NCBI GenBank assembly: GCA_018303505.1 | Contig: JAGVYA010000021.1 | Coordinates: 1-49,275, forward strand | Source of the DNA: Candidatus Woesearchaeota archaeon | GTDB lineage: Archaea; Nanobdellota; Nanobdellia; Woesearchaeales; GW2011-AR4 | Direction: 5' to 3' | Length of the DNA: 49,275 bases | Shown here: positions 1-49,275 of the stretch, one piece after another | Numbering within the stretch: position 1 is the stretch's first letter | How the letters are laid out: the number at the start of each line of letters is the position of its first letter | Position numbers and translations under genes: made by a program | The notes under the pieces: model-generated | Database searches by the model: none | What the model was told of the DNA's origin: nothing | Seen by the model: only the letters and a program-made list of their open reading frames with translations

Positions 1-36
1 CAAATATTTATAAAGACGATTATTTGACATGCATCT

Positions 37-1650
37 ATGAAATTAAACAAAAACTATATTCAAACTTTCATCTTCATACTTGTCTATCTTTTTGCCATTT
101 ATTTCTGGTCGCAGCCTTATCAAGAAAGAAAACTTCCTTATGGCGAGTATGATGCAATGTCGCATTTTGAAGTAGCTGATTACATGGCTTACAATGACAA
201 GTCATTTCAAAAACTGCCTCCTTATATTGATTTGAGATATGGATTGGACAATAAATTCAAGCCACATACTTTATGGTATCCTCCACCATTTCATACATCT
301 CTTGGCATTATAGAAGTGATTGCAGGCGATAGGGTAATTCCAATCTTCTTGCTTAATACAATAATGTCAACATTTGTCATAATAAGCGTTTATTTTGTTG
401 TAAATTCTTTATTCGGATTTCTGCCAGCAATCTTGTCAGCATTATTGATAATTTTCTCTCCACGGGATTTCATGCCTTATTTGTGGGGGCAATGGCCAGA
501 GAGATTTGCATACGCATTTGTGCCAATAATCCTTTATTGTTTTTACAAGTATCTAATAAACTATTCAAAAGAAGATAAAAAACCAACATATCTTTACTTA
601 ACAGCCTTATTCCTTGGCATAAACCTGCTTGTGCACCCTCTTGTTTTCTTCCACTCTATTCTTGGCATAGCAGTGCTTTACGTATTTTTGGCTATAAAAA
701 AGAAAAAGATTATCTTTAACTGGAAGCATTCGCTGATTGCAGCAATCATTTTTTTGGTGATTTTCTTGCTCTTTCCTTACCAGACATTTAATGTTTTTTC
801 AAGCCTTGTTGGGCCAAGCTCTGATACAGAAGGCAAAAAATCAATAGACTTGTTAAGGCTTTTCCAATGGTCTTTAAACCCAAGTGATTACGCTGGCAGT
901 GTGCCTCCTAGCTACTTTTCCTTTAGGGAGATGCATGGGCTTTGGACACTGCCTTTTTTGCTCATTGGCATAATATTCTTAGTTTTAAGAAGGGAAGAAA
1001 GGGATGTGTTTTTGATTGCATGGCTTGTAAGCCTTTACATTGCGCTTCATAGAGATATTTTTGGAATCACGTTTTTCTTGCACCGATCATTGTCTGCAAC
1101 TGCACACATATTTGCTCCTTTGACTGCGATTGGCGCAGTTTATCTTGCTAATGCTGTAAAGCTCCCTTCGAACTATAACAAATACCTTAAGTACATGATT
1201 GCTGCAGTTTTTGTTTATCTTGCCTTGTCAATAAACATGGCAAGCGCCTCAAAAATGCTGAACAAGAACACATATAATGACTTTTTTGGCACATTAAATC
1301 AAGAGGAATATGAGGCAGCTCAATGGGTGCTTGAAAATGTTCCGCAGTCAGTGAATGTAACAGTACTTGGAATTCCCTACCAATCAAATGTGTTGAGCGT
1401 CACATCTAAGAAAATAAGATGGTTCGCAGCTGTGTCGCAGCATGTAACAAGATTTTATTATTATCTTGAGAATAAGGAAGAAGTTTTAAAATCCAAAGAG
1501 TGGTATGTGATGCTGGACTATACAATGTTGCCAGCGCTTAAGGACGTTGAAACTTTCAATAATATGCAGAAATTTGAAAGCGAAGCTTTGGCAAACCACA
1601 CATTAGCATATAATAAAAATAACATAAGGGTGTATAAACTTGCTAAATAA
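37..1650 (+). CDS. Multi-pass membrane protein, probable GT-C fold glycosyltransferase
   Basis: 537 aa with many hydrophobic segments, an acidic motif after TM1 (GEYDAMSH), a WYPPPFH motif and a soluble C-terminal domain ending in YNKNNIRVYK. Paralogous to 2326..3966. TATA-like tttataaa at about 7-14. Confidence 0.7.
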   Translation: MKLNKNYIQTFIFILVYLFAIYFWSQPYQERKLPYGEYDAMSHFEVADYMAYNDKSFQKLPPYIDLRYGLDNKFKPHTLWYPPPFHTSLGIIEVIAGDRVIPIFLLNTIMSTFVIISVYFVVNSLFGFLPAILSALLIIFSPRDFMPYLWGQWPERFAYAFVPIILYCFYKYLINYSKEDKKPTYLYLTALFLGINLLVHPLVFFHSILGIAVLYVFLAIKKKKIIFNWKHSLIAAIIFLVIFLLFPYQTFNVFSSLVGPSSDTEGKKSIDLLRLFQWSLNPSDYAGSVPPSYFSFREMHGLWTLPFLLIGIIFLVLRREERDVFLIAWLVSLYIALHRDIFGITFFLHRSLSATAHIFAPLTAIGAVYLANAVKLPSNYNKYLKYMIAAVFVYLALSINMASASKMLNKNTYNDFFGTLNQEEYEAAQWVLENVPQSVNVTVLGIPYQSNVLSVTSKKIRWFAAVSQHVTRFYYYLENKEEVLKSKEWYVMLDYTMLPALKDVETFNNMQKFESEALANHTLAYNKNNIRVYKLAK

Positions 1651-1978
1651 TGAGTCAAAGGAGTCAATGGTATTTTTGTTAATTACAGTATTAATAACTC
1701 TTGTTTTTTCATATATATTATTTGGAGTAACTGGAATTAGAGTTGTTCTTGGAGTTATTTTCATTTCATCTCCATTTTATCTTATGCTAAATAATTTTGA
1801 ACTCACAGAAGGAGAAAAATTTGTCTTTTCTATTTTATTTGGACTTACCTTATTTTCCGCTTTAGTTTATCTTCTTGGACTTGTCATTTCATTTAGAATA
1901 GCAATTATTGCAACATTCTTGGTTTTTATTATAGCAGCATTTTTAATAAGGAAATACAAACCAAAGAAACAAAGCTAA
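1640..1978 (+). CDS. Small membrane protein (DUF1616-like)
   Basis: 112 aa with about 4 TM segments and an 'L..EK...S' pattern. TTG start overlaps the upstream stop; the ATG at 1667 is an alternative start. Confidence 0.6.
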   Translation: MLNNESKESMVFLLITVLITLVFSYILFGVTGIRVVLGVIFISSPFYLMLNNFELTEGEKFVFSILFGLTLFSALVYLLGLVISFRIAIIATFLVFIIAAFLIRKYKPKKQS

Positions 1979-2345
1979 TTTTTAGTTCTTTTTTTCTTGT
2001 TGCTATAATAAAACCTGCTGCTATGATTGCTGGCGGCAGCAATATAGCATGGTACTTGATATTCAGTCCAAAGAGCCCAAGATAATAGCTTAATATGCCT
2101 GCAATGCCGGCAGCAACAGCAGTTCCAATAATCAGTCTCTCGACAAAATCCAGCTTTTCTGCCCAATAAAGCATTATGAAATAACCAGGCAAAACAAAAA
2201 GCCAGAATAACGACAAAACATTTCTAAACACAACGATTAAATTCTCATTAAAAAAGACAATTTTAAATATTATCAATCCCAATGCAAACAATATTCCAAC
2301 CTGCTTAAATTCCTTTTTTACCAGCTCAAAAAGTTCTTTTTTCAA
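1929..2345 (-). CDS. Small membrane protein (DUF1616-like), paralog of 1640..1978
   Basis: LFVLPGY...LDFVERL motif, about 4 TM segments, overlaps the end of 2326..3966. Confidence 0.65.
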   Translation of the reverse strand: MKKELFELVKKEFKQVGILFALGLIIFKIVFFNENLIVVFRNVLSLFWLFVLPGYFIMLYWAEKLDFVERLIIGTAVAAGIAGILSYYLGLFGLNIKYHAILLPPAIIAAGFIIATRKKELKISFVSLVCISLLKMLL

Positions 2346-3966
2346 TGCAATCAGCCCCTACTTTATTGTTCTTCAAAATAACCACAACATCATTCTGGAA
2401 TACAACTCCAGCACCTTTGCTTACCATCTCATTAACAATCAATAAATTGTAATCAACCAAAACCTTTTGCCTGCTAACCTTGTCAAATACAAAGTAATCA
2501 AATAAGCATACATCAGCATGGTCCTGCCAAACCAGCAAGTTTCTTGCTTCCCTTTGATGCAGACCTATCTTTAAAAAAGATTTCATATAAGGCATTCCTG
2601 CTCCATGGTCTGCAGGAAACTCAGTTGCATAGTCCCTTACGATAGTTCTGTTCTTTATCAATTCAACAAAATTTTCTGGGATAATCTGGGCATGAACTCT
2701 TTTAGAGTTGCGCAAAATAGCATCTTGGTCATACACATCACCATAAAAGAAATAAATCTTTGCATCTTCATTTGTATTTTTGCTTATCCATTGAAAAGCA
2801 TCCCAATGCCACTTGTCCATTAATCCTGGAGAAGAAATCTTGTAATAAGTGGGCACATTTGGGATTGGTACGGCATTAGATAAAGCCAAAATGAATAAAA
2901 AACTTAAAGCAAAAACAGAAACAGTCCTTAATTTTTGAGGTATAAATCTAACAATAGTGTATAAGCCAAAGCCAAAGAAGAATGATAAGTAAGTTGGCCA
3001 TAGCAATCTTGGCTGAAAAGCCCTAATCCCAAAGCCTATGTAATTAGTATAACCAATCCCTAACATATACAAGCCAGCAAGTGTAACTGTATCAAACTTT
3101 TTCAGCATTACAATAGACATCACTAAGCCCAAACCCATAAATAAAAGAAGAAGTCTAAAATCAGATAAATAAAGTATAGGAGTTCCGCCCCAGTCATTTG
3201 AAATATTGAATTTGTATGGATTGACAACCATAAAGCTATTGATGGATACAAAGAGATTATAGAAGCCTATCAAGCCTGAAATAATGCCGGCAATTATTAT
3301 TTTCTTAACAAAGCTCAGAGTAAAACTTTTTGTTAATATAAGCCACACACCATATACAAAAATAAATCCAACACCGTATATCAATTCCGATGTGTGTGAT
3401 AAAGCTAACGCACCAATAAACAAGCCTAACAAAACTTCTATTTTTTTAATTTCAATTCTGGATAGTGCCCAAAAAATACATATTAGAAATAATTGGCCTG
3501 TTATTGATGCCCAGTGCCCCCATAAAAAGCCTACGTATGTTTTGTTGGAGAATATAAGTATGGATAATGGCAAAGATAGCATAGCGATATGCTTAGAATA
3601 TTTTCTAATTAGGATGTACATTACTAAAGCTGCAAGAATTGCATTGAAAAAGACCATAAAGTAAATCGTATCGTATACAGGAATGCCTGATGCAAAATAC
3701 AACAGAATTCCCAAATGATGAATTACAGGAGGATAATATCCAATTACATCCTTGTACCCTTTAACAATGTAAAAAGGCTCGAGCCTGTAATTGCCAGCAT
3801 CTTTAATTCCTTCCACTCTGGTTTGCTGCTGAAATGCATCTGAAGCACCGTAAGCATAAGGAAAATCATGCTTTAATTTATGGTCAAAGAGGTTAGAGAT
3901 TCCCAAAAACAATAAAAGTCCGAAAATAATAACCAAATAGGGTTTTTCAAGGTTCATTTCTTGCAA
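2326..3966 (-). CDS. Multi-pass membrane protein, probable GT-C fold glycosyltransferase
   Basis: 546 aa. PYAYGASDAF, YYPPVIH and LWGHW align with motifs in 37..1650. Confidence 0.7.
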   Translation of the reverse strand: MQEMNLEKPYLVIIFGLLLFLGISNLFDHKLKHDFPYAYGASDAFQQQTRVEGIKDAGNYRLEPFYIVKGYKDVIGYYPPVIHHLGILLYFASGIPVYDTIYFMVFFNAILAALVMYILIRKYSKHIAMLSLPLSILIFSNKTYVGFLWGHWASITGQLFLICIFWALSRIEIKKIEVLLGLFIGALALSHTSELIYGVGFIFVYGVWLILTKSFTLSFVKKIIIAGIISGLIGFYNLFVSINSFMVVNPYKFNISNDWGGTPILYLSDFRLLLLFMGLGLVMSIVMLKKFDTVTLAGLYMLGIGYTNYIGFGIRAFQPRLLWPTYLSFFFGFGLYTIVRFIPQKLRTVSVFALSFLFILALSNAVPIPNVPTYYKISSPGLMDKWHWDAFQWISKNTNEDAKIYFFYGDVYDQDAILRNSKRVHAQIIPENFVELIKNRTIVRDYATEFPADHGAGMPYMKSFLKIGLHQREARNLLVWQDHADVCLFDYFVFDKVSRQKVLVDYNLLIVNEMVSKGAGVVFQNDVVVILKNNKVGADCIEKRTF

Positions 3967-3984
3967 TTATTATAATATAAAATC

Positions 3985-4875
3985 TTATATTTTCCTGGCA
4001 TACATAGTCATTTTATAAAAAGGATTTACATAAATTCTTTTATTGCTTAAATTAAGAATATCAGATAATTTTTCAATAAATCCAAATATTTTTTTATTAT
4101 AAATCTTGCCCCTTTTTATTGCAGAATCCACAGAAAAATATCTTCCAGCGCTTTCTGTCCTTAAGACTTTAAAATTATTCAACTCAAGCATACTTTTTAA
4201 TGTGGACTTTGAAAAGAAATAAATATGCTCTCTCACCCTTTTAACCTCTTCCCAGTTCCTGCCAAGAATTTTTGCTGATAAGCTTCCAATGTCTGGCGTT
4301 GTTATGACAAGCAAACCATTTGGCTTTAAGATCCTTCTTATTTCTTTTATTGTTGCATTTGGGTTTGGCAAATGCTCAATCACATCGAATAATGTGACAA
4401 CATCAAAGCTTTCATTTTTAAATTTAGCCTCTTCAAGAGCATTATTTAGTACTGGAAGCTTTAACTTATTTTTTGCGTACCTATAGGCAGCCTCGGATAT
4501 TTCCATACCTTGCACTTGCCAGCCATTTTTCTTTGCCAGTTCTAAGAAAAACCCATATGCGCATCCGACATCTAGTAATTTGCCACCTTTAAGGTAATTC
4601 TCTATTTGGTCAAGACGCTTTTTGAATGTCGCGACTATAAAATCTTTTTCTTGCAGATACTCGATATATCCCCAAAGACTTGATTTTGCGCCGTTAAATG
4701 CTGGATTTTTGTAATAATTTTTGTTGTATATTTTATGCAAGCTTACTGGCTTTAGCCTTGGGTTGACATATGCTAATCCGCAGTTTCTGCATTTAACAAT
4801 ATGAAACCCGTTAATATTCATTAATGGCTTAGTCGAATTTGAGTTGCATAAATTGCAACTGACAAATTCCATCAT
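3985..4875 (-). CDS. Class I SAM-dependent methyltransferase with N-terminal Cys (Zn) motif
   Basis: CxxC...CxxC, LLDVGCAYG, FDVVTLFDVIEH, LKPNG. Start moved to the ATG overlapping the upstream stop (ATGA). Confidence 0.9.
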   Translation of the reverse strand: MMEFVSCNLCNSNSTKPLMNINGFHIVKCRNCGLAYVNPRLKPVSLHKIYNKNYYKNPAFNGAKSSLWGYIEYLQEKDFIVATFKKRLDQIENYLKGGKLLDVGCAYGFFLELAKKNGWQVQGMEISEAAYRYAKNKLKLPVLNNALEEAKFKNESFDVVTLFDVIEHLPNPNATIKEIRRILKPNGLLVITTPDIGSLSAKILGRNWEEVKRVREHIYFFSKSTLKSMLELNNFKVLRTESAGRYFSVDSAIKRGKIYNKKIFGFIEKLSDILNLSNKRIYVNPFYKMTMYARKI

Positions 4876-7178
4876 TCTTCTTTCGTTGTAATCCATTTCC
4901 TTTTCAGGATAAATATCACATATATAAAGATTATCAGAATTGTAAATATAGAAATAAAGAGCCCTCGATTAAAAGCTTTAGGATAATAGGTAAATTTAAT
5001 AGCGCCGGGCTTATAAACATATACAGAACTTATTATGCTATCAGCCTTCAAAATATCAATATTTCTGCCATCTTTCTCAGCTAACCACTCTTCAAAACCA
5101 GAGAACCTTTCGCTTAAAACTAAAAAGCCTGTGTTTTTTGGCATTAATTCTATTTCATTCACAGAAATTGTTTTTGAATCGACTTCAATTAAATCGCCTT
5201 TAAGAGAACTGAGAAAATTTTCAATTGCAGAAATATCAAGTGTGTTTTCATTATTTAGTATGTCTGGAAATATTTTGCCGCCGGAATCTTTATATTGTTT
5301 CAATAGCTGCAATGAATTTTGGTCTATAGAAGTTCTTGTTAGTATTACTGCATTAAAATTTTTCAAGAAATTAATATCATAATCATTGATTTTATTATGC
5401 GAGCCTTGGATTACTACAGTTGTTTTGGGATTGAAGTTTTTGTTGAGTAGAATAGAATAAATAAGCTCTTCTGAAGGCATATTCTCGCCAATCACCAGTA
5501 CAGCATTTTTCACAAAATAAAACCTTGGCATAAAATCTTCATTTTCGTAAAGATAAGGGCCATCTATCCATTCCGTCGCTCCTATTAATTCATTGCATGG
5601 AATGCACTCCTCAAATTTCCTTACCAGCTTAAATCCAGGCATGCTAACTTTTTGGGTAGAAGTTGCATACTTCAGGTTTAATATCCCAGCTAATTTTGAA
5701 AAGTTATAGCTTTTCGCCACTGCTAAATACATAGTAAAATCATTAAACCAAACTCCACCGCCTCCAGATAAAGTTTCAAGTCCGTATTGTGCATAATAGC
5801 TGCTTCCGTAAAAAGACACCAAATCATTAACATCAAATGTGGTAATTCTGAATTTTTCATTCTGCTGCTGTAGATGCTTAGCAAGCTCATTTTGCTCAAG
5901 CTGCTCTTTTATATTAAAGCCCTTTGGCAAACCTTTCGCAACAACTAGCTCAATTAAAATCAAGAATATAATTACAACAAAAAAAGCATTTTTTATTTTG
6001 TTCGAAACATTGAATTTTTTTGACATTATTTCAGCTAAAAGACTGAAACCATAGCCTGCTAAAATTGAAATTGCAAAAACAAACACAAATAAAGATCTTC
6101 CGATATGCCTTGTCTGTGAAAAAACGGGTACATAATCATAAAAGAATCTTGAAATAAAGCTGCCGCTTCCTAACAATAGTATAAATGCAGAAGTTAAAAT
6201 TAAGAAAAACGCCATTCTTTTCTTCCATAGAGACAATGAAACCAGTGCTAAAACAAAAGCAGTAACTCCAAGATATGCACTCGAAAATGGTTTAGTGAAT
6301 ACTAATATTTTAAAAAAATCCTGAAAAACAAATCTGTCACCGCCAACATACTCCTCATAAGAAACGCCAAATGCTCTATTTGTTTTATTTATGAAATCAA
6401 AGCCCGGCAGTAGCTTTACTGCGGCAATTCCAAAAAATATGGTGAAGGTAATCAATCCGATTACAAACAATTTTAAAAGATTTGAAGTAAAATTCTTGTT
6501 AATTGAGCTAAAAGCAAAATACAATCCAATAAATAAAGTTGTATAAATAAAAACCTGGGCTCCTCCTGAGAAGATTTGGAAGGCAAGCAAAATTCCTGCA
6601 GCAATCGAGTAATTGACAGGATTTTTTGATTTTCTTGCTTTTAGTATGCACAAAAATATCAATGGCATAAGCGAGTAGGGCTCTAAAATGCTTGGATTGC
6701 CGCCTGTAATAAACCCGTATATCAAGCCATTGAACATAAATATAATCGCAGCAATGAAAGCAGGGCTTCTTGAGCCAATAAGGTGTTTTGCAAGCAAATA
6801 CATACCTAAGCCAGCAATAAAAAAATAAATTAATGTTGAAAGATTAATGGCTAAGAATATATTTTTGAGCAATATCATAAATATGTGTGTAAGATTCAGA
6901 AAAAAAACCTGCCCATCGCCAAAAAGAGGCTGCCCGCTGTACCAATAAGGTGTCCAAAAGGGCAAAGTTCCATCTTTAAGAGCTGTTTTATAGTTGTATA
7001 TGAAAAATGTCTGCTCATGGAGATAATGCCCGTTGTTCATAAGAGTATTAGTGCCTATGACATTCTTGAAGAAAACCAAAGAAAGCAAGAATATTATCAG
7101 CACTGCCAATAAGTCATTTTTATTGCCCAATATTTTGCTTTTAAATAATGCTCCTAAATCAAACTTGATTTTTATCAC
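4872..7178 (-). CDS. YfhO-like membrane glycosyltransferase (GT-C)
   Basis: 768 aa. LPFWTPYWYSGQP, IAGLGMYLL, YENEDFMPR and a C-terminal FTYYP followed by a TM helix. Confidence 0.8.
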   Translation of the reverse strand: MIKIKFDLGALFKSKILGNKNDLLAVLIIFLLSLVFFKNVIGTNTLMNNGHYLHEQTFFIYNYKTALKDGTLPFWTPYWYSGQPLFGDGQVFFLNLTHIFMILLKNIFLAINLSTLIYFFIAGLGMYLLAKHLIGSRSPAFIAAIIFMFNGLIYGFITGGNPSILEPYSLMPLIFLCILKARKSKNPVNYSIAAGILLAFQIFSGGAQVFIYTTLFIGLYFAFSSINKNFTSNLLKLFVIGLITFTIFFGIAAVKLLPGFDFINKTNRAFGVSYEEYVGGDRFVFQDFFKILVFTKPFSSAYLGVTAFVLALVSLSLWKKRMAFFLILTSAFILLLGSGSFISRFFYDYVPVFSQTRHIGRSLFVFVFAISILAGYGFSLLAEIMSKKFNVSNKIKNAFFVVIIFLILIELVVAKGLPKGFNIKEQLEQNELAKHLQQQNEKFRITTFDVNDLVSFYGSSYYAQYGLETLSGGGGVWFNDFTMYLAVAKSYNFSKLAGILNLKYATSTQKVSMPGFKLVRKFEECIPCNELIGATEWIDGPYLYENEDFMPRFYFVKNAVLVIGENMPSEELIYSILLNKNFNPKTTVVIQGSHNKINDYDINFLKNFNAVILTRTSIDQNSLQLLKQYKDSGGKIFPDILNNENTLDISAIENFLSSLKGDLIEVDSKTISVNEIELMPKNTGFLVLSERFSGFEEWLAEKDGRNIDILKADSIISSVYVYKPGAIKFTYYPKAFNRGLFISIFTILIIFIYVIFILKRKWITTKEE

Positions 7179-7512
7179 CTGATTTATATTTCTTCATAAA
7201 AAAATAAAAGACAAGCGCAAGGTTCATGGCAAGATATATATTATTGAACAAATAAATTAACAAAAGATTCAAATCAAACATGTAATTTTCAGGAATAGCC
7301 AGCAACGGATGACCAGAATAGAAATAAGGTGTCCATAAAGGCAGTTCATTATTTTTGAGGGCTTCTTTTGTATTGTAAGAAACAAACATTAAGTCATTGA
7401 TATAGTGAACATTGTTTAATATTACATCTCTATGCAGAATGCTATTTAAGAAAAACAAACTCAAAATAAATAGAACAGCAATAAATATGATATGTGCATT
7501 AATTTTTCTCAT
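7159..7512 (-). pseudogene. Internally deleted YfhO-like paralog (N-terminal ~105 aa fused to a C-terminal tail)
   Basis: LPLWTPYFYSGHP...IYLAMNLALVFYFF aligns with the N-terminus of 4872..7178, then ends abruptly in MKKYKSGDKNQV. Confidence 0.65.
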
Positions 7513-7513
7513 T

Positions 7514-8983
7514 TCACAAATACTCTATCCCTTTTGACTCTTCTTTCCACAAGCCAAGCGCTTCATGAGCCCACTTAAAAGGGTGCTCGCCTCTTTTAAT
7601 TAGCTTTGAAATGATTGACATTTGTTTGTAGCCAACATTACTGCCATAAAGCTTCTTAGCGCTTCCCATTTTTTTAATTAATGCAGCATTATTTGTTATA
7701 TGTGCTATCAATCTTACCATGTAATTGCTGCTTATAGGCGGCACAAGGACATTGCTTTTTGCGTCATAAACAGTTTCTGGTCTGTCTGTGCTGACTCTGC
7801 ATGTCAAACATGCTTTTCCAATCAAATTTAGCTCTTCCTGCACACCACCAGAGTCGGTTAAGGCAGCCAAGCAATTTTTCGACTCAAAAAATTCAACAAC
7901 ATTAGCGTATTCCGGCCATACATTTGTATGCAAAAAGTTTTTATATTTTCTAAGCTTGTTCATTATATCGCGCATTTTGTAATAATCAAGCGCATTTCTT
8001 GTTGCACTCATCTCAATAAAATTGACATTATACCCTTTTTTTACCAAATCTCTTGTGGTTTCAACTATTGCCTTGAACCTTCTAGGCGTTAAATTTTCTC
8101 TTCTATGGATATCAACTCTTAACCATTGCCCTTTCTCAAGCTGAGGATAAACGTCAAAAACACTCCTCTCTGCTTTTTCCTTTCTTTTCAATTCAAGCGC
8201 ATCCACCACAACACCGCCAACAACCCATATGTTTTTTTCATGATAGCCTTCTCTTAAGAGATGTTCTTTGTTTAGCTCTACAGGCGCAAAAAGATATTCA
8301 CTTCCTGCCGCAGAAGTGTAAGTGTCCCATTGCTCTGGAAAAGGCTCATTTCTAAGCAACAGCCATTTGCCGTAAAATTGCTGGTCAATGAAGGTTTCAA
8401 TATCAACATCTTTGTAGCGCTTCATAACCTCAGGGGCCATTGAGCGCAACCCAGCTTCTACTTGCACAGCTTTCTCAACCCTTGAAAACATCCATGCAGC
8501 TGGCACAATTGCAGTCATGATTGTGTCGCCTAATACAACAGGAACAACCGTCACATTTGGCCAATTCTTTTTCAAGTATCTTGCAAACCAGCTTACTTTC
8601 ATCAGCAATTCAGCTGATTTTTGAGCTAAGTCCCCTCTTATTGCAAGATTGCATGCAATTTGAGTTTGCAAATTGAATTCTGTCAAGCCTCTTGTCAGCA
8701 CATCATCATAATGCTGGTTGGAGTTTATTATGAAGTTTGGAATTCCAAGCTTGTTGGCGGCAACTATTGAGCCGTAAAACTTGTAAAAACAAGGCTTTGT
8801 TCCAATAACAAATATAAGCACCCATTTTTTTTCTTTTTTGGCTTTTTCCATTACAGAATGTATAAGCTGTTTGTTCAAATTCAATGGAAGAATGCTCGGC
8901 AAAAAGCTCTCTGTTTCTTCAACTTTGCTTCCAAACATTGACTCATACGCATCTGTTACTGGAAAAGTTTTTTGTTTAGCCAT
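7514..8983 (-). CDS. wecB: UDP-N-acetylglucosamine 2-epimerase family protein
   Basis: GTKP, QHYD, VLGDT, VEAGLRS, PFPE, HRREN, TDSGGVQEE, TDRPE. Confidence 0.88.
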   Translation of the reverse strand: MAKQKTFPVTDAYESMFGSKVEETESFLPSILPLNLNKQLIHSVMEKAKKEKKWVLIFVIGTKPCFYKFYGSIVAANKLGIPNFIINSNQHYDDVLTRGLTEFNLQTQIACNLAIRGDLAQKSAELLMKVSWFARYLKKNWPNVTVVPVVLGDTIMTAIVPAAWMFSRVEKAVQVEAGLRSMAPEVMKRYKDVDIETFIDQQFYGKWLLLRNEPFPEQWDTYTSAAGSEYLFAPVELNKEHLLREGYHEKNIWVVGGVVVDALELKRKEKAERSVFDVYPQLEKGQWLRVDIHRRENLTPRRFKAIVETTRDLVKKGYNVNFIEMSATRNALDYYKMRDIMNKLRKYKNFLHTNVWPEYANVVEFFESKNCLAALTDSGGVQEELNLIGKACLTCRVSTDRPETVYDAKSNVLVPPISSNYMVRLIAHITNNAALIKKMGSAKKLYGSNVGYKQMSIISKLIKRGEHPFKWAHEALGLWKEESKGIEYL

Positions 8984-8984
8984 T

Positions 8985-9719
8985 TTAATTGCCTCTCATT
9001 CTTATATCAATCCACAATTTAAACATCTCCTTCAAAATATCTATAACCACTTTCGGCTTCGGTAGGTTTAAGCCTATTTTCCATTCAAAAACAGGCTTGC
9101 CTAAGATTCTTGGATAATGATTTACACCAATCTCCTTTATTTTAAAACCCCTTTTCCTCGCTTTAGCTAGTAGTTCAGTTGTTGCAACTCCTGTGCAGCA
9201 TATTAAGCTGATATTGTTTATAACTCTTTTGTTGACTAACCTGAATGCACAATCCAAGTCGCGCTCTTTTGTACCAAATAAAAGACGCATCATTGCATTG
9301 TAAATTCTTGATATTATAATCCTTGTCTTCGGGTCATGCCTTTTAATCCTGTAACCTGCAATAATATCGTAATTATCTATATAGGGTAAAAATTTCTTAA
9401 AATCGTTTAAATCAAACTGGTTGTCAGAATCTGCATAAAAAATATGTGGATATTTTGCATTTTTAAATCCCATTATCTTTGCATAGCCAATCCCTTTTTT
9501 ATCTTTTGGCTGGAGCAAAAGTTTTATTTTCTTATTCTTGTCTGTAAACTTTTTGACAATATCTATTGTTCCATCAGTCGAGCCTTCATAAACAATAACT
9601 AAAATCTCGTAATCGTTGGCGACCTCTTTCAGAATTTTTGTTGCTGACTCAAGCAGTTTTGGAATGTTTTCCTCTTCATTATAAGCAGGAAAAAACATAG
9701 TGATATTCGGCTTTTTCAT
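8985..9719 (-). CDS. Glycosyltransferase family 2 (DPM1-like)
   Basis: FPAYNEEENI, EGSTDGT, DSDNQF, DLDCAFRL. Confidence 0.9.
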   Translation of the reverse strand: MKKPNITMFFPAYNEEENIPKLLESATKILKEVANDYEILVIVYEGSTDGTIDIVKKFTDKNKKIKLLLQPKDKKGIGYAKIMGFKNAKYPHIFYADSDNQFDLNDFKKFLPYIDNYDIIAGYRIKRHDPKTRIIISRIYNAMMRLLFGTKERDLDCAFRLVNKRVINNISLICCTGVATTELLAKARKRGFKIKEIGVNHYPRILGKPVFEWKIGLNLPKPKVVIDILKEMFKLWIDIRMRGN

Positions 9720-9720
9720 T

Positions 9721-10419
9721 TTAATCTACAAATCTGTATTTAATGAGGTAATATGCAGCTTTAATCCCATCCCTCCATGTTATTTTCTTGCCTTCCTTAA
9801 ACTTTCTTCCTACAAAACTGATAGACACTTCATGAATTTTGTAGCCTTTCTTAAGTATTTTTGCCGTAATTTCAGGCTCAAAATCAAAGCGGTTGGCTTT
9901 TAAATTTATATCCTTAATTACCTCTCTTCTAAATACCTTGTAACCAGTTTCCATATCAGTAATTTTTGCCCCATATAATAAATTTGTAATTAGTGTTAGA
10001 AATAAATTTCCAATGTAATGAAGTTTGTACATATTTTTTATATTCTTTCTTATGGCATCTAGTCTTGAACCATAAACTACCTTTGCTTTGTCTTCTATTA
10101 TTGGCTTTAGCAATTTTTCATATTCATCTGGATTGTATTCCAAGTCAGCGTCTTGTATTAGAATTATGTCTCCAGTGGAGCTTTTGAGTCCTGTTTTTAT
10201 TGCAGAGCCTTTACCCACATTTTTTTTGTGAAATAATATTTTTAATGAGATGTCATTAATGTTTTTCAATATATTCTTTGTATTGTCTTTAGAACAGTCA
10301 TCTACTACGACAATCTCCTTTGATATATTTTTTAATTTTACCTTTTTTACTTTGTCTATAACTTTCCTTATGGTCTTTTCTTCGTTATATACCGGGATTA
10401 TAACTGAGAGTTTTATCAT
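9721..10419 (-). CDS. Glycosyltransferase family 2 (DPM1-like)
   Basis: IPVYNEE, VDDCSKD, QDADLEY, DMETGYK, GKKITWRDG. Confidence 0.92.
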   Translation of the reverse strand: MIKLSVIIPVYNEEKTIRKVIDKVKKVKLKNISKEIVVVDDCSKDNTKNILKNINDISLKILFHKKNVGKGSAIKTGLKSSTGDIILIQDADLEYNPDEYEKLLKPIIEDKAKVVYGSRLDAIRKNIKNMYKLHYIGNLFLTLITNLLYGAKITDMETGYKVFRREVIKDINLKANRFDFEPEITAKILKKGYKIHEVSISFVGRKFKEGKKITWRDGIKAAYYLIKYRFVD

Positions 10420-10449
10420 GACACAAAAAAACTATAAATCTTTAAAAAA

Positions 10450-10938
10450 TTATTGGTTTTTGTGCAATCTGAGAATTCTGTTTATTAATTTGGTTGTCGA
10501 ATAACCTTTCTCCATTTTTGCAATTACAACTTTGCCGCCATTCTTTTCAACAACACCTTTTTCAATAATTTGGCTTAGCTTGTAGTCGCCAGCTTTTACA
10601 TGAACATGTGGCTTTATTTGTGAAATCCATTTTATAGGGTTTTTCTCATTAAACAAAAAAACATAGTCAATGCTTTTAAGTCCTGCCAAAACTGCTATAC
10701 GAGCTTTCTCATCATTGATTGGTCTTTTATCTCCTTTATTCTGCTTTACCGAAAAATCTGTATTAACTCCAACAATCAAAACATCTCCAAGCTTTTTTGA
10801 TTCTTCCAAATATTTGACATGCCCGAGATGAAGAATGTCAAAAATGCCGTTTGTTGTAACAATTTTTTTATTTTGTTTCTTTAGTTTTTGGACTATTGGG
10901 ATTAATTTTTTTAATGTTGTAATTTTGTTGTTTGACAT
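10450..10938 (-). CDS. rfaE2: D-glycero-beta-D-manno-heptose 1-phosphate adenylyltransferase (RfaE domain II)
   Basis: TNGIFDILHLGH, GDVLIVGVNTD, KGDKRPI, KAGDY, GYSTT. Confidence 0.9.
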   Translation of the reverse strand: MSNNKITTLKKLIPIVQKLKKQNKKIVTTNGIFDILHLGHVKYLEESKKLGDVLIVGVNTDFSVKQNKGDKRPINDEKARIAVLAGLKSIDYVFLFNEKNPIKWISQIKPHVHVKAGDYKLSQIIEKGVVEKNGGKVVIAKMEKGYSTTKLINRILRLHKNQ

Positions 10939-10950
10939 CTTAATTTTTAT

Positions 10951-11520
10951 TCACTTTTGATATTTGCTATCCTTCTTCAAAATCCATTTTGCAGCATCAA
11001 GCAAATTCTTTGCAAAATAATCCGGACTTACTTCATTTTTAGCATTAATGCCATAGCCAGTCAGCACGTGAATTGTCTTGCAGCCTACATTTTTCCCCAT
11101 TTCAAAATCGCTTTTTCTGTCGCCTATCACAAATGATTTTTTCAAGTCAATTCCAAACTCTTCTGCTGCTTCTTGAAGGAACTTTGTTTTTGGCTTGCGG
11201 CATTCGCAGTTGTCCTCTGGCTTATGAGGGCAGTAATATGTTTTTTGAATTTTTATATTCTGTTTTTTCAATTCTTTAATTAAATGGTTATTGAATTTAT
11301 TGAAATCTTCTAATGTGTAATATCCCCTTCCGATGCCTGATTGATTTGTGATAATAATTAGCTTAAAATCTTTTGATAATAATTTTAAACCTTCGACTGC
11401 ATTTGGTATTAATTTGAAATCTTCCAGCTTATGATGGTAGCCAACGTCTTCAACCAAAACGCCATCCCTATCGACTAAGATTGCTTTGTTTTTGTTTTCT
11501 CCAATTTTTGTGGTATTCAT
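10951..11520 (-). CDS. gmhB: D,D-heptose 1,7-bisphosphate phosphatase (HAD family); current N-terminus is supplied by the inserted element
   Basis: DRDG, ITNQSGIGRG, CPH..EDNCECRKP, IGDRKSD. Confidence 0.92.
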   Translation of the reverse strand: MNTTKIGENKNKAILVDRDGVLVEDVGYHHKLEDFKLIPNAVEGLKLLSKDFKLIIITNQSGIGRGYYTLEDFNKFNNHLIKELKKQNIKIQKTYYCPHKPEDNCECRKPKTKFLQEAAEEFGIDLKKSFVIGDRKSDFEMGKNVGCKTIHVLTGYGINAKNEVSPDYFAKNLLDAAKWILKKDSKYQK

Positions 11521-12289
11521 TGTATCTCTTTCTATATTCTGGGTTTTGCATTCTTCTCTGATGATTTATTTGATGTTGCTTTTTTATAAGTTCATGTCTT
11601 ATAGGATTTGCCATATACTTATAGTATCTAATCTTATCTTTTTGCCTTCTTTTTAAATTTTCTTCATTTAATCTTTTATTGTTTTCTTCTGCAAACGGTC
11701 CTAACTTGTAATTCATGCATTTAGGAATGTAATCTTTTATCAAATTTAAGAATTTCTTAATTTGTTGAACACTAAAATACAAGTAATATCTCTTATAATC
11801 TCTGTTTATGGTGCAATTTATATCAAATTTTTCTTTCAAGAAATCCACTAAAATTTTGTTTTCTTCATATGACACATAAGTGGCAATTTTCGCATTTTGA
11901 TTTATATATCCAAAAGAACCATCATCACAATACCATATAGCCAATGCTAATGGTCCTACCTTCTGCAATGTTTCTTTTGCTATACATTTCTTATTATTTT
12001 TGTAAAATATTTTAAAATAACTGGTTAATACCGGGTGTGTTTTTGTCAATAATATTATATGGTAATAAACTTTGTTTGTGCGTGAATCAAAAACCTTAAA
12101 TTCTAAAGTTTTAGGTCTAAAACAATCTAAATATTTAGCTTTATATTCTAGATATTTTTTTTGTTTGAGTGAATGCTGTATCCTAAAATTTGCATTTATT
12201 GCTTTGCCTCTCAGTTGTAATCCACCATCCCCTAACAAACTTCCAATTAAAACTTGTTCTGCATCTAAATCTACTTTAGTGTATACCAT
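11468..12289 (-). CDS. LAGLIDADG homing endonuclease (two-motif, LAGLIDADG_2-like) with basic C-terminal tail
   Basis: VLIGSLLGDGGL and LALAIWYCDDGS motifs, plus QHSLKQKKYLEYK and IPKCMNYKL. Start placed at the ATG at 12289, preceded by GGAGGT. Confidence 0.92.
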   Translation of the reverse strand: MVYTKVDLDAEQVLIGSLLGDGGLQLRGKAINANFRIQHSLKQKKYLEYKAKYLDCFRPKTLEFKVFDSRTNKVYYHIILLTKTHPVLTSYFKIFYKNNKKCIAKETLQKVGPLALAIWYCDDGSFGYINQNAKIATYVSYEENKILVDFLKEKFDINCTINRDYKRYYLYFSVQQIKKFLNLIKDYIPKCMNYKLGPFAEENNKRLNEENLKRRQKDKIRYYKYMANPIRHELIKKQHQINHQRRMQNPEYRKRYNEYHKNWRKQKQSNLSR

Positions 12290-12500
12290 TTTAATAACCT
12301 CCGCAGTTTTTGAACTGCAAGAGTTTCCTAAAATTTTTGAGCCATATGTTTTTAGGCTTACCGTAGCCGACCTTTCTGAAGGAAAGGAAAAAACATAATG
12401 AGCGAAAAAATTACTCATTTAATCATCTCTCAAGAATTAGACCTTTAAATAGTTCACGCGAAAATGTCCAGTGCTTTTTTGTCCAGTGGTACGTAATTCC
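11473..12500 (-). mobile_element. 1028-bp homing-endonuclease insertion in the 5' end of gmhB
   Basis: Bounded by two versions of the KAILV codons: AAG GCA ATT CTA GTT G (12515-12500) and AAA GCA ATC TTA GTC G (11487-11472). Removing it gives MKKAILVDRDG, coupled by ATGA to the upstream stop. Confidence 0.85.
12441..12460 (-). promoter_or_regulatory. Putative BRE/TATA promoter inside the insertion
   Basis: Minus strand reads cgcgtgaacTATTTAAAgg, preceded by two direct CACTGGACA repeats. Confidence 0.5.
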
Positions 12501-12521
12501 AACTAGAATTGCCTTTTTCAT
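12501..12521 (-). pseudogene. gmhB: Stranded original gmhB N-terminus (MKKAILV)
   Basis: ATG overlaps the TGA of the kinase gene. The peptide matches the KAILV that precedes DRDG 1 kb downstream. Confidence 0.75.
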
Positions 12522-13409
12522 AGGTTCTCAATTTCCCTTTTTATTTCGTCAATGCTTACAGAAGCAGTTCCTATTTTTCCAACTTTTATGCCTGCAGCAA
12601 TATTTGCTAATGTGGCAGCTTCTTCAAGATTTGCTCCTGATGCCATTGCAAGAGCAATTGTAGCAACAACTGTGTCGCCTGCCCCAATCAAGCTGTAAAC
12701 TTCTTTTGCATTTGCCGGGATGTGCTTTATGCTTCCATCCCTCTCAAACAAAGACATTCCTTTTTCTCCTCTTGTTATAAGCACATTTGTGTTGAGATAC
12801 TTCAACAGCTTATTGCCAATTTCTATTAAAGCATCATCACTTTCATCCTCGATATTAGTCATTTCACTTGCTTCTGCGTTATTTGGAGTTATCAAAGTTA
12901 CATTTGCATATAAGTCACGGTGCTTTGGCTTTGGGTCCACTATCACGATTTTGTTGTTTTCCCTTGATATTTGGATTAGCCTTTGGCTTATCTCAGGAGT
13001 TATAACCCCTTTTGCATAATCTGAAATTACAACAACATCAATATCTTTGATTGTTTTTTCCAGAAAAGTTATCATTGCGCTTTCTATATTTTTATGAACA
13101 TGCTCTTTTTTCTCATAATCAACCCTTAGCAATTGCTGGCTTCTTCCGACAATTCTCACTTTTTGCGTTGTTGGCTTGTCATTATCGGTGAAAATGCCGT
13201 TTGTGTTTATTCCTTTCCTTTTCAGCTCTTCAAGCAGAATATTCTTTGCTTCGTCATTTCCAGCTATTCCAACCATGAAAGCATTTCCATCAAGCGCAGC
13301 TACATTATTGGCCACATTTGAAGCTCCTCCCGGCTCATAGGTTTCTTTCAGCACATTTACAACCTGCACAGGCGCCTCTGGGCTTATTCTTTAGTAGTCT
13401 TTGTTTCAT
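12518..13409 (-). pseudogene. rfaE1: D-glycero-D-manno-heptose 7-phosphate kinase (RfaE domain I, PfkB family) with 5' deletion/frameshift
   Basis: RISPEAPV, PGGASNVA, SDYAKG, VDPK, TPN, GAGDTV. The ATG at 13409 (MKQRLLK) is out of frame with RISPEAP, there is an in-frame TAA at 13391-13393, and the conserved 'V.GD.MLD.Y' segment is absent. Confidence 0.75.
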
Positions 13410-13565
13410 TTTTTAATTTATTTTTTTCAATGTTTTATTTAATTGATAATTTTTAATTTTTTCAATTTTAATTATGTTTTATTAAATATAAACTTGATGT
13501 TTTTTGTAATTTTATTTTTTACTTTCTCAGCGCATTATTTATATTATCGTTTCAAAAAAATCTCA

Positions 13566-14459
13566 TCAAATATTATCAACAATCTTTCTATGCAGTGTTG
13601 GTATTGTTTTTTCGTGCTTCTCTATTATTATAAATCCTTTTCCTCCTAATGATGTCGGCCTTTTCACAACATTTTCTCTTGGGCGATAATGGTCTATCAT
13701 GTCAAGGTTTGCTGCTGTTATGTTTTCAACTTTAAAGCCCAGATTTCTTGCTATTGTTAAAGCCTTCAAAAAAATTTCTGGAAGTATTACAGCACATCCT
13801 AGATTTAAGATAACACCATCTTCAAGCTTGCTCACGCTTTCTGCAAAAACCTTGAAGTCATGATAACTGGTTTTGCCAATTGCAGCTCCATCACAGCTTG
13901 GATGCTGATGTATTATATCGGTTCCGATTGCGACATGAACTGTTGCTGGCATGTTTAATTTGTAGGCATTCCATAAAATGCTGTATTCTTTGTTTGGCAA
14001 GTTTAAGTCATTAATTTTCTTTCCAATTGCAAAGCCCATTCCAAAGTTATTCTTTGCGCCTTCATTTATTGCCCCATTAAGAATGCCTCCAGTTTCCTCT
14101 ATCATTCCAAAAGTGCCGTCTTCGATTGTCTGCTCGACATATTCCGATGTTTCTCCGATAAGCGCAAGCTCAAAATCATGGATTGGGCCTGCGCCATTCA
14201 TTGCAATATGCTTTATTATGCCTTTTTTCATCAAGTCAATAATAAGCAAACTCATGCCAACCTTCATCACATGTGCGCCAATCATAAGAATTATTTGTTT
14301 ATTGTTTTTGTAAGAATTAATAATTTTGTTAACCAATTCATTGAAATCGTTTGAATTCATCATAATTTTAGAATTCTCAGGCATAATCAAATCATTCAAT
14401 CTTACTTTATTCTTTCTTTGCTTTATAGATATAGTTTTTATCTTATTAAAGTCCAACAT
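13566..14459 (-). CDS. Conserved hypothetical protein, probably deoxyhypusine-synthase-like (DHS-like) fold, within the heptose cluster
   Basis: GAHVMK.G, MNGAG.IHDFE, ETSE.V, TVHVAIGTDI.HQHP, G.AVILPE.FLKAL motifs. Confidence 0.6.
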   Translation of the reverse strand: MLDFNKIKTISIKQRKNKVRLNDLIMPENSKIMMNSNDFNELVNKIINSYKNNKQIILMIGAHVMKVGMSLLIIDLMKKGIIKHIAMNGAGPIHDFELALIGETSEYVEQTIEDGTFGMIEETGGILNGAINEGAKNNFGMGFAIGKKINDLNLPNKEYSILWNAYKLNMPATVHVAIGTDIIHQHPSCDGAAIGKTSYHDFKVFAESVSKLEDGVILNLGCAVILPEIFLKALTIARNLGFKVENITAANLDMIDHYRPRENVVKRPTSLGGKGFIIIEKHEKTIPTLHRKIVDNI

Positions 14460-14463
14460 TTTA

Positions 14464-14744
14464 TTTAAACATCAAAATTCCACTTATGTATCATAAGTGG
14501 TTTACATATAACTAAACATTGCATGGAATTTGGATGTCAGGAAAATGCAATGCATTTTCAGGATCTCGAAAATCTATGATTTTCGCGATGCTCAAAAACC
14601 ACTCAAATAAGTGGAATTTTGTAGCCATGAAAATTCAAGGAATTTTCAGGGTTTCGAAAATCGTGGATTTTCGCAATGTCCAAAACCAATGAATGTGATA
14701 GTAATATAATCATGCCACCCATCTATGATGTGTGGTTTTTGACA
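14464..14744. repeat. ~285-bp multi-hairpin dispersed element, copy 1
   Basis: Near-identical to 47718..48010. Contains many inverted repeats with 3-nt loops. Confidence 0.9.
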
Positions 14745-14765
14745 GATTAATAAAATTTTAACCAG

Positions 14766-15335
14766 CTAAGATATGCTCTTATCAACAAATTCGCAAATTA
14801 TGTGGAAAACCATAAGATGGTTTTCCTGTATTACTGGAGTATTATCTGAAGGAACTATAATCTCTATGTCAGAAGCATTCTTCATCTTGCCACCTCCTTT
14901 TCCAAGAAGACTTATAACATTCATCTTCAGTTTCTTTGCTTCATCAACAGCCCTTATGATGTTTTCTGAGTTGCCGCTTGTAGATATTGCAACAAAAACA
15001 TCATTTGGTTTCGCGAGAGCATGTAGTTGCCTTGCAAAAACTGTGTGGTACCCATAATCATTTGACCATGCAGTAAGCAACGAAGAGTCTACAGTCAATG
15101 CAATCGCAGGCAGAGCTTTTCTTTCCTTTTTGTATCTGCCTACAAATTCTGCCGCAAAATGGGAAGCCTGCGCTGCGCTTCCCCCATTTCCTGCAAGAAA
15201 AACCTGGTTTCCGGTCATGAAAGCTTTTAGTATTGCCTTCGCGGCACTTTCTATATCTGCAATTATTGACTCGTCAAGCATTGCCTTCTTTACTTGAAGG
15301 CTTTCAACAATCATAGTTTTTATGTCTTCTTTCAT
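14766..15335 (-). CDS. gmhA: Phosphoheptose (sedoheptulose-7-phosphate) isomerase
   Basis: GNGGSAA, HFAAE..GR, NDYGY..VFARQ, ISTSGNS, IQE.H. AGGTGA ribosome-binding site. Confidence 0.95.
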   Translation of the reverse strand: MKEDIKTMIVESLQVKKAMLDESIIADIESAAKAILKAFMTGNQVFLAGNGGSAAQASHFAAEFVGRYKKERKALPAIALTVDSSLLTAWSNDYGYHTVFARQLHALAKPNDVFVAISTSGNSENIIRAVDEAKKLKMNVISLLGKGGGKMKNASDIEIIVPSDNTPVIQENHLMVFHIICEFVDKSIS

Positions 15336-15346
15336 GCAATCACCTT

Positions 15347-15365
15347 AGTATGAATATTTCATACT
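15347..15365. promoter_or_regulatory. Perfect palindrome AGTATGAA-tat-TTCATACT, candidate operator
   Basis: Lies between the gmhA TATA box (about 15382-15389) and its RBS, in the divergent intergenic region next to an RHH protein gene. Confidence 0.5.
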
Positions 15366-15463
15366 TTAATTAAGCCTACTATTTAAATATTTTGTTTTTC
15401 CAAAGTATATATTCTACAATATAAAAATATATAAAGTAATACTTTTTACTACTTTATCATACC

Positions 15464-16213
15464 ATGACTAAGTCAAAGATTGCCATATCGCTAGATAGTT
15501 CTTTGCTCAAGCTAGTTGATTCTAAAGTAGACGGCTCTGTAATAAGAAGCAGGTCACAAGCAATAGAATACTTTTTAAAAAAAGGTATTCAGGAGCAGTC
15601 AGTCAATGTTGCGGTGTTATTGCTGAAAGGTGAGCACCAGGCTTTTGCATTAAAAGATATCAAAGGCACATCATTAATCAAACACCAAATTAATTTCTTT
15701 TCAAAATTTGGCATAAGCACAATATACATCATAACGCAGCATACTAAAAATATAAATATGCTTCTTGATGAAATTTCAGATTCAAAAATAAATGTTGAAA
15801 TTGTGGAAAAACAAGCAAAGGGAAATGCTGACGCACTCAAAGCTATTAAAGAAAAAGTAAATAACAACTTCATTGTAATGTCAGGCGACACTTATAACAA
15901 CTTTGACATGTTAAAAATGATAAAAAAACATACAGAATCTGAGAAGATTGCCACAATGGGGCTGATGACAAGGGAAAAAACAAGTAGTTACGGCACGGCA
16001 ATTCTTGATGGCGACTTAATTGTTGATTTTCAGGAAAAGCCAAAGCATTATTCCACCAATATAGTCAATGCAGGAATTTATATTTTTAATCCTGAAGTGT
16101 TTGAGATATTTGAAAATGCGGTTTCATTGGAAAAAGATTTGTTTCCAAAGCTGGCAAGAACAAAGCAGTTAGTCGGCTTTTTTACGTATGGAGAGTACAG
16201 GCACGTAGTTTAA
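15464..16213 (+). CDS. Ribbon-helix-helix (CopG-like) domain fused to a sugar-nucleotidyltransferase-like domain
   Basis: N-terminal KIAISLD..LL..VD...RSRSQAIE (RHH), followed by MSGD, YG, FQEKP, VNAGIY and SLEKD.FP. The GGxGTR motif is missing. Confidence 0.8.
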   Translation: MTKSKIAISLDSSLLKLVDSKVDGSVIRSRSQAIEYFLKKGIQEQSVNVAVLLLKGEHQAFALKDIKGTSLIKHQINFFSKFGISTIYIITQHTKNINMLLDEISDSKINVEIVEKQAKGNADALKAIKEKVNNNFIVMSGDTYNNFDMLKMIKKHTESEKIATMGLMTREKTSSYGTAILDGDLIVDFQEKPKHYSTNIVNAGIYIFNPEVFEIFENAVSLEKDLFPKLARTKQLVGFFTYGEYRHVV

Positions 16214-17346
16214 ATTAATTTCTCAACTTCTTTCAGTGCATCATTCACGCTTATATTTTTCATGCATTTCTGATAATCATTGCTGTCTTTTGGGTACAAG
16301 CAGTCTGGAACTTGCCCTTTGTGGACATTAATGCAGGGACTAAACTCGCAATTATTGCCTTTGTATAAACCAATATTTCCTTCTCCATAAGGTCCAAACC
16401 TTATGGGAAGATTTGGTCCAAATAAGCCAAGTGTCTTTACACCTTGAGCAGCTGCAATATGCATCGGCCCAGCGTCATTGCCAATAAAAAGATTAGATTT
16501 GCCAATCAAATAAAATAATTGTTTTAAAGTTATTTTTCCAGCTGCGTTTATTGTTTTGTTTTTGCTTTCCATGATTTTTTGTATATCTTCAATCAATTTA
16601 ATCTCATCCGAAACACCAACAAAAATCACCTTTGCATTGTGCCTTGCTATTATTTCGTCGCAAAGCTCAGCATATCTATCAAATAGCCACATCCTCGCTT
16701 TTGCTGATTCTGCAGCGCCTGTAGCAACGCAAACAATAAAATCATTGCTTTTTATTTCATTATTTTTTAGAAATTTATCAACAATATTTTGGTCATTTTT
16801 TGAGAAATTCAATTTTGGTAAATTATTTATGGTATAATTAATATCTAAAACTCTTGCCAAATCCAAGAAAGTTTGAACAGCATGCTGTTTGTCGTTGTAT
16901 TTTACTTTATTTGTGTATAATCCTGCTCTTGCATTATGGGAATAGCCAACAATTCTTTTGCCGACAAAAAAAGAAATGATAGATGATATGTTTAGATATT
17001 CTTCCATGTCTATAACCAAATCATATTTTTGAGTGTTTTTTATGATAAAATTTAGAATTGAAAATGGATTTAAATTCAACTTAACTGTTTTATTTATATT
17101 TTTATTATTGTAATAAACATCCTCATTTCTTGATGTAACTAAGACATTAATCTCTGCTTTAGGAAATCTTTTTCTTAGCGCTTCAATTGCAGGCAATGTC
17201 AAGATTGTTTCGCCAATGCCCCACAATTGAACTACTAATATTTTTTTAATTTCTATGCTGTCATGAGTTTTCCTATTAAATAAGCCTAGGAAATTACAAA
17301 TAGTATTTCCAACATATCTGTCAAAAAATTTTATTATCGGTATCAT
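16210..17346 (-). CDS. Glycosyltransferase family 9 (ADP-heptose heptosyltransferase-like)
   Basis: GIGE.IL..P....LR...P.AEI, GK..L, GNDAGPMHIAAA, LFGP. Start set about 25 nt downstream of a TATA box. Confidence 0.9.
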   Translation of the reverse strand: MIPIIKFFDRYVGNTICNFLGLFNRKTHDSIEIKKILVVQLWGIGETILTLPAIEALRKRFPKAEINVLVTSRNEDVYYNNKNINKTVKLNLNPFSILNFIIKNTQKYDLVIDMEEYLNISSIISFFVGKRIVGYSHNARAGLYTNKVKYNDKQHAVQTFLDLARVLDINYTINNLPKLNFSKNDQNIVDKFLKNNEIKSNDFIVCVATGAAESAKARMWLFDRYAELCDEIIARHNAKVIFVGVSDEIKLIEDIQKIMESKNKTINAAGKITLKQLFYLIGKSNLFIGNDAGPMHIAAAQGVKTLGLFGPNLPIRFGPYGEGNIGLYKGNNCEFSPCINVHKGQVPDCLYPKDSNDYQKCMKNISVNDALKEVEKLI

Positions 17347-17383
17347 GCATAGAAGCAAAATTATGCCTTATTTAAATCTATAT

Positions 17384-17473
17384 ATAGACAATTGCGTTGA
17401 TTATTGGATTTGTACGCAATTGTCTATCTCGTAAATTGCGGCTATTTATTATACTAATCACCGCAATTTACGA
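17384..17473. repeat. Twin hairpins sharing an AATTGCG/CGCAATT core
   Basis: atagacaattgcgt-N16-acgcaattgtctat and tcgtaaattgcgg-N19-ccgcaatttacga. Confidence 0.8.
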
Positions 17474-17484
17474 TATAAGAAATC

Positions 17485-17820
17485 TTATTTCTTTTTGCTT
17501 TTACTCGTAGCAATTGCCCTAACAATAGTTTCAAGCTGTTTTTGGTTTTTTCGCGCAATCGTGTAGGTATAGAAAATAGATGCTATTAAAAAAAGAAATC
17601 CACTTATAATCAGCAAATCAAGAGCCCTCAAGAATCCGCCTACCTTAACTATTGGATCAAGTATATTTGGAAACAACGAAATTAAAATAAAAACTCCCCA
17701 GACTAAAAACCAAAAAGTCAATTCTTTTGTTGAGAACTCTTTTCTTTTGTAATTTAGGAAAGAATAATACAGCATAAACAATCCAAACAAAAAGCCCGCT
17801 ATCTGTATTCCTAGCGCCAT
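17485..17820 (-). CDS. DUF2304 family membrane protein
   Basis: Three TM segments, FW...W, FP, G..R..D and a C-terminal L..IVR.IA; sits directly after a GT2 gene. Confidence 0.8.
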   Translation of the reverse strand: MALGIQIAGFLFGLFMLYYSFLNYKRKEFSTKELTFWFLVWGVFILISLFPNILDPIVKVGGFLRALDLLIISGFLFLIASIFYTYTIARKNQKQLETIVRAIATSKSKKK

Positions 17821-17821
17821 T

Positions 17822-18490
17822 TTACCTGCTGTTAAATAATTTCCACCAAAACATGTTCAAGACTATTTTTATTCCATCAATAATTGTCGTGCCTTTGTAC
17901 TTATCAGAGTATACTGTTTGTATCGGAATCTGCACATATTTTAATCTTTGCTTTCCAGCCCTTGATATCATTTCAGACTCCATTGAATAATCAGAGGCGT
18001 TCCATCTAATTTTTTTATAAGCCTCTCTTGAAAAAGCACGGAAGCCGCATTGTGTGTCATTTAAACTTATTCCATACAAAATGTTTACAACATTCGATAT
18101 AAACATGTTTCCAAATCTGAAGACAATAGGCATTTTGTTGCTCGCTTTTCTGTAGCTAAAAACAATATCGTACTTTTTTAATTTTTCTAAAAACCTCGGG
18201 ATGTCATCGGGATCATGCTGGGCATCAGCGTCCAATGCAATAATAAATTTTGCACCTTTTTTAACTGCTAAATCACAACCTGTTTTAAGCGCAGCACCTT
18301 TGCCAAGATTCACTATATGCCTAAGAACAATTGCGCCTGCTTTTTCTGCTGAAACTTTTGTTTTGTCTTTGCTGCCGTCGTCAACAACTGCCACATTGTT
18401 CACATATTTTTTTGTTTTTTTGACTATGCTGATTATATTACCTTCCTCATTATAAGCTGGAATTACAGCCCAAATATTGTTTATTTCCAT
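17822..18490 (-). CDS. Glycosyltransferase family 2 (DPM1-like)
   Basis: IPAYNEE, VDDGSKD, N.GKGAAL.TG, DADAQH, DTQCGFRA. Confidence 0.92.
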   Translation of the reverse strand: MEINNIWAVIPAYNEEGNIISIVKKTKKYVNNVAVVDDGSKDKTKVSAEKAGAIVLRHIVNLGKGAALKTGCDLAVKKGAKFIIALDADAQHDPDDIPRFLEKLKKYDIVFSYRKASNKMPIVFRFGNMFISNVVNILYGISLNDTQCGFRAFSREAYKKIRWNASDYSMESEMISRAGKQRLKYVQIPIQTVYSDKYKGTTIIDGIKIVLNMFWWKLFNSR

Positions 18491-21400
18491 TTAAGAATTT
18501 GTATTAGTTACGTTTGTATTGTTTTTTATTAAAGTTACATTTTCAATCATACTTTCTTCTTTAACTTGTTTTTTAAGATATGATTCAACAATTGTGGCAT
18601 TTTTGCCTTCCCAATCAATCTTGTAAGTATAGATATCTGTTCCTGTCAAACCACGCTGATGGTTAAATAATTTAAAATATTTAAGACCATGACCTTGCAT
18701 ATAAAACATTCTTGTGAACATTCCTCCTGTAAGTTCTTTGCTCGATAAAACAACATCAAGCTCATTTTCATTTCTTGGGATTACTGTCATACCAAAATCA
18801 AGAGTGCTGCCATTAAACTCCTTGAAAAACAAGCCCTCTTCTGTAGTAAATGCCACTATCCTCGGCCTTACAATGCCTTGCTGTCCAATTGCAAAAACAT
18901 CATAATTGCTCAAGTTGATTTGAAAACCATTGCCGCACACATAAATTTCTTTGTCATTTTTACTGCAGCTTGTTGTTCCGCCATAGCCTGGCCATGGAGC
19001 AACCCATGTGTTGGCTTCGCTATCACTCGAAATCGATTGCACCTCAAAATAAATGTTTTCTGCCGTTTCTCTTGTGTAATTGAACTTTTTTATCATGTAT
19101 TCAACTGCTTTCTCCTGAGGCATTTTTCTTGCATTTTGCCATATGTCAGCCCTTTCAAAATTCCAAGAGCCAAAATGGCTCCAAACACCGCTTTTGCCAA
19201 TCATGTCTTCAGACGCGATGAAATAAGCTTCAGGCGGGTTGCAATGCGTATATGAAAGGATTTTTTTAATCTGCTTGTCGCTAATTTTTAATCCTTTCAA
19301 TTCTTTCTCAGCCTGCTCATTGCCCATTAGGATTATTTTGTTTAACACTTTCAATGAAAGATGTGTGTCATTAAACACTTCGTCTATGGCTCTAAAGCCT
19401 TCATAGTTGCCGCAGTCCAGCATCCTCAAAATGCCAACAGCCTGCCTTTCGTCATTTATCATTAAAAGTTTCCCAACCCAGTGTGCAGCAGGTGATGTCT
19501 GGGTAGTTCCGTCAAAAGTTACTGGCCTGTCAGCTATAGCTTTAAAATGATGCCCAAAATCCCACCATGAAGTTATTATTGCATCATCGCTTGAGTTTTG
19601 CTTTATTGCAATTAGAGCATTATGCCATGCATCGTTAATGATAGGTATATCAGACCCAGCAGTACTTATAGCACCTCTAATAGGGTTAACATAAATCAAG
19701 AGCAATAATACAATTAAAACACTGCTGCCTATAGCTTTATGAATCTTAAATTCTTTTGTTAGCCATTTCGACAAATAAACATAAGCTTTTCCAAGAGCAA
19801 CACCAAATGCTACGCTAAAGGCAGGAGCTAGCAATAGAGTGAACCTAATGCCTTTTATACTCGCAAAAATAGTTGATATCACCCAAAGAGATAATAGTAT
19901 TGAAAGTTTGAAATCGTATGATGAATCTTTTTTGTAAGTAGAAATACCAATCCTTATCAAAATAGGCAGCATTATCCAAATTAACAAACCAACAACAGAT
20001 ATGTCAAAACCCAACTTTCTAAATAAAAAGTATGTGCCATAAAATACAATAGTACCAATTATGTAAATGAAATCAATTTTTTTTACTCCTTCGCTTCTAG
20101 ATATTGCCAGAGCTAACCCCACTAAACTTATGAAAAAAAGAAATGGGCCGCCAATTGAGTTTATTATGCCGTTAATTGAGCCTTCATTCAGCTCTGCAAC
20201 AGTTGTTAAGACATTTGGCCATAATGAAGCACTTACAGGAGCTTTAATTGATGGGAAGCTTAAAGGCCCAAGAAAGCTGTTTCTAAAAGTGGACCAACCT
20301 GAAAATAAAGTAGCAAATATTGCTGTCGATAAAAAATAAACAAAACCCACTATCAAAATATTTCGCAAAGCTAAATTTAAAAAAATAGATTTTATATTTC
20401 TTTTTATATTGTCAAAATTAACAAATATTAGATATAATAATGTAAAGAAAATTGTTGCAAGCAAAAAATCAAATATGTACCACCATCCACTCCAAGCAAA
20501 AGTATAAAGCCCCGTAAAAAAACCAGCAAGTAAGGCTAGAGATACAATTTTTAAGGTATTTTTAACGTCTATGGTTGCCGCAAATATCCAAGTGATTAGC
20601 AAAGGAAAGAAAATAACCCATACATCATTATCCGGGTGTAAGGTTCTTGATAGAAAAGCAGCATTAACTGCCATAATCATGCCTGCAAAAAATCCACCAG
20701 TATTACCTGCAATCTTTTTTGCGATTAAAAAAACAAGCAGTACGCACAATGCCGAAAAAAATACGATAAGGTAAAACATAGATTTCATTAATGTTAAACT
20801 AGGAGCAAAAAAATGCAGAAATTTGTAAAAATAAGCATATGCATATGAGGGGAACATGTCTGGAAATACGAATCTTCCAACTGGAGCTAGTTGATGATTG
20901 TCAAATGGTTTTCCTTCTTTTAATATGTCGCCCGGGTGCCCGTGCTCGACAATATTTTTTGCGTATCTGAACCAGTAATATGGGTCTATATCCGGCATGT
21001 AACTTTTTCCACTTTCGTCCTGAAAAAAACTTCTGAAATAATTTGAAGTTGCCTTTATCTGCTCATCAATCTGCCCCTTATTTTGGGCTAACACCTTCTG
21101 CAGTTCTGTATCAACAAGCGCATTTTTGTTAGCATCAGGCAAATTTGGATATTGCTGGTCAATTCCTGCCCTTATCTGTGATTTTATGCCGTTGATTACA
21201 CTATTTACTGCCCAGTCATCAGTTATCGGCAAGAATCCAGCCTGCATTCTGACATAGATTGAAAGAACTATTGGAATTAGCGCAAGAAAAACAATGCCAT
21301 ATTTTTTGAAGAAATCAATAACATTAGTCCAGTTTACAGATATTTCTTCACCAATTTCTTTTGTTTCTTCTTCGCTAGATTTAAAAATTTTTTTAACCTT

Positions 21401-21667
21401 GCCAAAGTCAAAAGACAATTCCATGTCCTCGTCATCTTTTGTGATGTGTCCTGCTTTTGTTTCTTCTTTTTTTTCACCTTTAAATAAATTTTTTATCTTA
21501 CCGAAATCAATGGCTATATCATCATCTTCTTTTTCTACTTTTGCAGAGTCTTCTATAGCTTTTATATTTTCATCTATATTCTTGTCATCTTCTTTCTTAT
21601 CGCTTTTAAAGAACTTTTTTATCTTGCCAAAGTCGATAGATATCTCTTCATCTTCTTTTGGATCCAT
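18491..21667 (-). CDS. aglB: Oligosaccharyltransferase AglB (STT3 family)
   Basis: DIDPYY, DND, TVAEL, RF, SWWDFGH, DG, DMIGK; multi-TM N-terminal half. Confidence 0.95.
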   Translation of the reverse strand: MDPKEDEEISIDFGKIKKFFKSDKKEDDKNIDENIKAIEDSAKVEKEDDDIAIDFGKIKNLFKGEKKEETKAGHITKDDEDMELSFDFGKVKKIFKSSEEETKEIGEEISVNWTNVIDFFKKYGIVFLALIPIVLSIYVRMQAGFLPITDDWAVNSVINGIKSQIRAGIDQQYPNLPDANKNALVDTELQKVLAQNKGQIDEQIKATSNYFRSFFQDESGKSYMPDIDPYYWFRYAKNIVEHGHPGDILKEGKPFDNHQLAPVGRFVFPDMFPSYAYAYFYKFLHFFAPSLTLMKSMFYLIVFFSALCVLLVFLIAKKIAGNTGGFFAGMIMAVNAAFLSRTLHPDNDVWVIFFPLLITWIFAATIDVKNTLKIVSLALLAGFFTGLYTFAWSGWWYIFDFLLATIFFTLLYLIFVNFDNIKRNIKSIFLNLALRNILIVGFVYFLSTAIFATLFSGWSTFRNSFLGPLSFPSIKAPVSASLWPNVLTTVAELNEGSINGIINSIGGPFLFFISLVGLALAISRSEGVKKIDFIYIIGTIVFYGTYFLFRKLGFDISVVGLLIWIMLPILIRIGISTYKKDSSYDFKLSILLSLWVISTIFASIKGIRFTLLLAPAFSVAFGVALGKAYVYLSKWLTKEFKIHKAIGSSVLIVLLLLIYVNPIRGAISTAGSDIPIINDAWHNALIAIKQNSSDDAIITSWWDFGHHFKAIADRPVTFDGTTQTSPAAHWVGKLLMINDERQAVGILRMLDCGNYEGFRAIDEVFNDTHLSLKVLNKIILMGNEQAEKELKGLKISDKQIKKILSYTHCNPPEAYFIASEDMIGKSGVWSHFGSWNFERADIWQNARKMPQEKAVEYMIKKFNYTRETAENIYFEVQSISSDSEANTWVAPWPGYGGTTSCSKNDKEIYVCGNGFQINLSNYDVFAIGQQGIVRPRIVAFTTEEGLFFKEFNGSTLDFGMTVIPRNENELDVVLSSKELTGGMFTRMFYMQGHGLKYFKLFNHQRGLTGTDIYTYKIDWEGKNATIVESYLKKQVKEESMIENVTLIKNNTNVTNTNS

Positions 21668-21718
21668 AAGTTGTGACCACCTCTCTGAAGGTAAAGAGCG
21701 CTTTTTAAAAAGCTTTTG

Positions 21719-22810
21719 CTAAGCAAAAAGTATCTTTGAGAAGTATAAAAATCTTGGCTCTTTAAACAATAGATTGGTAACCAAAGGTATTGGAGTGTCT
21801 CTATCGTATTTTTTTAATATTTTTCTTACTTTTTCCTGGCTCATTAGATTGAGCAGTTTGTTGTAATCCTTGTCAGAGAACTTATTTAGCATATTTCTGA
21901 TCCTTAAATGCAAAAGAAGCTCCTTTCCAGATTGTTTTTTGAATTCCTTATTGTAGTCTTTTTTGTTGGTAATGCAATCGCATAATGTTTGCGCAGCTTT
22001 TAAAGAAGGGATTATCCCGCCGCCGGTGGTTGCTTTAACTTGCGCAGCCGCATCCCCAATTAAATAAACATTATCTTTTTGTATGATCTTTTTTGGGTTG
22101 TACAATGGTATCAAGCCGGATTCCCAGCATAAAACATCTTTTTTGCCAGTTCTGCTTTTCAAGAATTTGTAAAAGTGCTGTTGTGCATTTTCGAAGCAGC
22201 CAATGCCAAGCCTTGCAGTATCATCACTTTCGGGCACGCACCACCCAAAAAAGTTTGGAAAATCATTTCCAAAGTATGTTTCAAATGCTGTTGTGTCCAT
22301 TGCAAGCTTTACTTTTGCCTGCATACCTATATAATTTTTTGGGCTTGAATCAATGCCAGCTGCCTTTGCAACAGCAGAATAAGGGCCATCAGCTCCTACA
22401 AGTATACCGGCATTTAGTTTTTTTATTTTATCATTTTTTTTGTTTTTCACCTTGATTGAATTTTTCCCGTCAAAACCCAGAAATTGATGATTAAGCAAAA
22501 TTTCAGCTCCTGCGTCTTCTGCCATTCCTGCCACAAACCTATCAAATTTATCGCGCCACATCACTATTTCATCGACATTTACAGTTATTTTGTTGTTTTT
22601 GCTCACAACAATTACTTTATCAAGCCTTTTCGCTATCACATCATTTCTAAGCTTGAAGAACTTTTCAATAGAATGTGTGACAATGCCAGTGCATTGTACA
22701 GGTGAGCCAACTTGGCTATGCTCTTCCAAAATTGTCACTTCCTTGCCCTGCTTTGCCAGCAAATAACCTAGGTAGCTGCCTGCAGGACCAGCACCAACTA
22801 TTGCTATCAT
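21719..22810 (-). CDS. Geranylgeranyl reductase family FAD-dependent oxidoreductase
   Basis: GAGPAG, P.QCTG, R..FD, GADG, FGWCVP, IGDAA......GGGI. Confidence 0.85.
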   Translation of the reverse strand: MIAIVGAGPAGSYLGYLLAKQGKEVTILEEHSQVGSPVQCTGIVTHSIEKFFKLRNDVIAKRLDKVIVVSKNNKITVNVDEIVMWRDKFDRFVAGMAEDAGAEILLNHQFLGFDGKNSIKVKNKKNDKIKKLNAGILVGADGPYSAVAKAAGIDSSPKNYIGMQAKVKLAMDTTAFETYFGNDFPNFFGWCVPESDDTARLGIGCFENAQQHFYKFLKSRTGKKDVLCWESGLIPLYNPKKIIQKDNVYLIGDAAAQVKATTGGGIIPSLKAAQTLCDCITNKKDYNKEFKKQSGKELLLHLRIRNMLNKFSDKDYNKLLNLMSQEKVRKILKKYDRDTPIPLVTNLLFKEPRFLYFSKILFA

Positions 22811-22955
22811 GGCTTTTTGGTAAATTTGCCCAATTTATATAGGTAATGCCCTGTATGCATAAATAAAGCCAAAATTGTACCTACTCTCCAATAACGAAAA
22901 CTTTAAAAAGGGTCATATACTACCACATAACTAAGTATTTGGGGTTGATTATTTA

Positions 22956-24626
22956 ATGAACAAGAAAATTTTTGGTTTGACAGCATTTTTGCTTGTACTT
23001 GTCTCTTTATTCAGCGCTATTGGCTATGCCGATGTTTTTGGCAATGCAGGTGATGTTTCTATTGACAGGGTTAAGGCAAATGGCAAAGTCCTTGCAGAAG
23101 GCAGAACAAACTTCTTAGAGGACGAAGATGAGATTGATTTGCAAATAAGCCTTACAGCTACAGAGGATGTAAGCAATATACATGTCGAAGCTATTTTGAC
23201 AGATTTGAAAACAGGCAACACAGTTGCTGACTCAACAGGCACTTTTACTTTGAAGACAAATCAAAGCACTCTTGTAGCTTTGAACATGAAGCTTATTGAT
23301 GTTCTAAAAAGACAAAAAGACTTCAGGCTTGAAGTGAGGGTTGTGGACGTAAAAGGAGGTACAGAGCAGAAATCATATGGCATAAAATTTACAGGCGGCG
23401 CTGGCGGAGGCGCAAGAGAAGAGCTTGACATTTCAATTGACAGCGTTGAGCTTGAAGGTGATGCTTTGGCAGAAAATGAAAATAATTTTGTTGTTATAGA
23501 CAAAGGAGAGAAAAAGCTTAATTTAAAAGTAAGGTTGACAGCTCTTGAGAATGTTGAAGATGCTCATATCGATGCAGTTCTTGCTTTTGAAAATGGAGAT
23601 GTAGTTGCTGATGCAACAACAACATTTGACATTGCTGATGGAGAAAATGCTGTTAAAGAGCTTGAGTTGAGTTTGCCTGTTAAATTTGAGCAGAGCAATT
23701 TTAGGCTTAAGGTAAAAGTTGTTGATGCAGAAGGCGACTCAGAAGAAAAGTTATACGGCTTGAAAATAAGCCAAAAGAAGTTCCCATTTGTTATAAGCAG
23801 CATTTCATTAACACCCGATAATGCGGAAGCGGGCAAAAATCTTATTGCTAGATTAAGCTTCAAAAACAGCGGTGTTGTTCCGCTCGAAGGCATCAATGCA
23901 AAAGTCAGCATTCCCGAGCTTGGCATTTCATCCACAAAATTTGTTGACCAGATAAAAAATAGCAACAAGCTCTCTGAAATAAGGGAAGATTTCATACTCA
24001 AAATTTTGGATAACACCCCAACAGGAACTTATACACTGAAATCAGAGATATCCTCGCAGTTTGGTAGCGATAGTGAAGTCAAGGAACTGCCAGTTTTTAT
24101 CCTTGGCAAAAGCGAGCAAAGCATGCAGATAGTCAACGACAAGTTAGTCATTAATATTCCAATAGTAAATCAAGACATTTATAATGACGGCAGCGAGGTT
24201 ATATACCCTTTTATTCTGACAAATGAAGGTCCAGACGCAAATAGCTATACATTGCTGCTGGACGGGGCAAACTGGGCTGATTTAAGGTTAAGTGAATCAA
24301 ATGCATTTGTTATAAAACCAAAAGAGTCCAAGACAATAAATATTTTTGCTTCAACAAATGCAAATGCAATAGGCGAGCAGATATTTTTGGTTACAATAAA
24401 AAGCAACGACAAGATTTTAAAGCAGGTTCCGTTAAAAGGAAATGTTATTGCTGCAAAAGGCATGTCAATTGCCAAATTAAAGAATATTTTGGAAATAGTA
24501 TTGATAGGAATTGCTATTTTCCTTGTCGCAATGGGCTTATTTTTCGGCATTAAAAAATACATAGAGAGCAATGGCAGCGAAGAAGAAAGCGAGATGCCAA
24601 GCATGGAAAGTGAATCTTATTATTGA
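22956..24626 (+). CDS. Secreted, C-terminally anchored surface protein with Ig-like repeats
   Basis: Signal peptide, two ~125-aa internal repeats (D.SID.V...G..LAE...NF...LTA.E.V...H..A.L...VAD.T.TF), a CARDB-like segment and a C-terminal TM helix. Confidence 0.7.
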   Translation: MNKKIFGLTAFLLVLVSLFSAIGYADVFGNAGDVSIDRVKANGKVLAEGRTNFLEDEDEIDLQISLTATEDVSNIHVEAILTDLKTGNTVADSTGTFTLKTNQSTLVALNMKLIDVLKRQKDFRLEVRVVDVKGGTEQKSYGIKFTGGAGGGAREELDISIDSVELEGDALAENENNFVVIDKGEKKLNLKVRLTALENVEDAHIDAVLAFENGDVVADATTTFDIADGENAVKELELSLPVKFEQSNFRLKVKVVDAEGDSEEKLYGLKISQKKFPFVISSISLTPDNAEAGKNLIARLSFKNSGVVPLEGINAKVSIPELGISSTKFVDQIKNSNKLSEIREDFILKILDNTPTGTYTLKSEISSQFGSDSEVKELPVFILGKSEQSMQIVNDKLVINIPIVNQDIYNDGSEVIYPFILTNEGPDANSYTLLLDGANWADLRLSESNAFVIKPKESKTINIFASTNANAIGEQIFLVTIKSNDKILKQVPLKGNVIAAKGMSIAKLKNILEIVLIGIAIFLVAMGLFFGIKKYIESNGSEEESEMPSMESESYY

Positions 24627-24682
24627 TTGTCCTGATTCTTTTTTATATTATTAGTTGAATTCATCCTCTAGGGAAACTATTC

Positions 24683-26230
24683 ATGAACACAAACAAAAAG
24701 GCATTAATTGTTTTTGTTGTATTCCTATATCTAATTAGTTTTGTTTATGCTCAAGATTACGCCTTATTCTCTGGCAAATTTTACGAACTAAAGCAAGGAG
24801 AGGAAAAAATAGAATTTGAATTTTATAATGGAACTTATAACATCTGTGAAAGCGAGGAAAAATCAGTGTCAATCCTAGTTGTCAATAAAGAGGCTATTGA
24901 CAACAGCTACAGGCTGGATGCATCAGGAGTTAGCTGGGCCAGCCTAAATGTTCAGGAATTTTCATTGCCTAAAAAGCAAAGCGGTGTTATTTTTTTGGAA
25001 TTAAGCCCGGGCTCGAATACAAACGGCAAATATACTGTCGGAGTCAATTCTTTATCCTCTATTGGAAATGTAAGAAAAAACTTGAATTTGAATGTAAATG
25101 TGGAAAAATGCCATTCTTTAAAATTGGAGATACAAGACGAAGACAAGGTTTGCGGCGGGACAAAAAAGCAATATGATGGTGAAATAATCAATGACGGAAA
25201 GCAAAAAATTGATGTTGATTTAAACTTGAATGCTCCGAATTGGGTTAATCTAGACGACAATTCTTTTTCAATTGCTCCAAATGACAAAGAAAAGTTTGAA
25301 TTAAATGCGGATATTCCAGCAAATGCAAAAGGCATTTTTAAATTGGTGGTGGGTGCAGTAATACAAGATTTACCCTCAATAAAAACAGAAAAAAAACTAA
25401 GCATAGAAGTTGTCCCAAAATACGACTGCTATAAAGCTGATGCAATAAGCGATGAAAAAATTGTAAATTCTTATTCAAACGAGTTTGTTCCAATAAAAAT
25501 CAGAAACAGCGGCATAAAGCAAGCGAATTACGAGATTGTTATAGAAGCCCCAAGCTGGGTTTCTATAGAACCCAATAAACTCATAATAAATTCAGAACAA
25601 ACTGGAAATATAAATCTTCAAATAAATCCAAGTTTTGAAATCCCAGAAGGAAATTATCCAATAAAAATTCATGTAAAATTTGATGATGTTGCATATCCAA
25701 AAAATATTGAAATTGTTTTAAGTAAAAATATTTTTTTAAAGAAATTTAAATCATTTTCAGTTTTTTACCAATATTATATCTACGTTTTGCTACTCATTGC
25801 AATTATTTTATTTATCTTCAGGCGGCAAATATCAAACAAAATTAAAATTTATTATAAAAATTATAAAATAAAACAAGCGAGGTTAAGGGCTTTAAAAGCA
25901 GCAAGAAAAGCAAGACGGCTGAAAATACAGCTTAAAAAGCTTGAAAAAGCGCAATTAGAAGTCAAAAAAATAGATAAATTCAGAAGGAAATGGATTTCAG
26001 TTGTGAGCGAGTTCACTTCGCTCACTCGCATTCGACTGTTTTTTATTGCAGTAATCGGAGCTGTTTTAATCTTATTTTTTTCAATTTACCAATATAATTT
26101 TCCTGTTTCAAAAGATTTCGTTAAAAGTTATTATGTTTATTTTATTGCAGGAATTTTAATCTCAATTTTTATCATTTTTTTAATCGAGTTCTATAAGCCG
26201 TTGTTTAAATTGTTGAAGAAAATAAGATAA
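24683..26230 (+). CDS. Secreted/membrane-anchored protein with three beta-sandwich repeats and C-terminal TM helices
   Basis: Signal peptide, repeated N.G...Y....P.W motifs, then TM, basic coil and 2 TM. Carries an in-frame palindromic insertion. Confidence 0.7.
   Translation: MNTNKKALIVFVVFLYLISFVYAQDYALFSGKFYELKQGEEKIEFEFYNGTYNICESEEKSVSILVVNKEAIDNSYRLDASGVSWASLNVQEFSLPKKQSGVIFLELSPGSNTNGKYTVGVNSLSSIGNVRKNLNLNVNVEKCHSLKLEIQDEDKVCGGTKKQYDGEIINDGKQKIDVDLNLNAPNWVNLDDNSFSIAPNDKEKFELNADIPANAKGIFKLVVGAVIQDLPSIKTEKKLSIEVVPKYDCYKADAISDEKIVNSYSNEFVPIKIRNSGIKQANYEIVIEAPSWVSIEPNKLIINSEQTGNINLQINPSFEIPEGNYPIKIHVKFDDVAYPKNIEIVLSKNIFLKKFKSFSVFYQYYIYVLLLIAIILFIFRRQISNKIKIYYKNYKIKQARLRALKAARKARRLKIQLKKLEKAQLEVKKIDKFRRKWISVVSEFTSLTRIRLFFIAVIGAVLILFFSIYQYNFPVSKDFVKSYYVYFIAGILISIFIIFLIEFYKPLFKLLKKIR
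25999..26037 (-). repeat. 39-bp palindromic element (copy A), in-frame inside CDS 24683..26230
   Basis: Minus strand agtcgaatgcgagtgagc-gaagt-gaactcgctcacaact matches copies at 39059, 47636 and 49182. Confidence 0.8.
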
Positions 26231-26237
26231 ATAAAAG

Positions 26238-26388
26238 TGGGGACGCGAGGATTTGAACCCCGATTTCGGCTCTATGCAATTTCTTGCAAAAGATCAGCCG
26301 GTATCGCCATAATATAATTCATTGTCTTGCGACTCATTTTTCCAGTTAACTGGAGCCGGCGATAATAGCCAGGTTATACGACGTCCCC
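26238..26388 (-). tRNA. tRNA-Trp(CCA) with a canonical 47-nt intron (26349-26303) and a probable second 30-nt intron at 45/46 (26294-26265)
   Basis: Acceptor stem GGGGACG/CGTCCCC-A, anticodon stem GCCGG/CCGGC, loop CT-CCA-G|A, T arm CGGGG-TTCAAAT-CCTCG. TATA tttatataa about 25 nt upstream. CCA end not encoded. Confidence 0.9.
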
Positions 26389-26450
26389 ATCAACGTTTAG
26401 AATTGATTATCGTTATATAAAGATTGTTGTTTTATTATTTTATTACTGAA

Positions 26451-28472
26451 TTATTTTTTTATGAGAGTGAAAGAGAACAAATATGCGGTTAAGGCTATTA
26501 AATACAAACTTTTGATTCCGAATATTAGCGAGCTGTACTCTAAAGAGCCGCCTAATACGGCGCCTAATATATTTGAACCAAAAGCGCTGTGTATATCTTT
26601 AACTTTCTTAAACGATGTGGCAAATATCAAGCCTGAAAAAAATATCGGCAATGAAACAATCAGCATTGCAAAAATTTTAGATAAGATATTATTTTGGAGG
26701 AAACTGCTCGGCTTAATCATATAATTCATCACTATTACTACTGCCAAAAGCAGATAAGATATGCGCATATTCACCTTGAAGTTAAATGTGTAATAATTTG
26801 CTAACAAAACCATAATCAAAATGCTTCCTATAACAAATGAATTAACAATCCAAGTAGACCCAAACATTAATGCCATTTCTGTAATGCTTTTTGTCTCTAT
26901 TAGCAAAAATCCAGATCCTAAAAAGAAAAAATGCCACGATAACGACTTTATGCCTGGGGTGGTAAAAATAACCAACATGACTGTTATGATTAACACAATA
27001 GCAAGTATTCTTATATAACTTGTATCTTTCAATCTATTTTTCAAATAAAGAAAAGGATAGTCGTCAGTTGGTACAACAACATTTAAATCTTTAGTCTTTG
27101 TGTATGACGAGCTAGAGGGAAGCTCTGCCCTTTTTACATTTTCGCCTATAACAAAAGTCTTTACATTCCCGGTTGATATAACAAGCGGTTCTTTACCAAA
27201 AGTTTTTTTTAAAAGGTCGTATATTTTCGCCTCTATAAAATCCTTTCCTACCCAAAAGCTCAATACTACAATGCCATCAGGCTTTAAGATATCTTTTGCC
27301 TCTTCAATTGCTTCTTCTGTGTATACAAAGTTGTCCAACCTAACACTTGATTGATGGGCAAAAACCCTATGGCTGTCTAGAAGCCCATATACAATCATGT
27401 CGTACTTTTTGTCAACATTCTTAATAAAATTCCTTGCGTCATTTAAAACCACATTAACATTATCATAGCCATATGGTCTATTAGGGTGTTTATCAGCAAA
27501 TGAAATAATTGCCGGGTCTATTTCAACCGCATCAATTTCTTTTGCGCCATTTAAAATAGCTAAATACGCATCATTGCCTGTGCCAGCGCCAACAATTAGA
27601 ACACTATTTGGCTTTTTGAACAAATAAGGCAGGAAGTAATGCGTTCCAAGCGTTTCCTTCCTGCTAAAGTTTAATGAAGATAGTATTGAGTCATCGTTTA
27701 CAGTCATCGAAAACTCCCCGAATTTATTAGTTTCGGTCGATATAATCTTGTAATAAGGACTCCAAACAGTGCCTGCGCCGAGCAGCCCAACAATAATCAG
27801 CGAAATAATAAAGGAGAATGCGCCAAGCACTTTAAATTTAAAATTAGTCAAAAATGGAAAATAAAGAATAAAGCTTAGCAAGAACCACCAAAATGGCTGA
27901 ATTGAAAAAAAACTCATTACAAACAAAGCTATAATTCCAAATAGCGAGCCCAATATGTTGATAGTGTAAGCTTTTAATGGGCTTAGTCCTTCCATTTTTT
28001 CTCCGAGAATTTGCCCGATTGGGATGAATACAAGCGCATTTAAGAGAAAAAACACCGGAACTAGATAAATCAAGAAATTGGAGGTGTTCCAAATCCATTC
28101 GCCTTCAGGAAGAAGCAACTTTGATAAAAAACTTCTTTGGGAAATTGTTTGAATTTTTTCTTCTACTTGATCTATTGTAACTGCACCTACAGAAAAAAAA
28201 AGCGAATAGGTTAATTGGTATGCGAATGCAGATAAAATCAGGAGTAAGATAAGGAATGGAAAATAATTAATGTATTTTCTCTTCTTGACAAGCAGACCAA
28301 TGCCTCCTCCAAGAAAAGCCGATATTAATAGCATATTTGTAAAATAAGCAACTACCTTTACGTAACCAGAAACCCACCTTATCAAGGCTATTTCCAAGAA
28401 TAAAAATAAGAAGCTTATTGCAAAAATTCCAAAACCTTTCTTGAATTTCTGGCTTTTTAAAATTTTCAACAT
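26451..28472 (-). CDS. Membrane protein with central spermidine-synthase-like SAM-binding domain
   Basis: N- and C-terminal TM bundles, VLIVGAGTGND, VEIDP, DAR.F, YD.IV, LLDSH. Confidence 0.8.
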   Translation of the reverse strand: MLKILKSQKFKKGFGIFAISFLFLFLEIALIRWVSGYVKVVAYFTNMLLISAFLGGGIGLLVKKRKYINYFPFLILLLILSAFAYQLTYSLFFSVGAVTIDQVEEKIQTISQRSFLSKLLLPEGEWIWNTSNFLIYLVPVFFLLNALVFIPIGQILGEKMEGLSPLKAYTINILGSLFGIIALFVMSFFSIQPFWWFLLSFILYFPFLTNFKFKVLGAFSFIISLIIVGLLGAGTVWSPYYKIISTETNKFGEFSMTVNDDSILSSLNFSRKETLGTHYFLPYLFKKPNSVLIVGAGTGNDAYLAILNGAKEIDAVEIDPAIISFADKHPNRPYGYDNVNVVLNDARNFIKNVDKKYDMIVYGLLDSHRVFAHQSSVRLDNFVYTEEAIEEAKDILKPDGIVVLSFWVGKDFIEAKIYDLLKKTFGKEPLVISTGNVKTFVIGENVKRAELPSSSSYTKTKDLNVVVPTDDYPFLYLKNRLKDTSYIRILAIVLIITVMLVIFTTPGIKSLSWHFFFLGSGFLLIETKSITEMALMFGSTWIVNSFVIGSILIMVLLANYYTFNFKVNMRISYLLLAVVIVMNYMIKPSSFLQNNILSKIFAMLIVSLPIFFSGLIFATSFKKVKDIHSAFGSNILGAVLGGSLEYSSLIFGIKSLYLIALTAYLFSFTLIKK

Positions 28473-28592
28473 AGCTTTAGGAATTGGTTTTATTATTTAA
28501 ATTTTGTTTAAATTTTAAATTCCAATAATTTTAAATACACAATTTTTTTCCACGATTTTATGAATGTTAAGAACTTTTTAAAGCCAACTATT

Positions 28593-28982
28593 TTATTTTA
28601 AAAGAAATACATTCTCCAAATTTTCAAAATGTCTATCACCAGTTACCAGTGTTGCATTGTTCAATAGAGAAGAACAATAAATTAGGCTGTCTATAGTGTG
28701 CAACTTGTGCTTGATTGACAGTTCAACAGCACTATTGCATATCTTTTCATCAATTCCCAGCAACAAACTTCTTGTTTTTATAAATTTTAAAAACTCCTCA
28801 ATTTTAGGCTCTTTAACATTTTTCATTAGTATCTTTCTTTTAATTTCAAAAATAGACAGTACAGAAGTCATTAGCAAGTGCTTGCCCTCTTCTATAAGTT
28901 CCTTGCTTAAATCGTTCTCAGCCAAAAAATAAGATAGCCAAACAGAAGAGTCTAATAAGACGTGCTCACCTATCGCCTTCAT
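28593..28982 (-). CDS. vapC: PIN-domain toxin (VapC family)
   Basis: LLDSSVW, S..S.FE, D.LIY, LVTGD.HF. Confidence 0.9.
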   Translation of the reverse strand: MKAIGEHVLLDSSVWLSYFLAENDLSKELIEEGKHLLMTSVLSIFEIKRKILMKNVKEPKIEEFLKFIKTRSLLLGIDEKICNSAVELSIKHKLHTIDSLIYCSSLLNNATLVTGDRHFENLENVFLLK

Positions 28983-29178
28983 CTCTTAGCCCTCTCAAGA
29001 TATTTTTCATGCTTTTTTCTTTTCCCAAAGCGCCGTACATAGATTTTTTGATTCCGCCTTTTAGTATGGCATTTATTACATCGTTATAGCTCTCGGCATT
29101 CAAACTGCTTTTAAATCTCTTCAATAACTCTAACGTTTCATTCTCAATCTGAATTGTAGTTGGCATTTTTGTGTCCAT
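28966..29178 (-). CDS. vapB: Archaeal VapB-type antitoxin (RHH-like)
   Basis: TTIQI..ET...L...K.....SY..VI; 70 aa; overlaps the vapC start. Confidence 0.8.
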   Translation of the reverse strand: MDTKMPTTIQIENETLELLKRFKSSLNAESYNDVINAILKGGIKKSMYGALGKEKSMKNILRGLRDEGDR

Positions 29179-29264
29179 TACTATAAGGCTATAGGCTTAT
29201 ATATAAATTTTTCTATTACAAAATCTGCTGGTTTTCGTAATTATTTAGCTTTCTGAAGTTAAAA

Positions 29265-29455
29265 TTCAATCCGTCGCTTCGCGACAATATTTTGTGCTCG
29301 GCGTATTTTTTCTGCCATTAAAATACGCCTCGCCAATTTATTCACTAAAAATAATTTTTTTCATTGATTTTAATGTTAGTTCATTGGCGAGGCAAAAATT
29401 CGTGACAGACAATTTTTGCCGAGCACAAGAATTTGTGCCGAAGGCACGGATTGAA
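29265..29455. mobile_element. 191-bp symmetric branched palindromic element (MITE/REP-like)
   Basis: 10-bp terminal inverted repeat ttcaatccgt/acggattgaa, terminal GAA/TTC-loop mini-hairpins and four nested inverted-repeat pairs. Confidence 0.65.
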
Positions 29456-29563
29456 ATCCTAAATGTACAAAATGTGCTTCAATATACTGAAGTATTACAG
29501 TTTTGTATTATAGTTTTTTAAAAATTGAATAATTTTAAATATTCATGTTAAATCTTAATTTTC

Positions 29564-29911
29564 ATGAGTGCCAGAAATTTTTTAAAACCCTCTATTTCCA
29601 AAATCTTGATTTTTTTATTTATCGGGATTTTATTCCTTTACTTTGCGAATGAATCTGCATGCGGCATTAGTTTCTTTTTTGCATTTTGCTACAAAGCTTA
29701 TGGATTCCCGTTGGCGCACTTGATAACAGGCGACATTGCCAATTCAATGGGCTACATTAAAACCCTGCCTTTCGGGCAATTTTTCTACAAATCCGGAAAT
29801 CTGCTGTTTAATCCTGCAGCTTTGCTGATAGACATTTCCTTGATTTATCTTTTAGCATGCCTTTTAGATTCATTATTTAGGATGCGAATTAAGAAATTTC
29901 ATTCAGAATAA
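29564..29911 (+). CDS. Hypothetical small membrane protein
   Basis: FLKPS..K, YGFP, two TM segments; TATA about 25 nt upstream. Confidence 0.7.
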   Translation: MSARNFLKPSISKILIFLFIGILFLYFANESACGISFFFAFCYKAYGFPLAHLITGDIANSMGYIKTLPFGQFFYKSGNLLFNPAALLIDISLIYLLACLLDSLFRMRIKKFHSE

Positions 29912-30249
29912 AATTCAATTTTGTCGCCTATACCTGTTTTTGTTTTTTTTATAAGCCCATTTGGCATTTCAATTGCGTAGAGTGCTTTTTTTTTGGAATT
30001 GTAGAATGTAAATGGCTTGAAATTCTCTTTCTTGTCGACAACAATCTTATTTTTATCCAGAAACAGCACGTCTATCGGATAAAACACAAAAAACATGTGC
30101 AAAGAAATTATTCTTTCTTTTTTGAATTTGAAGATTAATGCTTTGTTTTGTTGTTTTGAGAACATTAATCCAATAAATTTTGAAATGATATTATCTATTA
30201 AAATAGGCTTTTTTGAAATTATTGTTTTTTTTGTTGAATTTTCAATCAT
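29899..30249 (-). CDS. DUF192 family protein
   Basis: GLMF, HMFFV.YPIDVLFLD, E...G......GD.I. Confidence 0.9.
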   Translation of the reverse strand: MIENSTKKTIISKKPILIDNIISKFIGLMFSKQQNKALIFKFKKERIISLHMFFVFYPIDVLFLDKNKIVVDKKENFKPFTFYNSKKKALYAIEMPNGLIKKTKTGIGDKIEFYSE

Positions 30250-30514
30250 TTTATCTGTTACATTTGCTATTATTACTAAAAATATTCTTTAAAATATATG
30301 TATTGCAAAATATAAATTATCCAAAATATAAGTTATCCAAAATAACGAAAAGTTTAAATATAATCTCATTTTTGAATTTTGAAAGGGGGTTTGGTATTTT
30401 AAGAGTTCGAACTTAATTAAAATTTTTATATATAAAGCATATATCACTAATCAAAAGATTTAAATATATGTTGCCAAATCAATAACCTTTAATTCACCGC
30501 AAATACAAAGAGGA

Positions 30515-33500
30515 GTGATGATGAAAAAAGAGGGTTTAAGTGATTTTTTTAATTCTCAAAATGGCAAAGTAAACATTGTGCTGTTGTTCTCTATAGTTTT
30601 AGTTTTTGTTCTAAGCGTTTATTTTGTTGAAGCATTGACAATAACAATTAATGCACCTGGAAATTTATCTTACGTCGGCGGCAACAATACTAGAAATGTA
30701 AATTTTACATTTACACCGGTTTGGAGTGGTCCTGATGAAAATGCAACCTATAATTGTTCTTTGTATACTAACTCCAGTGGCATATGGGACAGTGTCAGGA
30801 ACTTTACACCAAAAAGTGCTGGCACAAACATATCAAACAATACTCTAAGCTGGGTTAATTTCACTTTTAACAGCGAAGGTAACTTTACTTTCAACATAGG
30901 GTGCTATGCCACAAATTATACATCTTCTGCTGCCCTAAACTTCTCTGGTCTCGGCAATGGAAATGGCAATAGAACATTTTTCATTGATACTTTAGCTCCT
31001 ACAATAACTTTGGACACCCCGAAAGGTGGTGTATTGGCTGATGTTACAGCATACAACATAACTTCTTACGAAACAGCCACATTCTATGTTAATGTTTCCG
31101 ATAACTCTACTCAATTTGTATGGATGGTGCTGAACACCAATGCCACTGTTACTCCTCTAGCTCCTAACCCAGGACTAAATGAAAGTGTTAATCGCACTAT
31201 GACAGGGAACGGAACTGGTATTTCTGCTCTAGACACAAGACAATATTTCTTCAATTTGTCGGGTATAATGAACTTTAATAGCACTTTTACAAGTCCAGGC
31301 CCACATGGTGTAAGTTTCTGCGCAAATGATACGCTTGGCAGGCTCACGTGCACCAATAAGAGTGATTACATCATAAAAGGAATGAATGTAACCCAGATGG
31401 AGAATATGTTTGCTGGAATGCAGCAAGGAATAACTGGATTTGCATTCGGTGGATTGAACATCACTCTTGGAAATGGAACAGAAATACCAGAAAGCACATT
31501 TATGAATCCAATTGATGGAGTTGTAGTTGGTGGCTTAACTCATAAGAACTTTACCTTCATATTTAATTTTTCCAATAAAGCAATTATACACATTGTTGCT
31601 GGCACAATTGACGAAGACCAGTTTGCAAACGCAAGCAACTCAAGAGTTAATAGTACGCCAACTACAGAGGTAAGGCAGCAATTAGGTCGTTACACACCAA
31701 ATATGGCATGGGCTGATATTGCAAGCTTTATACCAAACGAAGTCCGTTACGAGTATGGAATAATACAAATAGGTGGTACAACCTATTCAAAGAAGATGTA
31801 CTGTAATGGCACCTCAATGTCAGCTCCTCAGTGTCATACAATAAGCCAGTGTAATGCAACAGTATTTGGCATACTGAATCATTCTATTGTGATTCCGCCA
31901 AATGATGGATGCTGGCTTGAATCTGGCGTGATTAATACACAAAGCCTAAGTTCAGGCTATACATATATATTTGTTGACAAATTCTCAGGCGCTGTTGGCG
32001 GAGAGGACCGTGGACCGCCAAATGCAACATTTATTTCACCTGCTGCAAGTGAGGCAAATCATAGACTTAATAGGTCAACCACAGTAACCCAATTAATAAA
32101 CTTTACAGTTGACGACACTGATAGTACAGGGCTTAACTTAAGCGCTAATTCTTCGATAAATGTTACAATTACCCTTGGCGGAAGTCAAGTGGCGCTGTTC
32201 AGTTATCTAAACAACGCTTCAACAAACTTAACCTGCACATCTGCAGATACAGTTTCTCCGCAGAACACAACCAGAATAACCTGTAATGTTACATACGGAT
32301 TTAATTCAAATGGAACATATTTAATAAACGTTACTGGCAGAGACGCAAGCAATAACAGCAACGCTATGAATACATCATCTAATTATGTATATTTCACAGT
32401 CGATCAAATACCTCCTATTTTTATCTATTATAACTTTACAAATTCAAGCAATTTTAATACAACTGGTACTGATGCAACTGCTTCGTTTGAATTAGGAACA
32501 ACTGCAGGCACTTCAAGAGCACAAGGAGATGCTAATACTGGAAGAATTTTTGCAGTTGCTAATTGGACAGACAACCTGACAGATGCAAGATATGGAATGC
32601 TGCAATTCTATAACACTTCTAAAGCAGCAGGGCAAGAATGGCGGACTTTGAATACAACAGCGGTAAATGGAAGCGGTCTCCAATTTAGAAGTGGCGGATG
32701 GACAAACTTCTCATTCCCCATCCCCAAAGGCCATAATAATTTTGAAGGCAAGAACGTAAGCTTCAGGATTATTGCCAATGATACTTTAGGCAATGTTAAT
32801 AATTCCGATTTAGTTAAGAACTTTACAATACAAATTAATGATACAACTGTGCCTGCTACAACTATTAATGGGACTATCTCAACAAATAACACAAATACAA
32901 CAAATACAAGACCTCTTGTAAGTTGGTTTATAAATGACAATAATAAACTAACAAGTATAAATGTAAGTGTTGATGATACTGTAGCTCCTGGCACAGGAGT
33001 AGAAAGTAATTGCCAAAAATATGCATTCTTTGACACAACTGCTGGTGCTAATAATGTAGAAAAATTCAGAAATTCATCATTCCAAATTTTAGATGATTCA
33101 GCATGCACCTTAGCAAATGGTACACACTTCATAAGGATAATAGCAATTGATTCATGGAGTAATTCCGAGACAGTTTTCCATAACTTCACAGTACAAAGCG
33201 GAAGCACGCCAGAACTTACATTAACAGTATTGCAAAACGGCTTATCTGCAATAAACCAGTCTAATGTAACGCCATACACCGGCATGAACTTTTCAGCAAC
33301 AGTCGGAGCAACAGGCACACTTAAGAACATGAGCTTTACATCAAGCTGCAATTCAACTGTACAAACATTTACAAATAACACAATGATATGGCCATTTAAT
33401 TATTCAGACTGTAAAAGAAGGGAAGCTAACCAGACAGTAACAGTGACTGTATTTGACGCTGCGGGAAATTTCATTACCAATACAACACAATTTTTGGTTG

Positions 33501-35698
33501 ATGATTTAGGACCTTCATTAGCAGTAGATGATCCAACAAATGGATTTAGTGGTCCTAATGAAATAGCTCTTAACTTGTCTGCAAAAGACGGCAATCAGAG
33601 AATTTCATTCTTTGGATACTATTTGGACGACAGACCGATACTAAGATTGAACTTAACAGGAAGCTATGCAGGTGCAGCAGCAAATATCTCTTTATCTAAT
33701 TATACTAACTTTACGCCCGGTACACATAGCATTAAGTTTACAGTTAACGATACTTTAGGCAATTCAAGAAACAGCAGTACCATCACGTTTACTGCAACTG
33801 GACCGATAATATCAGGTGAAATAGGTAATAGTACAAGCGGATACCTAACCAATTTAATGGGTTATCCAGCCAATGTAACTGTTAAATTAAAAACCTCAGA
33901 TGGCAGCTATCAGCAAGTCGATGCAAATGCCACAGACGTAAGCAGCACATTTGAGCTATTACTATACTTAAATGAGACGAGCGCTGACAATCAAATAAAT
34001 GTAACAATAACAGAAATAAATGGCTCTGGAGCTAATTGGGATAAGATAAACTTCTCTGTCTTAATAAATGAATCTAAAGTGCAACTGGATATACAAAATA
34101 ATTGGAGCAATGCTATAAGGCATCTGGTATACTTCAACAGCAGCATTGATGAGTTTTTATCAAACGCTAATGATTACTATGGAATTGTTGTATTGCCAAT
34201 GAATGTAAGCGGTGGCTTGGAGATATGGTGGATAGGCAATGAATCTAATTTAAGCAGAACTAATGTAAGTGCGTGCACTGGCGGCTTTAGCGCAACAACA
34301 ACAACGCCATGCTTTAATTTTACTTCTGGCGGAAAAACAATTGTACAAGTACCTCACTTTAGTATAGTTGTAGTTTCTAACAATTCAAATGCTCCAACAA
34401 TTAATGTAACAACTCCAGATTCAGCAGCAAATCAAAGCATAAGCATGTTTGTGCCTAATATAACAGTTTCGAATGATGCAGTATTGTGCGAATATTCTGT
34501 TAATGGGACAGTGCCAAAAGTAACAATGACAAAGAGCGGAAATATATGTCTTGGCCAAACTGAAAGGTTTAAAAATCTCAATGCGTTAGATGGAAACTAT
34601 AACTTTACATTTAATGTTACCGACTCCTCAAGTAATGTAAACACTTACATATTGAAATTTAATGTTACAGATGGCACAGCGCCAAACACGCCAAACAGCA
34701 CAAGAATATCGGTCAGTGAGAGCAGCACTTCTGCAACAGTAACCATAAGCGGAATGAATGAAAGCGTTAATGCGTCTATAACTGCCTTTTCCGGATCATC
34801 AAATGCAACTAGCACAATTGCAACCCCGCAGCCAGACTTTAACACCACTCAGGCAGTTTTATTCCCCACTTTGACCGCAAGCACAACTTACCATATGAAT
34901 ATTACTATATGCGACTTTGCAGGAAACTGTGCAACAAATAGCACCAATTTGGCCTTCACAACAAGCGCAGCAGCAGCTACTACAACTACAACAACCACAA
35001 CAACAAGTGCAGCAGGTGGTGGCGGAGCAGCACCAACAAGCAATGTAGAAGCATCAGCAGCAAGACAATGGGACAGCATAGCAGCAGGCTCAAGTGGCGT
35101 ATTAGCCATAAATAACGAGAAGATAGCTGTAACAGGAGTCATAATTGATGTGCAGAATACAGTTGCAAATCCTTCAATAACTGTTGAAAGCCTAACCTCA
35201 AACCCATTATCAACTGCAGCAACAGCAGCAAAAGTGTACCAATACTTGCAATTAAGAAAAAGCAATATCGCTGATTCAGACGCATCAAAGATTACAATCA
35301 ACTTTAGAGTGCCAAAATCATGGCTGACAAGCAACAATGTTGCAGAAGACAACATTGTGCTGTACAGATACAGCGATAATAAATGGAATTCATTGCCAAC
35401 AACAAAGACAGGAGCAGATGCAAATAATGCATTATACCAATCAATAACACCTGGATTTAGCACTTTCGCTATAGGGACAACAGAGGCTGCTCCAGCTGCA
35501 CCAATCCCAGAGGCGCCGCCAGAAGAAGTGCCAGCAGAGGTGCCAGCAGAAGTTCCAGTAGCTCCAACAGAGGTACCAGCAGCACCAGAAGTCAAGAAGC
35601 CAGCACTAAGCAGAACAGCAATCGCATGGATTGTTGTTGTAATAATTGTAATTGTAGCAGCAGTTGGCTATTACATGTGGCAGAAGAGGAAAGAATAA
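30515..35698 (+). CDS. Large surface glycoprotein with PGF-pre-PGF domain and Ig-like repeats
   Basis: 1727 aa. Signal/TM at the N-terminus, repeated D..GN and D..P motifs, very dense NxS/T sequons, poly-Thr linker, VYQY...F.V...W...TPGFSTFAI, Pro/Glu linker and C-terminal TM. Confidence 0.85.
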   Translation: MMMKKEGLSDFFNSQNGKVNIVLLFSIVLVFVLSVYFVEALTITINAPGNLSYVGGNNTRNVNFTFTPVWSGPDENATYNCSLYTNSSGIWDSVRNFTPKSAGTNISNNTLSWVNFTFNSEGNFTFNIGCYATNYTSSAALNFSGLGNGNGNRTFFIDTLAPTITLDTPKGGVLADVTAYNITSYETATFYVNVSDNSTQFVWMVLNTNATVTPLAPNPGLNESVNRTMTGNGTGISALDTRQYFFNLSGIMNFNSTFTSPGPHGVSFCANDTLGRLTCTNKSDYIIKGMNVTQMENMFAGMQQGITGFAFGGLNITLGNGTEIPESTFMNPIDGVVVGGLTHKNFTFIFNFSNKAIIHIVAGTIDEDQFANASNSRVNSTPTTEVRQQLGRYTPNMAWADIASFIPNEVRYEYGIIQIGGTTYSKKMYCNGTSMSAPQCHTISQCNATVFGILNHSIVIPPNDGCWLESGVINTQSLSSGYTYIFVDKFSGAVGGEDRGPPNATFISPAASEANHRLNRSTTVTQLINFTVDDTDSTGLNLSANSSINVTITLGGSQVALFSYLNNASTNLTCTSADTVSPQNTTRITCNVTYGFNSNGTYLINVTGRDASNNSNAMNTSSNYVYFTVDQIPPIFIYYNFTNSSNFNTTGTDATASFELGTTAGTSRAQGDANTGRIFAVANWTDNLTDARYGMLQFYNTSKAAGQEWRTLNTTAVNGSGLQFRSGGWTNFSFPIPKGHNNFEGKNVSFRIIANDTLGNVNNSDLVKNFTIQINDTTVPATTINGTISTNNTNTTNTRPLVSWFINDNNKLTSINVSVDDTVAPGTGVESNCQKYAFFDTTAGANNVEKFRNSSFQILDDSACTLANGTHFIRIIAIDSWSNSETVFHNFTVQSGSTPELTLTVLQNGLSAINQSNVTPYTGMNFSATVGATGTLKNMSFTSSCNSTVQTFTNNTMIWPFNYSDCKRREANQTVTVTVFDAAGNFITNTTQFLVDDLGPSLAVDDPTNGFSGPNEIALNLSAKDGNQRISFFGYYLDDRPILRLNLTGSYAGAAANISLSNYTNFTPGTHSIKFTVNDTLGNSRNSSTITFTATGPIISGEIGNSTSGYLTNLMGYPANVTVKLKTSDGSYQQVDANATDVSSTFELLLYLNETSADNQINVTITEINGSGANWDKINFSVLINESKVQLDIQNNWSNAIRHLVYFNSSIDEFLSNANDYYGIVVLPMNVSGGLEIWWIGNESNLSRTNVSACTGGFSATTTTPCFNFTSGGKTIVQVPHFSIVVVSNNSNAPTINVTTPDSAANQSISMFVPNITVSNDAVLCEYSVNGTVPKVTMTKSGNICLGQTERFKNLNALDGNYNFTFNVTDSSSNVNTYILKFNVTDGTAPNTPNSTRISVSESSTSATVTISGMNESVNASITAFSGSSNATSTIATPQPDFNTTQAVLFPTLTASTTYHMNITICDFAGNCATNSTNLAFTTSAAAATTTTTTTTTSAAGGGGAAPTSNVEASAARQWDSIAAGSSGVLAINNEKIAVTGVIIDVQNTVANPSITVESLTSNPLSTAATAAKVYQYLQLRKSNIADSDASKITINFRVPKSWLTSNNVAEDNIVLYRYSDNKWNSLPTTKTGADANNALYQSITPGFSTFAIGTTEAAPAAPIPEAPPEEVPAEVPAEVPVAPTEVPAAPEVKKPALSRTAIAWIVVVIIVIVAAVGYYMWQKRKE

Positions 35699-35976
35699 GA
35701 TTTTCTTTTAGATTTTTATTTAATTTTATTAACTTAAATGACAAGATTAGGCGCCCTCATACTTAAGTTGCACGATAAAGCCAATCATTAAGTGCTACTG
35801 TCATAGCGGGTTACCTTCAACACTATTACTTCCAAAGGTCGCTCGTGGATTGTTGAATTTTTATTTTATATTTTTCAATGAATTATTTTTATTGAGTTAA
35901 TGTTTTGAAGGTCGTTGTAGGTTTGTTTAATATTGGTTGGTAAATTACAATAAAAAACAAAAAAGAAATAATATAT

Positions 35977-36438
35977 TTACTCCATCCTTGATGTTATTTG
36001 TCCAATATTGTTATGGCTTAAGCCTGTTTCTGTTATGGTGTAAGAAATATTCAACTGTTGATTATATTTTGAACCGGGTAATGCTGCAGCACAAGTAATT
36101 GTTCCTTGAGTTGTTGTGGTCTTTTCTCCATTTGCAAGGTTAAAGCTTGCGCTCTCACCGCAACCACCAGCTTTAATAGTGACTGATGACATGTCATAGC
36201 CTAAAGAGTTTTGTATTATAACTTGGACTCGTCCTACACCACCTGCTCCACCATTATCTACTCTATGATCTAAACAAGCAATTCCCGATTGCAAACTGCA
36301 CTTAGCTGGCAAAAACTTATCCGGGCTTAAAACTCCAAAATAAGCCAAGGCCCCTACAGCAACTAAAACAACAAGTATTGCCCACCCATAAGTCATTAAG
36401 AATTCCAATGCCGCTTGTGACTTTCTGTTAACCATCAT
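35977..36438 (-). CDS. Archaeal type IV pilin-like protein
   Basis: Class III signal RKS/QAALEFLMTYGWAIL; GAGGTGA RBS. Confidence 0.88.
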   Translation of the reverse strand: MMVNRKSQAALEFLMTYGWAILVVLVAVGALAYFGVLSPDKFLPAKCSLQSGIACLDHRVDNGGAGGVGRVQVIIQNSLGYDMSSVTIKAGGCGESASFNLANGEKTTTTQGTITCAAALPGSKYNQQLNISYTITETGLSHNNIGQITSRME

Positions 36439-36456
36439 TTTCACCTCATCATATGA

Positions 36457-36921
36457 TTATTCAACTTTTGAGTTTAAATTGCCATACATTGTTTTTGTAA
36501 GTTGTGTATTTTTTTCAGTATAGCCTATTACTATTTCCCCTTTATATCTGTCTTTTACAGCGCCATTGCTGCAAGTGCCCCCTATTAAGAAATTACTAGA
36601 AGGTCCGCCGCCAACCAATTCAGTGTTTAATGATGTACTACTGCAACTGCCCACTGTAATGCTGTTGACGGTTACGGTTCTGCCTTCAACAGTATTGGAA
36701 ATAATTAAAGTGATTTTGCTAGTTTCTACTTTATGGCCCTCGCAAAGAAAGCCTGGTTCCAAAATGCATTTTTCTGGAAGAAACTTTGCAGGGCTTAAAA
36801 CCCCAAAATAAGCAAGAGCTGCAATTGCAGCAAGAACAACAAGGATAGCCCATCCATAAGTCATCAAGAATTCCATTGCGGCTTGAGACTTTTTGTTATT
36901 AAGCTTAGTAGAAATTCTCAT
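36457..36921 (-). CDS. Archaeal type IV pilin-like protein (paralog)
   Basis: KKS/QAAMEFLMTYGWAIL; GAGGTG RBS. Confidence 0.88.
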   Translation of the reverse strand: MRISTKLNNKKSQAAMEFLMTYGWAILVVLAAIAALAYFGVLSPAKFLPEKCILEPGFLCEGHKVETSKITLIISNTVEGRTVTVNSITVGSCSSTSLNTELVGGGPSSNFLIGGTCSNGAVKDRYKGEIVIGYTEKNTQLTKTMYGNLNSKVE

Positions 36922-36979
36922 CAAATACACCTCATTTTTAAAGCCATTTTTTATTTTAAATACAAATTGAATAACTAAT

Positions 36980-37054
36980 ATTTAAATCTGTCGAAATGCT
37001 TTAGGGCATTTCGGAGATTTAAATTCCGAAAATTTCTAATTTTCGTTATTTAAA
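36980..37054. repeat. Double-hairpin element at the pilin promoter
   Basis: atttaaatct..cgaaatgc-N6-gcatttcg.agatttaaat and cgaaaatt-tct-aattttcg, flanked by tatttaaat on both sides. Confidence 0.6.
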
Positions 37055-37080
37055 TATTTCTAAGTTTAGCTTTTTATTCA

Positions 37081-38181
37081 TTAAATAAAAAAACCGAGCA
37101 ATTTGCTTGCTATTCCTTGAGCTATAAAATATAAAGTTAATGAAACAAAAATAAATATGGGTATATATTTCACCCCTGACTTTATGTTGCCCCTTTTAAT
37201 GGTTGAAATCATCATTGCAGAGAAGAGTGAAGTAAGAATTAGGGATACAATTGCAAAAATCCTGAAGTCAGATTCTGTCACCCCGGTTCCGGAGAAGCTT
37301 AGGGAAAGCCCAACCCCTCCTGCCACATTTGACGATGAGCCAAGCGCAGAGCCAAGATTCTTCACAACCTCTATTAGCACCTGGGACAATGCAAACAGGA
37401 ACGGAGCAGCAACAACAGTTGCAAATGTTATGAATATCACATAAGTTGTTACATTTGCCGACATCTCCTTAAGCATGGCTTTTTGCTCCTGTATATTCGT
37501 TGCAATCCTGTTCAGCAAATCCCCTATTTTGCCTCCTGCTTCCACGCCCTCATTGAGCATGCTTATTGACCTTTTTAAAATAACTGAGTCGTATCTTGCT
37601 GCAAACCTCTCCAACGCTGTCTTTAAGTCAGTTCCGCTCATGGTTTCTTTGGCAACCATCTCAACCTCTTTTGCCAGCACGCCAAATCTTGGCCTAATGG
37701 CATACCACAAAGCCCTGTCAATTGTCATGCCTGCGTTTATGTTAGATGCTGTCAGCTGCAAAAAATCCGGCAAGACATCTTCTATGTCAACCTTTCTCCT
37801 GAAAATCTTTAAATCAACAGCTACGTAGAACATAATCCATAAGGCAAATATCAAAATGACAAAAATAAAAACCCAAAGTACAATCATTGATGCAACAACA
37901 GTGCCCCATGTAATGCCATACGTTACAGAGAAATAATAAATAAGATAGATTGATATTGCAAGATTTATCAGAACAGCTATGTTAAAAAAGGTTTTGGACA
38001 GTCTTTGAGGGCTTATATCAACGCCAGCCCTTTCAAGATAGTCTTTTATTCTTTGCTTCCTCTCCTGCTTTACTATGCTTTTTTGCTGGGCTTTCTTAAA
38101 CTTTCTTTTGAAAAACTCAATTCTTCTTTCTGGCTGGACTATGCCAGTCTTTTTTTTAAAAAGATTTTTTATATTGAACAT
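37081..38181 (-). CDS. Type II/IV secretion system F-family (TadC-like) pilus platform protein
   Basis: LPDFLQL.A.NI.AG...D.AL, FG.LA.E, GG....LL; several TM segments. Confidence 0.88.
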   Translation of the reverse strand: MFNIKNLFKKKTGIVQPERRIEFFKRKFKKAQQKSIVKQERKQRIKDYLERAGVDISPQRLSKTFFNIAVLINLAISIYLIYYFSVTYGITWGTVVASMIVLWVFIFVILIFALWIMFYVAVDLKIFRRKVDIEDVLPDFLQLTASNINAGMTIDRALWYAIRPRFGVLAKEVEMVAKETMSGTDLKTALERFAARYDSVILKRSISMLNEGVEAGGKIGDLLNRIATNIQEQKAMLKEMSANVTTYVIFITFATVVAAPFLFALSQVLIEVVKNLGSALGSSSNVAGGVGLSLSFSGTGVTESDFRIFAIVSLILTSLFSAMMISTIKRGNIKSGVKYIPIFIFVSLTLYFIAQGIASKLLGFFI

Positions 38182-38212
38182 GGTATCTGAATATGGGTGT
38201 CTCACAAGCAAA

Positions 38213-39049
38213 TCAAAACTCAATTGCCGGCCTGGAGAACTTCACCATTGCTATGAACATGAACTGCACAAATCCAAGGAAGCCTGCAAGCGCAAGCAGA
38301 ATTGTCAGGCTAAGCTCAAATTGTATGAAGGAAGATAATATAATAAGCATTGTTATTCCCAATGACGGCAGAATCACAGCAACTATCATGTAAAACATTG
38401 CCAATGGGTTCAGTTTTTTCCCGTATTTATTGACCTCAGTCATCTGGTCCTTTGTTACCTGGTCCATGACAGAATAAAGGGATTTTGCCACATCAGAGCC
38501 TGTCCTTATGGAGTTTATTATCTGCCACAGCACTTTTCTGAAATCGTTTGAGGGAATGAACTCAACTGCCTCGTTCAGGGCATCTTCCATGCTCGTACCT
38601 AAATCAACCTTGTCTGTTATTTCCTTGAAGTACCTTCCTATGACTTCATAATTTTTTGATACATTGAGCATTGCATTATACAGAGGAACGCCAGATTCAA
38701 GCTCTATTATAATGAATCTTCCTGCAAAAACAATTTCCTTGCTGATTTCTTTTTCTTTTTTTGATATTTTGACGTCAGGCAGCCTTATCATGTAAAAAAA
38801 CATAACAAAAAATATTATTGGAACAGCAAGAAACAACACGCCCTTGAGAACATTTAATTTAGCAAGCACAAGGAACAATGCAACAACTAATCCAGTTGTC
38901 ATGTAAAATGCAGAAACAAATGTTTTTTTGATAAAATCCTCTGGTTTGTCCTCCATGCCCGCTTGCTTTAACTTTGCCTTAAGCGTTGGAAAGAATTTTG
39001 AAATCCTCTGGAACAATGTGTTTAAATTGCCTGCTTTTATTTTAATCAC
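38213..39049 (-). CDS. Type II/IV secretion system F-family (TadB/TadC-like) platform protein
   Basis: SGVPL..A, F..I...V..G...E.AL, Y.KKLNP.AM.YM. Confidence 0.88.
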   Translation of the reverse strand: MIKIKAGNLNTLFQRISKFFPTLKAKLKQAGMEDKPEDFIKKTFVSAFYMTTGLVVALFLVLAKLNVLKGVLFLAVPIIFFVMFFYMIRLPDVKISKKEKEISKEIVFAGRFIIIELESGVPLYNAMLNVSKNYEVIGRYFKEITDKVDLGTSMEDALNEAVEFIPSNDFRKVLWQIINSIRTGSDVAKSLYSVMDQVTKDQMTEVNKYGKKLNPLAMFYMIVAVILPSLGITMLIILSSFIQFELSLTILLALAGFLGFVQFMFIAMVKFSRPAIEF

Positions 39050-39058
39050 CTCAACTGC

Positions 39059-39175
39059 AGTGGAATGCGAGTGAGCTTCGTTCAGTCGAATGCGAGAGCT
39101 CGTGTGACATGCGAAAGCTCGCTTTCGCTCGCTTAACTCAACGCTCGCTCAGCTACCCGAAACTCGCTCACAACT
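39059..39175 (+). repeat. Nested palindromic elements (copy B)
   Basis: Outer agtggaatgcgagtgagc...aactcgctcacaact enclosing an inner agtcgaatgcgag... copy and a gcgaaagc-tc-gctttcgc hairpin. Confidence 0.75.
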
Positions 39176-39181
39176 CAATCA

Positions 39182-39228
39182 GTTGACACTTTGGGCGACA
39201 TTCCACCTTCGGTGAAGTCCCCGTCAAC
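39182..39228. repeat. Imperfect hairpin with TTC/GAA triloop
   Basis: gttgac...cacc-ttc-ggtg...gtcaac. Confidence 0.55.
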
Positions 39229-39267
39229 ATAATTATTGTTTTTATTAAACTTAACAAATATGATTTT

Positions 39268-40920
39268 TTAATCGTCCAAAAGCTTGTTTTTTCTTACAGA
39301 AGACATCAAATTGTCCGTGTTTGTGTAGTATTCTGCCATGACCCTTCCAACAGTGTCTACTGTGTTAATATTACTCTTTACAAGCCACTTCAACACAGCT
39401 TCTTTTTCATTTAGAGATTTGCTTATCTCGCTTCTGGTAAATCCTGTAAATAATTCTATAGTGCTCATTAACGCTTTTGAGTTTGCAACCTTTTTCAATA
39501 CACCCTTTCTTATGTCCAATTGTATAAGCACATTTGCCTCAGAATCTGGAAGTATTTCAGCAATCTGGAATGTTTTTCTCACACCAGTTCTTCTGTTTCT
39601 GTACTGGACAACTATCATTGATATTGCTGGAAGCATTGTCTTTGGGATTTCAATAGGAGGATTAGTAAGCCTTGTTATTGTTTCTCTGGTGTCATTTGCA
39701 TGCACGGTTGCATAAACAGAATGACCTGTGTGAATTGCCTCGAAAAGCACCTCTGCTTCCCTTTTTCTTCTTATTTCTCCTACAATAATCCTGTCAGGCC
39801 TCATTCTTAATGAGTTGACAAGCAAGTCAAGCATTGAAACTTCACCCTTGCCTTCTGGATTTGGCAGCCTTGTTACCATAGGAATCCAATGCAAAAATTT
39901 TGGCAATTGAATCTCGCGAGTGTCTTCTATGCTTATAATTCTCTGGTTAGGCGGAAAGAAATTTGCAACTACATTAAGCATTGATGTTTTTCCAGTTGCA
40001 GTGCCGCCGGAAATTAAGGTTGACAGCTCGTATTGGACTCCAAGCCATATTAATGCAGCTGCTTCTGTTGAAATTGTGTTGTCTTTTATGAAGTCTGTTA
40101 TAGTCCATGGCTTTGCTGCAAACTTTCTCAATGTGATGGTGTTGCCTTTAACAGAAATAGGCTCAAGAGTTGCATTTACCCTGTCTCCTCCTCTGAGATG
40201 AGCGTCCATTAATGGCTCAAGTATTGTCAGTTGCCTTCCAACCCTTCTTCCAATCATTGCAGCATAATGCCTTATCTGGTCTTCGCTTGCAAGCATTATA
40301 GTTGTCTTCAGCCAGCCAAATTTGACATGGTAAACCCACACAGGCTCCTCAGCGTCGTTAATTGCTATTTCCTCAAGATTTATGTCATCCATTAAAATTT
40401 CAATGCTTCCTAAGCCAAGGCTTCTTTGTACGAGATAAGATTTTAGGAAATTTGCTGTTGTTTCATTGGCATCTGGGAAATGCTTATTAACCAATGTTGT
40501 TATTGCGTCCATAAATCTCTGCTCAATAATTCCAGTGTCTTTTGTTGTGAGAATATCAACCATGCCCAAGCTTACTTGGGATGTTAACTCTTCTCTTATC
40601 TTTTCAAGAATTATTTCTGTGTTCTTGCTTATGCTTGAGATTGAAACTTCGTATATGGGCACAAATTCGCCCTTTTTTTTGTATATATTAATTGTAATTG
40701 GTATATTGTCAGAAACAAAGTTGTATGCTGCAAGAGGCTTTATGCCCTCTTTTTTAAGAGAAGTTAGCTCTATTTTTTCCTCTTTCTTTTTGCTTTCTTT
40801 TATAGCAATCGGAGGCAACCCAGTAACTTTCACTTCTCCCTTTAAACCCTCTTCTTTAAGAGAAGTAATATTCTCTAGCGCATTTTTCTCACGTTTCTTT
40901 AGACTAAATCGTTTCAGCAA
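39268..40920 (-). CDS. Type IV pilus assembly ATPase (VirB11/CpaF/ArlI family)
   Basis: GGTATGKT Walker A, SIEDTRE, LRMRPDRIIVGE, TGH...T.HA. TTG start at 40920 follows GAGGTG. Confidence 0.95.
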   Translation of the reverse strand: MLKRFSLKKREKNALENITSLKEEGLKGEVKVTGLPPIAIKESKKKEEKIELTSLKKEGIKPLAAYNFVSDNIPITINIYKKKGEFVPIYEVSISSISKNTEIILEKIREELTSQVSLGMVDILTTKDTGIIEQRFMDAITTLVNKHFPDANETTANFLKSYLVQRSLGLGSIEILMDDINLEEIAINDAEEPVWVYHVKFGWLKTTIMLASEDQIRHYAAMIGRRVGRQLTILEPLMDAHLRGGDRVNATLEPISVKGNTITLRKFAAKPWTITDFIKDNTISTEAAALIWLGVQYELSTLISGGTATGKTSMLNVVANFFPPNQRIISIEDTREIQLPKFLHWIPMVTRLPNPEGKGEVSMLDLLVNSLRMRPDRIIVGEIRRKREAEVLFEAIHTGHSVYATVHANDTRETITRLTNPPIEIPKTMLPAISMIVVQYRNRRTGVRKTFQIAEILPDSEANVLIQLDIRKGVLKKVANSKALMSTIELFTGFTRSEISKSLNEKEAVLKWLVKSNINTVDTVGRVMAEYYTNTDNLMSSVRKNKLLDD

Positions 40921-40965
40921 AATATACACCTCTTTTTTAATCAAACAATGCGAATATTAAATTTT

Positions 40966-42111
40966 TTATCTTCTCATAAATGAGCCTAATTCTTTGAGTT
41001 CCGCTTCGAACTGGGTTTTCTTTTTGTTTACCTCATTAAACTTTTTTTCTAAATCAATCATTTGCTTGCCTACATCCCCGCTTTTGGCAGTTAATTGGAA
41101 TGACTTGGCTTTTTTTATTAACTCTATCAGGCTTTTTTCCAAATCATCACGGTCTTTATTTACCCTGTCAACTAAGTTTACAACAGCTAATTTTTTATCA
41201 AAAAACTCCTTGACTTTTTTTGTTACATCCTTTACACCTGCAACGCTTTTCTGCTTTTGCGCTATTTTTTTCATAATCTTGTCTTGGATTTCAAGCACTT
41301 TCCTTTCCTGCTCCTGGCTTTTCTCTATCAAAGGCTCAATAATGGATTTTTCCTCCTCAACTCGCTGCTTTATATCATCTATAAGCAAGATCAGCTTTTC
41401 TATGTGCAATTCTGAATTTTTTATCGCTGCGTCCTCCTCCAAAACCTTTTTTTCTATCAAGCCTATCATTGCTTTTAGCTCTGTTAGCCTTTTATTCAGG
41501 ATTTTCTCGCTTTCCTCTATGGATTGGGCTTCTGCCTTTTCTCTGCTTAATTCCTCCCTTTCCTTTGTTATGCCCACAGCTATTTCCTGGTATTTTTTTT
41601 GCTCTCTTGAAACCTGCTGTGTTAACTCTCCTATCTTAAGCTTTGCTTCATTTTTTTGCTCTTCCACTTGCTTCTGCAGATCTTCTTTTAATTGCTGGTA
41701 TCTCTCAAGCTCTTTTAAGTCCTCTCTTACAGTATCAAGCTCCATTCCAAGCTCGCTTTTCAATCTGTCAAATTCACTTTTTACTTTTTTTAAGTCCTCT
41801 GCCTGTTTTTCAAGAAAATTTAAGCTTACTTCAGCCTTTCTGACAAAGACATCCCTTTTGCTTGTAAATTCCTTTGCCTTTGCCTCTACTTCTTTCTTAG
41901 TTAATTTTCTTTCAACAAGATAAGGCTTTGTTAATTTGTACTCTACACTTATTATGCCCTCTTCTTCGAGAAAATCAACCCATTCCTGGATTACAGTCAT
42001 GCTTACACCCAGCTCTTTTGCAGCGTCTTGCAATGCAATTCTTCCCCTTTCCTTGACAAGACTGACTAATTTGTCTACTCCTGTCTCTATTACACTGCTT
42101 TCTATTTCCAT
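40966..42111 (-). CDS. N-terminal winged-helix-like domain plus long coiled coil
   Basis: ETGVDKLV.LV...G.I....AAKELGV.....EW...LEEEG.I, followed by about 300 aa of heptad-rich E/K sequence. Confidence 0.75.
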   Translation of the reverse strand: MEIESSVIETGVDKLVSLVKERGRIALQDAAKELGVSMTVIQEWVDFLEEEGIISVEYKLTKPYLVERKLTKKEVEAKAKEFTSKRDVFVRKAEVSLNFLEKQAEDLKKVKSEFDRLKSELGMELDTVREDLKELERYQQLKEDLQKQVEEQKNEAKLKIGELTQQVSREQKKYQEIAVGITKEREELSREKAEAQSIEESEKILNKRLTELKAMIGLIEKKVLEEDAAIKNSELHIEKLILLIDDIKQRVEEEKSIIEPLIEKSQEQERKVLEIQDKIMKKIAQKQKSVAGVKDVTKKVKEFFDKKLAVVNLVDRVNKDRDDLEKSLIELIKKAKSFQLTAKSGDVGKQMIDLEKKFNEVNKKKTQFEAELKELGSFMRR

Positions 42112-42155
42112 CTTTACAGAATTTCTTTAATTATATGTTTAAAAATGTTATGATT

Positions 42156-43085
42156 TTATATTGTTATATTCTCCACCTGATAAAATTTCAAATGTCCTTG
42201 GTCAATTTTAAACCATTCTGGCGTATTATTAATCCTAAAATTAGTTGTGGATTTTGTTCCAAAATAAATATAATCAACTACGCTTCTGTCTTTAAGAGTT
42301 AAGCCTTGTTGCTGAAATTCATCCAGATTAACTAAACTTTCAATTCCATAAGTTGAGTTGCCAAGATTGCCTTCAAATCTCATAAGAAAGCTCGGGCTGT
42401 CATTATGAGCAATATACCATGAATTATTTGCATGGATTAGAAGATTATCAACTTTTCCACTAATAACAAATTGAGTAATGTTGGATTTTACAATTGTATT
42501 AGTTACCCTTCCTTTGCTGTTGATGATATAAAGAGGATCTTCAAAACCAATAATACTTATGCTTTGTGTCAAATATCTATCTCTTATCCAATAGCTTGTA
42601 TTTCTTTTATCTCTGATATCCAAACTTAGATTCAAGCCAACAGTAACACTCCAAGGATCTGTGTGGTTTATTTTAACTTCATTCACTGTAAAATTAAATT
42701 TTATATCAACTTTATTAGCTTCAGTAGAAATTTTATTCGCCCAGTCTGTAAAAGTAGAGTCTTTCATTAAGCCAAGAGGCTGCTGCTTTATCGTTCCGTT
42801 TAGAAAAGACTCCTTAAATCTTTCATTTATATTATCGATAAATGTACCATTGTTGGCAATAAACTGGTTAAAGCTTAATAAAGTTCTAAATCCAGCAATA
42901 TAAGCGCCATTATTTATATCTCTTTCAACATCTTTAAGGAAGAAATTTACAGTTTCAATTCTTGTCTGTATAACATCCATCTTGTCGCTCAGCCTATATG
43001 TGCTGTAAGCGCTGTAAGTCACGATTATGACTATTGTCAAGGCAATTGCAGCTGTTGTGTAAAAAATACCTCTTTTTTTTGTCAT
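42156..43085 (-). CDS. Pilin-like accessory protein with class III signal peptide
   Basis: KKRG/IFYT followed by a hydrophobic helix; EDPLY motif. Confidence 0.7.
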   Translation of the reverse strand: MTKKRGIFYTTAAIALTIVIIVTYSAYSTYRLSDKMDVIQTRIETVNFFLKDVERDINNGAYIAGFRTLLSFNQFIANNGTFIDNINERFKESFLNGTIKQQPLGLMKDSTFTDWANKISTEANKVDIKFNFTVNEVKINHTDPWSVTVGLNLSLDIRDKRNTSYWIRDRYLTQSISIIGFEDPLYIINSKGRVTNTIVKSNITQFVISGKVDNLLIHANNSWYIAHNDSPSFLMRFEGNLGNSTYGIESLVNLDEFQQQGLTLKDRSVVDYIYFGTKSTTNFRINNTPEWFKIDQGHLKFYQVENITI

Positions 43086-43240
43086 GATAAAATTTATTCT
43101 TAACTCAAAACATCGTAATACTATATTTTTGTACCATCTGATACATAAATATATCGATTATTTTAATTAGTGTTATTTCATTAATTACCTTTTGACAGAA
43201 ATTTATTAGAAAATATTCACTAAATTTTAGAATTATTTAT

Positions 43241-43558
43241 CTAACTGCTACTAATTTTCAATTTTATTGATTCTGGTTCTAGCTCGAACTCTATTCTTTT
43301 ACCTTTTGTAATTCTGTATATTTGTTCTATTGATTTTGGTATTCTCAATATTTTGCTCTTGCCTAAAACACCCACCTTCGAAGCGACTTTTTTTGCAGTT
43401 TTAAGTTTGTTATACTTTAATATAGGCTGTATATCTGCCTCATCATAGACTATATCCTTACATTTAGGGCACTGCCAAGCATTTACTTTAAAGCCTTGGA
43501 AATTATCCATTATCCTATTCATATCCATATTGCATTTCCAACACTTCAAGCTTTTCAT
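43241..43558 (-). CDS. Putative antitoxin: Zn-ribbon (YgiT/MqsA-like) plus AbrB/SpoVT domain
   Basis: CWKC...CPKC, then KVG.LG.S..LRIPK.I......KG..IE. Confidence 0.7.
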   Translation of the reverse strand: MKSLKCWKCNMDMNRIMDNFQGFKVNAWQCPKCKDIVYDEADIQPILKYNKLKTAKKVASKVGVLGKSKILRIPKSIEQIYRITKGKRIEFELEPESIKLKISSS

Positions 43559-43563
43559 ACTGC

Positions 43564-43827
43564 TCACCTTTTCTTATAACTAAATACCCCAAAATGAATC
43601 ACAAGCCAGTAATTACCACAGTCTACAATTACTGCTTTATGAATTTTGTTACCTTTCTTTACACAATTCTCTATAATATTTGGTTTTCTTTTTGAACTTC
43701 CACATGGGTAACCTTCTTCTAATATTTCCAAAACATCATAAAGATCTTTTTTAAATTGCCAAAGTTCGTTAGAGGCTGCTTTGGTAGCTTTTATTTCCTT
43801 ATTTTGATATTTTGGAAATATATTCAT
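43564..43827 (-). CDS. Putative toxin (RelE/DUF4258-like small basic protein)
   Basis: 87 aa, immediately upstream of the Zn-ribbon/AbrB gene, with its own TATA (tttaaata about 43859-43866). Confidence 0.55.
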   Translation of the reverse strand: MNIFPKYQNKEIKATKAASNELWQFKKDLYDVLEILEEGYPCGSSKRKPNIIENCVKKGNKIHKAVIVDCGNYWLVIHFGVFSYKKR

Positions 43828-43871
43828 GAATATCTCTAATATTAAAAAAGAGATATTATATTTAAACCTTT

Positions 43872-46800
43872 CTACTCCCACACCCTTATCTCTATTATAG
43901 CAGGCCCCCACAAGGAAGGAACTTTTGAGATTGTTAGTGTGTTCACATTAAGATTGCTCTCGTCGATATTGACATTAAGTTTGCCGTTCTTGTCTATATC
44001 CAAATTGCTGAAAAGCTGGAAAACTGCATTGTCCAGCGCATCATTTGCATCATAAGTTTTGGATGCGCTTGTATAACTGCATGTATCTGCTCCGCTATAA
44101 GTTGAAGGAACTTTTATTGTAGAAAATGTTCCATCCTCAAAGCTTACTGTCCAAGAACAGCCATCTGATTTAGCAACAACACTGCTGTAATCAGCAAATC
44201 CGCTTAGCAATAAAGTATATATTGCTCTGTCATCGCTTGAGCCATTTGTTGGTGCTGTTGAGTTAACGCCTGTGCTTATTGTAATGCTGTTGCTTCCTTC
44301 ATTTATATTGCCTACTGGAATATTTACTGCAAATGGATCGCCTAAAATCTGATAGTCACTTCCGTAGTCGCTTAATCTATAGACTGTATTTCCATTAACA
44401 ACTAACTTGTCTGTCCACTTGCTTCCAGAATAAGATGTTACTTTTGCATCTGAAACTGATGTATTTGCATAAATTGTCAAAGTTCCAGTTGAAATATTGT
44501 TACCAAACCTGTCAGTTTCAAAGCTAAGCGGTACTTTATTGAATTGAATATCTGGTGCTGAGTAGTTAAATTCTATATAAGAATCAGGATAAAGCCTTGT
44601 TTTTTGTATGTTTCCGCTGGTTATATTTATGTACTGAGCTTCAAAAGTAATATTCACAACCGATTGTGCTATTTGCGTGTATATACTCAGCAGTTCATCC
44701 TCATTGTTGCTAGTGTAGAAGTGTGAGCAATCATCACAGCATGCAGTTTGGTTTAATGTGTTGATGGCAGTTGCGCCTACATTACCAAATGCAATTGCAT
44801 AGATCTTAATTCCATACAAATCATTAGCTTCGCAAGCCTTTGCAATTGTCTCTGCTCTTGCTCCTGCAGAATCACATCCTGAACAATCTCCTATTTTTGT
44901 ATTTGCCTCGCCATCACTCATCACAACCATTGATTTAGACTTGGCATAACTATAGCCGTCATCGCTCCAAACAACGCTTAAATTTACATTTCTGAAGCGC
45001 CATTCATCATTGTCTCCACTGGTTCTTTTACAGCCAGAAGTTGTTCCTGAAGTAAAATTTATTTCGTTCATTCCATTTTTCATCCACGCTGTTGGCACAT
45101 CAATTAGCACTTTTTGCCAAACATTTGTATTGTTCCATTCCTGATAATCAACTCTGCCAATGTAATTGCCGTTTACGTAAACACAATCAAAATAATTTGG
45201 GCTGACATCAATTGCTTCAAACTCTAGGCTTACAGCTTTCGTTTTAGATTTGTCTACATTAATGTTCAGATTAACTGTGGCAATTTGCTGGAACGGCGAA
45301 TCACCAATTTGCACTTCGCTAGAGGCTGTGTTAAACTCAATGCCAGGCGCAGAGCTTTGAGTTTGCCATACACTTATTTTTACATCCTTAAAGTCCCAAT
45401 TATCATTAGTCCCCGATGTCGCAAAGCAACCGTTAGTAGTTCCTGCTGTTATCGTTACATTTGCAACATTACCAACAAACCATTTTGGCTTTAAAGGGTA
45501 AGAACATGTATGCCATCCAGGATCGCCTAATGGTTCGCACATTCTGCCTAGATAGATTCCATTAAAATATATGCATTGTTGGTAATTATTTTCAGTCTCT
45601 ACCGATTTTCCTAGCACCGTCAAACGTGATTTGATCAATTTATTTGGGTTAATAGTAACGTTAAATTTTTCAGTCACTGAATAAAGAGAAGTTGCATCGC
45701 CTATGCTGAATCTGGTCTCATTAATTGCTGAAGTCTCATTGAAGCCATGCAATTTTTCTTCCTCAGTCAAAAGCTCTGTCGCGCTTGCAATGCCGCAAGA
45801 AATACAAGTGTAGTCGCAAAATTCATTTGAGTAATTGCTGACACGATACTTAAGTGATGCGTTGTCAATGCTGAAGTCATGAAAATCACATACTGGATCA
45901 GTTTCTGAGCCATAACCAACTAAGGCTACTTGGTTGCCTTGCGTTGCCAGAATTGTGTCAATGAATTTTTTATTCGATTTAATGGCTACATTGTCTCTTC
46001 TATCATGGCAGCCTCCAGTTGGGTTTGAATCGCAAATTCCTGCTGTGCAATTGACATTTACATCGCAAGCATTCATGCTGCCTGTTCTGTCTGTAATCAA
46101 AGCTGCATCAGAATTTGAGCCTCCTAAAATATAGCTTACATTCCTCAATCCCATTCTAATTGGAATGGTTTTTTTGCCGAGAAGATTGTAGTTTAGCATG
46201 CCTGAAATATTTGAATTATTTAACAGAATTGTTTGCTCGCCTAAAGAGGAATTTGATTCAAAAACAGTTGTATTGCCTATTGTCAGGTAAATTTGATATT
46301 GGCTTAGGAAATGAAGCGATATATTCATATTGCTTGGCTCATTAGGGGCGTAAATCGATGAATACAAATTAATAACACCCTCAATGCCAGGGAACAAATA
46401 TTTTTCATACCCATGAGTTTGTGTGTCATTGTAAGAAGAAGTTGTGTAAGTTGCTCTTAAAAACCCTCCGGCAATATAGTTATTTTCTGATGCAAAGTTT
46501 ATTGTTATATTATTTTCTCCTGGCTTAAAATTAACCAAATAAGCATTGCTAATATTCCATTTGTCAGCAAGCATATTGCCTCCTCCAGAAGAGCCCTTGA
46601 CATAACTTCCTGAAAAAAAGCCGTTGATGTAAAGATCAAAATTACCGCCTGAATCCACTTCAAGATAAGAGCTGTTGAAAGAAATTACATCATTAGGCAG
46701 CACTAATTTTTTTGTTAAATTGCCATCTCCTTCATAACCCCCAAAATAAACATAGGCATTTGTCTTCTTGCTTTTAATTCCATTCAGCAGAACTCTTGCT

Positions 46801-47264
46801 GTGAATCCCTCTGTCGGCTTTGCCTTTGCAATGCCGCTTATGATTTTTCTTGAGCTGACAAGCGCTCTTTTAACAGGGATATTCCTTGAATAAATCTCTT
46901 CACCATTGATTAATACGCTAACTCCATAACTGCTTGGTATAATGTCATCAGTAAGATTTTTTGTAAGATTATATGACAAATTCAATTTCTCTTCAGTGTT
47001 TTCAGCCCAGAAATCTCCAATCTGCTCAATAATGGTATTATCTGTATTTGTTATTTCCCCATTTGCAATCAACGTCTTCACATAATCATTTTTCACATCA
47101 CCAACAGTCAAAGTGGAAAAAACCCTCACTAAATCCTGAGAAGCATAGTTAACATTGACTTGCTGCTGCTCCTGAGAATAAAAATTAGAAACAAGCAGAA
47201 CTGCAATTATTATAATGCCTGATGCCAGCAAGCTGTCGATTGTAAAAAAAATTGCCTTTTTCAT
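43872..47264 (-). CDS. Large pilus-associated adhesin with von Willebrand A domain
   Basis: KKA/IFFTIDS class III-like signal, MIDAS DRTGS, T....GI, VMSDG, IYAIAFG; Cys-rich. Confidence 0.82.
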   Translation of the reverse strand: MKKAIFFTIDSLLASGIIIIAVLLVSNFYSQEQQQVNVNYASQDLVRVFSTLTVGDVKNDYVKTLIANGEITNTDNTIIEQIGDFWAENTEEKLNLSYNLTKNLTDDIIPSSYGVSVLINGEEIYSRNIPVKRALVSSRKIISGIAKAKPTEGFTARVLLNGIKSKKTNAYVYFGGYEGDGNLTKKLVLPNDVISFNSSYLEVDSGGNFDLYINGFFSGSYVKGSSGGGNMLADKWNISNAYLVNFKPGENNITINFASENNYIAGGFLRATYTTSSYNDTQTHGYEKYLFPGIEGVINLYSSIYAPNEPSNMNISLHFLSQYQIYLTIGNTTVFESNSSLGEQTILLNNSNISGMLNYNLLGKKTIPIRMGLRNVSYILGGSNSDAALITDRTGSMNACDVNVNCTAGICDSNPTGGCHDRRDNVAIKSNKKFIDTILATQGNQVALVGYGSETDPVCDFHDFSIDNASLKYRVSNYSNEFCDYTCISCGIASATELLTEEEKLHGFNETSAINETRFSIGDATSLYSVTEKFNVTINPNKLIKSRLTVLGKSVETENNYQQCIYFNGIYLGRMCEPLGDPGWHTCSYPLKPKWFVGNVANVTITAGTTNGCFATSGTNDNWDFKDVKISVWQTQSSAPGIEFNTASSEVQIGDSPFQQIATVNLNINVDKSKTKAVSLEFEAIDVSPNYFDCVYVNGNYIGRVDYQEWNNTNVWQKVLIDVPTAWMKNGMNEINFTSGTTSGCKRTSGDNDEWRFRNVNLSVVWSDDGYSYAKSKSMVVMSDGEANTKIGDCSGCDSAGARAETIAKACEANDLYGIKIYAIAFGNVGATAINTLNQTACCDDCSHFYTSNNEDELLSIYTQIAQSVVNITFEAQYINITSGNIQKTRLYPDSYIEFNYSAPDIQFNKVPLSFETDRFGNNISTGTLTIYANTSVSDAKVTSYSGSKWTDKLVVNGNTVYRLSDYGSDYQILGDPFAVNIPVGNINEGSNSITISTGVNSTAPTNGSSDDRAIYTLLLSGFADYSSVVAKSDGCSWTVSFEDGTFSTIKVPSTYSGADTCSYTSASKTYDANDALDNAVFQLFSNLDIDKNGKLNVNIDESNLNVNTLTISKVPSLWGPAIIEIRVWE

Positions 47265-47412
47265 TATTTTGGTTTTAGTTATGTTTATTTTATTGTAATC
47301 GTGATTGATTTTGTTATTTTTTGTTATCTCCCTTAACGCAATATTTTTCTTTTACCATAAATTTTTTCAACAAACATCACAAACGGTTCACTTTCTTCAT
47401 GTTTGCTTCTAA

Positions 47413-47465
47413 ATGTTGGAAATCGGAGATTTCCGAGCATGATCGGAAATGCGAAGCATTTACCG
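47413..47465. repeat. Twin triloop hairpins
   Basis: ggaaatc-gga-gatttcc and cggaaatgc-gaa-gcatttaccg. Confidence 0.7.
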
Positions 47466-47596
47466 ACAAGTCATTGCTGATTTTTGAATTTTTTATTTAT
47501 TGAAATTTTTGATGTATAATCCTCATTATTGTTTCAAATTGCGGATATTTTTGAATATTTATTTTATTTATTGTGTTTTTGTTGTTGATTCTATTT

Positions 47597-47692
47597 CCCG
47601 AGAAATTTTATTAAAATTTCTGGGCACAGGAAATCGGTGAGATGCGAGTGAGCTCATTGCGAACTCGCTCACAACTGTCCGATTTCCTCGTG
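47597..47692. repeat. Hairpin pair with palindromic element copy C inserted in one loop
   Basis: agaaatttt-att-aaaatttct; aggaaatc[ggtgagatgcgagtgagc-tcattgc-gaactcgctcacaact]gtccgatttcct. Confidence 0.75.
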
Positions 47693-47717
47693 TATTGAAT
47701 TATTATTATTTTTTATT

Positions 47718-48010
47718 TTTAAACATCAAAATTCCACTTATGTTTCATAAGTGGTTCAAGTATAGCTAAACATAACATGGAATTTGGATGTCAGGAAAAT
47801 GCAATGCATTTTCAGGATCTCGAAAATCTATGATTTTCGCGATGCTCGAAAACCACCACAAATAAGTGGAATTTTGTAGCCATGAAAATTCAAGGAATTT
47901 TCAGGGTTTCGAAAATCGTGGATTTTCGCAATGTCCAAAACCACTGAATGTGTTAGTAACCATAAGTAACCATAATCATGCCACCAATCTATGATTGGTG
48001 GTTTTTGACA
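47718..48010. repeat. ~285-bp multi-hairpin dispersed element, copy 2
   Basis: Near-identical to 14464..14744, with an extra 10-bp tandem duplication agtaaccata. Confidence 0.9.
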
Positions 48011-48020
48011 ACTTAATTTA

Positions 48021-49275
48021 TTATTGCCATAAATAAATTATCATTCTGACAATTTTTGAATTGTAAGTCAAGTAGCGCTCAGTCTTCACAAGCTTATTTT
48101 TGCTTATGCCTGTAACATTAATAGGATTGCATGTGCCTTCTATAAAACTTAATGAAAGATCTTCTACTACTTTTATGAAATCTCCATTGAAAATTGGAAC
48201 ATCAAAGTCGCTAAAGAAATAGACAGTGCCATTGCCGTATTGCCACTTAGCAATTGCATAATCTTCAGGAGTTTTATTAAAAGAGGCGATAATTTTGAAG
48301 TTAACCGCTGGAAACGGGTTGTAGTCATCATCGTTAGGGTCAGTTTCAATAGGAAGTACTGTATTATTAGTTACAAAGTAATATTGTATAAATGTGATAG
48401 CATCTCCAACGTTTAACGCTAAGTATTGGTCGCTGTTATTAACTATTGCTGCTCTTTCTGGCTCTGATTGCCCTGTTTTTTTCCAGAATCGAATTCCATT
48501 TAAATCTGGTCCCGAGCCTGATGTTGTTAGTTCTCCGCTTATGATTATGTACCCTCCTCTAGCGGTATAGTTGTTAAGCTCTCTATAATATTTATTGTAA
48601 TCTCCGCCACTTAATAATGGATGTTCGATCACTACTAAACTGTACTTGCTCAAGTTGCTCATTAAGCCATCTAAGCCATATATGTCATTATTCTGGTCAT
48701 CAAAATAAATATCCGCTTTAAATACATTATTCATAAAATCTTTCAAGAATGAATCTGCTGGATCTTGGTAATAATAAGCGCTTTTGATATTGTAGCTGAC
48801 ATTTACAGAAGGGTATCCTATGGCGCATACGCCGTTAATGTTGATAATCTCTCCTTTCTCATTTACAAAAAATACAACATAATCATACACAGTTCCAAAT
48901 TTTTTTTTTGTGATGGTATAGTTAAGCTGCTTGAAGGATTTTACTTTTGTCGCATTTACTTTTTGCTCATCAGCAATTCCTATTCTTATTACTGTTGTAT
49001 TGTCCCAGTTTGCGGGATAGCCGCTTAAAGTCAATGAAGAGGACATTGCCTTTGCATCTGTAAGCAAAGTATTAAGTTCTCCCTTTTCCTGCTTCTGGAA
49101 ATTGGTTGTATAGCTGAAATAAACAACAAGGGTAAAGGTGAAGAGCAGCAATGCTATTGCAAAGTCCATGTACCAAGCCTGACCTGAACGCGAGCTTGAG
49201 ATGAATGCGAGCGTGCGCATTCTCGCACGCAACTCGAAGCGTTCTCGCAAGCATCTTGCTTTAGTTGATATAGAT
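48021..49275 (-). CDS. Pilin-like accessory protein, 5' end probably outside the window; nested palindromic insertion in the signal peptide
   Basis: Frame is open to the window edge (SISTKA...QAWYMDF plus hydrophobic helix). G.P.NW and IG motifs, and a C-terminal ERYL...IYLW. Confidence 0.75.
   Translation of the reverse strand, partial: SISTKARCLRERFELRARMRTLAFISSSRSGQAWYMDFAIALLLFTFTLVVYFSYTTNFQKQEKGELNTLLTDAKAMSSSLTLSGYPANWDNTTVIRIGIADEQKVNATKVKSFKQLNYTITKKKFGTVYDYVVFFVNEKGEIININGVCAIGYPSVNVSYNIKSAYYYQDPADSFLKDFMNNVFKADIYFDDQNNDIYGLDGLMSNLSKYSLVVIEHPLLSGGDYNKYYRELNNYTARGGYIIISGELTTSGSGPDLNGIRFWKKTGQSEPERAAIVNNSDQYLALNVGDAITFIQYYFVTNNTVLPIETDPNDDDYNPFPAVNFKIIASFNKTPEDYAIAKWQYGNGTVYFFSDFDVPIFNGDFIKVVEDLSLSFIEGTCNPINVTGISKNKLVKTERYLTYNSKIVRMIIYLWQ
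49182..49256 (+). repeat. Nested palindromic elements (copy D: 39-bp outer plus 36-bp inner), in-frame
   Basis: Outer acctgaacgcgagcttg[...]cgaagcgttctcgcaagcatct; inner agatgaatgcgagcgtgcgcattctcgcacgcaact (49199-49234). Confidence 0.8.

What the first reader, a model, noticed from the sequence alone, without database searches (positions are those of the whole stretch)
10951..12521. LAGLIDADG element that invades gmhB at its catalytic codons and repairs the gene with a recoded N-terminus
Seen in sequence: the kinase stop overlaps ATG AAA AAG GCA ATT CTA GTT G (MKKAILV, 12521-12500). After that come 1028 bp of foreign DNA with a TATA box and a LAGLIDADG ORF. The last 53 nt of that ORF also encode, in another frame, a new gmhB start MNTTKIGENKN-KAILV (AAA GCA ATC TTA GTC) running into DRDG. 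The two KAILV copies differ at 4 synonymous positions in 15 nt. The endonuclease stop TAG lies within the GAT AGG codons of the HAD nucleophile motif. Established knowledge: homing endonucleases target conserved active-site codons, and free-standing ones that carry a replacement gene end are known from fungal mitochondria and phages. In archaea, LAGLIDADGs are usually found in inteins or rRNA introns. Inference: this is an intein-less, gene-repairing homing element whose recoded codons make the occupied allele cleavage-resistant.
Basis: partly seen in the sequence, partly recalled or inferred. Interest (0 to 1): 0.9.

Follow-up and report, generated by a model that had tools for sequence, protein, structure and literature searches.

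The report
Homing endonuclease cassette replacing gmhB's start
A selfish DNA-cutting gene sits inside the first codons of an archaeal sugar-phosphatase gene and keeps that gene working by bringing its own replacement start, a way of invading genes without an intron or intein that relatives also use in gyrB and a sugar nucleotidyltransferase gene.

Summary
On the minus strand, the heptose kinase stop overlaps ATG AAA AAG GCA ATT CTA GTT G. A 1028-bp insert follows (12500-11473). It carries an I-SceI-like LAGLIDADG gene (Pfam PF03161, E 2.9e-37; PDB I-SceI, E ~3e-12). gmhB then restarts inside the end of that gene as MNTTKIGENKNKAILV-DRDG.

Comparative data settle what it is. All 19 gmhB loci read from 19 same-genus genomes are empty and read M-x-K-A-V-F-x-DRDG directly after the kinase. 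Four other assemblies carry the same cassette at the same nucleotide. No intron signature was found. In two occupied loci the upstream remnant has decayed while gmhB stays intact.

More distant relatives of the endonuclease use the same layout (resident 5' remnant, endonuclease, replacement 5' end) in gyrB and in a sugar nucleotidyltransferase gene. Two nucleotidyltransferase alleles are footprints that have lost the endonuclease.

The closest precedent is the fungal mitochondrial mORF "gene hybrids", which replace 3' ends (PMC3630166). This is the 5'-end mirror image, in archaeal chromosomes. Cleavage of the empty site, and resistance of the recoded site, remain untested.

The parts
12518..13369 (-). 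D-glycero-beta-D-manno-heptose-7-phosphate kinase (PfkB / rfaE domain I). It is the upstream gene, and its stop overlaps the resident gmhB start. In this genome it lacks about 35 N-terminal model positions.
   Evidence: Pfam PfkB, E 2.1e-48. NCBIfam TIGR02198, 313 bits, matching profile positions 36-314 only. The N-terminal deletion and frameshift are seen.
12500..12521 (-). Remnant of the resident gmhB 5' end: ATG plus 6 codons (MKKAILV) plus the G of the Asp codon. It serves as the left homology arm of the homing site.
   Evidence: The position is identical to the gmhB start in 19 of 19 empty loci. Equivalent remnants are MKKEIVV in G004 and MTKAVFI in G047.
11473..12500 (-). The 1028-bp inserted cassette: promoter-like module, structured leader, endonuclease gene and replacement gmhB 5' end.
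   Evidence: Absent from 19 of 19 related loci. Present with the same 5' boundary in G004 and G047, and with a decayed or missing remnant in L043 and L040. Both junctions are bridged by independent contigs.
12444..12492 (-). Module A. It holds two CACTGGACA repeats (12488-12480 and 12473-12465), then GTGAAC and a TATA-like TATTTAAA (12451-12444). It looks like a portable promoter.
   Evidence: The same about 50-nt module matches many loci in 38 of 43 genus genomes. In 4 of the 22 loci read, an ATG of a long ORF follows 23-26 nt after the TATA-like box. Here the ATG at 12418 lies 25 nt after it.
12423..12521 (-). A 32-codon ORF that continues from the remnant start (MKKAILVGITYHWTKKHWTFSRELFKGLILER*). 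It is probably incidental read-through of module A.
   Evidence: Its apparent conservation (HWT..HWT) is explained by the DNA repeats of module A, which occur in many unrelated contexts. The frame differs in L043.
12298..12412 (-). Module B, a structured leader. It has a long A/U-rich helix enclosing two hairpins. A further hairpin has a base that pairs 4 of the 5 nucleotides of the GGAGG Shine-Dalgarno sequence (12302-12298).
   Evidence: Nucleotide identity among the elements is highest here, 0.89-0.96. Consensus fold. 94.5% of cells are paired against 36-52% in slid controls. Six pairs show compensatory change. 17 double-change cells against 7.3 +/- 2.3 in shuffles, 0 of 500 reaching it. 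The same leader precedes a different LAGLIDADG ORF in L079, L080 and L081 and occurs in L082, and the reading frame through it is closed in L079.
11468..12289 (-). I-SceI-like two-motif LAGLIDADG homing endonuclease, 273 aa from the SD-led ATG at 12289. The longest ORF starts at 12418 and gives 316 aa.
   Evidence: PF03161 covers residues 55-223 of the 316-aa ORF. PDB hits: 6x1j at E 6.5e-13 and I-SceI 1r7m at E 3.2e-12. In the one alignment printed, to 6x1j, LIGSLLGDG lines up with LIGNILGDV and LAIWYCDDG with LAYWFMDDG. GGAGG lies 8 nt before the ATG.
11473..11520 (-). Element-borne replacement 5' end of gmhB (MNTTKIGENKNKAILV). It lies inside the 3' end of the endonuclease ORF in another frame.
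   Evidence: Homologous extended starts occur in L043 (MNTTKTGEKKNKAILI), L040 (MNTKNLSKENIGKRKVLFL), G004 (MKNENKAVVL) and G047 (..IGKNKNKVVIL). NCBIfam GmhB models match only from residue 10.
10951..11520 (-). gmhB, the D-glycero-D-manno-heptose 1,7-bisphosphate phosphatase (HAD-IIIA). The ORF is intact.
   Evidence: NCBIfam NF006506, 165.7 bits (below its cut-off of 178). TIGR01656 and TIGR01662 are above their cut-offs. Pfam HAD families.
10450..10938 (-). Heptose 1-phosphate adenylyltransferase (rfaE domain II), the next gene of the operon.
   Evidence: TIGR02199, 192 bits, above its cut-off of 181.5.

Best explanation
This is a free-standing homing-endonuclease cassette with no intron and no intein. 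It has inserted into the coding sequence of gmhB between codon 7 and the codon of the catalytic Asp of the HAD motif DxDG.

The cassette has four parts, in order:
1. A promoter-like module (two CACTGGACA repeats plus a TATA-like box).
2. A structured leader whose last hairpin pairs with the Shine-Dalgarno sequence.
3. An I-SceI-like monomeric LAGLIDADG endonuclease gene.
4. A new start codon with a replacement 5' end of gmhB, overlapping the last codons of the endonuclease gene.

gmhB is therefore translated from the element-borne ATG (11520) with a 9-residue longer N-terminus. The original start, still overlapping the kinase stop, is left as a 22-nt remnant.

Inferred mechanism of spread: the endonuclease cuts empty alleles at or near the ..GTT G|AY MGN GAY GG.. 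site. The break is repaired from an occupied allele. The recipient's own first seven codons pair with the donor's remnant as the left homology arm and become the new remnant. The cassette, its replacement 5' end and a variable stretch of downstream gmhB are copied in. The occupied allele lacks an intact site because its left half-site is 1 kb away, and the element-borne copy next to DRDG differs in sequence.

Shown: the architecture, the presence/absence polymorphism at one nucleotide position, intact catalytic motifs, horizontal distribution, and the same layout in other host genes.

Inferred: cleavage specificity, use of the promoter and leader, translation of gmhB from ATG 11520, and immunity of the occupied allele.
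For: (1) Empty alleles. 19 of 19 gmhB loci from 19 same-genus genomes have no insert and start M-x-K-A-V-F-x-DRDG next to the kinase gene.

(2) Four more occupied loci in independent assemblies:
- G004: two contigs overlapping by 55 nt.
- G047: endonuclease truncated at 159 aa.
- L043: a metagenome contig.
- L040: a distant MAG.
Their gene order is the same. In G004 and G047 the 5' boundary is the same: 7 codons, then G, then NAATTNNGTACCACTGGACA.

(3) The remnants are local. G047's remnant differs at 1 of 22 nt from the empty allele in L011. Remnants encode MKKAILV, MKKEIVV and MTKAVFI. The element-borne copies form their own series.

(4) The endonuclease is decoupled from the host. It is 63-71% identical in all 10 pairs. 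The flanking kinase is 49-53% identical between L040 and the rest, but 65-77% within the genus. Occupied alleles are not one clade in the kinase tree (4 changes) or the gmhB tree (3 changes, at least 2 forced). G047's kinase is sister to an empty genome (95/98), while its gmhB groups elsewhere.

(5) Both LAGLIDADG motifs with their acidic residues are intact, and the closest solved structures are I-SceI.

(6) No splicing is needed. In all 5 occupied loci gmhB has its own in-frame start and a hydrophobic strand before DRDG (KAILV, KAILI, KAVVL, KVVIL, KVLFL). The remnant has decayed in L043 and is absent in L040.

(7) The layout is general:
- gyrB: 2 of 30 loci are occupied. The resident MEQ..SSYEAKDIQVLAGLSAVRK is fused in frame to the endonuclease, followed by a diverged new N-terminus. 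The other 28 are empty.
- NTP_transferase: of 30 loci, 2 are occupied, 2 are footprints and 25 are plain empties.
- The same layout appears in two other families of the order, in L137 and L139.

(8) Both junctions are bridged by error-free contigs from other runs.
Against: - No cleavage, expression or splicing data exist. No RNA run was available.
- In G000 both copies encode KAILV. That fits an in-situ duplication as well as a co-travelling foreign end.
- gmhB's new ATG lies 53 nt upstream of the endonuclease stop and has no clear Shine-Dalgarno sequence, so how it is translated is open.
- The trees are poorly resolved: 9 of 21 inner branches are open in the gmhB tree and 14 of 19 in the kinase tree. 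The co-conversion argument is therefore weak.
- G004 holds both an empty and an occupied locus, but the two are too divergent to be one strain's polymorphism. It could be a paralogue or a binning mixture.
- No contig that skips the insert was found in the four runs laid.
- The upstream kinase gene of this genome is N-terminally truncated, so the operon may be decaying here.
Confidence: 0.85

Rival explanations
1. The insert is a spliced intron that houses the endonuclease gene: a group I or II intron, or an archaeal bulge-helix-bulge intron. Splicing would rejoin MKKAILV to DRDG, and the MNTTK start would be fortuitous.
For: - LAGLIDADG genes of family PF03161 are typically intron-encoded. Many distant homologues are fused to mitochondrial exons (PF00662, PF00033, PF00115).
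- The 15-nt direct repeat would allow in-frame rejoining.
- A structured RNA (module B) lies inside the insert.
- In L040, and in the gyrB and NTP_transferase types, the endonuclease ORF is in frame with the upstream gene piece, as in many group I intron ORFs.
Against: - Rfam finds no intron family in 10800-12800 even at E <= 10, and nothing at gathering score in the whole window.
- Boundaries that restore the frame give either a 5' exon ending in G or an intron ending in C, not the U...G of group I. The insert does not begin GUGYG. These boundary rules are recalled, not from a call.
- Co-folding of the two junctions is no better than shuffles (69 of 200 as good). The single BHB-like match is what chance predicts, and it would splice out of frame.
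- The 5' 'exon' has decayed in L043 and is missing in L040, although gmhB is intact there.
- The element-borne KAxxx codons are conserved as a hydrophobic strand in all 5 elements.
- Module B also precedes an unrelated LAGLIDADG gene that lies between genes, not inside one.
Confidence: 0.03
2. It is a relic of one old illegitimate insertion that has since been inherited vertically and lost repeatedly. On this view there is no homing now, and the repeat is a scar of the insertion event.
For: - Only 3 of 43 genus genomes are occupied, and endonuclease copies are 63-71% identical, so no transfer is recent.
- One copy (G047) is degenerate.
- The trees cannot exclude few origins: at least 2 are forced.
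- In G000 both copies encode the same KAILV, as expected for an in-situ duplication.
Against: - The endonuclease in the distant L040 is as similar to the genus copies as they are to each other, while the flanking kinase and gmhB are far more diverged.
- The remnants resemble local empty alleles and not each other. G047's is 21 of 22 nt identical to L011's empty allele.
- The same subfamily-to-host-gene associations recur in other families of the order.
- Intact ORFs with catalytic motifs persist in 4 of the 5 elements.
Confidence: 0.09
3. It is an assembly chimera. A mobile-element contig would have been joined wrongly into the heptose operon at a short repeat.
For: - The leader is a high-copy repeat in the community. 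Depth is about 110 against about 10 in X4, with many loose ends at 12333-12502.
- G004's assembly breaks inside the element.
Against: - Five independent assemblies show the same order.
- Error-free contigs from other runs span each junction by hundreds of bases.
- gmhB would lack any start codon without the element-borne end.
Confidence: 0.01

Closest known systems
Mobile ORF elements (mORFs) that create 'gene hybrids' in fungal mitochondria. Examples are Allomyces macrogynus atp6, Glomus atp6/atp9/cox2/nad3, Rhizopus atp9 and Mortierella cox2 (PMC3630166, passages read; PMC7487136, passages read).
   Same: - An endonuclease ORF (LAGLIDADG or GIY-YIG) sits inside a coding region with no intron.
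- The element carries a diverged duplicate of the gene end, in phase with the gene core.
- The displaced native end survives next to it and resembles the relatives' sequence more than the inserted copy does.
- Horizontal origin of the inserted end is inferred.
   Different: - Those elements replace the 3' (C-terminal) end. This one replaces the 5' end, including the start codon, so it must also supply translation initiation.
- The host here is an archaeal chromosome, not a mitochondrial genome.
- This element carries its own promoter-like module and a structured leader.
- Related copies fuse the endonuclease in frame to the resident N-terminus.
- PMC7487136 mentions GIY-YIG genes duplicated with the N-terminus of atp9, so a 5' case may exist in mitochondria. 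I saw that passage only.
Free-standing phage homing endonucleases and 'intronless homing' (T4 seg and mob genes), and genes split by them (Aeh1 nrdA with mobE). These are recalled and were not read here. The general rule is quoted from the introduction of PMC13619312.
   Same: Both are free-standing endonuclease genes that spread by a double-strand break and repair from the occupied allele, with co-conversion of flanks. In phage, hairpins that hide the ribosome-binding site of the endonuclease gene are known (recalled), which is comparable to helix 4 of module B.
   Different: - Phage elements sit between genes, or split a gene into two functional pieces. They do not carry a replacement gene end.
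[quoted passage not shown] This element is an exception, because it lies within coding sequence.
I-SceI, the monomeric two-motif LAGLIDADG enzyme encoded in the yeast mitochondrial 21S rRNA group I intron.
   Same: Closest solved structures by sequence are 1r7m (E 3.2e-12) and 6x1j (E 6.5e-13). The Pfam family is the same, PF03161, and both LAGLIDADG motifs are aligned.
   Different: - It is not intron-encoded.
- It has a basic C-terminal tail of about 75 residues, whose coding sequence overlaps the new gmhB start.
- It is only distantly similar (one search prints E-values and one alignment, no percent identity).
Inteins and archaeal rRNA/tRNA BHB introns that carry LAGLIDADG domains. This is the usual archaeal setting (recalled).
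   Same: They are also targeted to highly conserved catalytic-motif codons of conserved genes, and they are polymorphic between relatives.
   Different: - There is no protein splicing. The insert's frame from the remnant closes after 32 codons, the endonuclease is in another frame than gmhB, and Pfam finds no Hint domain.
- There is no RNA splicing signature.

Membership tests
LAGLIDADG homing endonuclease (PF03161, I-SceI-like) | LAGLIDADG_2 domain with two LAGLIDADG motifs that carry the catalytic acidic residues | tested here: met
   PF03161, E 2.9e-37, full-length profile match 2-168 of 168. Alignment to 6x1j shows LIGSLLGDG and LAIWYCDDG opposite the two motifs. I-SceI chains hit at E ~3e-12.
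LAGLIDADG homing endonuclease (PF03161, I-SceI-like) | Presence/absence polymorphism at one precise site in a conserved host gene | tested here: met
   19 of 19 related loci are empty and 5 loci are occupied. The 5' boundary is identical in G000, G004 and G047.
LAGLIDADG homing endonuclease (PF03161, I-SceI-like) | Site-specific cleavage of the empty allele and not of the occupied one | not testable with these tools
   Needs an enzyme assay. Site sequences are listed.
Gene-end-replacing mobile ORF element (mORF 'gene hybrid') | Endonuclease ORF inside a coding region, with an element-borne duplicate of the gene end in phase with the gene core | tested here: met
   The gmhB ORF 10951-11520 runs from the element-borne ATG through DRDG. 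The same holds in 4 other loci and in gyrB and NTP_transferase.
Gene-end-replacing mobile ORF element (mORF 'gene hybrid') | The displaced native end persists and is closer to relatives' alleles than the inserted end is | tested here: met
   G047's remnant is 21 of 22 nt identical to an empty allele. The gyrB remnants read SSYEAKDIQVLAGLSAVRK like the 28 empties, while the inserted ends read [18 protein letters not shown] and [18 protein letters not shown]. For G000 itself both copies encode KAILV, so this locus alone is uninformative.
Gene-end-replacing mobile ORF element (mORF 'gene hybrid') | Replaces the 3' (C-terminal) end of a mitochondrial gene, as in the described cases | tested here: not met
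   Here the 5' end of chromosomal genes of an archaeon is replaced. TBP is present in the genome. So it works like an mORF but is not a member of the described set.
Group I intron | Conserved ribozyme core (Rfam Intron_gpI), with a 5' exon ending in U and an intron ending in G | tested here: not met
   No Rfam hit at E <= 10. Frame-restoring boundaries give G...G or U...C (the boundary rule is recalled).
Archaeal bulge-helix-bulge intron | A BHB motif formed by the two junctions, with cuts that restore the reading frame | tested here: not met
   Co-fold energy is -20.7 against a shuffle mean of -19.5 +/- 3.0, and 69 of 200 shuffles are as good. One weak BHB-like match has four G.U pairs, about one such match is expected by chance, and it is out of frame.
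Intein | In-frame insertion with a Hint domain and splice-junction residues | tested here: not met
   The frame entering from the remnant stops after 32 codons. The endonuclease is in a different frame from gmhB. Pfam finds no Hint or intein domain.
GmhB (heptose 1,7-bisphosphate phosphatase, HAD-IIIA) | HAD-IIIA fold with the DxDG nucleophile motif and the Cx(H)x6CxC loop | tested here: met
   TIGR01662 and TIGR01656 are above their cut-offs. The GmhB equivalog NF006506 scores 165.7 bits, just under its cut-off of 178. DRDG and CPHKPEDNCECRKP are visible. The name of the loop motif is recalled.

The most novel reading that the evidence does not exclude
A clade of I-SceI-like LAGLIDADG genes in small-genome archaea uses a third general way, beside introns and inteins, to live inside conserved protein-coding genes of cellular chromosomes. 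That way is replacement of the 5' gene end.

Each lineage targets a catalytic or nucleotide-binding motif within the first roughly 5-35 codons:
- gmhB: DxDG
- gyrB: VRKRP
- nucleotidyltransferase: LAAGxGTR

Each takes over or replaces the host's initiation signals and carries a substitute N-terminus. After the endonuclease decays, it leaves that substitute as a permanent footprint. On this reading these elements rewrite the N-termini of host proteins and move gene 5' ends between lineages. The gmhB lineage adds a portable promoter and a leader that sequesters the Shine-Dalgarno sequence. That leader is shared with other endonuclease genes, which hints at a common control system for selfish nucleases in these archaea.
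Probability: 0.6. Interest if true: 0.8.

Novelty: new variant of a known kind. Interest (0 to 1): 0.72.

Why it matters
Textbook accounts say that free-standing homing endonuclease genes are confined to intergenic sites and need an intron or intein to enter coding sequence. The introduction of PMC13619312 says so. The mitochondrial mORFs showed one exception, at 3' ends.

This locus and its relatives show the mirror-image solution, at 5' ends, in archaeal chromosomes. It occurs in at least three host genes, including gyrB. All stages of the endonuclease life cycle are visible: empty, occupied, degenerate and footprint.

Three consequences follow:
- It gives an annotation rule. A short orphan start next to an upstream gene, followed by a LAGLIDADG ORF and a gene with an odd N-terminus, is one element and not three features.
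- It offers a source of natural endonucleases whose target sites can be read directly from empty alleles.
- It is a mechanism by which the N-termini of conserved enzymes are overwritten and exchanged between lineages.

Tried and rejected
- Intron hypotheses were rejected. Rfam gave nothing at E <= 10 on the region or at gathering score on the window. The junction co-fold and BHB scan were at chance level.
- The 32-codon ORF from the remnant, and the 43-residue N-terminal extension of the 316-aa ORF, were considered as conserved peptides. I rejected this. Their conservation is that of DNA and RNA modules A and B, which occur in other contexts and frames.
- Folding the whole 216-nt leader alone is not significant (z -1.14). 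Only the alignment-based test of module B gives support. That structure was derived from the same 8 sequences, which fall into two groups.
- rRNA searches in the genome found nothing. The archaeal assignment rests on TBP. One sigma-70 region-2 hit on another contig is unexplained.
- Expression: no RNA holder was listed among the sequencing runs. All four runs laid were DNA contigs, so nothing can be said about transcripts, splicing or starts.
- No contig skipping the 1028-bp insert was seen in the four runs laid. This does not show that such alleles are absent.
- Trees were built to show co-conversion. They are too weakly resolved to carry the argument alone.
- A consistent 'immunising' difference between empty sites and element-borne sites was sought. 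The only regular difference is 16-24 nt upstream of the junction (TATGA against A-rich). T instead of C at position +3 occurs in 3 of 5 occupied and 2 of 19 empty alleles, which is too few and not independent.
- For the transaldolase-type and RadA-neighbour-type endonuclease copies (L027, L029, L034, L140; L002, L031, L141) I could not recognise a remnant. They may simply be intergenic.
- Literature searches found no description of a 5'-end-replacing endonuclease element in archaea or bacteria. Subscription journals are not covered.
No earlier findings were used.


Full report
**1. The observation**

The features lie on the minus strand of the window.

- A PfkB-type heptose-7-phosphate kinase gene ends at 12518. 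Its TGA overlaps an ATG at 12521.
- That ATG opens ATG AAA AAG GCA ATT CTA GTT G (MKKAILV, 12521-12500).
- 1028 bp follow (12500-11473) that have no counterpart in relatives.
- They contain a LAGLIDADG ORF at 11468-12418 (PF03161, E 2.9e-37).
- The last 53 nt of that ORF hold, in another frame, the start of gmhB (ORF 10951-11520: MNTTKIGENKNKAILV-DRDG...).
- The endonuclease stop TAG (11470-11468) lies across the GAT AGG codons.
- The two KAILV-coding stretches differ at 4 of 15 nt, all synonymous.

NCBIfam names the neighbours as a heptose-nucleotide operon:
- gmhA at 14766-15335.
- The kinase (rfaE domain I).
- gmhB. HAD-IIIA models are above their cut-offs. The GmhB equivalog scores 165.7 bits against a cut-off of 178.
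- The adenylyltransferase (rfaE domain II) at 10450-10938.

The genome encodes a two-repeat TBP. It is 1.3 Mb at 88% completeness. I read it as a small-genome archaeon. A DPANN-like affiliation is my inference and was not tested.

**2. Is the junction real, and is it more than chance?**

Contigs from other public runs cover both junctions without a mismatch:
- X4, 1146 nt, over 11188-12333.
- X4, 778 nt, over 12389-12900.
- X8, 834 nt, over 12104-12900.

I read gmhB loci from 19 other genomes of the same genus (L004-L022), 15 and 4.
- All 19 lack the insert.
- All 19 start M-x-K-A-V-F-x-DRDG (with small variations) at the position of the remnant.
- The start lies in an ATGA string in all 19. 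I did not check in each locus that this TGA is the kinase stop.
- None has the long MNTTK N-terminus.

**3. More occupied alleles**

A protein search with the endonuclease found 12 of 43 genus genomes with a family member. Close copies (64-71% identity; one search lists 67% and 68%) lie next to gmhB in G004 and G047. Scans of public collections added L043, a metagenome contig at 74%, and L040, a MAG whose record title names another archaeal order, at 66%.

All have the order kinase, leader, endonuclease, gmhB.

- **G004.** The element is broken over two contigs, whose ends overlap by 55 identical bases.
- **G000, G004 and G047.** The remnant is ATG plus 6 codons plus G, then NAATTNNGTACCACTGGACA. 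The insertion point is therefore the same to the nucleotide. The remnants encode MKKAILV, MKKEIVV and MTKAVFI. G047's remnant is 21 of 22 nt identical to the empty allele of L011.
- **L043.** The remnant has decayed. It is 11 nt shorter, and one copy of a 9-nt repeat is lost.
- **L040.** There is no remnant. An ATG overlapping the kinase end opens a 333-codon frame that runs through the leader into the endonuclease.

In all five loci gmhB has its own start and a hydrophobic strand before DRDG:
- G000: MNTTKIGENKNKAILV
- L043: MNTTKTGEKKNKAILI
- L040: MNTKNLSKENIGKRKVLFL
- G004: MKNENKAVVL
- G047: ..KEYQKIGKNKNKVVIL

In G047 the endonuclease is cut to 159 residues and its C-terminal tail is now in frame with gmhB.

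The stop-in-GATAGG arrangement was seen in G000 only among the loci whose end I read. In G004 the endonuclease stops about 30 nt earlier, and in L040 it stops 14 nt before the new ATG. In L043 the two ORFs overlap by 50 nt and I did not read its stop.

**4. Not an intron, not an intein**

- Rfam finds no intron family in 10800-12800 even at E <= 10, and nothing at gathering score in the window.
- Boundaries that would restore the frame do not fit group I or group II rules (recalled).
- Co-folding of the two junctions is no better than shuffled sequence (69 of 200 as good). The one bulge-helix-bulge-like match is what chance predicts, and it would splice out of frame.
- The frame entering from the remnant closes after 32 codons. 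The endonuclease is in a different frame from gmhB. No Hint domain is found.
- The strongest argument is comparative. The upstream 'exon' is decayed or missing in two occupied loci. The element-borne 5' end is kept as a coding, hydrophobic strand in all five.

**5. The endonuclease**

The closest solved structures by sequence are 6x1j (E 6.5e-13) and I-SceI (1r7m, E 3.2e-12). In the alignment printed, to 6x1j, both LAGLIDADG motifs (LIGSLLGDG and LAIWYCDDG) line up with those of the solved chain. It is therefore a monomeric two-motif enzyme with an asymmetric site (an inference from the family).

A basic tail of about 75 residues follows the domain. Its coding sequence overlaps the new gmhB start.

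**6. Mobility**

Endonuclease identity is 63-71% in all ten pairs of the five elements. The flanking kinase is 49-53% identical between L040 and the others, but 65-77% within the genus. So the endonuclease is no more diverged between distant hosts than between near ones.

In the trees, occupied alleles need 4 changes on the kinase tree; 177 of 500 label shuffles need as few, so they are not clustered. They need 3 changes on the gmhB tree, with at least 2 forced by supported branches; 14 of 500 shuffles need as few.

G047's kinase is sister to that of an empty genome (95/98), while its gmhB groups with L040 (85/59). This hints that downstream gmhB sequence was co-converted. The trees are poorly resolved, and I treat this as weak support.

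No recent transfer is visible, and I saw no strain-level polymorphism. G004 holds an empty locus as well, but that locus is too divergent to be the same strain.

**7. The same trick in other genes**

More distant family members in the genus sit at the 5' ends of other genes.

*gyrB.*
- Of 30 loci read, 28 are empty and begin MEQ...SSY(E/D)AKDIQVL(A/G)GLSAVRKRPAMYIGSTD.
- Two (G045, G041) keep that resident N-terminus up to ..SAVRK(K/R), fused in frame to the endonuclease.
- gyrB then restarts with a clearly different N-terminus: [32 protein letters not shown] or [35 protein letters not shown].
- The new ATG follows the endonuclease stop by 3 nt, or overlaps it as ATGA.
- A GGAG lies in the last endonuclease codons.

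*Sugar nucleotidyltransferase, PF00483.*
- Of 30 loci, 25 are plain empties reading M(D/E/H)A(I/V)(I/V/L)LAAGY(A/G)TRL.
- Two are occupied: a remnant M(E/D)A(I/V)IS, then the endonuclease, then the new start ..KIDAIVLAAG.
- Two (G046, G009) are footprints. The endonuclease body is gone, but about 90 nt of its 3' tail and the element-type start remain.
- One (G003) has an element-type start of unclear origin.

*The wider order.*
- In a sample of 400 other genomes of the order, 5 have a family member at E <= 1e-25.
- Two are next to gyrB (L137 has a remnant-like N-terminus; L138 has none that I recognised).
- One is next to the nucleotidyltransferase, with a remnant MKALIL (L139).
- One is upstream of a transaldolase gene, and one is near radA.

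The layout is thus a property of this endonuclease clade, not of one locus. All sites lie at the start of a conserved motif within the first 5-35 codons. A short replacement end can only serve a site that close to the start.

**8. The leader**

The 210 nt between the remnant and the endonuclease start consist of two modules.

*Module A (about 12492-12444).*
- It has two CACTGGACA repeats, then GTGAAC, then TATTTAAA.
- The same module matches many loci in 38 of 43 genus genomes.
- In 4 of 22 loci read, a long ORF starts 23-26 nt after the TATA-like box. These ORFs include other LAGLIDADG-like genes and a DNA methyltransferase.
- I read it as a portable archaeal promoter.
- It also explains the apparent conservation of the 32-codon ORF.

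*Module B (about 12412-12298).*
- It is the most conserved stretch of the element, at 0.89-0.96 nucleotide identity. The catalytic motif region is at 0.88 and most of the gene is near 0.65.
- It also precedes a different LAGLIDADG ORF downstream of an rpoD-like gene in three other genomes and occurs in a fourth (L082). In L079 the frame through it is closed, so it is non-coding.
- An 8-sequence alignment gives four helices. 94.5% of cells are paired, against 36-52% when partners are slid. Six pairs have compensatory changes. 17 double-change cells compare with 7.3 +/- 2.3 in shuffles, 0 of 500 reaching it.
- Caveat: the structure was derived from these same sequences, which form two groups.
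- Helix 4 pairs four of the five nucleotides of the GGAGG that lies 8 nt before ATG 12289. This suggests translational restraint of the endonuclease (inference).
- Contig depth over 12328-12475 is about ten times that of the flanks in run X4, with many loose ends, as expected for a repeat in the community.

**9. Mechanism proposed**

*Shown:*
- the architecture
- one precise insertion point
- empty, occupied, degenerate and footprint states
- intact catalytic motifs
- an endonuclease decoupled from host divergence

*Inferred:*
- The enzyme cuts empty alleles at about G|AY MGN GAY GG.
- The recipient's first seven codons pair with the donor's remnant and prime copying of the cassette.
- gmhB is afterwards translated from the element-borne ATG.
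- The occupied allele escapes cutting because the left half-site next to DRDG is the diverged element copy. In G000 three of the last 12 nt differ from its own remnant. In G004 and G047 many more differ.
- Whether those differences confer resistance is untested.

**10. Comparison with what is known**

The nearest precedent is the mitochondrial mORF 'gene hybrid': a LAGLIDADG or GIY-YIG ORF plus a foreign C-terminal gene end, with the native end displaced. It is described for Allomyces atp6 and Glomus atp6, atp9, cox2 and nad3 (PMC3630166, passages read). A passing mention of atp9 N-terminal duplications appears in PMC7487136 (passages read).

The present element works the same way but is its mirror image, at the 5' end. 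It therefore has to supply initiation signals. It lies in archaeal chromosomes.

The introduction of PMC13619312 (passages read) states that free-standing endonuclease genes are generally limited to intergenic sites.

My searches found no description of this arrangement in archaea or bacteria. Coverage is limited to open-access papers and preprints, and supplements were closed.

**11. Verdict**

- The claim of recoding for cleavage resistance is untested.
- It is a new variant of a known kind.
- Confidence in the cassette reading is 0.85.
- Interest is 0.72.

Noticed in passing
window 13369-13420 (minus strand), upstream end of the kinase gene: The heptose kinase gene of this genome seems N-terminally damaged. 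MKQRLLK is followed by a deletion of roughly 80 nt with a frameshift, relative to the 323-324-aa homologues in G004, G047 and L043. The remaining ORF (283 aa, GTG start) matches the rfaE domain I model only from position 36 (313 bits against a cut-off of 345). It could be a pseudogene, a shorter start or an assembly error.
   Followed up: partly
L025 (G045:C143) 1078-3497; L026 (G041:C7) 1-2604 minus; L137 (G192:C7): gyrB carries the same kind of element. The resident N-terminus up to ..SAVRK is fused in frame to a LAGLIDADG ORF. It is followed by a new, diverged gyrB N-terminus with a start that overlaps the endonuclease stop (ATGA) or lies 3 nt after it. 28 of 30 genus loci are empty.
   Followed up: yes
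L106 (G014:C16), L120 (G054:C73), L139 (G227:C15); footprints L109 (G046:C7), L114 (G009:C13): A sugar nucleotidyltransferase gene (PF00483) is invaded just before its LAAGxGTR motif, in the same way. Two alleles have lost the endonuclease body but keep its 3' tail and the element-type start, so the host protein's N-terminus stays rewritten.
   Followed up: yes
L049 (G021:C18) and L064 (G005:C57), gyrB: Two 'empty' gyrB alleles read [12 protein letters not shown], like the occupied alleles, instead of the usual RKRPAMYIGSTD. This is possibly a footprint of past occupation with co-conversion, or a resistant site variant.
   Followed up: no
window 12444-12492 (minus); L084-L105: A promoter-like module of about 50 nt (CCACTGGACAAAAAAGCACTGGACAT, then a spacer, GTGAA and a TATA-like box) recurs at many loci in 38 of 43 genus genomes. 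It lies upstream of endonuclease-like and methyltransferase ORFs and of other conserved short sequences.
   Followed up: partly
window 12298-12412 (minus); L079 1499-1635, L080 1452-1588 (minus), L081 1490-1628 (minus), L082 1452-1589 (minus): A conserved structured leader RNA with no Rfam family is shared by two unrelated LAGLIDADG gene lineages. Its hairpins covary, and its last helix pairs with the Shine-Dalgarno sequence. It is a candidate riboregulator of endonuclease translation.
   Followed up: partly
L002 (G000:C20:2652-3230), L031, L141: The window's own genome has a second PF03161 gene (33% identical) with an extra N-terminal region. It lies upstream of a small ORF and a radA-like gene. 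The same arrangement occurs in two other genomes. I recognised no remnant.
   Followed up: partly
L027, L029, L034, L140: Another subfamily of the endonuclease ends directly at the start of a transaldolase/FSA gene (PF00923) in several genomes. Whether a very short remnant exists is unclear.
   Followed up: partly
gyrB loci L047, L052, L055, L061, L071 (open frames of 1072-1169 aa); NTP_transferase loci L111, L113, L116, L118 (open frames of 687-1133 aa): Some gyrB open frames are about 400-500 residues longer than the usual roughly 650, which suggests inteins. Some nucleotidyltransferase matches lie in very long open frames read through a TAG. Neither was examined.
   Followed up: no
G004: C28 + C41 (occupied) and C69 (empty, L011): One MAG holds both an occupied and an empty kinase-gmhB locus. 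Their gmhB genes are far apart in the tree, so this is a paralogue or a mixture of two organisms in the bin, not a strain polymorphism.
   Followed up: partly
window 11953-12273, run X4: One low-depth contig (3.6x, 7 mismatches on the side laid) joins 11953 to 12273 and skips 319 nt of the endonuclease gene. It is possibly a relative's degenerate copy.
   Followed up: no
G000:C32:2136-2321: There is a sigma-70 region-2 match in an otherwise archaeal genome (TBP on C37). It could be contamination (2.9% estimated), a mobile element or horizontal transfer.
   Followed up: no

Follow-up and report, generated by a model that had tools for sequence, protein, structure and literature searches.

Hairpin-rich miniature elements of groundwater Woesearchaeota: probable PATE-type members of the IS200/IS605 group, apparently invaded by smaller hairpin repeats

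As described in PMC3119063, the PATEs of Haloquadratum walsbyi are too short to encode a transposase, carry palindromes near their ends and show no target duplication. The palindrome lies farther from the border of the element on the 5' side than on the 3' side, a short targeting oligonucleotide lies 5', and the ends are related to those of IS200/IS605-type transposons. All of these properties recur in the structured repeat from a Candidatus Woesearchaeota genome that we describe here. Both kinds of element also have terminal-only mini forms, of 52 bp in PATEs and 43 nt here, and in both the near-terminal palindromes can hold small repeats, namely SMR-A in PATEs and hairpin modules here. SMR-A are described in the same source as small repeats with inverted ends that insert into PATEs, again with no target duplication. 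They measure about 110 bp, whereas our modules are twin hairpins of 50-52 nt that are also found at two junctions of a central stem and have no sequence relation to Haloquadratum SMR-A. There are further differences: the host of PATEs is a haloarchaeon and ours is a DPANN archaeon; the partner is mostly of the IS1341/tnpB type for PATEs, by that account, and is of the IS200 type with tnpA only here; and our element, unlike PATEs, has a conserved, covarying central hairpin. The two have no sequence similarity.

Among better-studied transposons, IS608 and ISDra2 offer the closest mechanistic comparison. According to PMC3201880 and PMC5934647, TnpA of IS608 binds subterminal hairpins on the top strand, and insertion takes place 3' of a target tetranucleotide with DNA neither gained nor lost. 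The cut sites are read by pairing with the four bases 5' of the hairpin foot, CL (TTAC) going with GL (AAAG) and CR (TCAA) with GR (GAAT) (PMC5934647). Our element resembles these two transposons in its subterminal hairpins, in its putative guides, in its position 3' of a retained tetranucleotide, in the lack of any DNA gained or lost on insertion and, through its partner insertion sequence (IS), in having a Y1 HUH transposase. The hairpins of IS608 lie 19 and 10 nt from the border and ours 13 and 9 nt; its target is TTAC, ours the T-rich TTNA. The window copies lack a transposase, and our system is known from sequence.

We consider it highly probable that the copies described below are non-autonomous IS200/IS605 members of the PATE type. 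The element appears to have been invaded by smaller hairpin repeats, as in Haloquadratum; the PATE kind is already known, and this is no new kind of system. The first-pass annotation had weighed two possibilities, one being a mobile, non-autonomous element and the other a structured RNA or single-stranded DNA switch of an undescribed sort. Its mobile alternative is borne out by a multi-copy family, empty sites, identical copies and shared ends; the word "undescribed" has to be given up, since PATEs with nested small repeats are known from Haloquadratum (PMC3119063).

The window, by which we mean the whole 49,275-nt stretch of DNA analysed, belongs to a 1.3-Mb assembly with 35% G+C that is 87.8% complete and in which we found no SSU rRNA. 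A tRNA scan of the window found none. The window contains two copies of the element, A and B, each lying between two genes:

13566-14459, - strand: gene for a 297-aa protein with no Pfam family, downstream of copy A
14467-14744, + strand: copy A, non-autonomous element, 278 nt, border set by family conservation (14468-14743 if the cuts fall at TTNA^A and TGAC^A, the caret marking the predicted cut)
14766-15335, - strand: gene for a SIS-domain protein (GmhA-like; Pfam SIS_2, E 4.5e-28), upstream of copy A
43872-47264, - strand: gene for a 1130-aa protein with a weak VWA match, downstream of copy B
47721-48010, + strand: copy B, non-autonomous element, 290 nt, border set by family conservation
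48021-49250, - strand: gene for a 409-aa protein with no Pfam family, upstream of copy B

An STT3/AglB-type gene and heptose-pathway genes are also encoded in the window. The two copies had been noticed earlier as near-identical, similarly oriented, devoid of open reading frames (ORFs) and close to minus-strand stop codons, and our measurements bear this out. Both have + strand orientation, their identity is 90%, and similarity collapses beyond their borders. Neither contains an ORF of at least 60 aa, the longest one overlapping copy A being 57 aa with a TTG start. Past its right end, copy A is followed after 21 nt by a minus-strand stop codon (14766), and copy B after 10 nt (48021). Copy B has modules as in copy A plus an 11-nt insertion in its right linker.

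Comparison with 11 relatives showed the two gene junctions without the element. The SIS-domain gene and the 297-aa gene lie 8-25 nt apart in 10 out of 11 relatives and 309 nt apart in the host. The 409-aa gene and the 1130-aa (VWA) gene are 0-52 nt apart or overlapping in 6 out of 11 relatives and 759 nt apart in the host, where the gap holds copy B together with other hairpin repeats. Both copies were inserted into formerly tight gene junctions, without duplication. A catTTTATTT run is present at the empty copy A site in the relatives, and we therefore assign the T-run left of copy A to the target and not to the element.

The same left-hand signature was found throughout the family. Among 44 distinct copies, T occupied positions -3 and -2 of the left flank in 44 out of 44 and position -1 in 35 out of 44. 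Read as TT-N-A, this flank had N = T in 35 copies, G in five, A in three and C in one. We detected no target duplication across the 44 distinct copies, in which the right flank was unconserved, and both empty-site comparisons agree. No excision or circle junction was present in contigs from four DNA runs, contigs being blind to rare alleles; the only joints found there were ones that swap module content.

To count the family, we built a covariance model from 15 basic copies, that is, copies without modules, and accepted matches at E<=1e-5. This gave 151 matches in 36 out of 43 genomes of one Woesearchaeota genus, with at most 16 per genome and six in the host genome. By BLAST, 33 out of 36 genomes sampled from the genus had matches, as did 5 out of 24 genomes from the order's other families. 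In the host, a third copy with 77% identity lies on contig C23, and fragments occur elsewhere. One genome contains identical 177-nt copies with unrelated flanks (L054 and L056). The worry that only two copies might exist, as the product of a simple duplication, is answered by these numbers and by the compensatory substitutions described below. Exact matches to the left end were found in 41 contigs, 40 of which were metagenome-assembled genomes labelled Woesearchaeota, Nanoarchaeota or "uncultured Methanosarcinales"; the single Clostridiales match lies within a coding region, and we discarded it as chance. Exact-pattern scans of viral contigs, which register exact matches only, returned none. 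We regard the family as specific to one group of groundwater Woesearchaeota, at the level of a genus.

In a 2024 census, a genome labelled "Woesearchaea" counts as one of the archaea with the highest density of MITEs (PMC11602168). In the literature that we searched on Woesearchaeota MITEs and DPANN miniature inverted repeats, the family is not specifically described; supplements of PMC11602168 and PMC3119063 might list it. In four groundwater and soil metagenomes, the summed contig depth of the ends was about 100-300 times that of the flanks, and metagenome contigs break exactly at 14467 and 14744. Knowledge of the repeat should be an aid to annotation: such repeats break metagenome assemblies at their borders and separate genes that would otherwise be adjacent. 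No copy lies within a long ORF. Relative to co-directional neighbours, hand-tallied orientations were mixed (eight sense and seven antisense). A hand tally of copy pairs on the same contig gave seven in the same orientation and three in opposite orientations, too few to judge a replication-strand bias.

From the 44 distinct full copies, we drew up the anatomy of a basic form of 174-178 nt (about 176 nt), which has a hairpin at either end and a long one at its centre. From left to right, it reads:

Start: AAACATCAAAATT
Next: left hairpin CCACTTATG-ttt-CATAAGTGG
Between left and central hairpin: variable linker of 24-25 nt
Centre: long imperfect hairpin
Between central hairpin and CATG: variable linker of 24-25 nt
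Right: CATG, then hairpin CCACCnnTC-tat-GAnnGGTGG
End: TTTTTGACA

The copies of the window equal this basic form with a 52-nt twin-hairpin module at each of two sites, i and ii, and the central hairpin of copy A is split by the two modules. Terminal-only forms of 43 nt occur at L034 and L045. Copy A is made up as follows, the assignment of the first feature resting on the IS608 rule:

14464-14467, + strand: target tetranucleotide TTTA, kept at the left flank and read as the putative site of cleavage there
14476-14500, + strand: left end, with the putative guide AATT (14476-14479) and the hairpin CCACTTATG-tat-CATAAGTGG (14480-14500)
14524-14688, + strand: central hairpin by RNAalifold consensus, 5' arm 14524-14537 and 14590-14602, 3' arm 14610-14624 and 14677-14688
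14538-14589, + strand: site i module, with one hairpin at 14541-14559 and another at 14567-14585
14625-14676, + strand: site ii module, with one hairpin at 14629-14647 and another at 14655-14673
14711-14744, + strand: right end, with the putative guide CATG (14711-14714) and the hairpin CCACCCATC-tat-GATGTGTGG (14715-14735)
14740-14744, + strand: end of the right tail, in which a T5 run is followed by TGAC (14740-14743) and a conserved A (14744)

The left hairpin stands about 13 nt and the right hairpin about 9 nt from the border. AATT and TGAC are each present in 44 out of 44 distinct copies, and CATG is present in 28 out of 44. The extreme termini, AAACA and GACA, are not inverted repeats. 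Just inside them, TCAAAA and TTTTGA are complementary over 6 bp, which we counted against the PATE reading; PATEs and classical IS200/IS605 elements are described without inverted repeats. The same complementarity, together with a tag-plus-hairpin layout that is inverted at both ends, would suit a classical terminal-inverted-repeat MITE moved by a DDE transposase, and the host genome does have one DDE_Tnp_1 gene and three rve-type genes. However, the end motifs of our element are absent from four out of four of these DDE/rve loci, none of the 44 copies has a target duplication, and only the left flank is conserved. We regard a DDE-moved MITE as extremely improbable.

The fold of the element was strong by every measure that we applied. 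Compared with 200 shuffles, the fold of copy A had z-scores of -8.3 (+ strand RNA), -7.1 (- strand RNA) and -7.9 (+ strand DNA), and in none of the three tests did any of the 200 shuffles do as well. When 50 distinct copies were aligned, pairing was seen in 94.7% of cells, and double changes were found in 24 out of 47 pairs. The double-change cells numbered 105, compared with about 30 in column shuffles, none of 500 of which reached 105, and at most 15 with slid partners. The left hairpin had compensatory double changes in nine out of nine pairs across the 50 copies, and the central hairpin had double changes in 11 out of 22 pairs. The element folds under selection; in our best explanation, the central hairpin is a conserved passenger sequence.

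Several structural details of the first-pass annotation were confirmed in copy A. Six stems with 3-nt loops are present (14480-14500, 14541-14559, 14567-14585, 14629-14647, 14655-14673 and 14715-14735), and the left end has the perfect 15-nt partner that had been reported for it (14473-14487 with 14607-14621). The alternative pairings of the left end arise because one short motif recurs in both orientations. The compensatory change is also real and falls in the right hairpin, where copy A has C/G and copy B has A/T.

Folding was biased towards one strand. The consensus fold reached -37.6 kcal/mol on the + strand and -26.9 kcal/mol on the - strand, and the G.U pairs of the central hairpin are conserved on the + strand only. 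G.T cells outnumbered A.C cells by 185:38, or by 79:38 without three fixed G.U pairs, in an alignment whose fit to the + strand model favours G.T. Such a strong, covarying, strand-biased fold might mark independently transcribed small RNA genes on the + strand, with mobility being secondary. The left T-run followed by AAA would then act as a TATA-like box (TTTAAA stands at the left border) and the right hairpin followed by T5 as a terminator, and the orientation of copies is indeed independent of neighbouring genes. However, a start about 25 nt past the box would lie inside the left hairpin, all nine pairs of which covary, the T-run is pre-existing flank outside the element, and the ends match a transposon. 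Rfam gives no family for the element at gathering score: the whole window had no hit at that score, and a permissive search of 14400-14800 yielded only sub-threshold matches to RNAI (28.4 bits versus 47), mir-991 and mir-33. We judge the small RNA explanation very unlikely. The suggestion of an RNA switch has nothing in its favour: Rfam is empty at gathering score, the copies have no orientation bias relative to neighbours, and no RNA dataset is among the 20 runs listed as holders. By contrast, hairpins that act in single-stranded DNA would fit the PATE reading, because IS200/IS605 elements are recognized as folded single-stranded DNA.

Two other interpretations of the hairpins were dropped. 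A bulge-helix-bulge with intron-like termini was dismissed by eye, the flanks being unconserved and an outer helix impossible. An archaeal origin-recognition box (TTCCAC...GTGGAA) was set aside on copy number and intergenic scatter.

To find a partner for the element, we turned to the transposases of the genus. Y1 (IS200-type) transposase genes occur in 23 out of 43 genus genomes. In the host genome, Pfam Y1_Tnp gave no match and tblastn with the G019 protein introduced below gave a best E of 0.58, the assembly being 87.8% complete. IS110 and OrfB_IS605, considered as partners, had no representative in the host genome, which has one sub-threshold TnpB zinc-ribbon match. The commonest IS200 of the genus (722 nt, seven copies) has ends unrelated to those of the element, and the same was true of eight Y1 loci that we examined as partners.

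Among 54 Y1 loci (177 kb), only L168, in genome G019, had perfect element-type hairpins on both sides of an intact Y1 gene. Its protein, of 148-175 aa, carries the motifs HVH and YIRKQ and matches Pfam Y1_Tnp at 58 bits (cut-off 23), and its nearest solved relatives are the transposase chains 2xm3 and 2xma (E 7e-10). Orthologues in G065 (74% identity, with one in-frame stop) and G033 (42%) have the same hairpin flanking. The resulting cognate IS unit is about 650 nt long and carries tnpA only.

At the sequence level, the element shares its ends with this transposase-bearing IS. The right ends of element and IS have 22 invariant columns over nine sequences (four MITE and five IS), and blastn aligned them over 26 nt at 88-92%. 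Indeed, the IS variants L202 and L217 terminate in CATG-hairpin...TTTTGACA, exactly as the element does. The left ends have a common layout, with 13 out of 22 aligned bases identical. The likeness is confined to the ends, the cores of element and IS being unrelated, and the + strand of the element is equivalent to the strand that is sense for tnpA in the IS.

Scanning metagenomes with the L168 protein gave 47 loci, with identities of 62-94%. Of these, 34 have the right end, ...AATG-hairpin-TTGTTTAC, and beyond it flanks that are unrelated; 14 have the left end, (flank)TCTA-ATCCAAAGAGTT-hairpin. Strict hairpin detection at the metagenome loci succeeded upstream in 14 out of 31 and downstream in 14 out of 30. 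More divergent relatives of the transposase had ends that were different or undetected.

These data also bear on whether the element is an archaeal counterpart of bacterial REP/BIME/REPIN-RAYT systems, that is, inverted REP-like end hairpins kept by a domesticated, single-copy, RAYT-like Y1 protein. Bacterial systems of this kind resemble ours in their inverted extragenic palindromes, Y1-family enzyme and small-repeat mosaics, and differ in having a domesticated single-copy gene and hundreds of copies, as against a mobile-looking IS and tens of copies here (bioRxiv 2021.07.10.451892). Our element does resemble two inverted tagged palindromes around a spacer, and the cognate Y1 gene is single-copy and hairpin-flanked in its three genomes. 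However, the Y1 unit behaves as a mobile IS, with sharp borders and unrelated flanks in those 34 metagenome loci. The G019 and G065 units are homologous only as far as a point immediately beyond the hairpins, and their flanks differ. Close orthologues of the cognate transposase are found in only 3 out of 43 genus genomes, plus one remnant, versus 36 out of 43 for the element, and the element reaches at most 16 copies per genome, not hundreds of doublets of about 100 bp. A REPIN-like arrangement is very unlikely.

On the PATE reading, the element would keep only what a Y1 (HUH) transposase needs, namely two end hairpins, each preceded by a 4-nt putative guide. By analogy with IS608, a TnpA dimer acting in trans would bind both hairpins on the single-stranded + (top) strand and make its left cut after TTNA and its right cut after TGAC. 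A single-stranded circle would be released and then pasted 3' of another T-rich TTNA site, with no duplication. From the end sequences, we infer this single-strand mechanism, the exact cut sites and the mobilizing enzyme; the probable cuts are TTNA^AACATC...TGAC^A, and the target is probably approximately TTNA^A. Applied to the two kinds of end, the IS608 pairing rule makes the following predictions:

IS right end: guide AATG, predicted cut site TTnC, observed end TTAC
Element right end: guide CATG (28/44), predicted cut site TGnC, observed TGAC (44/44), then a conserved A
Element left end: guide AATT (44/44), predicted cut site TTnA, observed flank TT-N-A, with N variable

At the right end, guide and cut site show a compensatory difference, the IS having AATG with TTAC and the MITE having CATG with TGAC. 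For the left-end guide of the IS, a fit is obtained only when the register is moved by one base from the best one for the MITE. Guides and cut sites vary naturally among these ends, which suits them to tests of the IS608 base-pairing rule, and the ends tie a conspicuous structured repeat of DPANN (Woesearchaeota) genomes to a concrete transposase-bearing partner, a target and probable cut sites. The host copies, which are 10% divergent, may currently be immobile relics, because the cognate transposase was not found in the assembled 88% of the genome. Across the genus, by a hand tally, genomes averaged 4.6 element matches in the 23 that are Y1-positive versus 2.3 in the 20 that are Y1-negative, a comparison confounded by relatedness and completeness to which we give no weight.

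Further investigation of the longer copies revealed that their extra length, relative to the basic form, comes from inserts that are fixed in size and place, the variable linkers being constant in length. We scored four places for such inserts:

Site i (5' side, internal loop of the central stem), 32 measurable copies: 17 empty, 14 with 50-52 nt and one with 99 nt
Site ii (facing site i), 33 measurable copies: 23 empty, nine with 50-52 nt and one with 96 nt
Left-hairpin loop, 40 copies: 37 unexpanded and three expanded
Right-hairpin interior, 41 copies: 35 unexpanded and six expanded

No module insert was seen in the sequence-variable linkers, and by eye no duplication of 2 nt or more was visible at the module junctions. 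Hairpins of the same GAAAAT...ATTTTC type occur at 54 sites across the genome, compared with one to six in shuffles, and in the relative L087 they stand alone at the intergenic position that copy A occupies in the host. The 52-nt blocks would be smaller repeats that arrived later at two fixed junctions of the central stem and that, in other copies, reached the end-hairpin loops as well. The core had previously been read as a tandem unit of about 65 nt, and no such unit exists. Tandem Repeats Finder reported no array; instead, two separate 52-nt insertions occupy facing sides of the central stem, and the internal direct repeat is spaced 88-89 nt with 60-65% identity. Taken together with the element itself, the modules widen the picture of PATEs and the small repeats nested in them, which now takes in genome-reduced archaea as well as haloarchaea.

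The BOX elements of Streptococcus pneumoniae are likewise modular, with conserved end modules, internal modules whose number varies and a fold that is predicted to be strong. Their resemblance to our element is one of layout only; the mobilizing enzyme and end structure may differ.

It is conceivable, if on balance unlikely, that the 50-52-nt blocks and the GC-rich hairpins seen in other copies form a separate, ultra-small mobile class that homes to unpaired spots on the folded single strand of another element. If so, blocks lying in transposase-recognized hairpins could be either hitch-hikers on PATEs or natural disruptors of them, and these DPANN archaea, with their reduced genomes, would house a nested system of one parasite upon another.

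Tight gene junctions seem to be recurrent landing sites for such repeats, because the junction between the SIS-domain gene and the 297-aa gene, home of copy A of the putative IS200/IS605-type element here, was filled differently in a relative. At that junction in genome G017 (locus L087), we found a 209-nt filling that differed from copy A and included a stand-alone twin-hairpin module. The junction between the 409-aa and 1130-aa genes, where copy B lies here, measured 0–52 nt in 6 out of 11 relatives. Between the 1130-aa gene and copy B (window 47265–47716), we observed more small hairpin repeats, including the following two in the gap.

About 47597–47624: hairpin CCCGAGAAATTTT-att-AAAATTTCTGGG
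47629–47687: hairpin GGAAATCGG...CCGATTTCC, with a nested GC-rich hairpin in its loop

Short elements of 60–75 nt were present on four contigs of G000, the genome containing the window, each built of a CAAAAACCAC tag, a right-end-type hairpin and the complementary tag. Each of them corresponds to the basic element's right third, standing alone.

Short tag-hairpin-tag elements in G000
C1, 14563–14640
C27, 10520–10590
C31, 24481–24543
C71, 4976–5045

In four metagenome copies of the Y1 insertion sequence (L202, L217, L229 and L230), an outer GC-rich stem encloses the right-end hairpin, which suggests that this insertion sequence, too, has been invaded by another hairpin repeat. At L168 (573–1190 and 1774–2319), the locus of the intact Y1 gene in genome G019, adjacent ORFs read through both hairpins flanking that gene; the hairpin translations are MPPVYDGW, at the N-terminus of one ORF, and PPVFDWWEK, at the C-terminus of another. 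The hairpin DNA may therefore have contributed coding ends, or the ORF ends may be artefactual.

Elsewhere in the window, the 1727-aa ORF (30515–35698, plus strand) matched no Pfam family at E ≤ 0.001. A homing-endonuclease-type ORF was free-standing, flanked by ordinary genes; no intron or intein was evident as its host.

11468–12418, minus strand: LAGLIDADG_2 homing-endonuclease-type ORF, 316 aa (Pfam E = 2.9e-37)

Two families of direct repeats, D3 and D4 (36–72 nt, at spacings of 99 and 126 nt), lie within an STT3-domain ORF, which suggests that this oligosaccharyltransferase-like protein has a repeated peptide segment close to its N-terminus.

21380–21660, ORF on the minus strand: D3/D4 repeats inside the 1058-aa STT3-domain ORF

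Follow-up and report, generated by a model that had tools for sequence, protein, structure and literature searches.

Small palindromic repeats are already known from bacteria and organelles. Rickettsia palindromic elements (RPE) are palindromic repeats found in frame in protein-coding genes, where they are translated; they are bacterial, ~100–150 nt long and not GC islands, and we know of no interleaved barcodes or self-nesting among them. Mini-elements that depend on IS200/IS605 have ends like those of the resident IS200/IS605 and a copy number that follows the transposase. In REP/REPIN-RAYT systems the RAYT gene is present, usually in single copy and flanked by its repeats, and the repeats are extragenic. 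In the excerpts cited here, REP/REPIN are short, abundant, non-autonomous hairpin repeats, thought to be moved as single strands (PMC3337134, PMC3116915). Yeast mitochondrial GC clusters (e.g. GC42) are, in the cited part of the published account, 30–50-nt GC-rich hairpins of an AT-rich genome that lie between and occasionally within genes, with units that merge, nest and shuffle, constrained stems, variable loops, a putative AG target duplication and an unknown mover (PMC4478555).

The window (the whole stretch of DNA analysed, 49,275 nt) is contig C17 of the MAG G000 (1,305,313 bp, 77 contigs, 34.9% G+C, 87.8% completeness). At 39059–39176 it carries three small GC-rich elements, one inside another, at the tip of a host hairpin. 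This nest is copy B of four copies, A to D, which an earlier note had reported from the window and all of which are present, as are the pairs claimed for them: GTGAGC/GCTCAC in A, B and C, GCGTGC/GCACGC and GAATGC/GCATTC in the inner element of D, and GAACGC/GCGTTC and GCTTG(C)/GCAAGC in the outer one. The copies are of 'single' (S) or 'double' (D) type and lie among the following features.

25997–26035, minus strand: copy A, S-type, a 39-nt in-frame insert (peptide SVVSEFTSLTRIR) in the gene for a 515-aa membrane protein
38213–39049, minus strand: T2SSF-type membrane protein gene, flanking the nest on one side
39040–39050: left copy of an imperfect direct repeat, TTTTAATCACC, bounding the whole 216-nt insert
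39051–39057, plus strand: 5′ arm of the host hairpin, TCAACTG, whose loop received the nest
39059–39176, plus strand: copy B, outer 'single' (S-type) element, architecture shared with 128 S copies
39059–39076, plus strand: 5′ half of the outer element of copy B, AGTGGA-ATGCGAGTGAGC
39084–39157, plus strand: middle element of copy B, AGTCGA-ATGCGAGAGCTCG ... CGCTCGCTCA-GCTACC, interrupted by the inner element
39103–39141, plus strand: inner element of copy B, (T)GTGAC-ATGCGAAAGCTCGC-TTTCGC-TCGCTTA-ACTCA
39162–39176, plus strand: 3′ half of the outer element of copy B, ACTCGCTCAC-AACTC, the loop of this element holding both inner elements
39180–39186, plus strand: 3′ arm of the host hairpin, CAGTTGA
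39180–39233, plus strand: rest of the host element, CAGTTGACAC-TTTGGGCGAC...GTCCCCGTCAACA, resembling the 5′ part of the tRNA-His and tRNA-Pro introns of G000
39264–39277: right copy of the imperfect direct repeat, TTTTTTAATCGTCC, bounding the whole 216-nt insert
39268–40944, minus strand: T2SSE-type ATPase gene, flanking the nest on the other side
47638–47678, plus strand: copy C, S-type, at the tip of a host hairpin formed by GGAAATCGG (47629–47637) and CCGATTTCC (47679–47687)
49181–49256, plus strand: copy D, outer 'double' (D-type) element
49186–49252, hexamers of the outer element of copy D: H1 GAACGC (49186–91), H2 GCTTG (49194–98), H1′ GCGTTC (49239–44), H2′ GCAAGC (49247–52)
49199–49235, plus strand: inner D-type element of copy D, at the centre of the outer one, with tail AACTC
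49203–49230, hexamers of the inner element of copy D: H1 GAATGC (49203–08), H2 GCGTGC (49211–16), H1′ GCATTC (49217–22), H2′ GCACGC (49225–30)

Relatives of the middle element of copy B that lack the interruption occur elsewhere in G000 (e.g. on contigs C58 and C75), and in the inner element a G-to-A change of the 5′ arm, relative to GAGAGC variants, is matched by C-to-T in both alternative 3′ partners. The host hairpin is found unfilled at ~34240 of contig C1, as CAACTG-cgaaat-CAGTTGACAC. The D-type nest at 49180–49275 recurs at both ends of contig C71 of the same MAG, where, as at the end of the window, the assembly evidently breaks at such nests.

Genome-wide, the two most frequent 12-mers of G000 (33 and 31 copies; ranking limited to words with at least four G+C letters, AT-only 12-mers being unranked) belong to this family, the pattern GCGAGNNNGC-N0-30-CTCGCNNNCA has 66 matches against none for the reversed pattern, and GCGAG and CTCGC occur together in 92 islands, many of them nests. 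With one mismatch allowed, the bare 8-mer AATGCGAG shows no enrichment in the window (32 matches, 36.8 expected), and a search of the window with Rfam gave no match at gathering score and only chance-level matches at E up to 5. Within the genus, 40 of 43 genomes contain the core pattern, matched as many as 74 times each (reversed pattern, 0–1 per genome), as do 28 genomes of an order-wide sample of 201, where, outside the genus, typical copies with complementary triplets were identified only in five published genomes (G186, G113, G119, G080 and G040); one unpublished genome with typical copies was not relied on, and the remaining order-wide matches look like chance. Database records that carry the repeat are Woesearchaeota or Nanoarchaeota MAGs, some automatically labelled 'Methanosarcinales', and the few high-GC bacterial matches again look like chance. 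Identical S-type copies occur across different families of the order, suggesting transfer between lineages or strong constraint. The family is real and abundant, consists of nested mini-elements and is apparently undescribed: nothing on such elements in Woesearchaeota or other DPANN archaea was found in the literature searched, from which subscription papers and supplements were excluded.

Many copies are intergenic, some lie beside gene starts or ends, and their structure is conserved, as would be expected if they were not selfish DNA but motifs of use to the host, serving as protein-binding sites or as signals for RNA processing or termination. We attach very little probability to this, given that positions differ between species, that copies nest within one another, occur in coding sequence either way round and decay in place (G017), and that the taxonomic distribution is patchy.

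At the T2SSE/T2SSF junction, the 216-nt intergenic insert of G000 is absent from the same site in three congeners (G013, G004 and G022), in which the ATPase and T2SSF genes directly overlap at an undivided junction (...TTTTAATCACC|CAATAGCTTG...); the whole spacer of G000 is therefore an insertion, and the imperfect direct repeat around it is the duplicated overlap of the ATPase stop and the T2SSF start. Other inserts are found at this junction in G017, G006, G008 and G016. Those of G017 (L003) and G006 (L010), ~250–300 nt long, lack the S nest and consist of a separate 64-nt repeat plus a conserved AAAGCGG...AAAGTCGC(T/C)C segment, making the junction a hot spot for different repeats. The genes here form an operon of the archaellum-like or archaeal type IV pilus kind: beside the ATPase gene lie two adjacent T2SSF-type genes (37081–39049) and two small paralogous orfs within a 174-nt repeat (75% identical; 36257–36430 and 36725–36898).

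Presence/absence differences between related species, by which the earlier note had proposed to judge mobility, were seen not only at 39050–39264 but also at copy A, in ProRS, at an rpl29-like gene and at seven further sites. Copy A adds 13 residues that are missing from all nine aligned orthologues. The N-terminus of ProRS has a 39-nt insert in G000 and in another MAG, absent from G013, G004 and G017. Upstream of the rpl29-like start G017 retains a decayed copy, and copies are therefore inherited and then erode. The seven further sites are empty in G000 and filled in other genomes; five of them are within genes, with gaps of 30, 48, 33, 33 and 33 nt. All boundaries come from between-species comparisons at 59–89% identity, which place them only to within a few bases.

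The seven in-gene gaps (39, 39, 30, 48, 33, 33 and 33 nt) are all multiples of 3, and copies are found in both orientations relative to genes, which fits translation, not splicing. Open frames of at least 120 codons span 23 of 88 islands, several of these being chance islands or close to gene starts. The tRNA-His and tRNA-Met introns hold additional S copies. Copies within tRNA introns, the unusually interrupted tRNA genes of G000 and its single reverse transcriptase gene could point to elements acting at the RNA level, either as bulge-helix-bulge introns cut by the tRNA splicing endonuclease or by reverse splicing followed by reverse transcription. Such an origin is very improbable. Spliced introns would not need to be multiples of 3, so the open in-frame inserts (7/7; chance expectation (1/3)^7) count against it, as do the occurrence of both orientations, the failure, on inspection, to fit the boundaries to a 3-nt bulge/4-bp/3-nt bulge motif, and the position of the tRNA copies within pre-existing introns rather than at splice sites. 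Furthermore, reverse transcriptase genes are present in only 9 of the 43 genomes of the genus, with counts uncorrelated with those of the elements (rho 0.02). The reverse transcriptase of G000 (C72, 497–1477; 327 aa) scores best against a group II intron model (151 bits, below the cut-off of 300). The ~300 nt upstream of it are non-coding, an endonuclease dU/V-like gene lies on its downstream side, and the gene may be part of a diversity-generating retroelement.

Several other repeats accompany the family. The ~64-nt repeat, found at 29265–29337 and 29383–29455 of the window and ~40 more times in G000, has the structure GGCGAGGC-(covarying stem, loop ATGGCAGAAAA)-GCCGAGCAC-WAAAWWTT-(short GC hairpin, GAAG loop)-GGATTGAA, is preceded by a TATA-like AATAAATA and often carries S and D insertions in its first loop; it has no Rfam match at gathering score and resembles a family of small-RNA genes or a repeat that carries a promoter. 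The host-type element, CAAC(Y)G-cgaaat-C(R)GTTGAC(R)C-tttg-GRGRC-ataaa-GYCYC (window 39180–39233; G000 C1 965–1127, C66 54883–55083, C3 ~1200, C1 ~34250 and C60 ~24590), makes up the opening part of the introns of tRNA-His and tRNA-Pro and is found outside tRNA genes as well, so that tRNA-intron sequence seems to be repeated, and perhaps mobile, in G000. ARAGORN identified seven tRNA genes in this MAG and the Rfam tRNA model 14 above cut-off; many are 85–163 nt long owing to intervening sequence and appear heavily interrupted or missed by standard finders. Finally, two copies of a ~300-nt repeat (93–95% identical; window 14459–14751 and 47713–48017) contain tandem 88-nt units with CGAAAATC-NNN-GATTTTCG hairpins and end in ...CCACC...GGTGGTTTTTGACA; summed contig depth is 10–40 times higher here in four metagenome runs, indicating that this repeat is highly repeated in the community.

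Every subfamily of the elements shares the GCGAG...CTCGC core. The S-type consensus is AGT-SRV-ATGCGAGTGAGC-loop-CTCGCTCAC-AWN-TSA-CT (128 copies). In the ordinary register it forms a hairpin, GCGAGT-GA-GC...GC-GA-ACTCGC, with a tandem G.A mismatch, and in the b-b′ pair an extra TCAC on the 3′ strand is complementary to GTGA at this mismatch. The D type has the layout H1-GA-H2-(0-3 nt)-H1′-TC-H2′, each H being GNNNGC; G000 contains 67 head-tail pairs with complementary triplets, representing 11 different triplets, and among ~150 matches listed from other genomes ~16, counted by eye, are not fully complementary, most of these spanning two elements or being one base off.

A position matrix of the 128 S copies is conserved from −6 (AGT...) to +8 (...ACT) and falls to background beyond, giving terminal inverted repeats of conserved sequence, AGTSR...YSACT. 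No covariation was detected between the two termini, both of which fit one consensus, and a terminal stem was rejected as a covarying helix, its pairing being no higher than in shuffles; conserved but not covarying termini look like sequence recognition of each end, with no helix. The suggestion that structure rather than sequence is recognised thus needs qualifying: structure alone does not account for recognition, core and termini being conserved in sequence. Ends lacking a target-site duplication, as originally described, were borne out: no direct repeat is seen at the two junctions in the 128-copy matrix, nor at nine filled/empty pairs. AG precedes the insertion point in five of seven filled/empty pairs, perhaps a placement favoured by the aligner, because AG also begins the element consensus; at one site the junction is ambiguous by 2 nt.

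Insertion into loops, reported for copies B and D (their own) and C (that of another hairpin), is borne out as a preference of the family: a host stem of 5 bp or longer adjoins 60 of the 128 S copies, 11 of the 19 in G000 among them, compared with 14.2 in shuffled pairs. The host stems are of several kinds, and nested copies lie in the loop of an S or at the centre of a D element. Contigs assembled from four DNA runs (29276–49275) end at repeats, and contig joints connect different copies of the family (e.g. 39083 to 47657); among 15 of 69 joints none crosses 39050/39264. No empty site was found within the population, where two of the window's sites were looked for in unfilled form by blank scans of metagenomes, and no excision product or circle was seen.

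The covarying barcode stems described in the earlier note, ordered a-b-a′-b′, are genuine. In 32 strand readings (16 G000 loci), picked by their constant letters alone, a and a′ are complementary in 28 and b and b′ likewise in 28, while the partners expected of an ordinary hairpin are complementary in just 0/32 and 2/32; shuffled readings gave a mean of 4.5 and a maximum of 13 (2000 shuffles). Several of these loci are duplicated contig ends, leaving ~7 independent barcode combinations in G000. An alignment of 26 spacer-2 cores from 11 genomes (12 distinct rows), chosen regardless of complementarity from the first 150 listed of 651 matches, extends this result. The interleaved structure pairs 143 of 144 cells (99.3%), with 23 cells changed on both sides, and has a covariation score of 0.465 versus 0.168 ± 0.028 when shuffled, a value reached in none of 500 shuffles; slid controls gave at most 0.121. 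In the ordinary hairpin register 75.6% of cells pair, and 396 of 500 shuffles do as well.

The stems had been called 'pseudoknotted or mutually exclusive', and it is the latter that is favoured: linkers of only 2, 0–3 and 2 nt suggest that the two pairings exclude each other, and on steric reasoning a simultaneous pseudoknot of two 6-bp stems with such linkers is unlikely. In the predicted DNA fold of the D type (z = −3.6 and −3.8 on the two strands) GAGTTG/CAACTC makes the outer stem and H2+GAG / CTC+H2′ a hairpin of 9 bp, with H1 in an 8-nt bulge and its complement forming the loop plus closing pair of the hairpin. With central TC in place of GA (three alignment rows, which also have G.T pairs) the long hairpin is instead H1/H1′. 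S-type folds have z from −3.0 to −4.8, the latter being copy C (−19.2 kcal/mol). The minor pairing is absent from the minimum-energy fold of both strands; its covariation suggests that it has a role, and the fact that it is conserved hints, more strongly than anything else, at a single strand as the functional form. The three-deep nest of copy B was also considered as one stable fold and rejected, its z values (+0.4 and +0.7) being no better than those of shuffles.

No candidate for the mobilising enzyme is encoded near the nest, as the earlier note had expected for the whole window. That note also thought the elements consistent with a REP/HUH-type (RAYT/IS200) mechanism and proposed looking for copies beside a Y1 or GIY-YIG gene; neither idea found support. 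On such a mechanism, a Y1 (HUH) transposase encoded elsewhere, of a REP/RAYT-like or IS200/IS605 system, would bind, cut and join the folded single strand. Hairpin-forming elements that land in hairpin loops with no target duplication would suit it, as would the frequency of Y1 genes (22/42 congeners, 67/201 genomes of the order, 4/5 published element-bearing genomes of other genera) and the short guide sequences of IS200/IS605, which pair with cleavage sites. We nevertheless consider it unlikely. PF01797 (Y1) has no match in G000, which likewise lacks matches to GIY-YIG and IS110 transposase families and has one sub-threshold match to PF07282 (TnpB-type), and no Y1 was found in G001 (90% complete, 20 contigs), despite 69 pattern matches. 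These are MAGs, so that a missing gene is weak evidence, and in G000 (~88% complete) an enzyme gene may have escaped assembly. Y1 and element counts are uncorrelated (Spearman rho −0.04), order-wide Y1 presence in 4/6 element-bearing genomes versus 63/193 others is not significant (Fisher p = 0.18), and the Y1-richest genomes are poor in elements (G047, nine Y1 and three elements; G049, eight and nine). None of 14 Y1 loci examined has a paired GCGAG/CTCGC copy within ~1.5 kb either side. Two congener Y1 proteins were scored: both exceed the cut-off of the IS200 model (126 and 130 bits, cut-off 55) and fall short of that for RAYT (37 and 24 bits, cut-off 80). The flanks of two IS200-like genes bear no similarity to the elements by eye; no autonomous IS related to the elements was identified. 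In-gene copies and conserved inverted termini, moreover, are not REP features. The HUH mechanism is thus a guess that the tests do not favour.

With no enzyme tracking element counts and no target duplication, spread might also be enzyme-free, strong hairpins stalling replication and the nascent strand taking another copy as template through microhomology, which would carry hairpin sequence into new hairpin tips. Several empty sites do resemble element ends (CAG..., ...ACTG), and the 2-nt ambiguity at one junction would agree with this. Template switching nonetheless seems improbable to us: the elements end sharply, with termini conserved across 128 copies from many genomes, different families of the order share identical S copies, and the retention of both interleaved pairings is left unexplained.

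The reading of the family as mobile elements is well supported. In its fuller form, that these are ~30–50-nt GC-rich, non-autonomous, hairpin-tip-targeting and bistable mobile DNA elements of Woesearchaeota-type (DPANN) archaea, we regard it as probable. A unit would consist of the termini AGTSR...YSACT, the GCGAG/CTCGC core and one ('single') or two ('double') GNNNGC hexamers, the complement of each lying ~16 nt downstream and so generating the interleaved pairs. A single strand could fold into either of two overlapping hairpins, a 9-bp major and a 6-bp minor form, the central dinucleotide (GA or TC) presumably deciding which is major. The mover may need both pairings, and such a need would account for the lasting complementarity of both in spite of sequence drift. 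New copies would insert without target duplication, preferring the single-stranded tip of an existing hairpin, whether of another repeat, a tRNA intron or the loop of an older copy, the last giving rise to nests; those in genes would survive only when the reading frame is kept and would then be translated. Mobilisation is likely to be in trans, by a protein and through a single-stranded intermediate, with bistability a better candidate than a pseudoknot for the state of the strand. Tentatively, and with distinctly less confidence, the hexamers may mark a new kind of transposition substrate, a bistable strand that has to switch between the two overlapping hairpins, offering one conformation per end reaction to a hitherto unrecognised archaeal enzyme that would insert it at other hairpin tips, and hence a mobile-element class of its own.

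The family is abundant in otherwise streamlined 1-Mb genomes, where it adds short peptides to proteins, occupies tRNA introns and fragments assemblies, and its covariation, which goes beyond an ordinary hairpin, is a sharp and testable constraint on mechanism. The elements are usable as strain-typing markers, and anyone running gene callers or tRNA finders on these MAGs should beware of them. If the bistable-substrate reading is true, such a class would also remodel the proteins and tRNA introns of DPANN archaea.

Among known systems, MITEs are likewise small and non-autonomous with conserved terminal inverted repeats, but the present elements lack a target-site duplication and are far shorter than typical MITEs. 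They differ from IS200/IS605-dependent mini-elements in having neither a likeness of ends (compared by eye with the flanks of two genes) nor a correlation of counts. The hairpin habit is shared with REP/REPIN, whereas the three defining features (RAYT gene, flanking copies, extragenic location) do not hold here, the elements occurring also in genes, deeply nested and with variable covarying hexamers; in-frame insertion into genes is held in common with RPE. Yeast mitochondrial GC clusters, as far as the cited part of the account goes, have the same GC-rich hairpin unit in an AT-rich genome, the same constraint on stems and the same merging of units, and the AG in front of the insertion point at 5/7 sites here, a placement perhaps owed to the aligner, is a further likeness. 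The elements described here differ from them in their interleaved barcodes, conserved inverted termini and archaeal host, in having AG commonly at the 5′ junction only (5/7 sites) with no AG duplication, and in showing no sequence relationship. The yeast clusters are nearest in kind, by likeness and not by homology.

Follow-up and report, generated by a model that had tools for sequence, protein, structure and literature searches.

A nested, genus-specific repeat in frame at the predicted prepilin junction of a modular pilin-like gene in a Candidatus Woesearchaeota genome

Architecture of the locus

The window, by which we mean the whole stretch of 49,275 nucleotides that was analysed, coincides with one contig of a Candidatus Woesearchaeota (DPANN) genome, referred to here as G000. 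The genus is one of tiny groundwater archaea. A type IV pilus operon lies on the reverse strand of the window (Table 1), and one of its genes, encoding a pilin-like protein, carries a GC-rich composite repeat of 75 nt. Along this strand the junction reads ATA TCA ACT AAA GCA, then the 75 nt, then CAG GCT TGG TAC ATG GAC, so that ..STKA is split from QAWYMDF in frame. Excision of the element, which contributes 25 stop-free codons, gives ..STKA↓QAWYMDF (the arrow marks predicted cleavage), bearing out the in-frame insert proposed in a first-pass annotation of this DNA. The frame is open, as had also been pointed out, but this is uninformative by itself because the element lacks stops in each of the three frames of this strand. 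The contig ends 19 nt past the element, and therefore any GTG start falls outside the window.

Table 1. Positions of the pilin-like gene, its repeat and the associated operon within the window
Feature	Position	Strand	Description and basis
Overlap zone	49257..49275	−	Last codons and TAA (49261-49263) of the upstream pilin-like gene, reading S-I-S-T-K-A in the target frame
Composite repeat	49182..49256	−	25 predicted extra leader residues (RCLRER...SSSRSG); identical 72-nt copy at G000:C71:4806-4877
Outer element, left arm	49236..49256	−	~21 nt, edge uncertain by 1-3 nt; by-eye comparison with the 39-nt outer-only copy of G010 (L058)
Inner element	49200..49235	−	~36 nt, 7-bp hairpin stem, in-frame ATG 49218-49220; seen alone or inside other outer elements
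Outer element, right arm	49182..49199	−	Read ..S-S-R-S-G, gives residues −1 to −3; 16/16 element-bearing alleles
Gln codon	49179..49181	−	Predicted +1 mature residue; invariant in 37/37 aligned orthologs
Hydrophobic H-domain	49110..49166	−	Mature residues 6-24, in predicted long N-terminal helix; AlphaFold2
Rest of pilin-like protein	48021..49178	−	Alpha/beta globular part of the 386-residue modular protein, and stop; orthologs
Remaining type IV pilus-like operon	35977..47264	−	Members include two ..KS↓QAA(L/M)EF pilins and two polytopic membrane proteins
T2SSE ATPase	39268-40944	−	Operon member
Giant VWA-domain protein	43872-47264	−	Operon member

The hydrophobic stretch right after the predicted cleavage site forms an N-terminal helix, judging by sequence and by the AlphaFold2 model (helix 2-48, mean pLDDT 79). 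A globular part of ~340 residues follows, for which a fold search returned domain-level likeness only (TM ~0.3) to GH42 C-terminal and GATase1-like/IFT52-N domains. Orthologs are present in all 36 genomes of the genus that were searched. No pilin family in Pfam or NCBIfam scored above its cut-off, whether the query was the target, an ortholog that starts canonically, the gene upstream, the pilins of the operon or a second pilin described below. A class III context is supported by the ..KS↓Q pilins, the T2SSE ATPase, the membrane proteins, a Peptidase_A24 gene (PF01478, 62.8 bits, at C77:10058-10399), the invariant Gln+1 and the helix.

The stop codon of the upstream gene shares bases with the −2 Lys codon of the target, only ~4 nt belong to neither gene, and the element begins 4 nt past that stop. 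The first-pass annotation had placed the insertion exactly at the cleavage site. The position is correct, but because of this overlap the placement is largely forced, and is explained by the arrangement of the two genes, not by the cleavage site itself.

A family of short nesting repeats

The element is not a chance sequence, because an identical 72-nt copy exists on another contig of G000, partial relatives occur on at least 12 further contigs, and its GC content is well above the background of 30-39%. Within it, two pairs of direct repeats match at 83% and 76%, and two inverted pairs match at 74% over 19 nt and at 85% over 13 nt. Its inner part (query ~22-61) is found alone in other contexts and genomes, and the inner element stands alone or within other outer elements at C27:26867 and in G019, G027 and G011; the outer left arm (query 1-22) occurs by itself in four other genomes. 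Together with 39-nt copies of the outer element only, these observations uphold the suggestion that a 36-nt relative is nested in a 39-nt element. A second suggestion, that two insertions occurred successively at this site, fared less well, as the 72-nt composite recurs elsewhere as a unit (100% on contig C71, 99% in G011 and 89% twice in G004). On this sequence comparison, the composite could have come in one event or via recombination.

The repeat had also been described as palindromic, which fits some of its parts better than the whole. The 87-nt region folds no better than shuffled sequence (z of −0.54 as RNA and −0.22 as DNA), whereas the inner 7-bp hairpin lies weakly above shuffles (z −1.68, with 11 of 200 shuffles equally good). 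A strong terminator-like hairpin at this copy was considered and dropped, the fold of the whole element being indistinguishable from shuffles. Simple intergenic copies fold with z of −3.0, −3.3 and −2.3.

Copies of the family are present in 19 of the 43 genomes of the genus and in none of 120 other genera of the order. Of 94 GC-rich islands in G000, 83 are not contained in a long ORF, in-frame copies occur in at least 8 ORFs, and a related element sits within the predicted 92-nt intron of a tRNA-His (G000:C1:964-1127). The family consists of short (~24-40 nt), GC-rich, hairpin-prone repeats that are specific to the genus and tend to nest in each other. At the 8 of 12 intergenic loci whose context was examined, insertion sites shared no motif except 'the loop of another palindrome'. 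Searches of G000, a MAG that is 88% complete, gave no match to Y1_Tnp (PF01797) and a single sub-threshold match to the TnpB zinc ribbon. An Rfam scan of both contig ends (3475 nt) returned no family at E up to 1, and a literature search with subscription-only papers outside its scope found no report on Woesearchaeota repeat elements or on repeats in pilin leaders; the papers it returned deal with CRISPR, with MITE surveys or with pili generally.

Turnover of the site and conservation of frame

Among orthologs we distinguished 56 junctions. Ten of them hold no insert, 16 are lengthened by just 9-24 nt, and another 16 carry elements of 39-165 nt; the remaining 14 have a start ATG of their own or a different upstream region. 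Related elements occupy the same site in ten other species, and many species have no element there. Element-bearing states comprise single elements, the outer element of the window gene around another inner element (G014), a tandem (G026), a triple (G005) and a larger array (G013). Both kinds of ortholog that the first-pass annotation had led us to expect were found, those lacking the 25 residues (..STKA↓Q in 10 loci) and those with the 39-nt element only, at the identical site in G010 (L058) and L092.

The clearest comparison is that of L025 (G014) with L101, in which flanks that are 99.5-99.7% identical surround an exact 72-nt indel without target duplication. Additionally, contigs from three of four sequencing runs join position 49181 to 49258 with one letter between, which is an empty AAA-GCC↓CAG allele. 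On a quick protein tree the element state is scattered: the starred branches force at least six changes for 12 rows, and states are no more clustered than when labels are shuffled (283 of 500 shuffles gave a value as low).

Frame is conserved through these changes. Of 42 syntenic loci, 41 have a spacing of 1 mod 3 between the upstream stop and the Gln codon, and the exception has its own ATG downstream of the upstream stop. Frame preservation, claimed at the outset for one copy, thus holds over 17 distinct lengths, a number that is a lower bound on events, as the loci are related and not independent trials. Lengths in multiples of three are not intrinsic to the repeat family: the cores of 12 simple intergenic copies in G000 measure 24, 28 (four copies), 30, 32 (five copies) and 33 nt, and are multiples of three in 3 of 12 cases.

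The prepilin junction with and without the element

Free-standing orthologs, which have no upstream overlap, begin M-x-x-(K/R)-(A/S)↓Q behind their own start in 14 of 14 cases, in agreement with the class III-type N-terminus proposed for the gene without its element. Element-free alleles carry K or R at −2 in 37 of 40 cases (by eye). In all 16 element-bearing alleles the right arm is flush with the Gln codon in one common frame, and the charged residue lies at −3, not at −2, which is S, A or T (by eye); in the window these positions are Arg and Ser, with Gly at −1. The −1 residue of element alleles is G, S or A in 15 of 16 and C in one, and never T (by eye); about 9 of the 15 outermost intergenic copies in G000, which are not all independent, end in ..TTCA-ACT and would give Thr (by eye). 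The junction ..RSG↓Q had been put forward as a new cleavage site; its small −1 residue and Gln+1 are canonical, but the position of the charge is not. A charged −2 residue is described as critical for archaeal prepilin peptidases in PMC4371748. Published class III leaders, as given in PMC4471445, have 6-26 residues, a range that the leaders predicted here would exceed. Our literature search found no study of prepilin cleavage in any DPANN archaeon.

A true start lying further downstream had been named as a possible objection. The Met at +5 is replaced by T, L, S or V in seven orthologs, the element-bearing G010 among them, and is therefore not the start codon. Upstream of the element, ATA 49269-49271 is aligned with ATG in five orthologs and L052 has a clear in-frame ATG. 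L092 has an upstream GTG followed by TGA, and L036 has neither GTG nor ATG upstream; thus the start may be ATA or lie inside the element in some alleles.

A second pilin gene in G000, C27:26344-26985, repeats the pattern. Its predicted leader has 69 residues, the stop of the upstream gene again overlaps the −2 codon, and its orthologs are empty (..VKA↓QSSLEY), carry a single 36-39-nt element (four genomes) or carry a nest (G004).

Discussion

We consider it probable that a repeat has inserted in frame into the 5′ end of a modular pilin gene, that it is read as an extension of the leader, and that the site is turning over. This reading draws on the anatomy of the sequence, the comparative pattern, the conservation of frame and the presence or absence of the element between near-identical sequences; from these we infer that the element is translated, that the leader is cleaved at the new junction and that the insertions are neutral. 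Measured against it, the first-pass interpretation stands in part: the ortholog states, the frame and the exclusion of the +5 Met agree with it, whereas successive insertions find no clear support, the new junction departs from the canonical form at −2, and the placement is put down to the gene overlap.

A member of the genus-specific family would have come to rest in this gene, where the conserved mature N-terminus (Gln+1 and the hydrophobic helix) and the upstream stop would leave only the ~4 nt between them tolerant of insertion. Repeats in this gap may persist only with a length divisible by three, and would be translated into an Arg/Ser/Cys-rich extension of the cytoplasmic leader, bringing it to a predicted ~30-33 residues in this gene, and to as many as ~60-70 in the second gene and among relatives. 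The prepilin peptidase, for which a Peptidase_A24 gene is present, would be expected to cut off the extended leader. By its constant frame, the right arm would swap K-A↓Q for R-S-G↓Q, keeping a small −1 residue and a basic residue near it. Turnover of the site may be rapid, through insertion, nesting, in-frame internal deletion to short remnants, and recombinational loss or exchange.

Alternatively, the element may be untranslated, with a start inside it (TTG 49248-49250 or the ATG of the inner element) or downstream, in which case the repeat would be an intergenic or 5′-UTR hairpin. The largely intergenic distribution of the family and the closeness of the element to the upstream stop are in keeping with this, as are the in-frame ATG, TTG or GTG codons inside several alleles (the ATG here would give a 13-residue leader) and the want of a usable upstream GTG or ATG in L092 and L036. 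However, we regard it as unlikely, since an untranslated spacer has no need to keep frame with the upstream start region through 17 length classes, and the intergenic copies show no such rule of three. Additionally, the internal ATG is absent from L025, L021, L023 and L013, L052 has its ATG upstream of the element, and the variability of the +5 Met extends to an element-bearing ortholog.

A function for the repeats themselves is also to be weighed, either as an mRNA hairpin that tunes coupling or stability between overlapping pilin genes, or as portable homology for the exchange of pilin modules. L097 is a mosaic relative to contig C71, being 100% identical over 700 nt upstream and the element and then only ~70% identical from the sixth base beyond the element. 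The G000 assembly breaks exactly at the element, with a 99-nt overlap, substitutions next to the junction cluster in the L025/L101 pair, and elements hold the same relative place in two different pilin genes. An identical upstream gene and element joined to downstream alleles of ~70% identity can be taken, as far as sequence comparison goes, as a hint of portable homology. We nevertheless think a function rather improbable: the window copy folds no better than shuffles, states are scattered with many species element-free, and the overlap geometry alone explains the placement. L097 may moreover be an artefact, as metagenome assemblers can build chimeras at shared repeats. In a scan of metagenome contigs the best match to the window gene reached 67%, so that none was a near-identical copy over its full length, and the evidence for joining C71 to C17 is therefore the 99-nt overlap, the synteny seen in all relatives, and L097, which is shared on the upstream side only.

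Removal of the element from the transcript, whether as a bulge-helix-bulge intron that the archaeal splicing endonuclease excises or through some other RNA processing, seems to us highly improbable. Archaeal splicing endonuclease is able to act on mRNAs, and a related element does lie in the predicted tRNA-His intron, yet splicing would free lengths from multiples of three, frame is kept in nearly all loci, the minimum-energy fold has no bulge-helix-bulge shape, and the element has no Rfam match. An assembly artefact, in which the repeat was misjoined to the gene at a contig end, might be suspected from the nearness of that end and the identical copy elsewhere in the bin, but is scarcely credible given gene-specific sequence on both sides of the element within the window, the recurrence of this element at this junction in L097, an independent contig from JGI, the coverage of 49150-49275 by Logan contigs from several runs, and ten other species with related elements at the site.

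The in-frame leader insertion that we favour invites comparison with known repeat systems. Rickettsia palindromic elements (RPEs) are described in a MITE review (PMC10969869) as lying in frame in protein-coding genes and adding a peptide segment. The repeats studied here resemble them, as far as that account goes, in being a lineage-restricted palindromic family in the small AT-rich genome of a host-dependent microbe, with frame-keeping copies in ORFs. They differ, comparing by description, in unit length and in nesting: RPEs are ~150 bp with a conserved encoded peptide, and are delimited as units of ~100-150 bp with such a peptide, whereas units here are 24-40 nt. They differ further in their archaeal host and in their position, lying in a class III leader that would be removed, at a point set by the overlap of two genes.

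Like REP/BIME sequences and MITEs, the repeats are short, GC-rich, imperfect palindromes that are numerous, lie largely between genes and form clusters or nests, and a census (PMC11602168) counts 105 MITEs per Mb in a Woesearchaea genome, one of the highest densities in archaea. Unlike MITEs, they have no target-site duplication in the single case where a filled and an empty site can be cleanly compared (L025 and L101), their terminal inverted repeats are poor (the inverted pairs given above), and their units fall below the usual MITE size of at least 50 bp. REP/BIME sequences are mobilized by RAYT, whereas no Y1/RAYT transposase was found in the incomplete G000 genome. Unlike both classes, some copies here appear to be translated.

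The gene shares with the archaeal class III substrates of EppA-type peptidases, as described in PMC4371748, a short basic leader, a small −1 residue, Gln+1 and a hydrophobic helix, within a genome that has both a pilus operon and an A24 peptidase. It departs from the class III norm in that the element allele is basic at −3, has a predicted leader of ~30 or more residues and matches no curated pilin profile. Modelling suggests a further likeness, to the modular type IV pilins described in PMC8179133, in which a pilin N-terminus is fused to a large module.

If the favoured reading is right, these loci provide a natural series of selfish repeats entering coding sequence, from empty through one unit and nested units to in-frame decay. 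The series spans two genes and dozens of species, and suggests that a cleavable leader between overlapping genes can be a permissive landing strip. It would extend in-frame repeat insertion of the Rickettsia type to DPANN archaea. The natural alleles (K-A↓Q, R-S-G↓Q, and leaders of 5 to ~70 residues) would also serve as substrates for studying the specificity of a DPANN prepilin peptidase.

DPANN pili probably mediate host attachment. In a bolder reading, which we hold to be of low probability, the repeats would mark prepilin junctions as hot spots of remodelling, in which portable homology for swapping pilin-module alleles among co-occurring strains, unusually long Arg/Ser/Cys-rich propeptides (30-69 residues) and a peptidase accepting a basic −3 residue together diversify the pilus; if true, this would be repeat-driven diversification of the attachment organelle of an episymbiont. 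Such repeats also bear on annotation, as predictors of start codons and signal peptides will overlook or mis-start genes of this kind, and assemblies break at these repeats.

A composite repeat in the leader of a pilin-like gene

Our comparison of orthologs suggests that an in-frame repeat is tolerated in the predicted cleavable leader of a pilin-like gene, in agreement with the core of the first-pass annotation. The insert is GC-rich against a contig background of 30-39% GC and adds 25 stop-free codons after a frame reading S-I-S-T-K-A; frame reading of the minus strand bears out the earlier claim that removing the 75 nt restores ..STKA/QAWYMDF (a slash marks the predicted cleavage point, from which residues -1 to -3 count leftwards). 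The window is one entire contig (C17) of its genome (G000; 1.3 Mb, 88% complete), which holds a 100% identical 72-nt copy on another contig (C71:4806-4877) and related pieces on at least 12 further contigs.

The element is a composite of two halves that resemble each other (83% and 76% in the direct pairs), and its inner part and outer left arm are each found separately at other places and in other genomes. The term palindromic fits it only partly. Simple intergenic members of the family fold far better than shuffled sequences (z -3.0, -3.3 and -2.3), the inner unit of the window element forms a 7-bp stem (z -1.68), and the whole 87-nt region folds no better than shuffled sequence (z -0.54 as RNA, -0.22 as DNA).

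Features of the window and of its genome (G000)
Feature	Position	Strand	Remarks
Type IV pilus-like operon	36 to 49 kb of window	-	Holds two pilins and a T2SSE ATPase
Target gene	48021 to beyond 49275	-	Conserved protein part opens QAWYMDFAIALLLFTF...
75-nt GC-rich insert	49182-49256	-	Directly upstream of Gln codon
Gln codon	49179-49181	-	First codon after 75-nt insert
Second pilin-like gene	G000:C27:26344-26985	-	Leader of 69 residues, 59 of them from nested repeats
In-frame GC-rich repeats inside long ORFs	G000 C3:3222-3255, C5:1361-1428, C72:12817-12846, C75:2106-2170, C27:13897-13935, C67:4054-4214

Gene overlap and the site of insertion

The operon encodes two pilins (..KS/QAA(L/M)EF..), two polytopic membrane proteins, a T2SSE ATPase and a giant VWA-domain protein; a Peptidase_A24 gene is present in the genome outside the window. 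Between the giant protein and the next operon gene lie two short ORFs (108 and 115 residues; 43241-43911, minus strand), one of them with CxxC pairs. The window contig ends 19 nt past the element, and C71 shares exactly the contig's final 99 nt at 100% identity (window 49177-49275, C71:5531-5629), contributing an upstream pilin-like gene of 127 residues (MDSKA/QVSAEFF...). Its stop codon TAA (window 49261-49263) falls within ..ACT AAA GCA.. of the target leader, and the two genes overlap, with the upstream stop and the target Gln codon ~4 nt apart. This gap is the sole place where an insertion spares both proteins. The exact placement at the cleavage site noted in the first-pass annotation is observed, and overlap geometry accounts for it, not affinity for the cleavage site.

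Junction states and reading frame among relatives

The comparison draws on 56 distinct junctions, taken from JGI metagenome contigs and additional GTDB records as well as from 36 genomes of the genus; relatives of the target gene come mostly from groundwater-derived records. The frame count covers the 42 junctions with a syntenic upstream pilin-like gene and excludes the other 14, which are free-standing or have an unrecognised neighbour. The distance from upstream stop to Gln codon takes 17 values (4, 13, 16, 19, 25, 28, 43, 49, 58, 61, 64, 67, 76, 79, 91, 118 and 169 nt) and equals 1 mod 3 in 41 of the 42 loci; the lone exception has a separate ATG past the stop. The frame is preserved through at least 16 length changes, for which chance is not a credible explanation, the loci being related and hence given no formal probability. 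Core lengths of the 12 simple intergenic copies in G000 (24, 28 in four, 30, 32 in five, and 33 nt) are multiples of 3 in only three, and therefore the frame-keeping lengths found at the pilin site reflect selection.

The empty state, ..STKA/Q, occurs at 10 of the 42 syntenic loci; 16 have short AT-rich extensions, some of them recognisable remnants of the right arm (for example ..SRLA/Q in the closest relative, G004), and 16 bear elements. Element-bearing alleles include a single outer-only 39-nt unit (in G010, another species, and in locus L092), so that both the empty state and the 39-nt intermediate were found as predicted. Other alleles pair the same outer element with a different inner one (G014), carry a tandem of two units (G026) or hold an insert of 165 nt (G013). 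In G005 the nest is triple, and its middle and inner parts are the same as the window composite. On a quick protein tree, element state is scattered, with at least six changes forced for 12 rows, and it clusters no more tightly than when labels are shuffled (as low in 283 of 500 shuffles). That two successive insertions occurred at this site was not established.

Recent turnover appears among near-identical sequences. G014 (L025) and metagenome contig L101 are 99.5-99.7% identical over flanks of 627 and 1201 nt and differ at the junction by the exact presence or absence of 72 nt and three extra substitutions; no target duplication was found at this filled/empty pair. In three of four sequencing runs, one of which may be the source sample, short assembled contigs (60-61 nt) pass from 49181 to 49258 across a single letter, which is an empty AAA-GCC/CAG allele. 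An independent JGI contig, L097, matches C71 at 100% for 700 nt, upstream gene included, and through the element, then, from base six beyond the element, is only ~70% identical. Either the element was a point of recombination and the mosaic is real, or the contig is a chimera assembled across a shared repeat. Such a mosaic or chimera accounts for the assembly break exactly at the repeat, and the C71-C17 join is therefore inferred, not proven.

The predicted cleavage junction, leader and protein

In 15 of the 16 element alleles G, S or A stands at -1, with C in the remaining one and Thr in none, and the majority of intergenic copies end such that Thr would be encoded; this is a hint that selection acts on the junction as a site of cleavage. 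The charged residue lies at -3 rather than -2 in all 16, and one review calls a charged -2 residue critical in archaea (PMC4371748); thus, the new RSG/Q junction was not established as canonical. Characterised systems have leaders of 6-26 residues (PMC4471445), shorter than element-bearing leaders would be here.

Fourteen orthologs, either free-standing or beside a different neighbour and hence without overlap with an upstream pilin gene, start with ATG and read M-x-x-(K/R)-(A/S)/Q, with a GAGGTG-type ribosome-binding site before the ATG where DNA was inspected. The +5 Met is replaced by T, L, S or V in seven orthologs, including element-bearing G010, and is therefore not the target start. In the overlapping arrangement, an ATA at 49269-49271 (minus strand) aligns with ATG in five orthologs that do not have the GTG two codons upstream, and in L092 the upstream GTG is followed by TGA. 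From this pattern, the likely target start is the GTG just past the window end or the ATA, and both precede the element; two codons within the element, TTG (49248-49250) and ATG (49218-49220), are in frame and are possible alternatives. The likely start is unusual: the ATA lies 6 nt behind a GGAGGTG ribosome-binding site, and the alternative GTG is inside that site. This genus may use ATA or another near-cognate codon as a start.

An AlphaFold2 model of the target protein (37 orthologs, mean pLDDT 79) has a helix at 2-48 and an alpha/beta globular part (window 48021-49178, residues ~70-386) with no more than domain-level likeness (TM ~0.3) to GH42 galactosidase C-terminal, GATase1-like and IFT52-N domains. 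The model fits a modular pilin.

Distribution and proposed spread of the repeat family

With the 75-nt query, the family turned up in 19 of the genus's 43 genomes and in none of 120 other genera of the order. Eight further composite copies in other species were inspected (of 12 loci); their surroundings are AT-rich or other repeat sequence, four lie inside the loop of an AT-rich palindrome and none of the eight is at a pilin junction. Terminal repeats of the element are weak, and no Y1 transposase was found in the 88%-complete genome. Simple copies with 24-nt (C30:25324-25347) and 32-nt cores (C65:24117-24148, C47:29957-29988) differ by tandem duplication of an 8-nt motif; thus, units change by slippage as well as by nesting. 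Downstream of the target gene, the intergenic stretch at window 47264-48021 is crowded with palindromes, including a GC-rich unit (~47638-47676) nested within a GGAAATCG/CGATTTCC hairpin, AT-rich hairpins and a CCACCAAT..ATTGGTGG hairpin similar to those on C71.

Most probably, a selfish, hairpin-prone repeat family spreads, habitually settling in hairpin loops, and copies reaching the 4-nt gap between overlapping pilin genes would survive when in frame. Such copies would join the cytoplasmic leader, and the A24 peptidase would be expected to cut this leader off. The right arm, always read ..S-R-S-(G/S/A), would provide new residues -1 to -3.

A second pilin-like gene and other in-frame copies

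The second gene reads MAESHQVKGE, then its element-derived residues ending ..SSRSS/QSSLEYLLVV. An ortholog was found in 42 of the genus's 43 genomes. Empty, singly filled and nested states all occur (loci L060-L089): the majority begin MEESHQVKA/Q or much the same, a single unit of 36-39 nt is found in four (for example ..ARG-RCLHKYASSRSG/Q), that of G004 has a nest related to the window composite and that of G023 a long mixed insert. The upstream stop again overlaps the -2 Lys codon, and the element right arm adjoins the Gln codon in the same frame as in the target gene. A third candidate class III protein (C27:17008-17823, plus strand; ..SRKS/QITLIIAIAIF..) has a repeat-derived 17-residue segment farther upstream in its leader.

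In-frame copies occur in at least six other ORFs of G000, the six tabulated having open flanks of 53-249 codons on either side. They resemble the Rickettsia RPEs, the classic in-frame palindromic repeats of a MITE review (PMC10969869), in sitting in frame within ORFs genome-wide; a census also records a MITE-rich Woesearchaea genome (PMC11602168). Our literature searches returned neither this family nor any account of such repeats in the leaders of prepilins. The predicted 92-nt intron at position 37/38 of a predicted tRNA-His (C1:964-1127, minus strand) contains a repeat from a related family, which sits inside another hairpin's loop.
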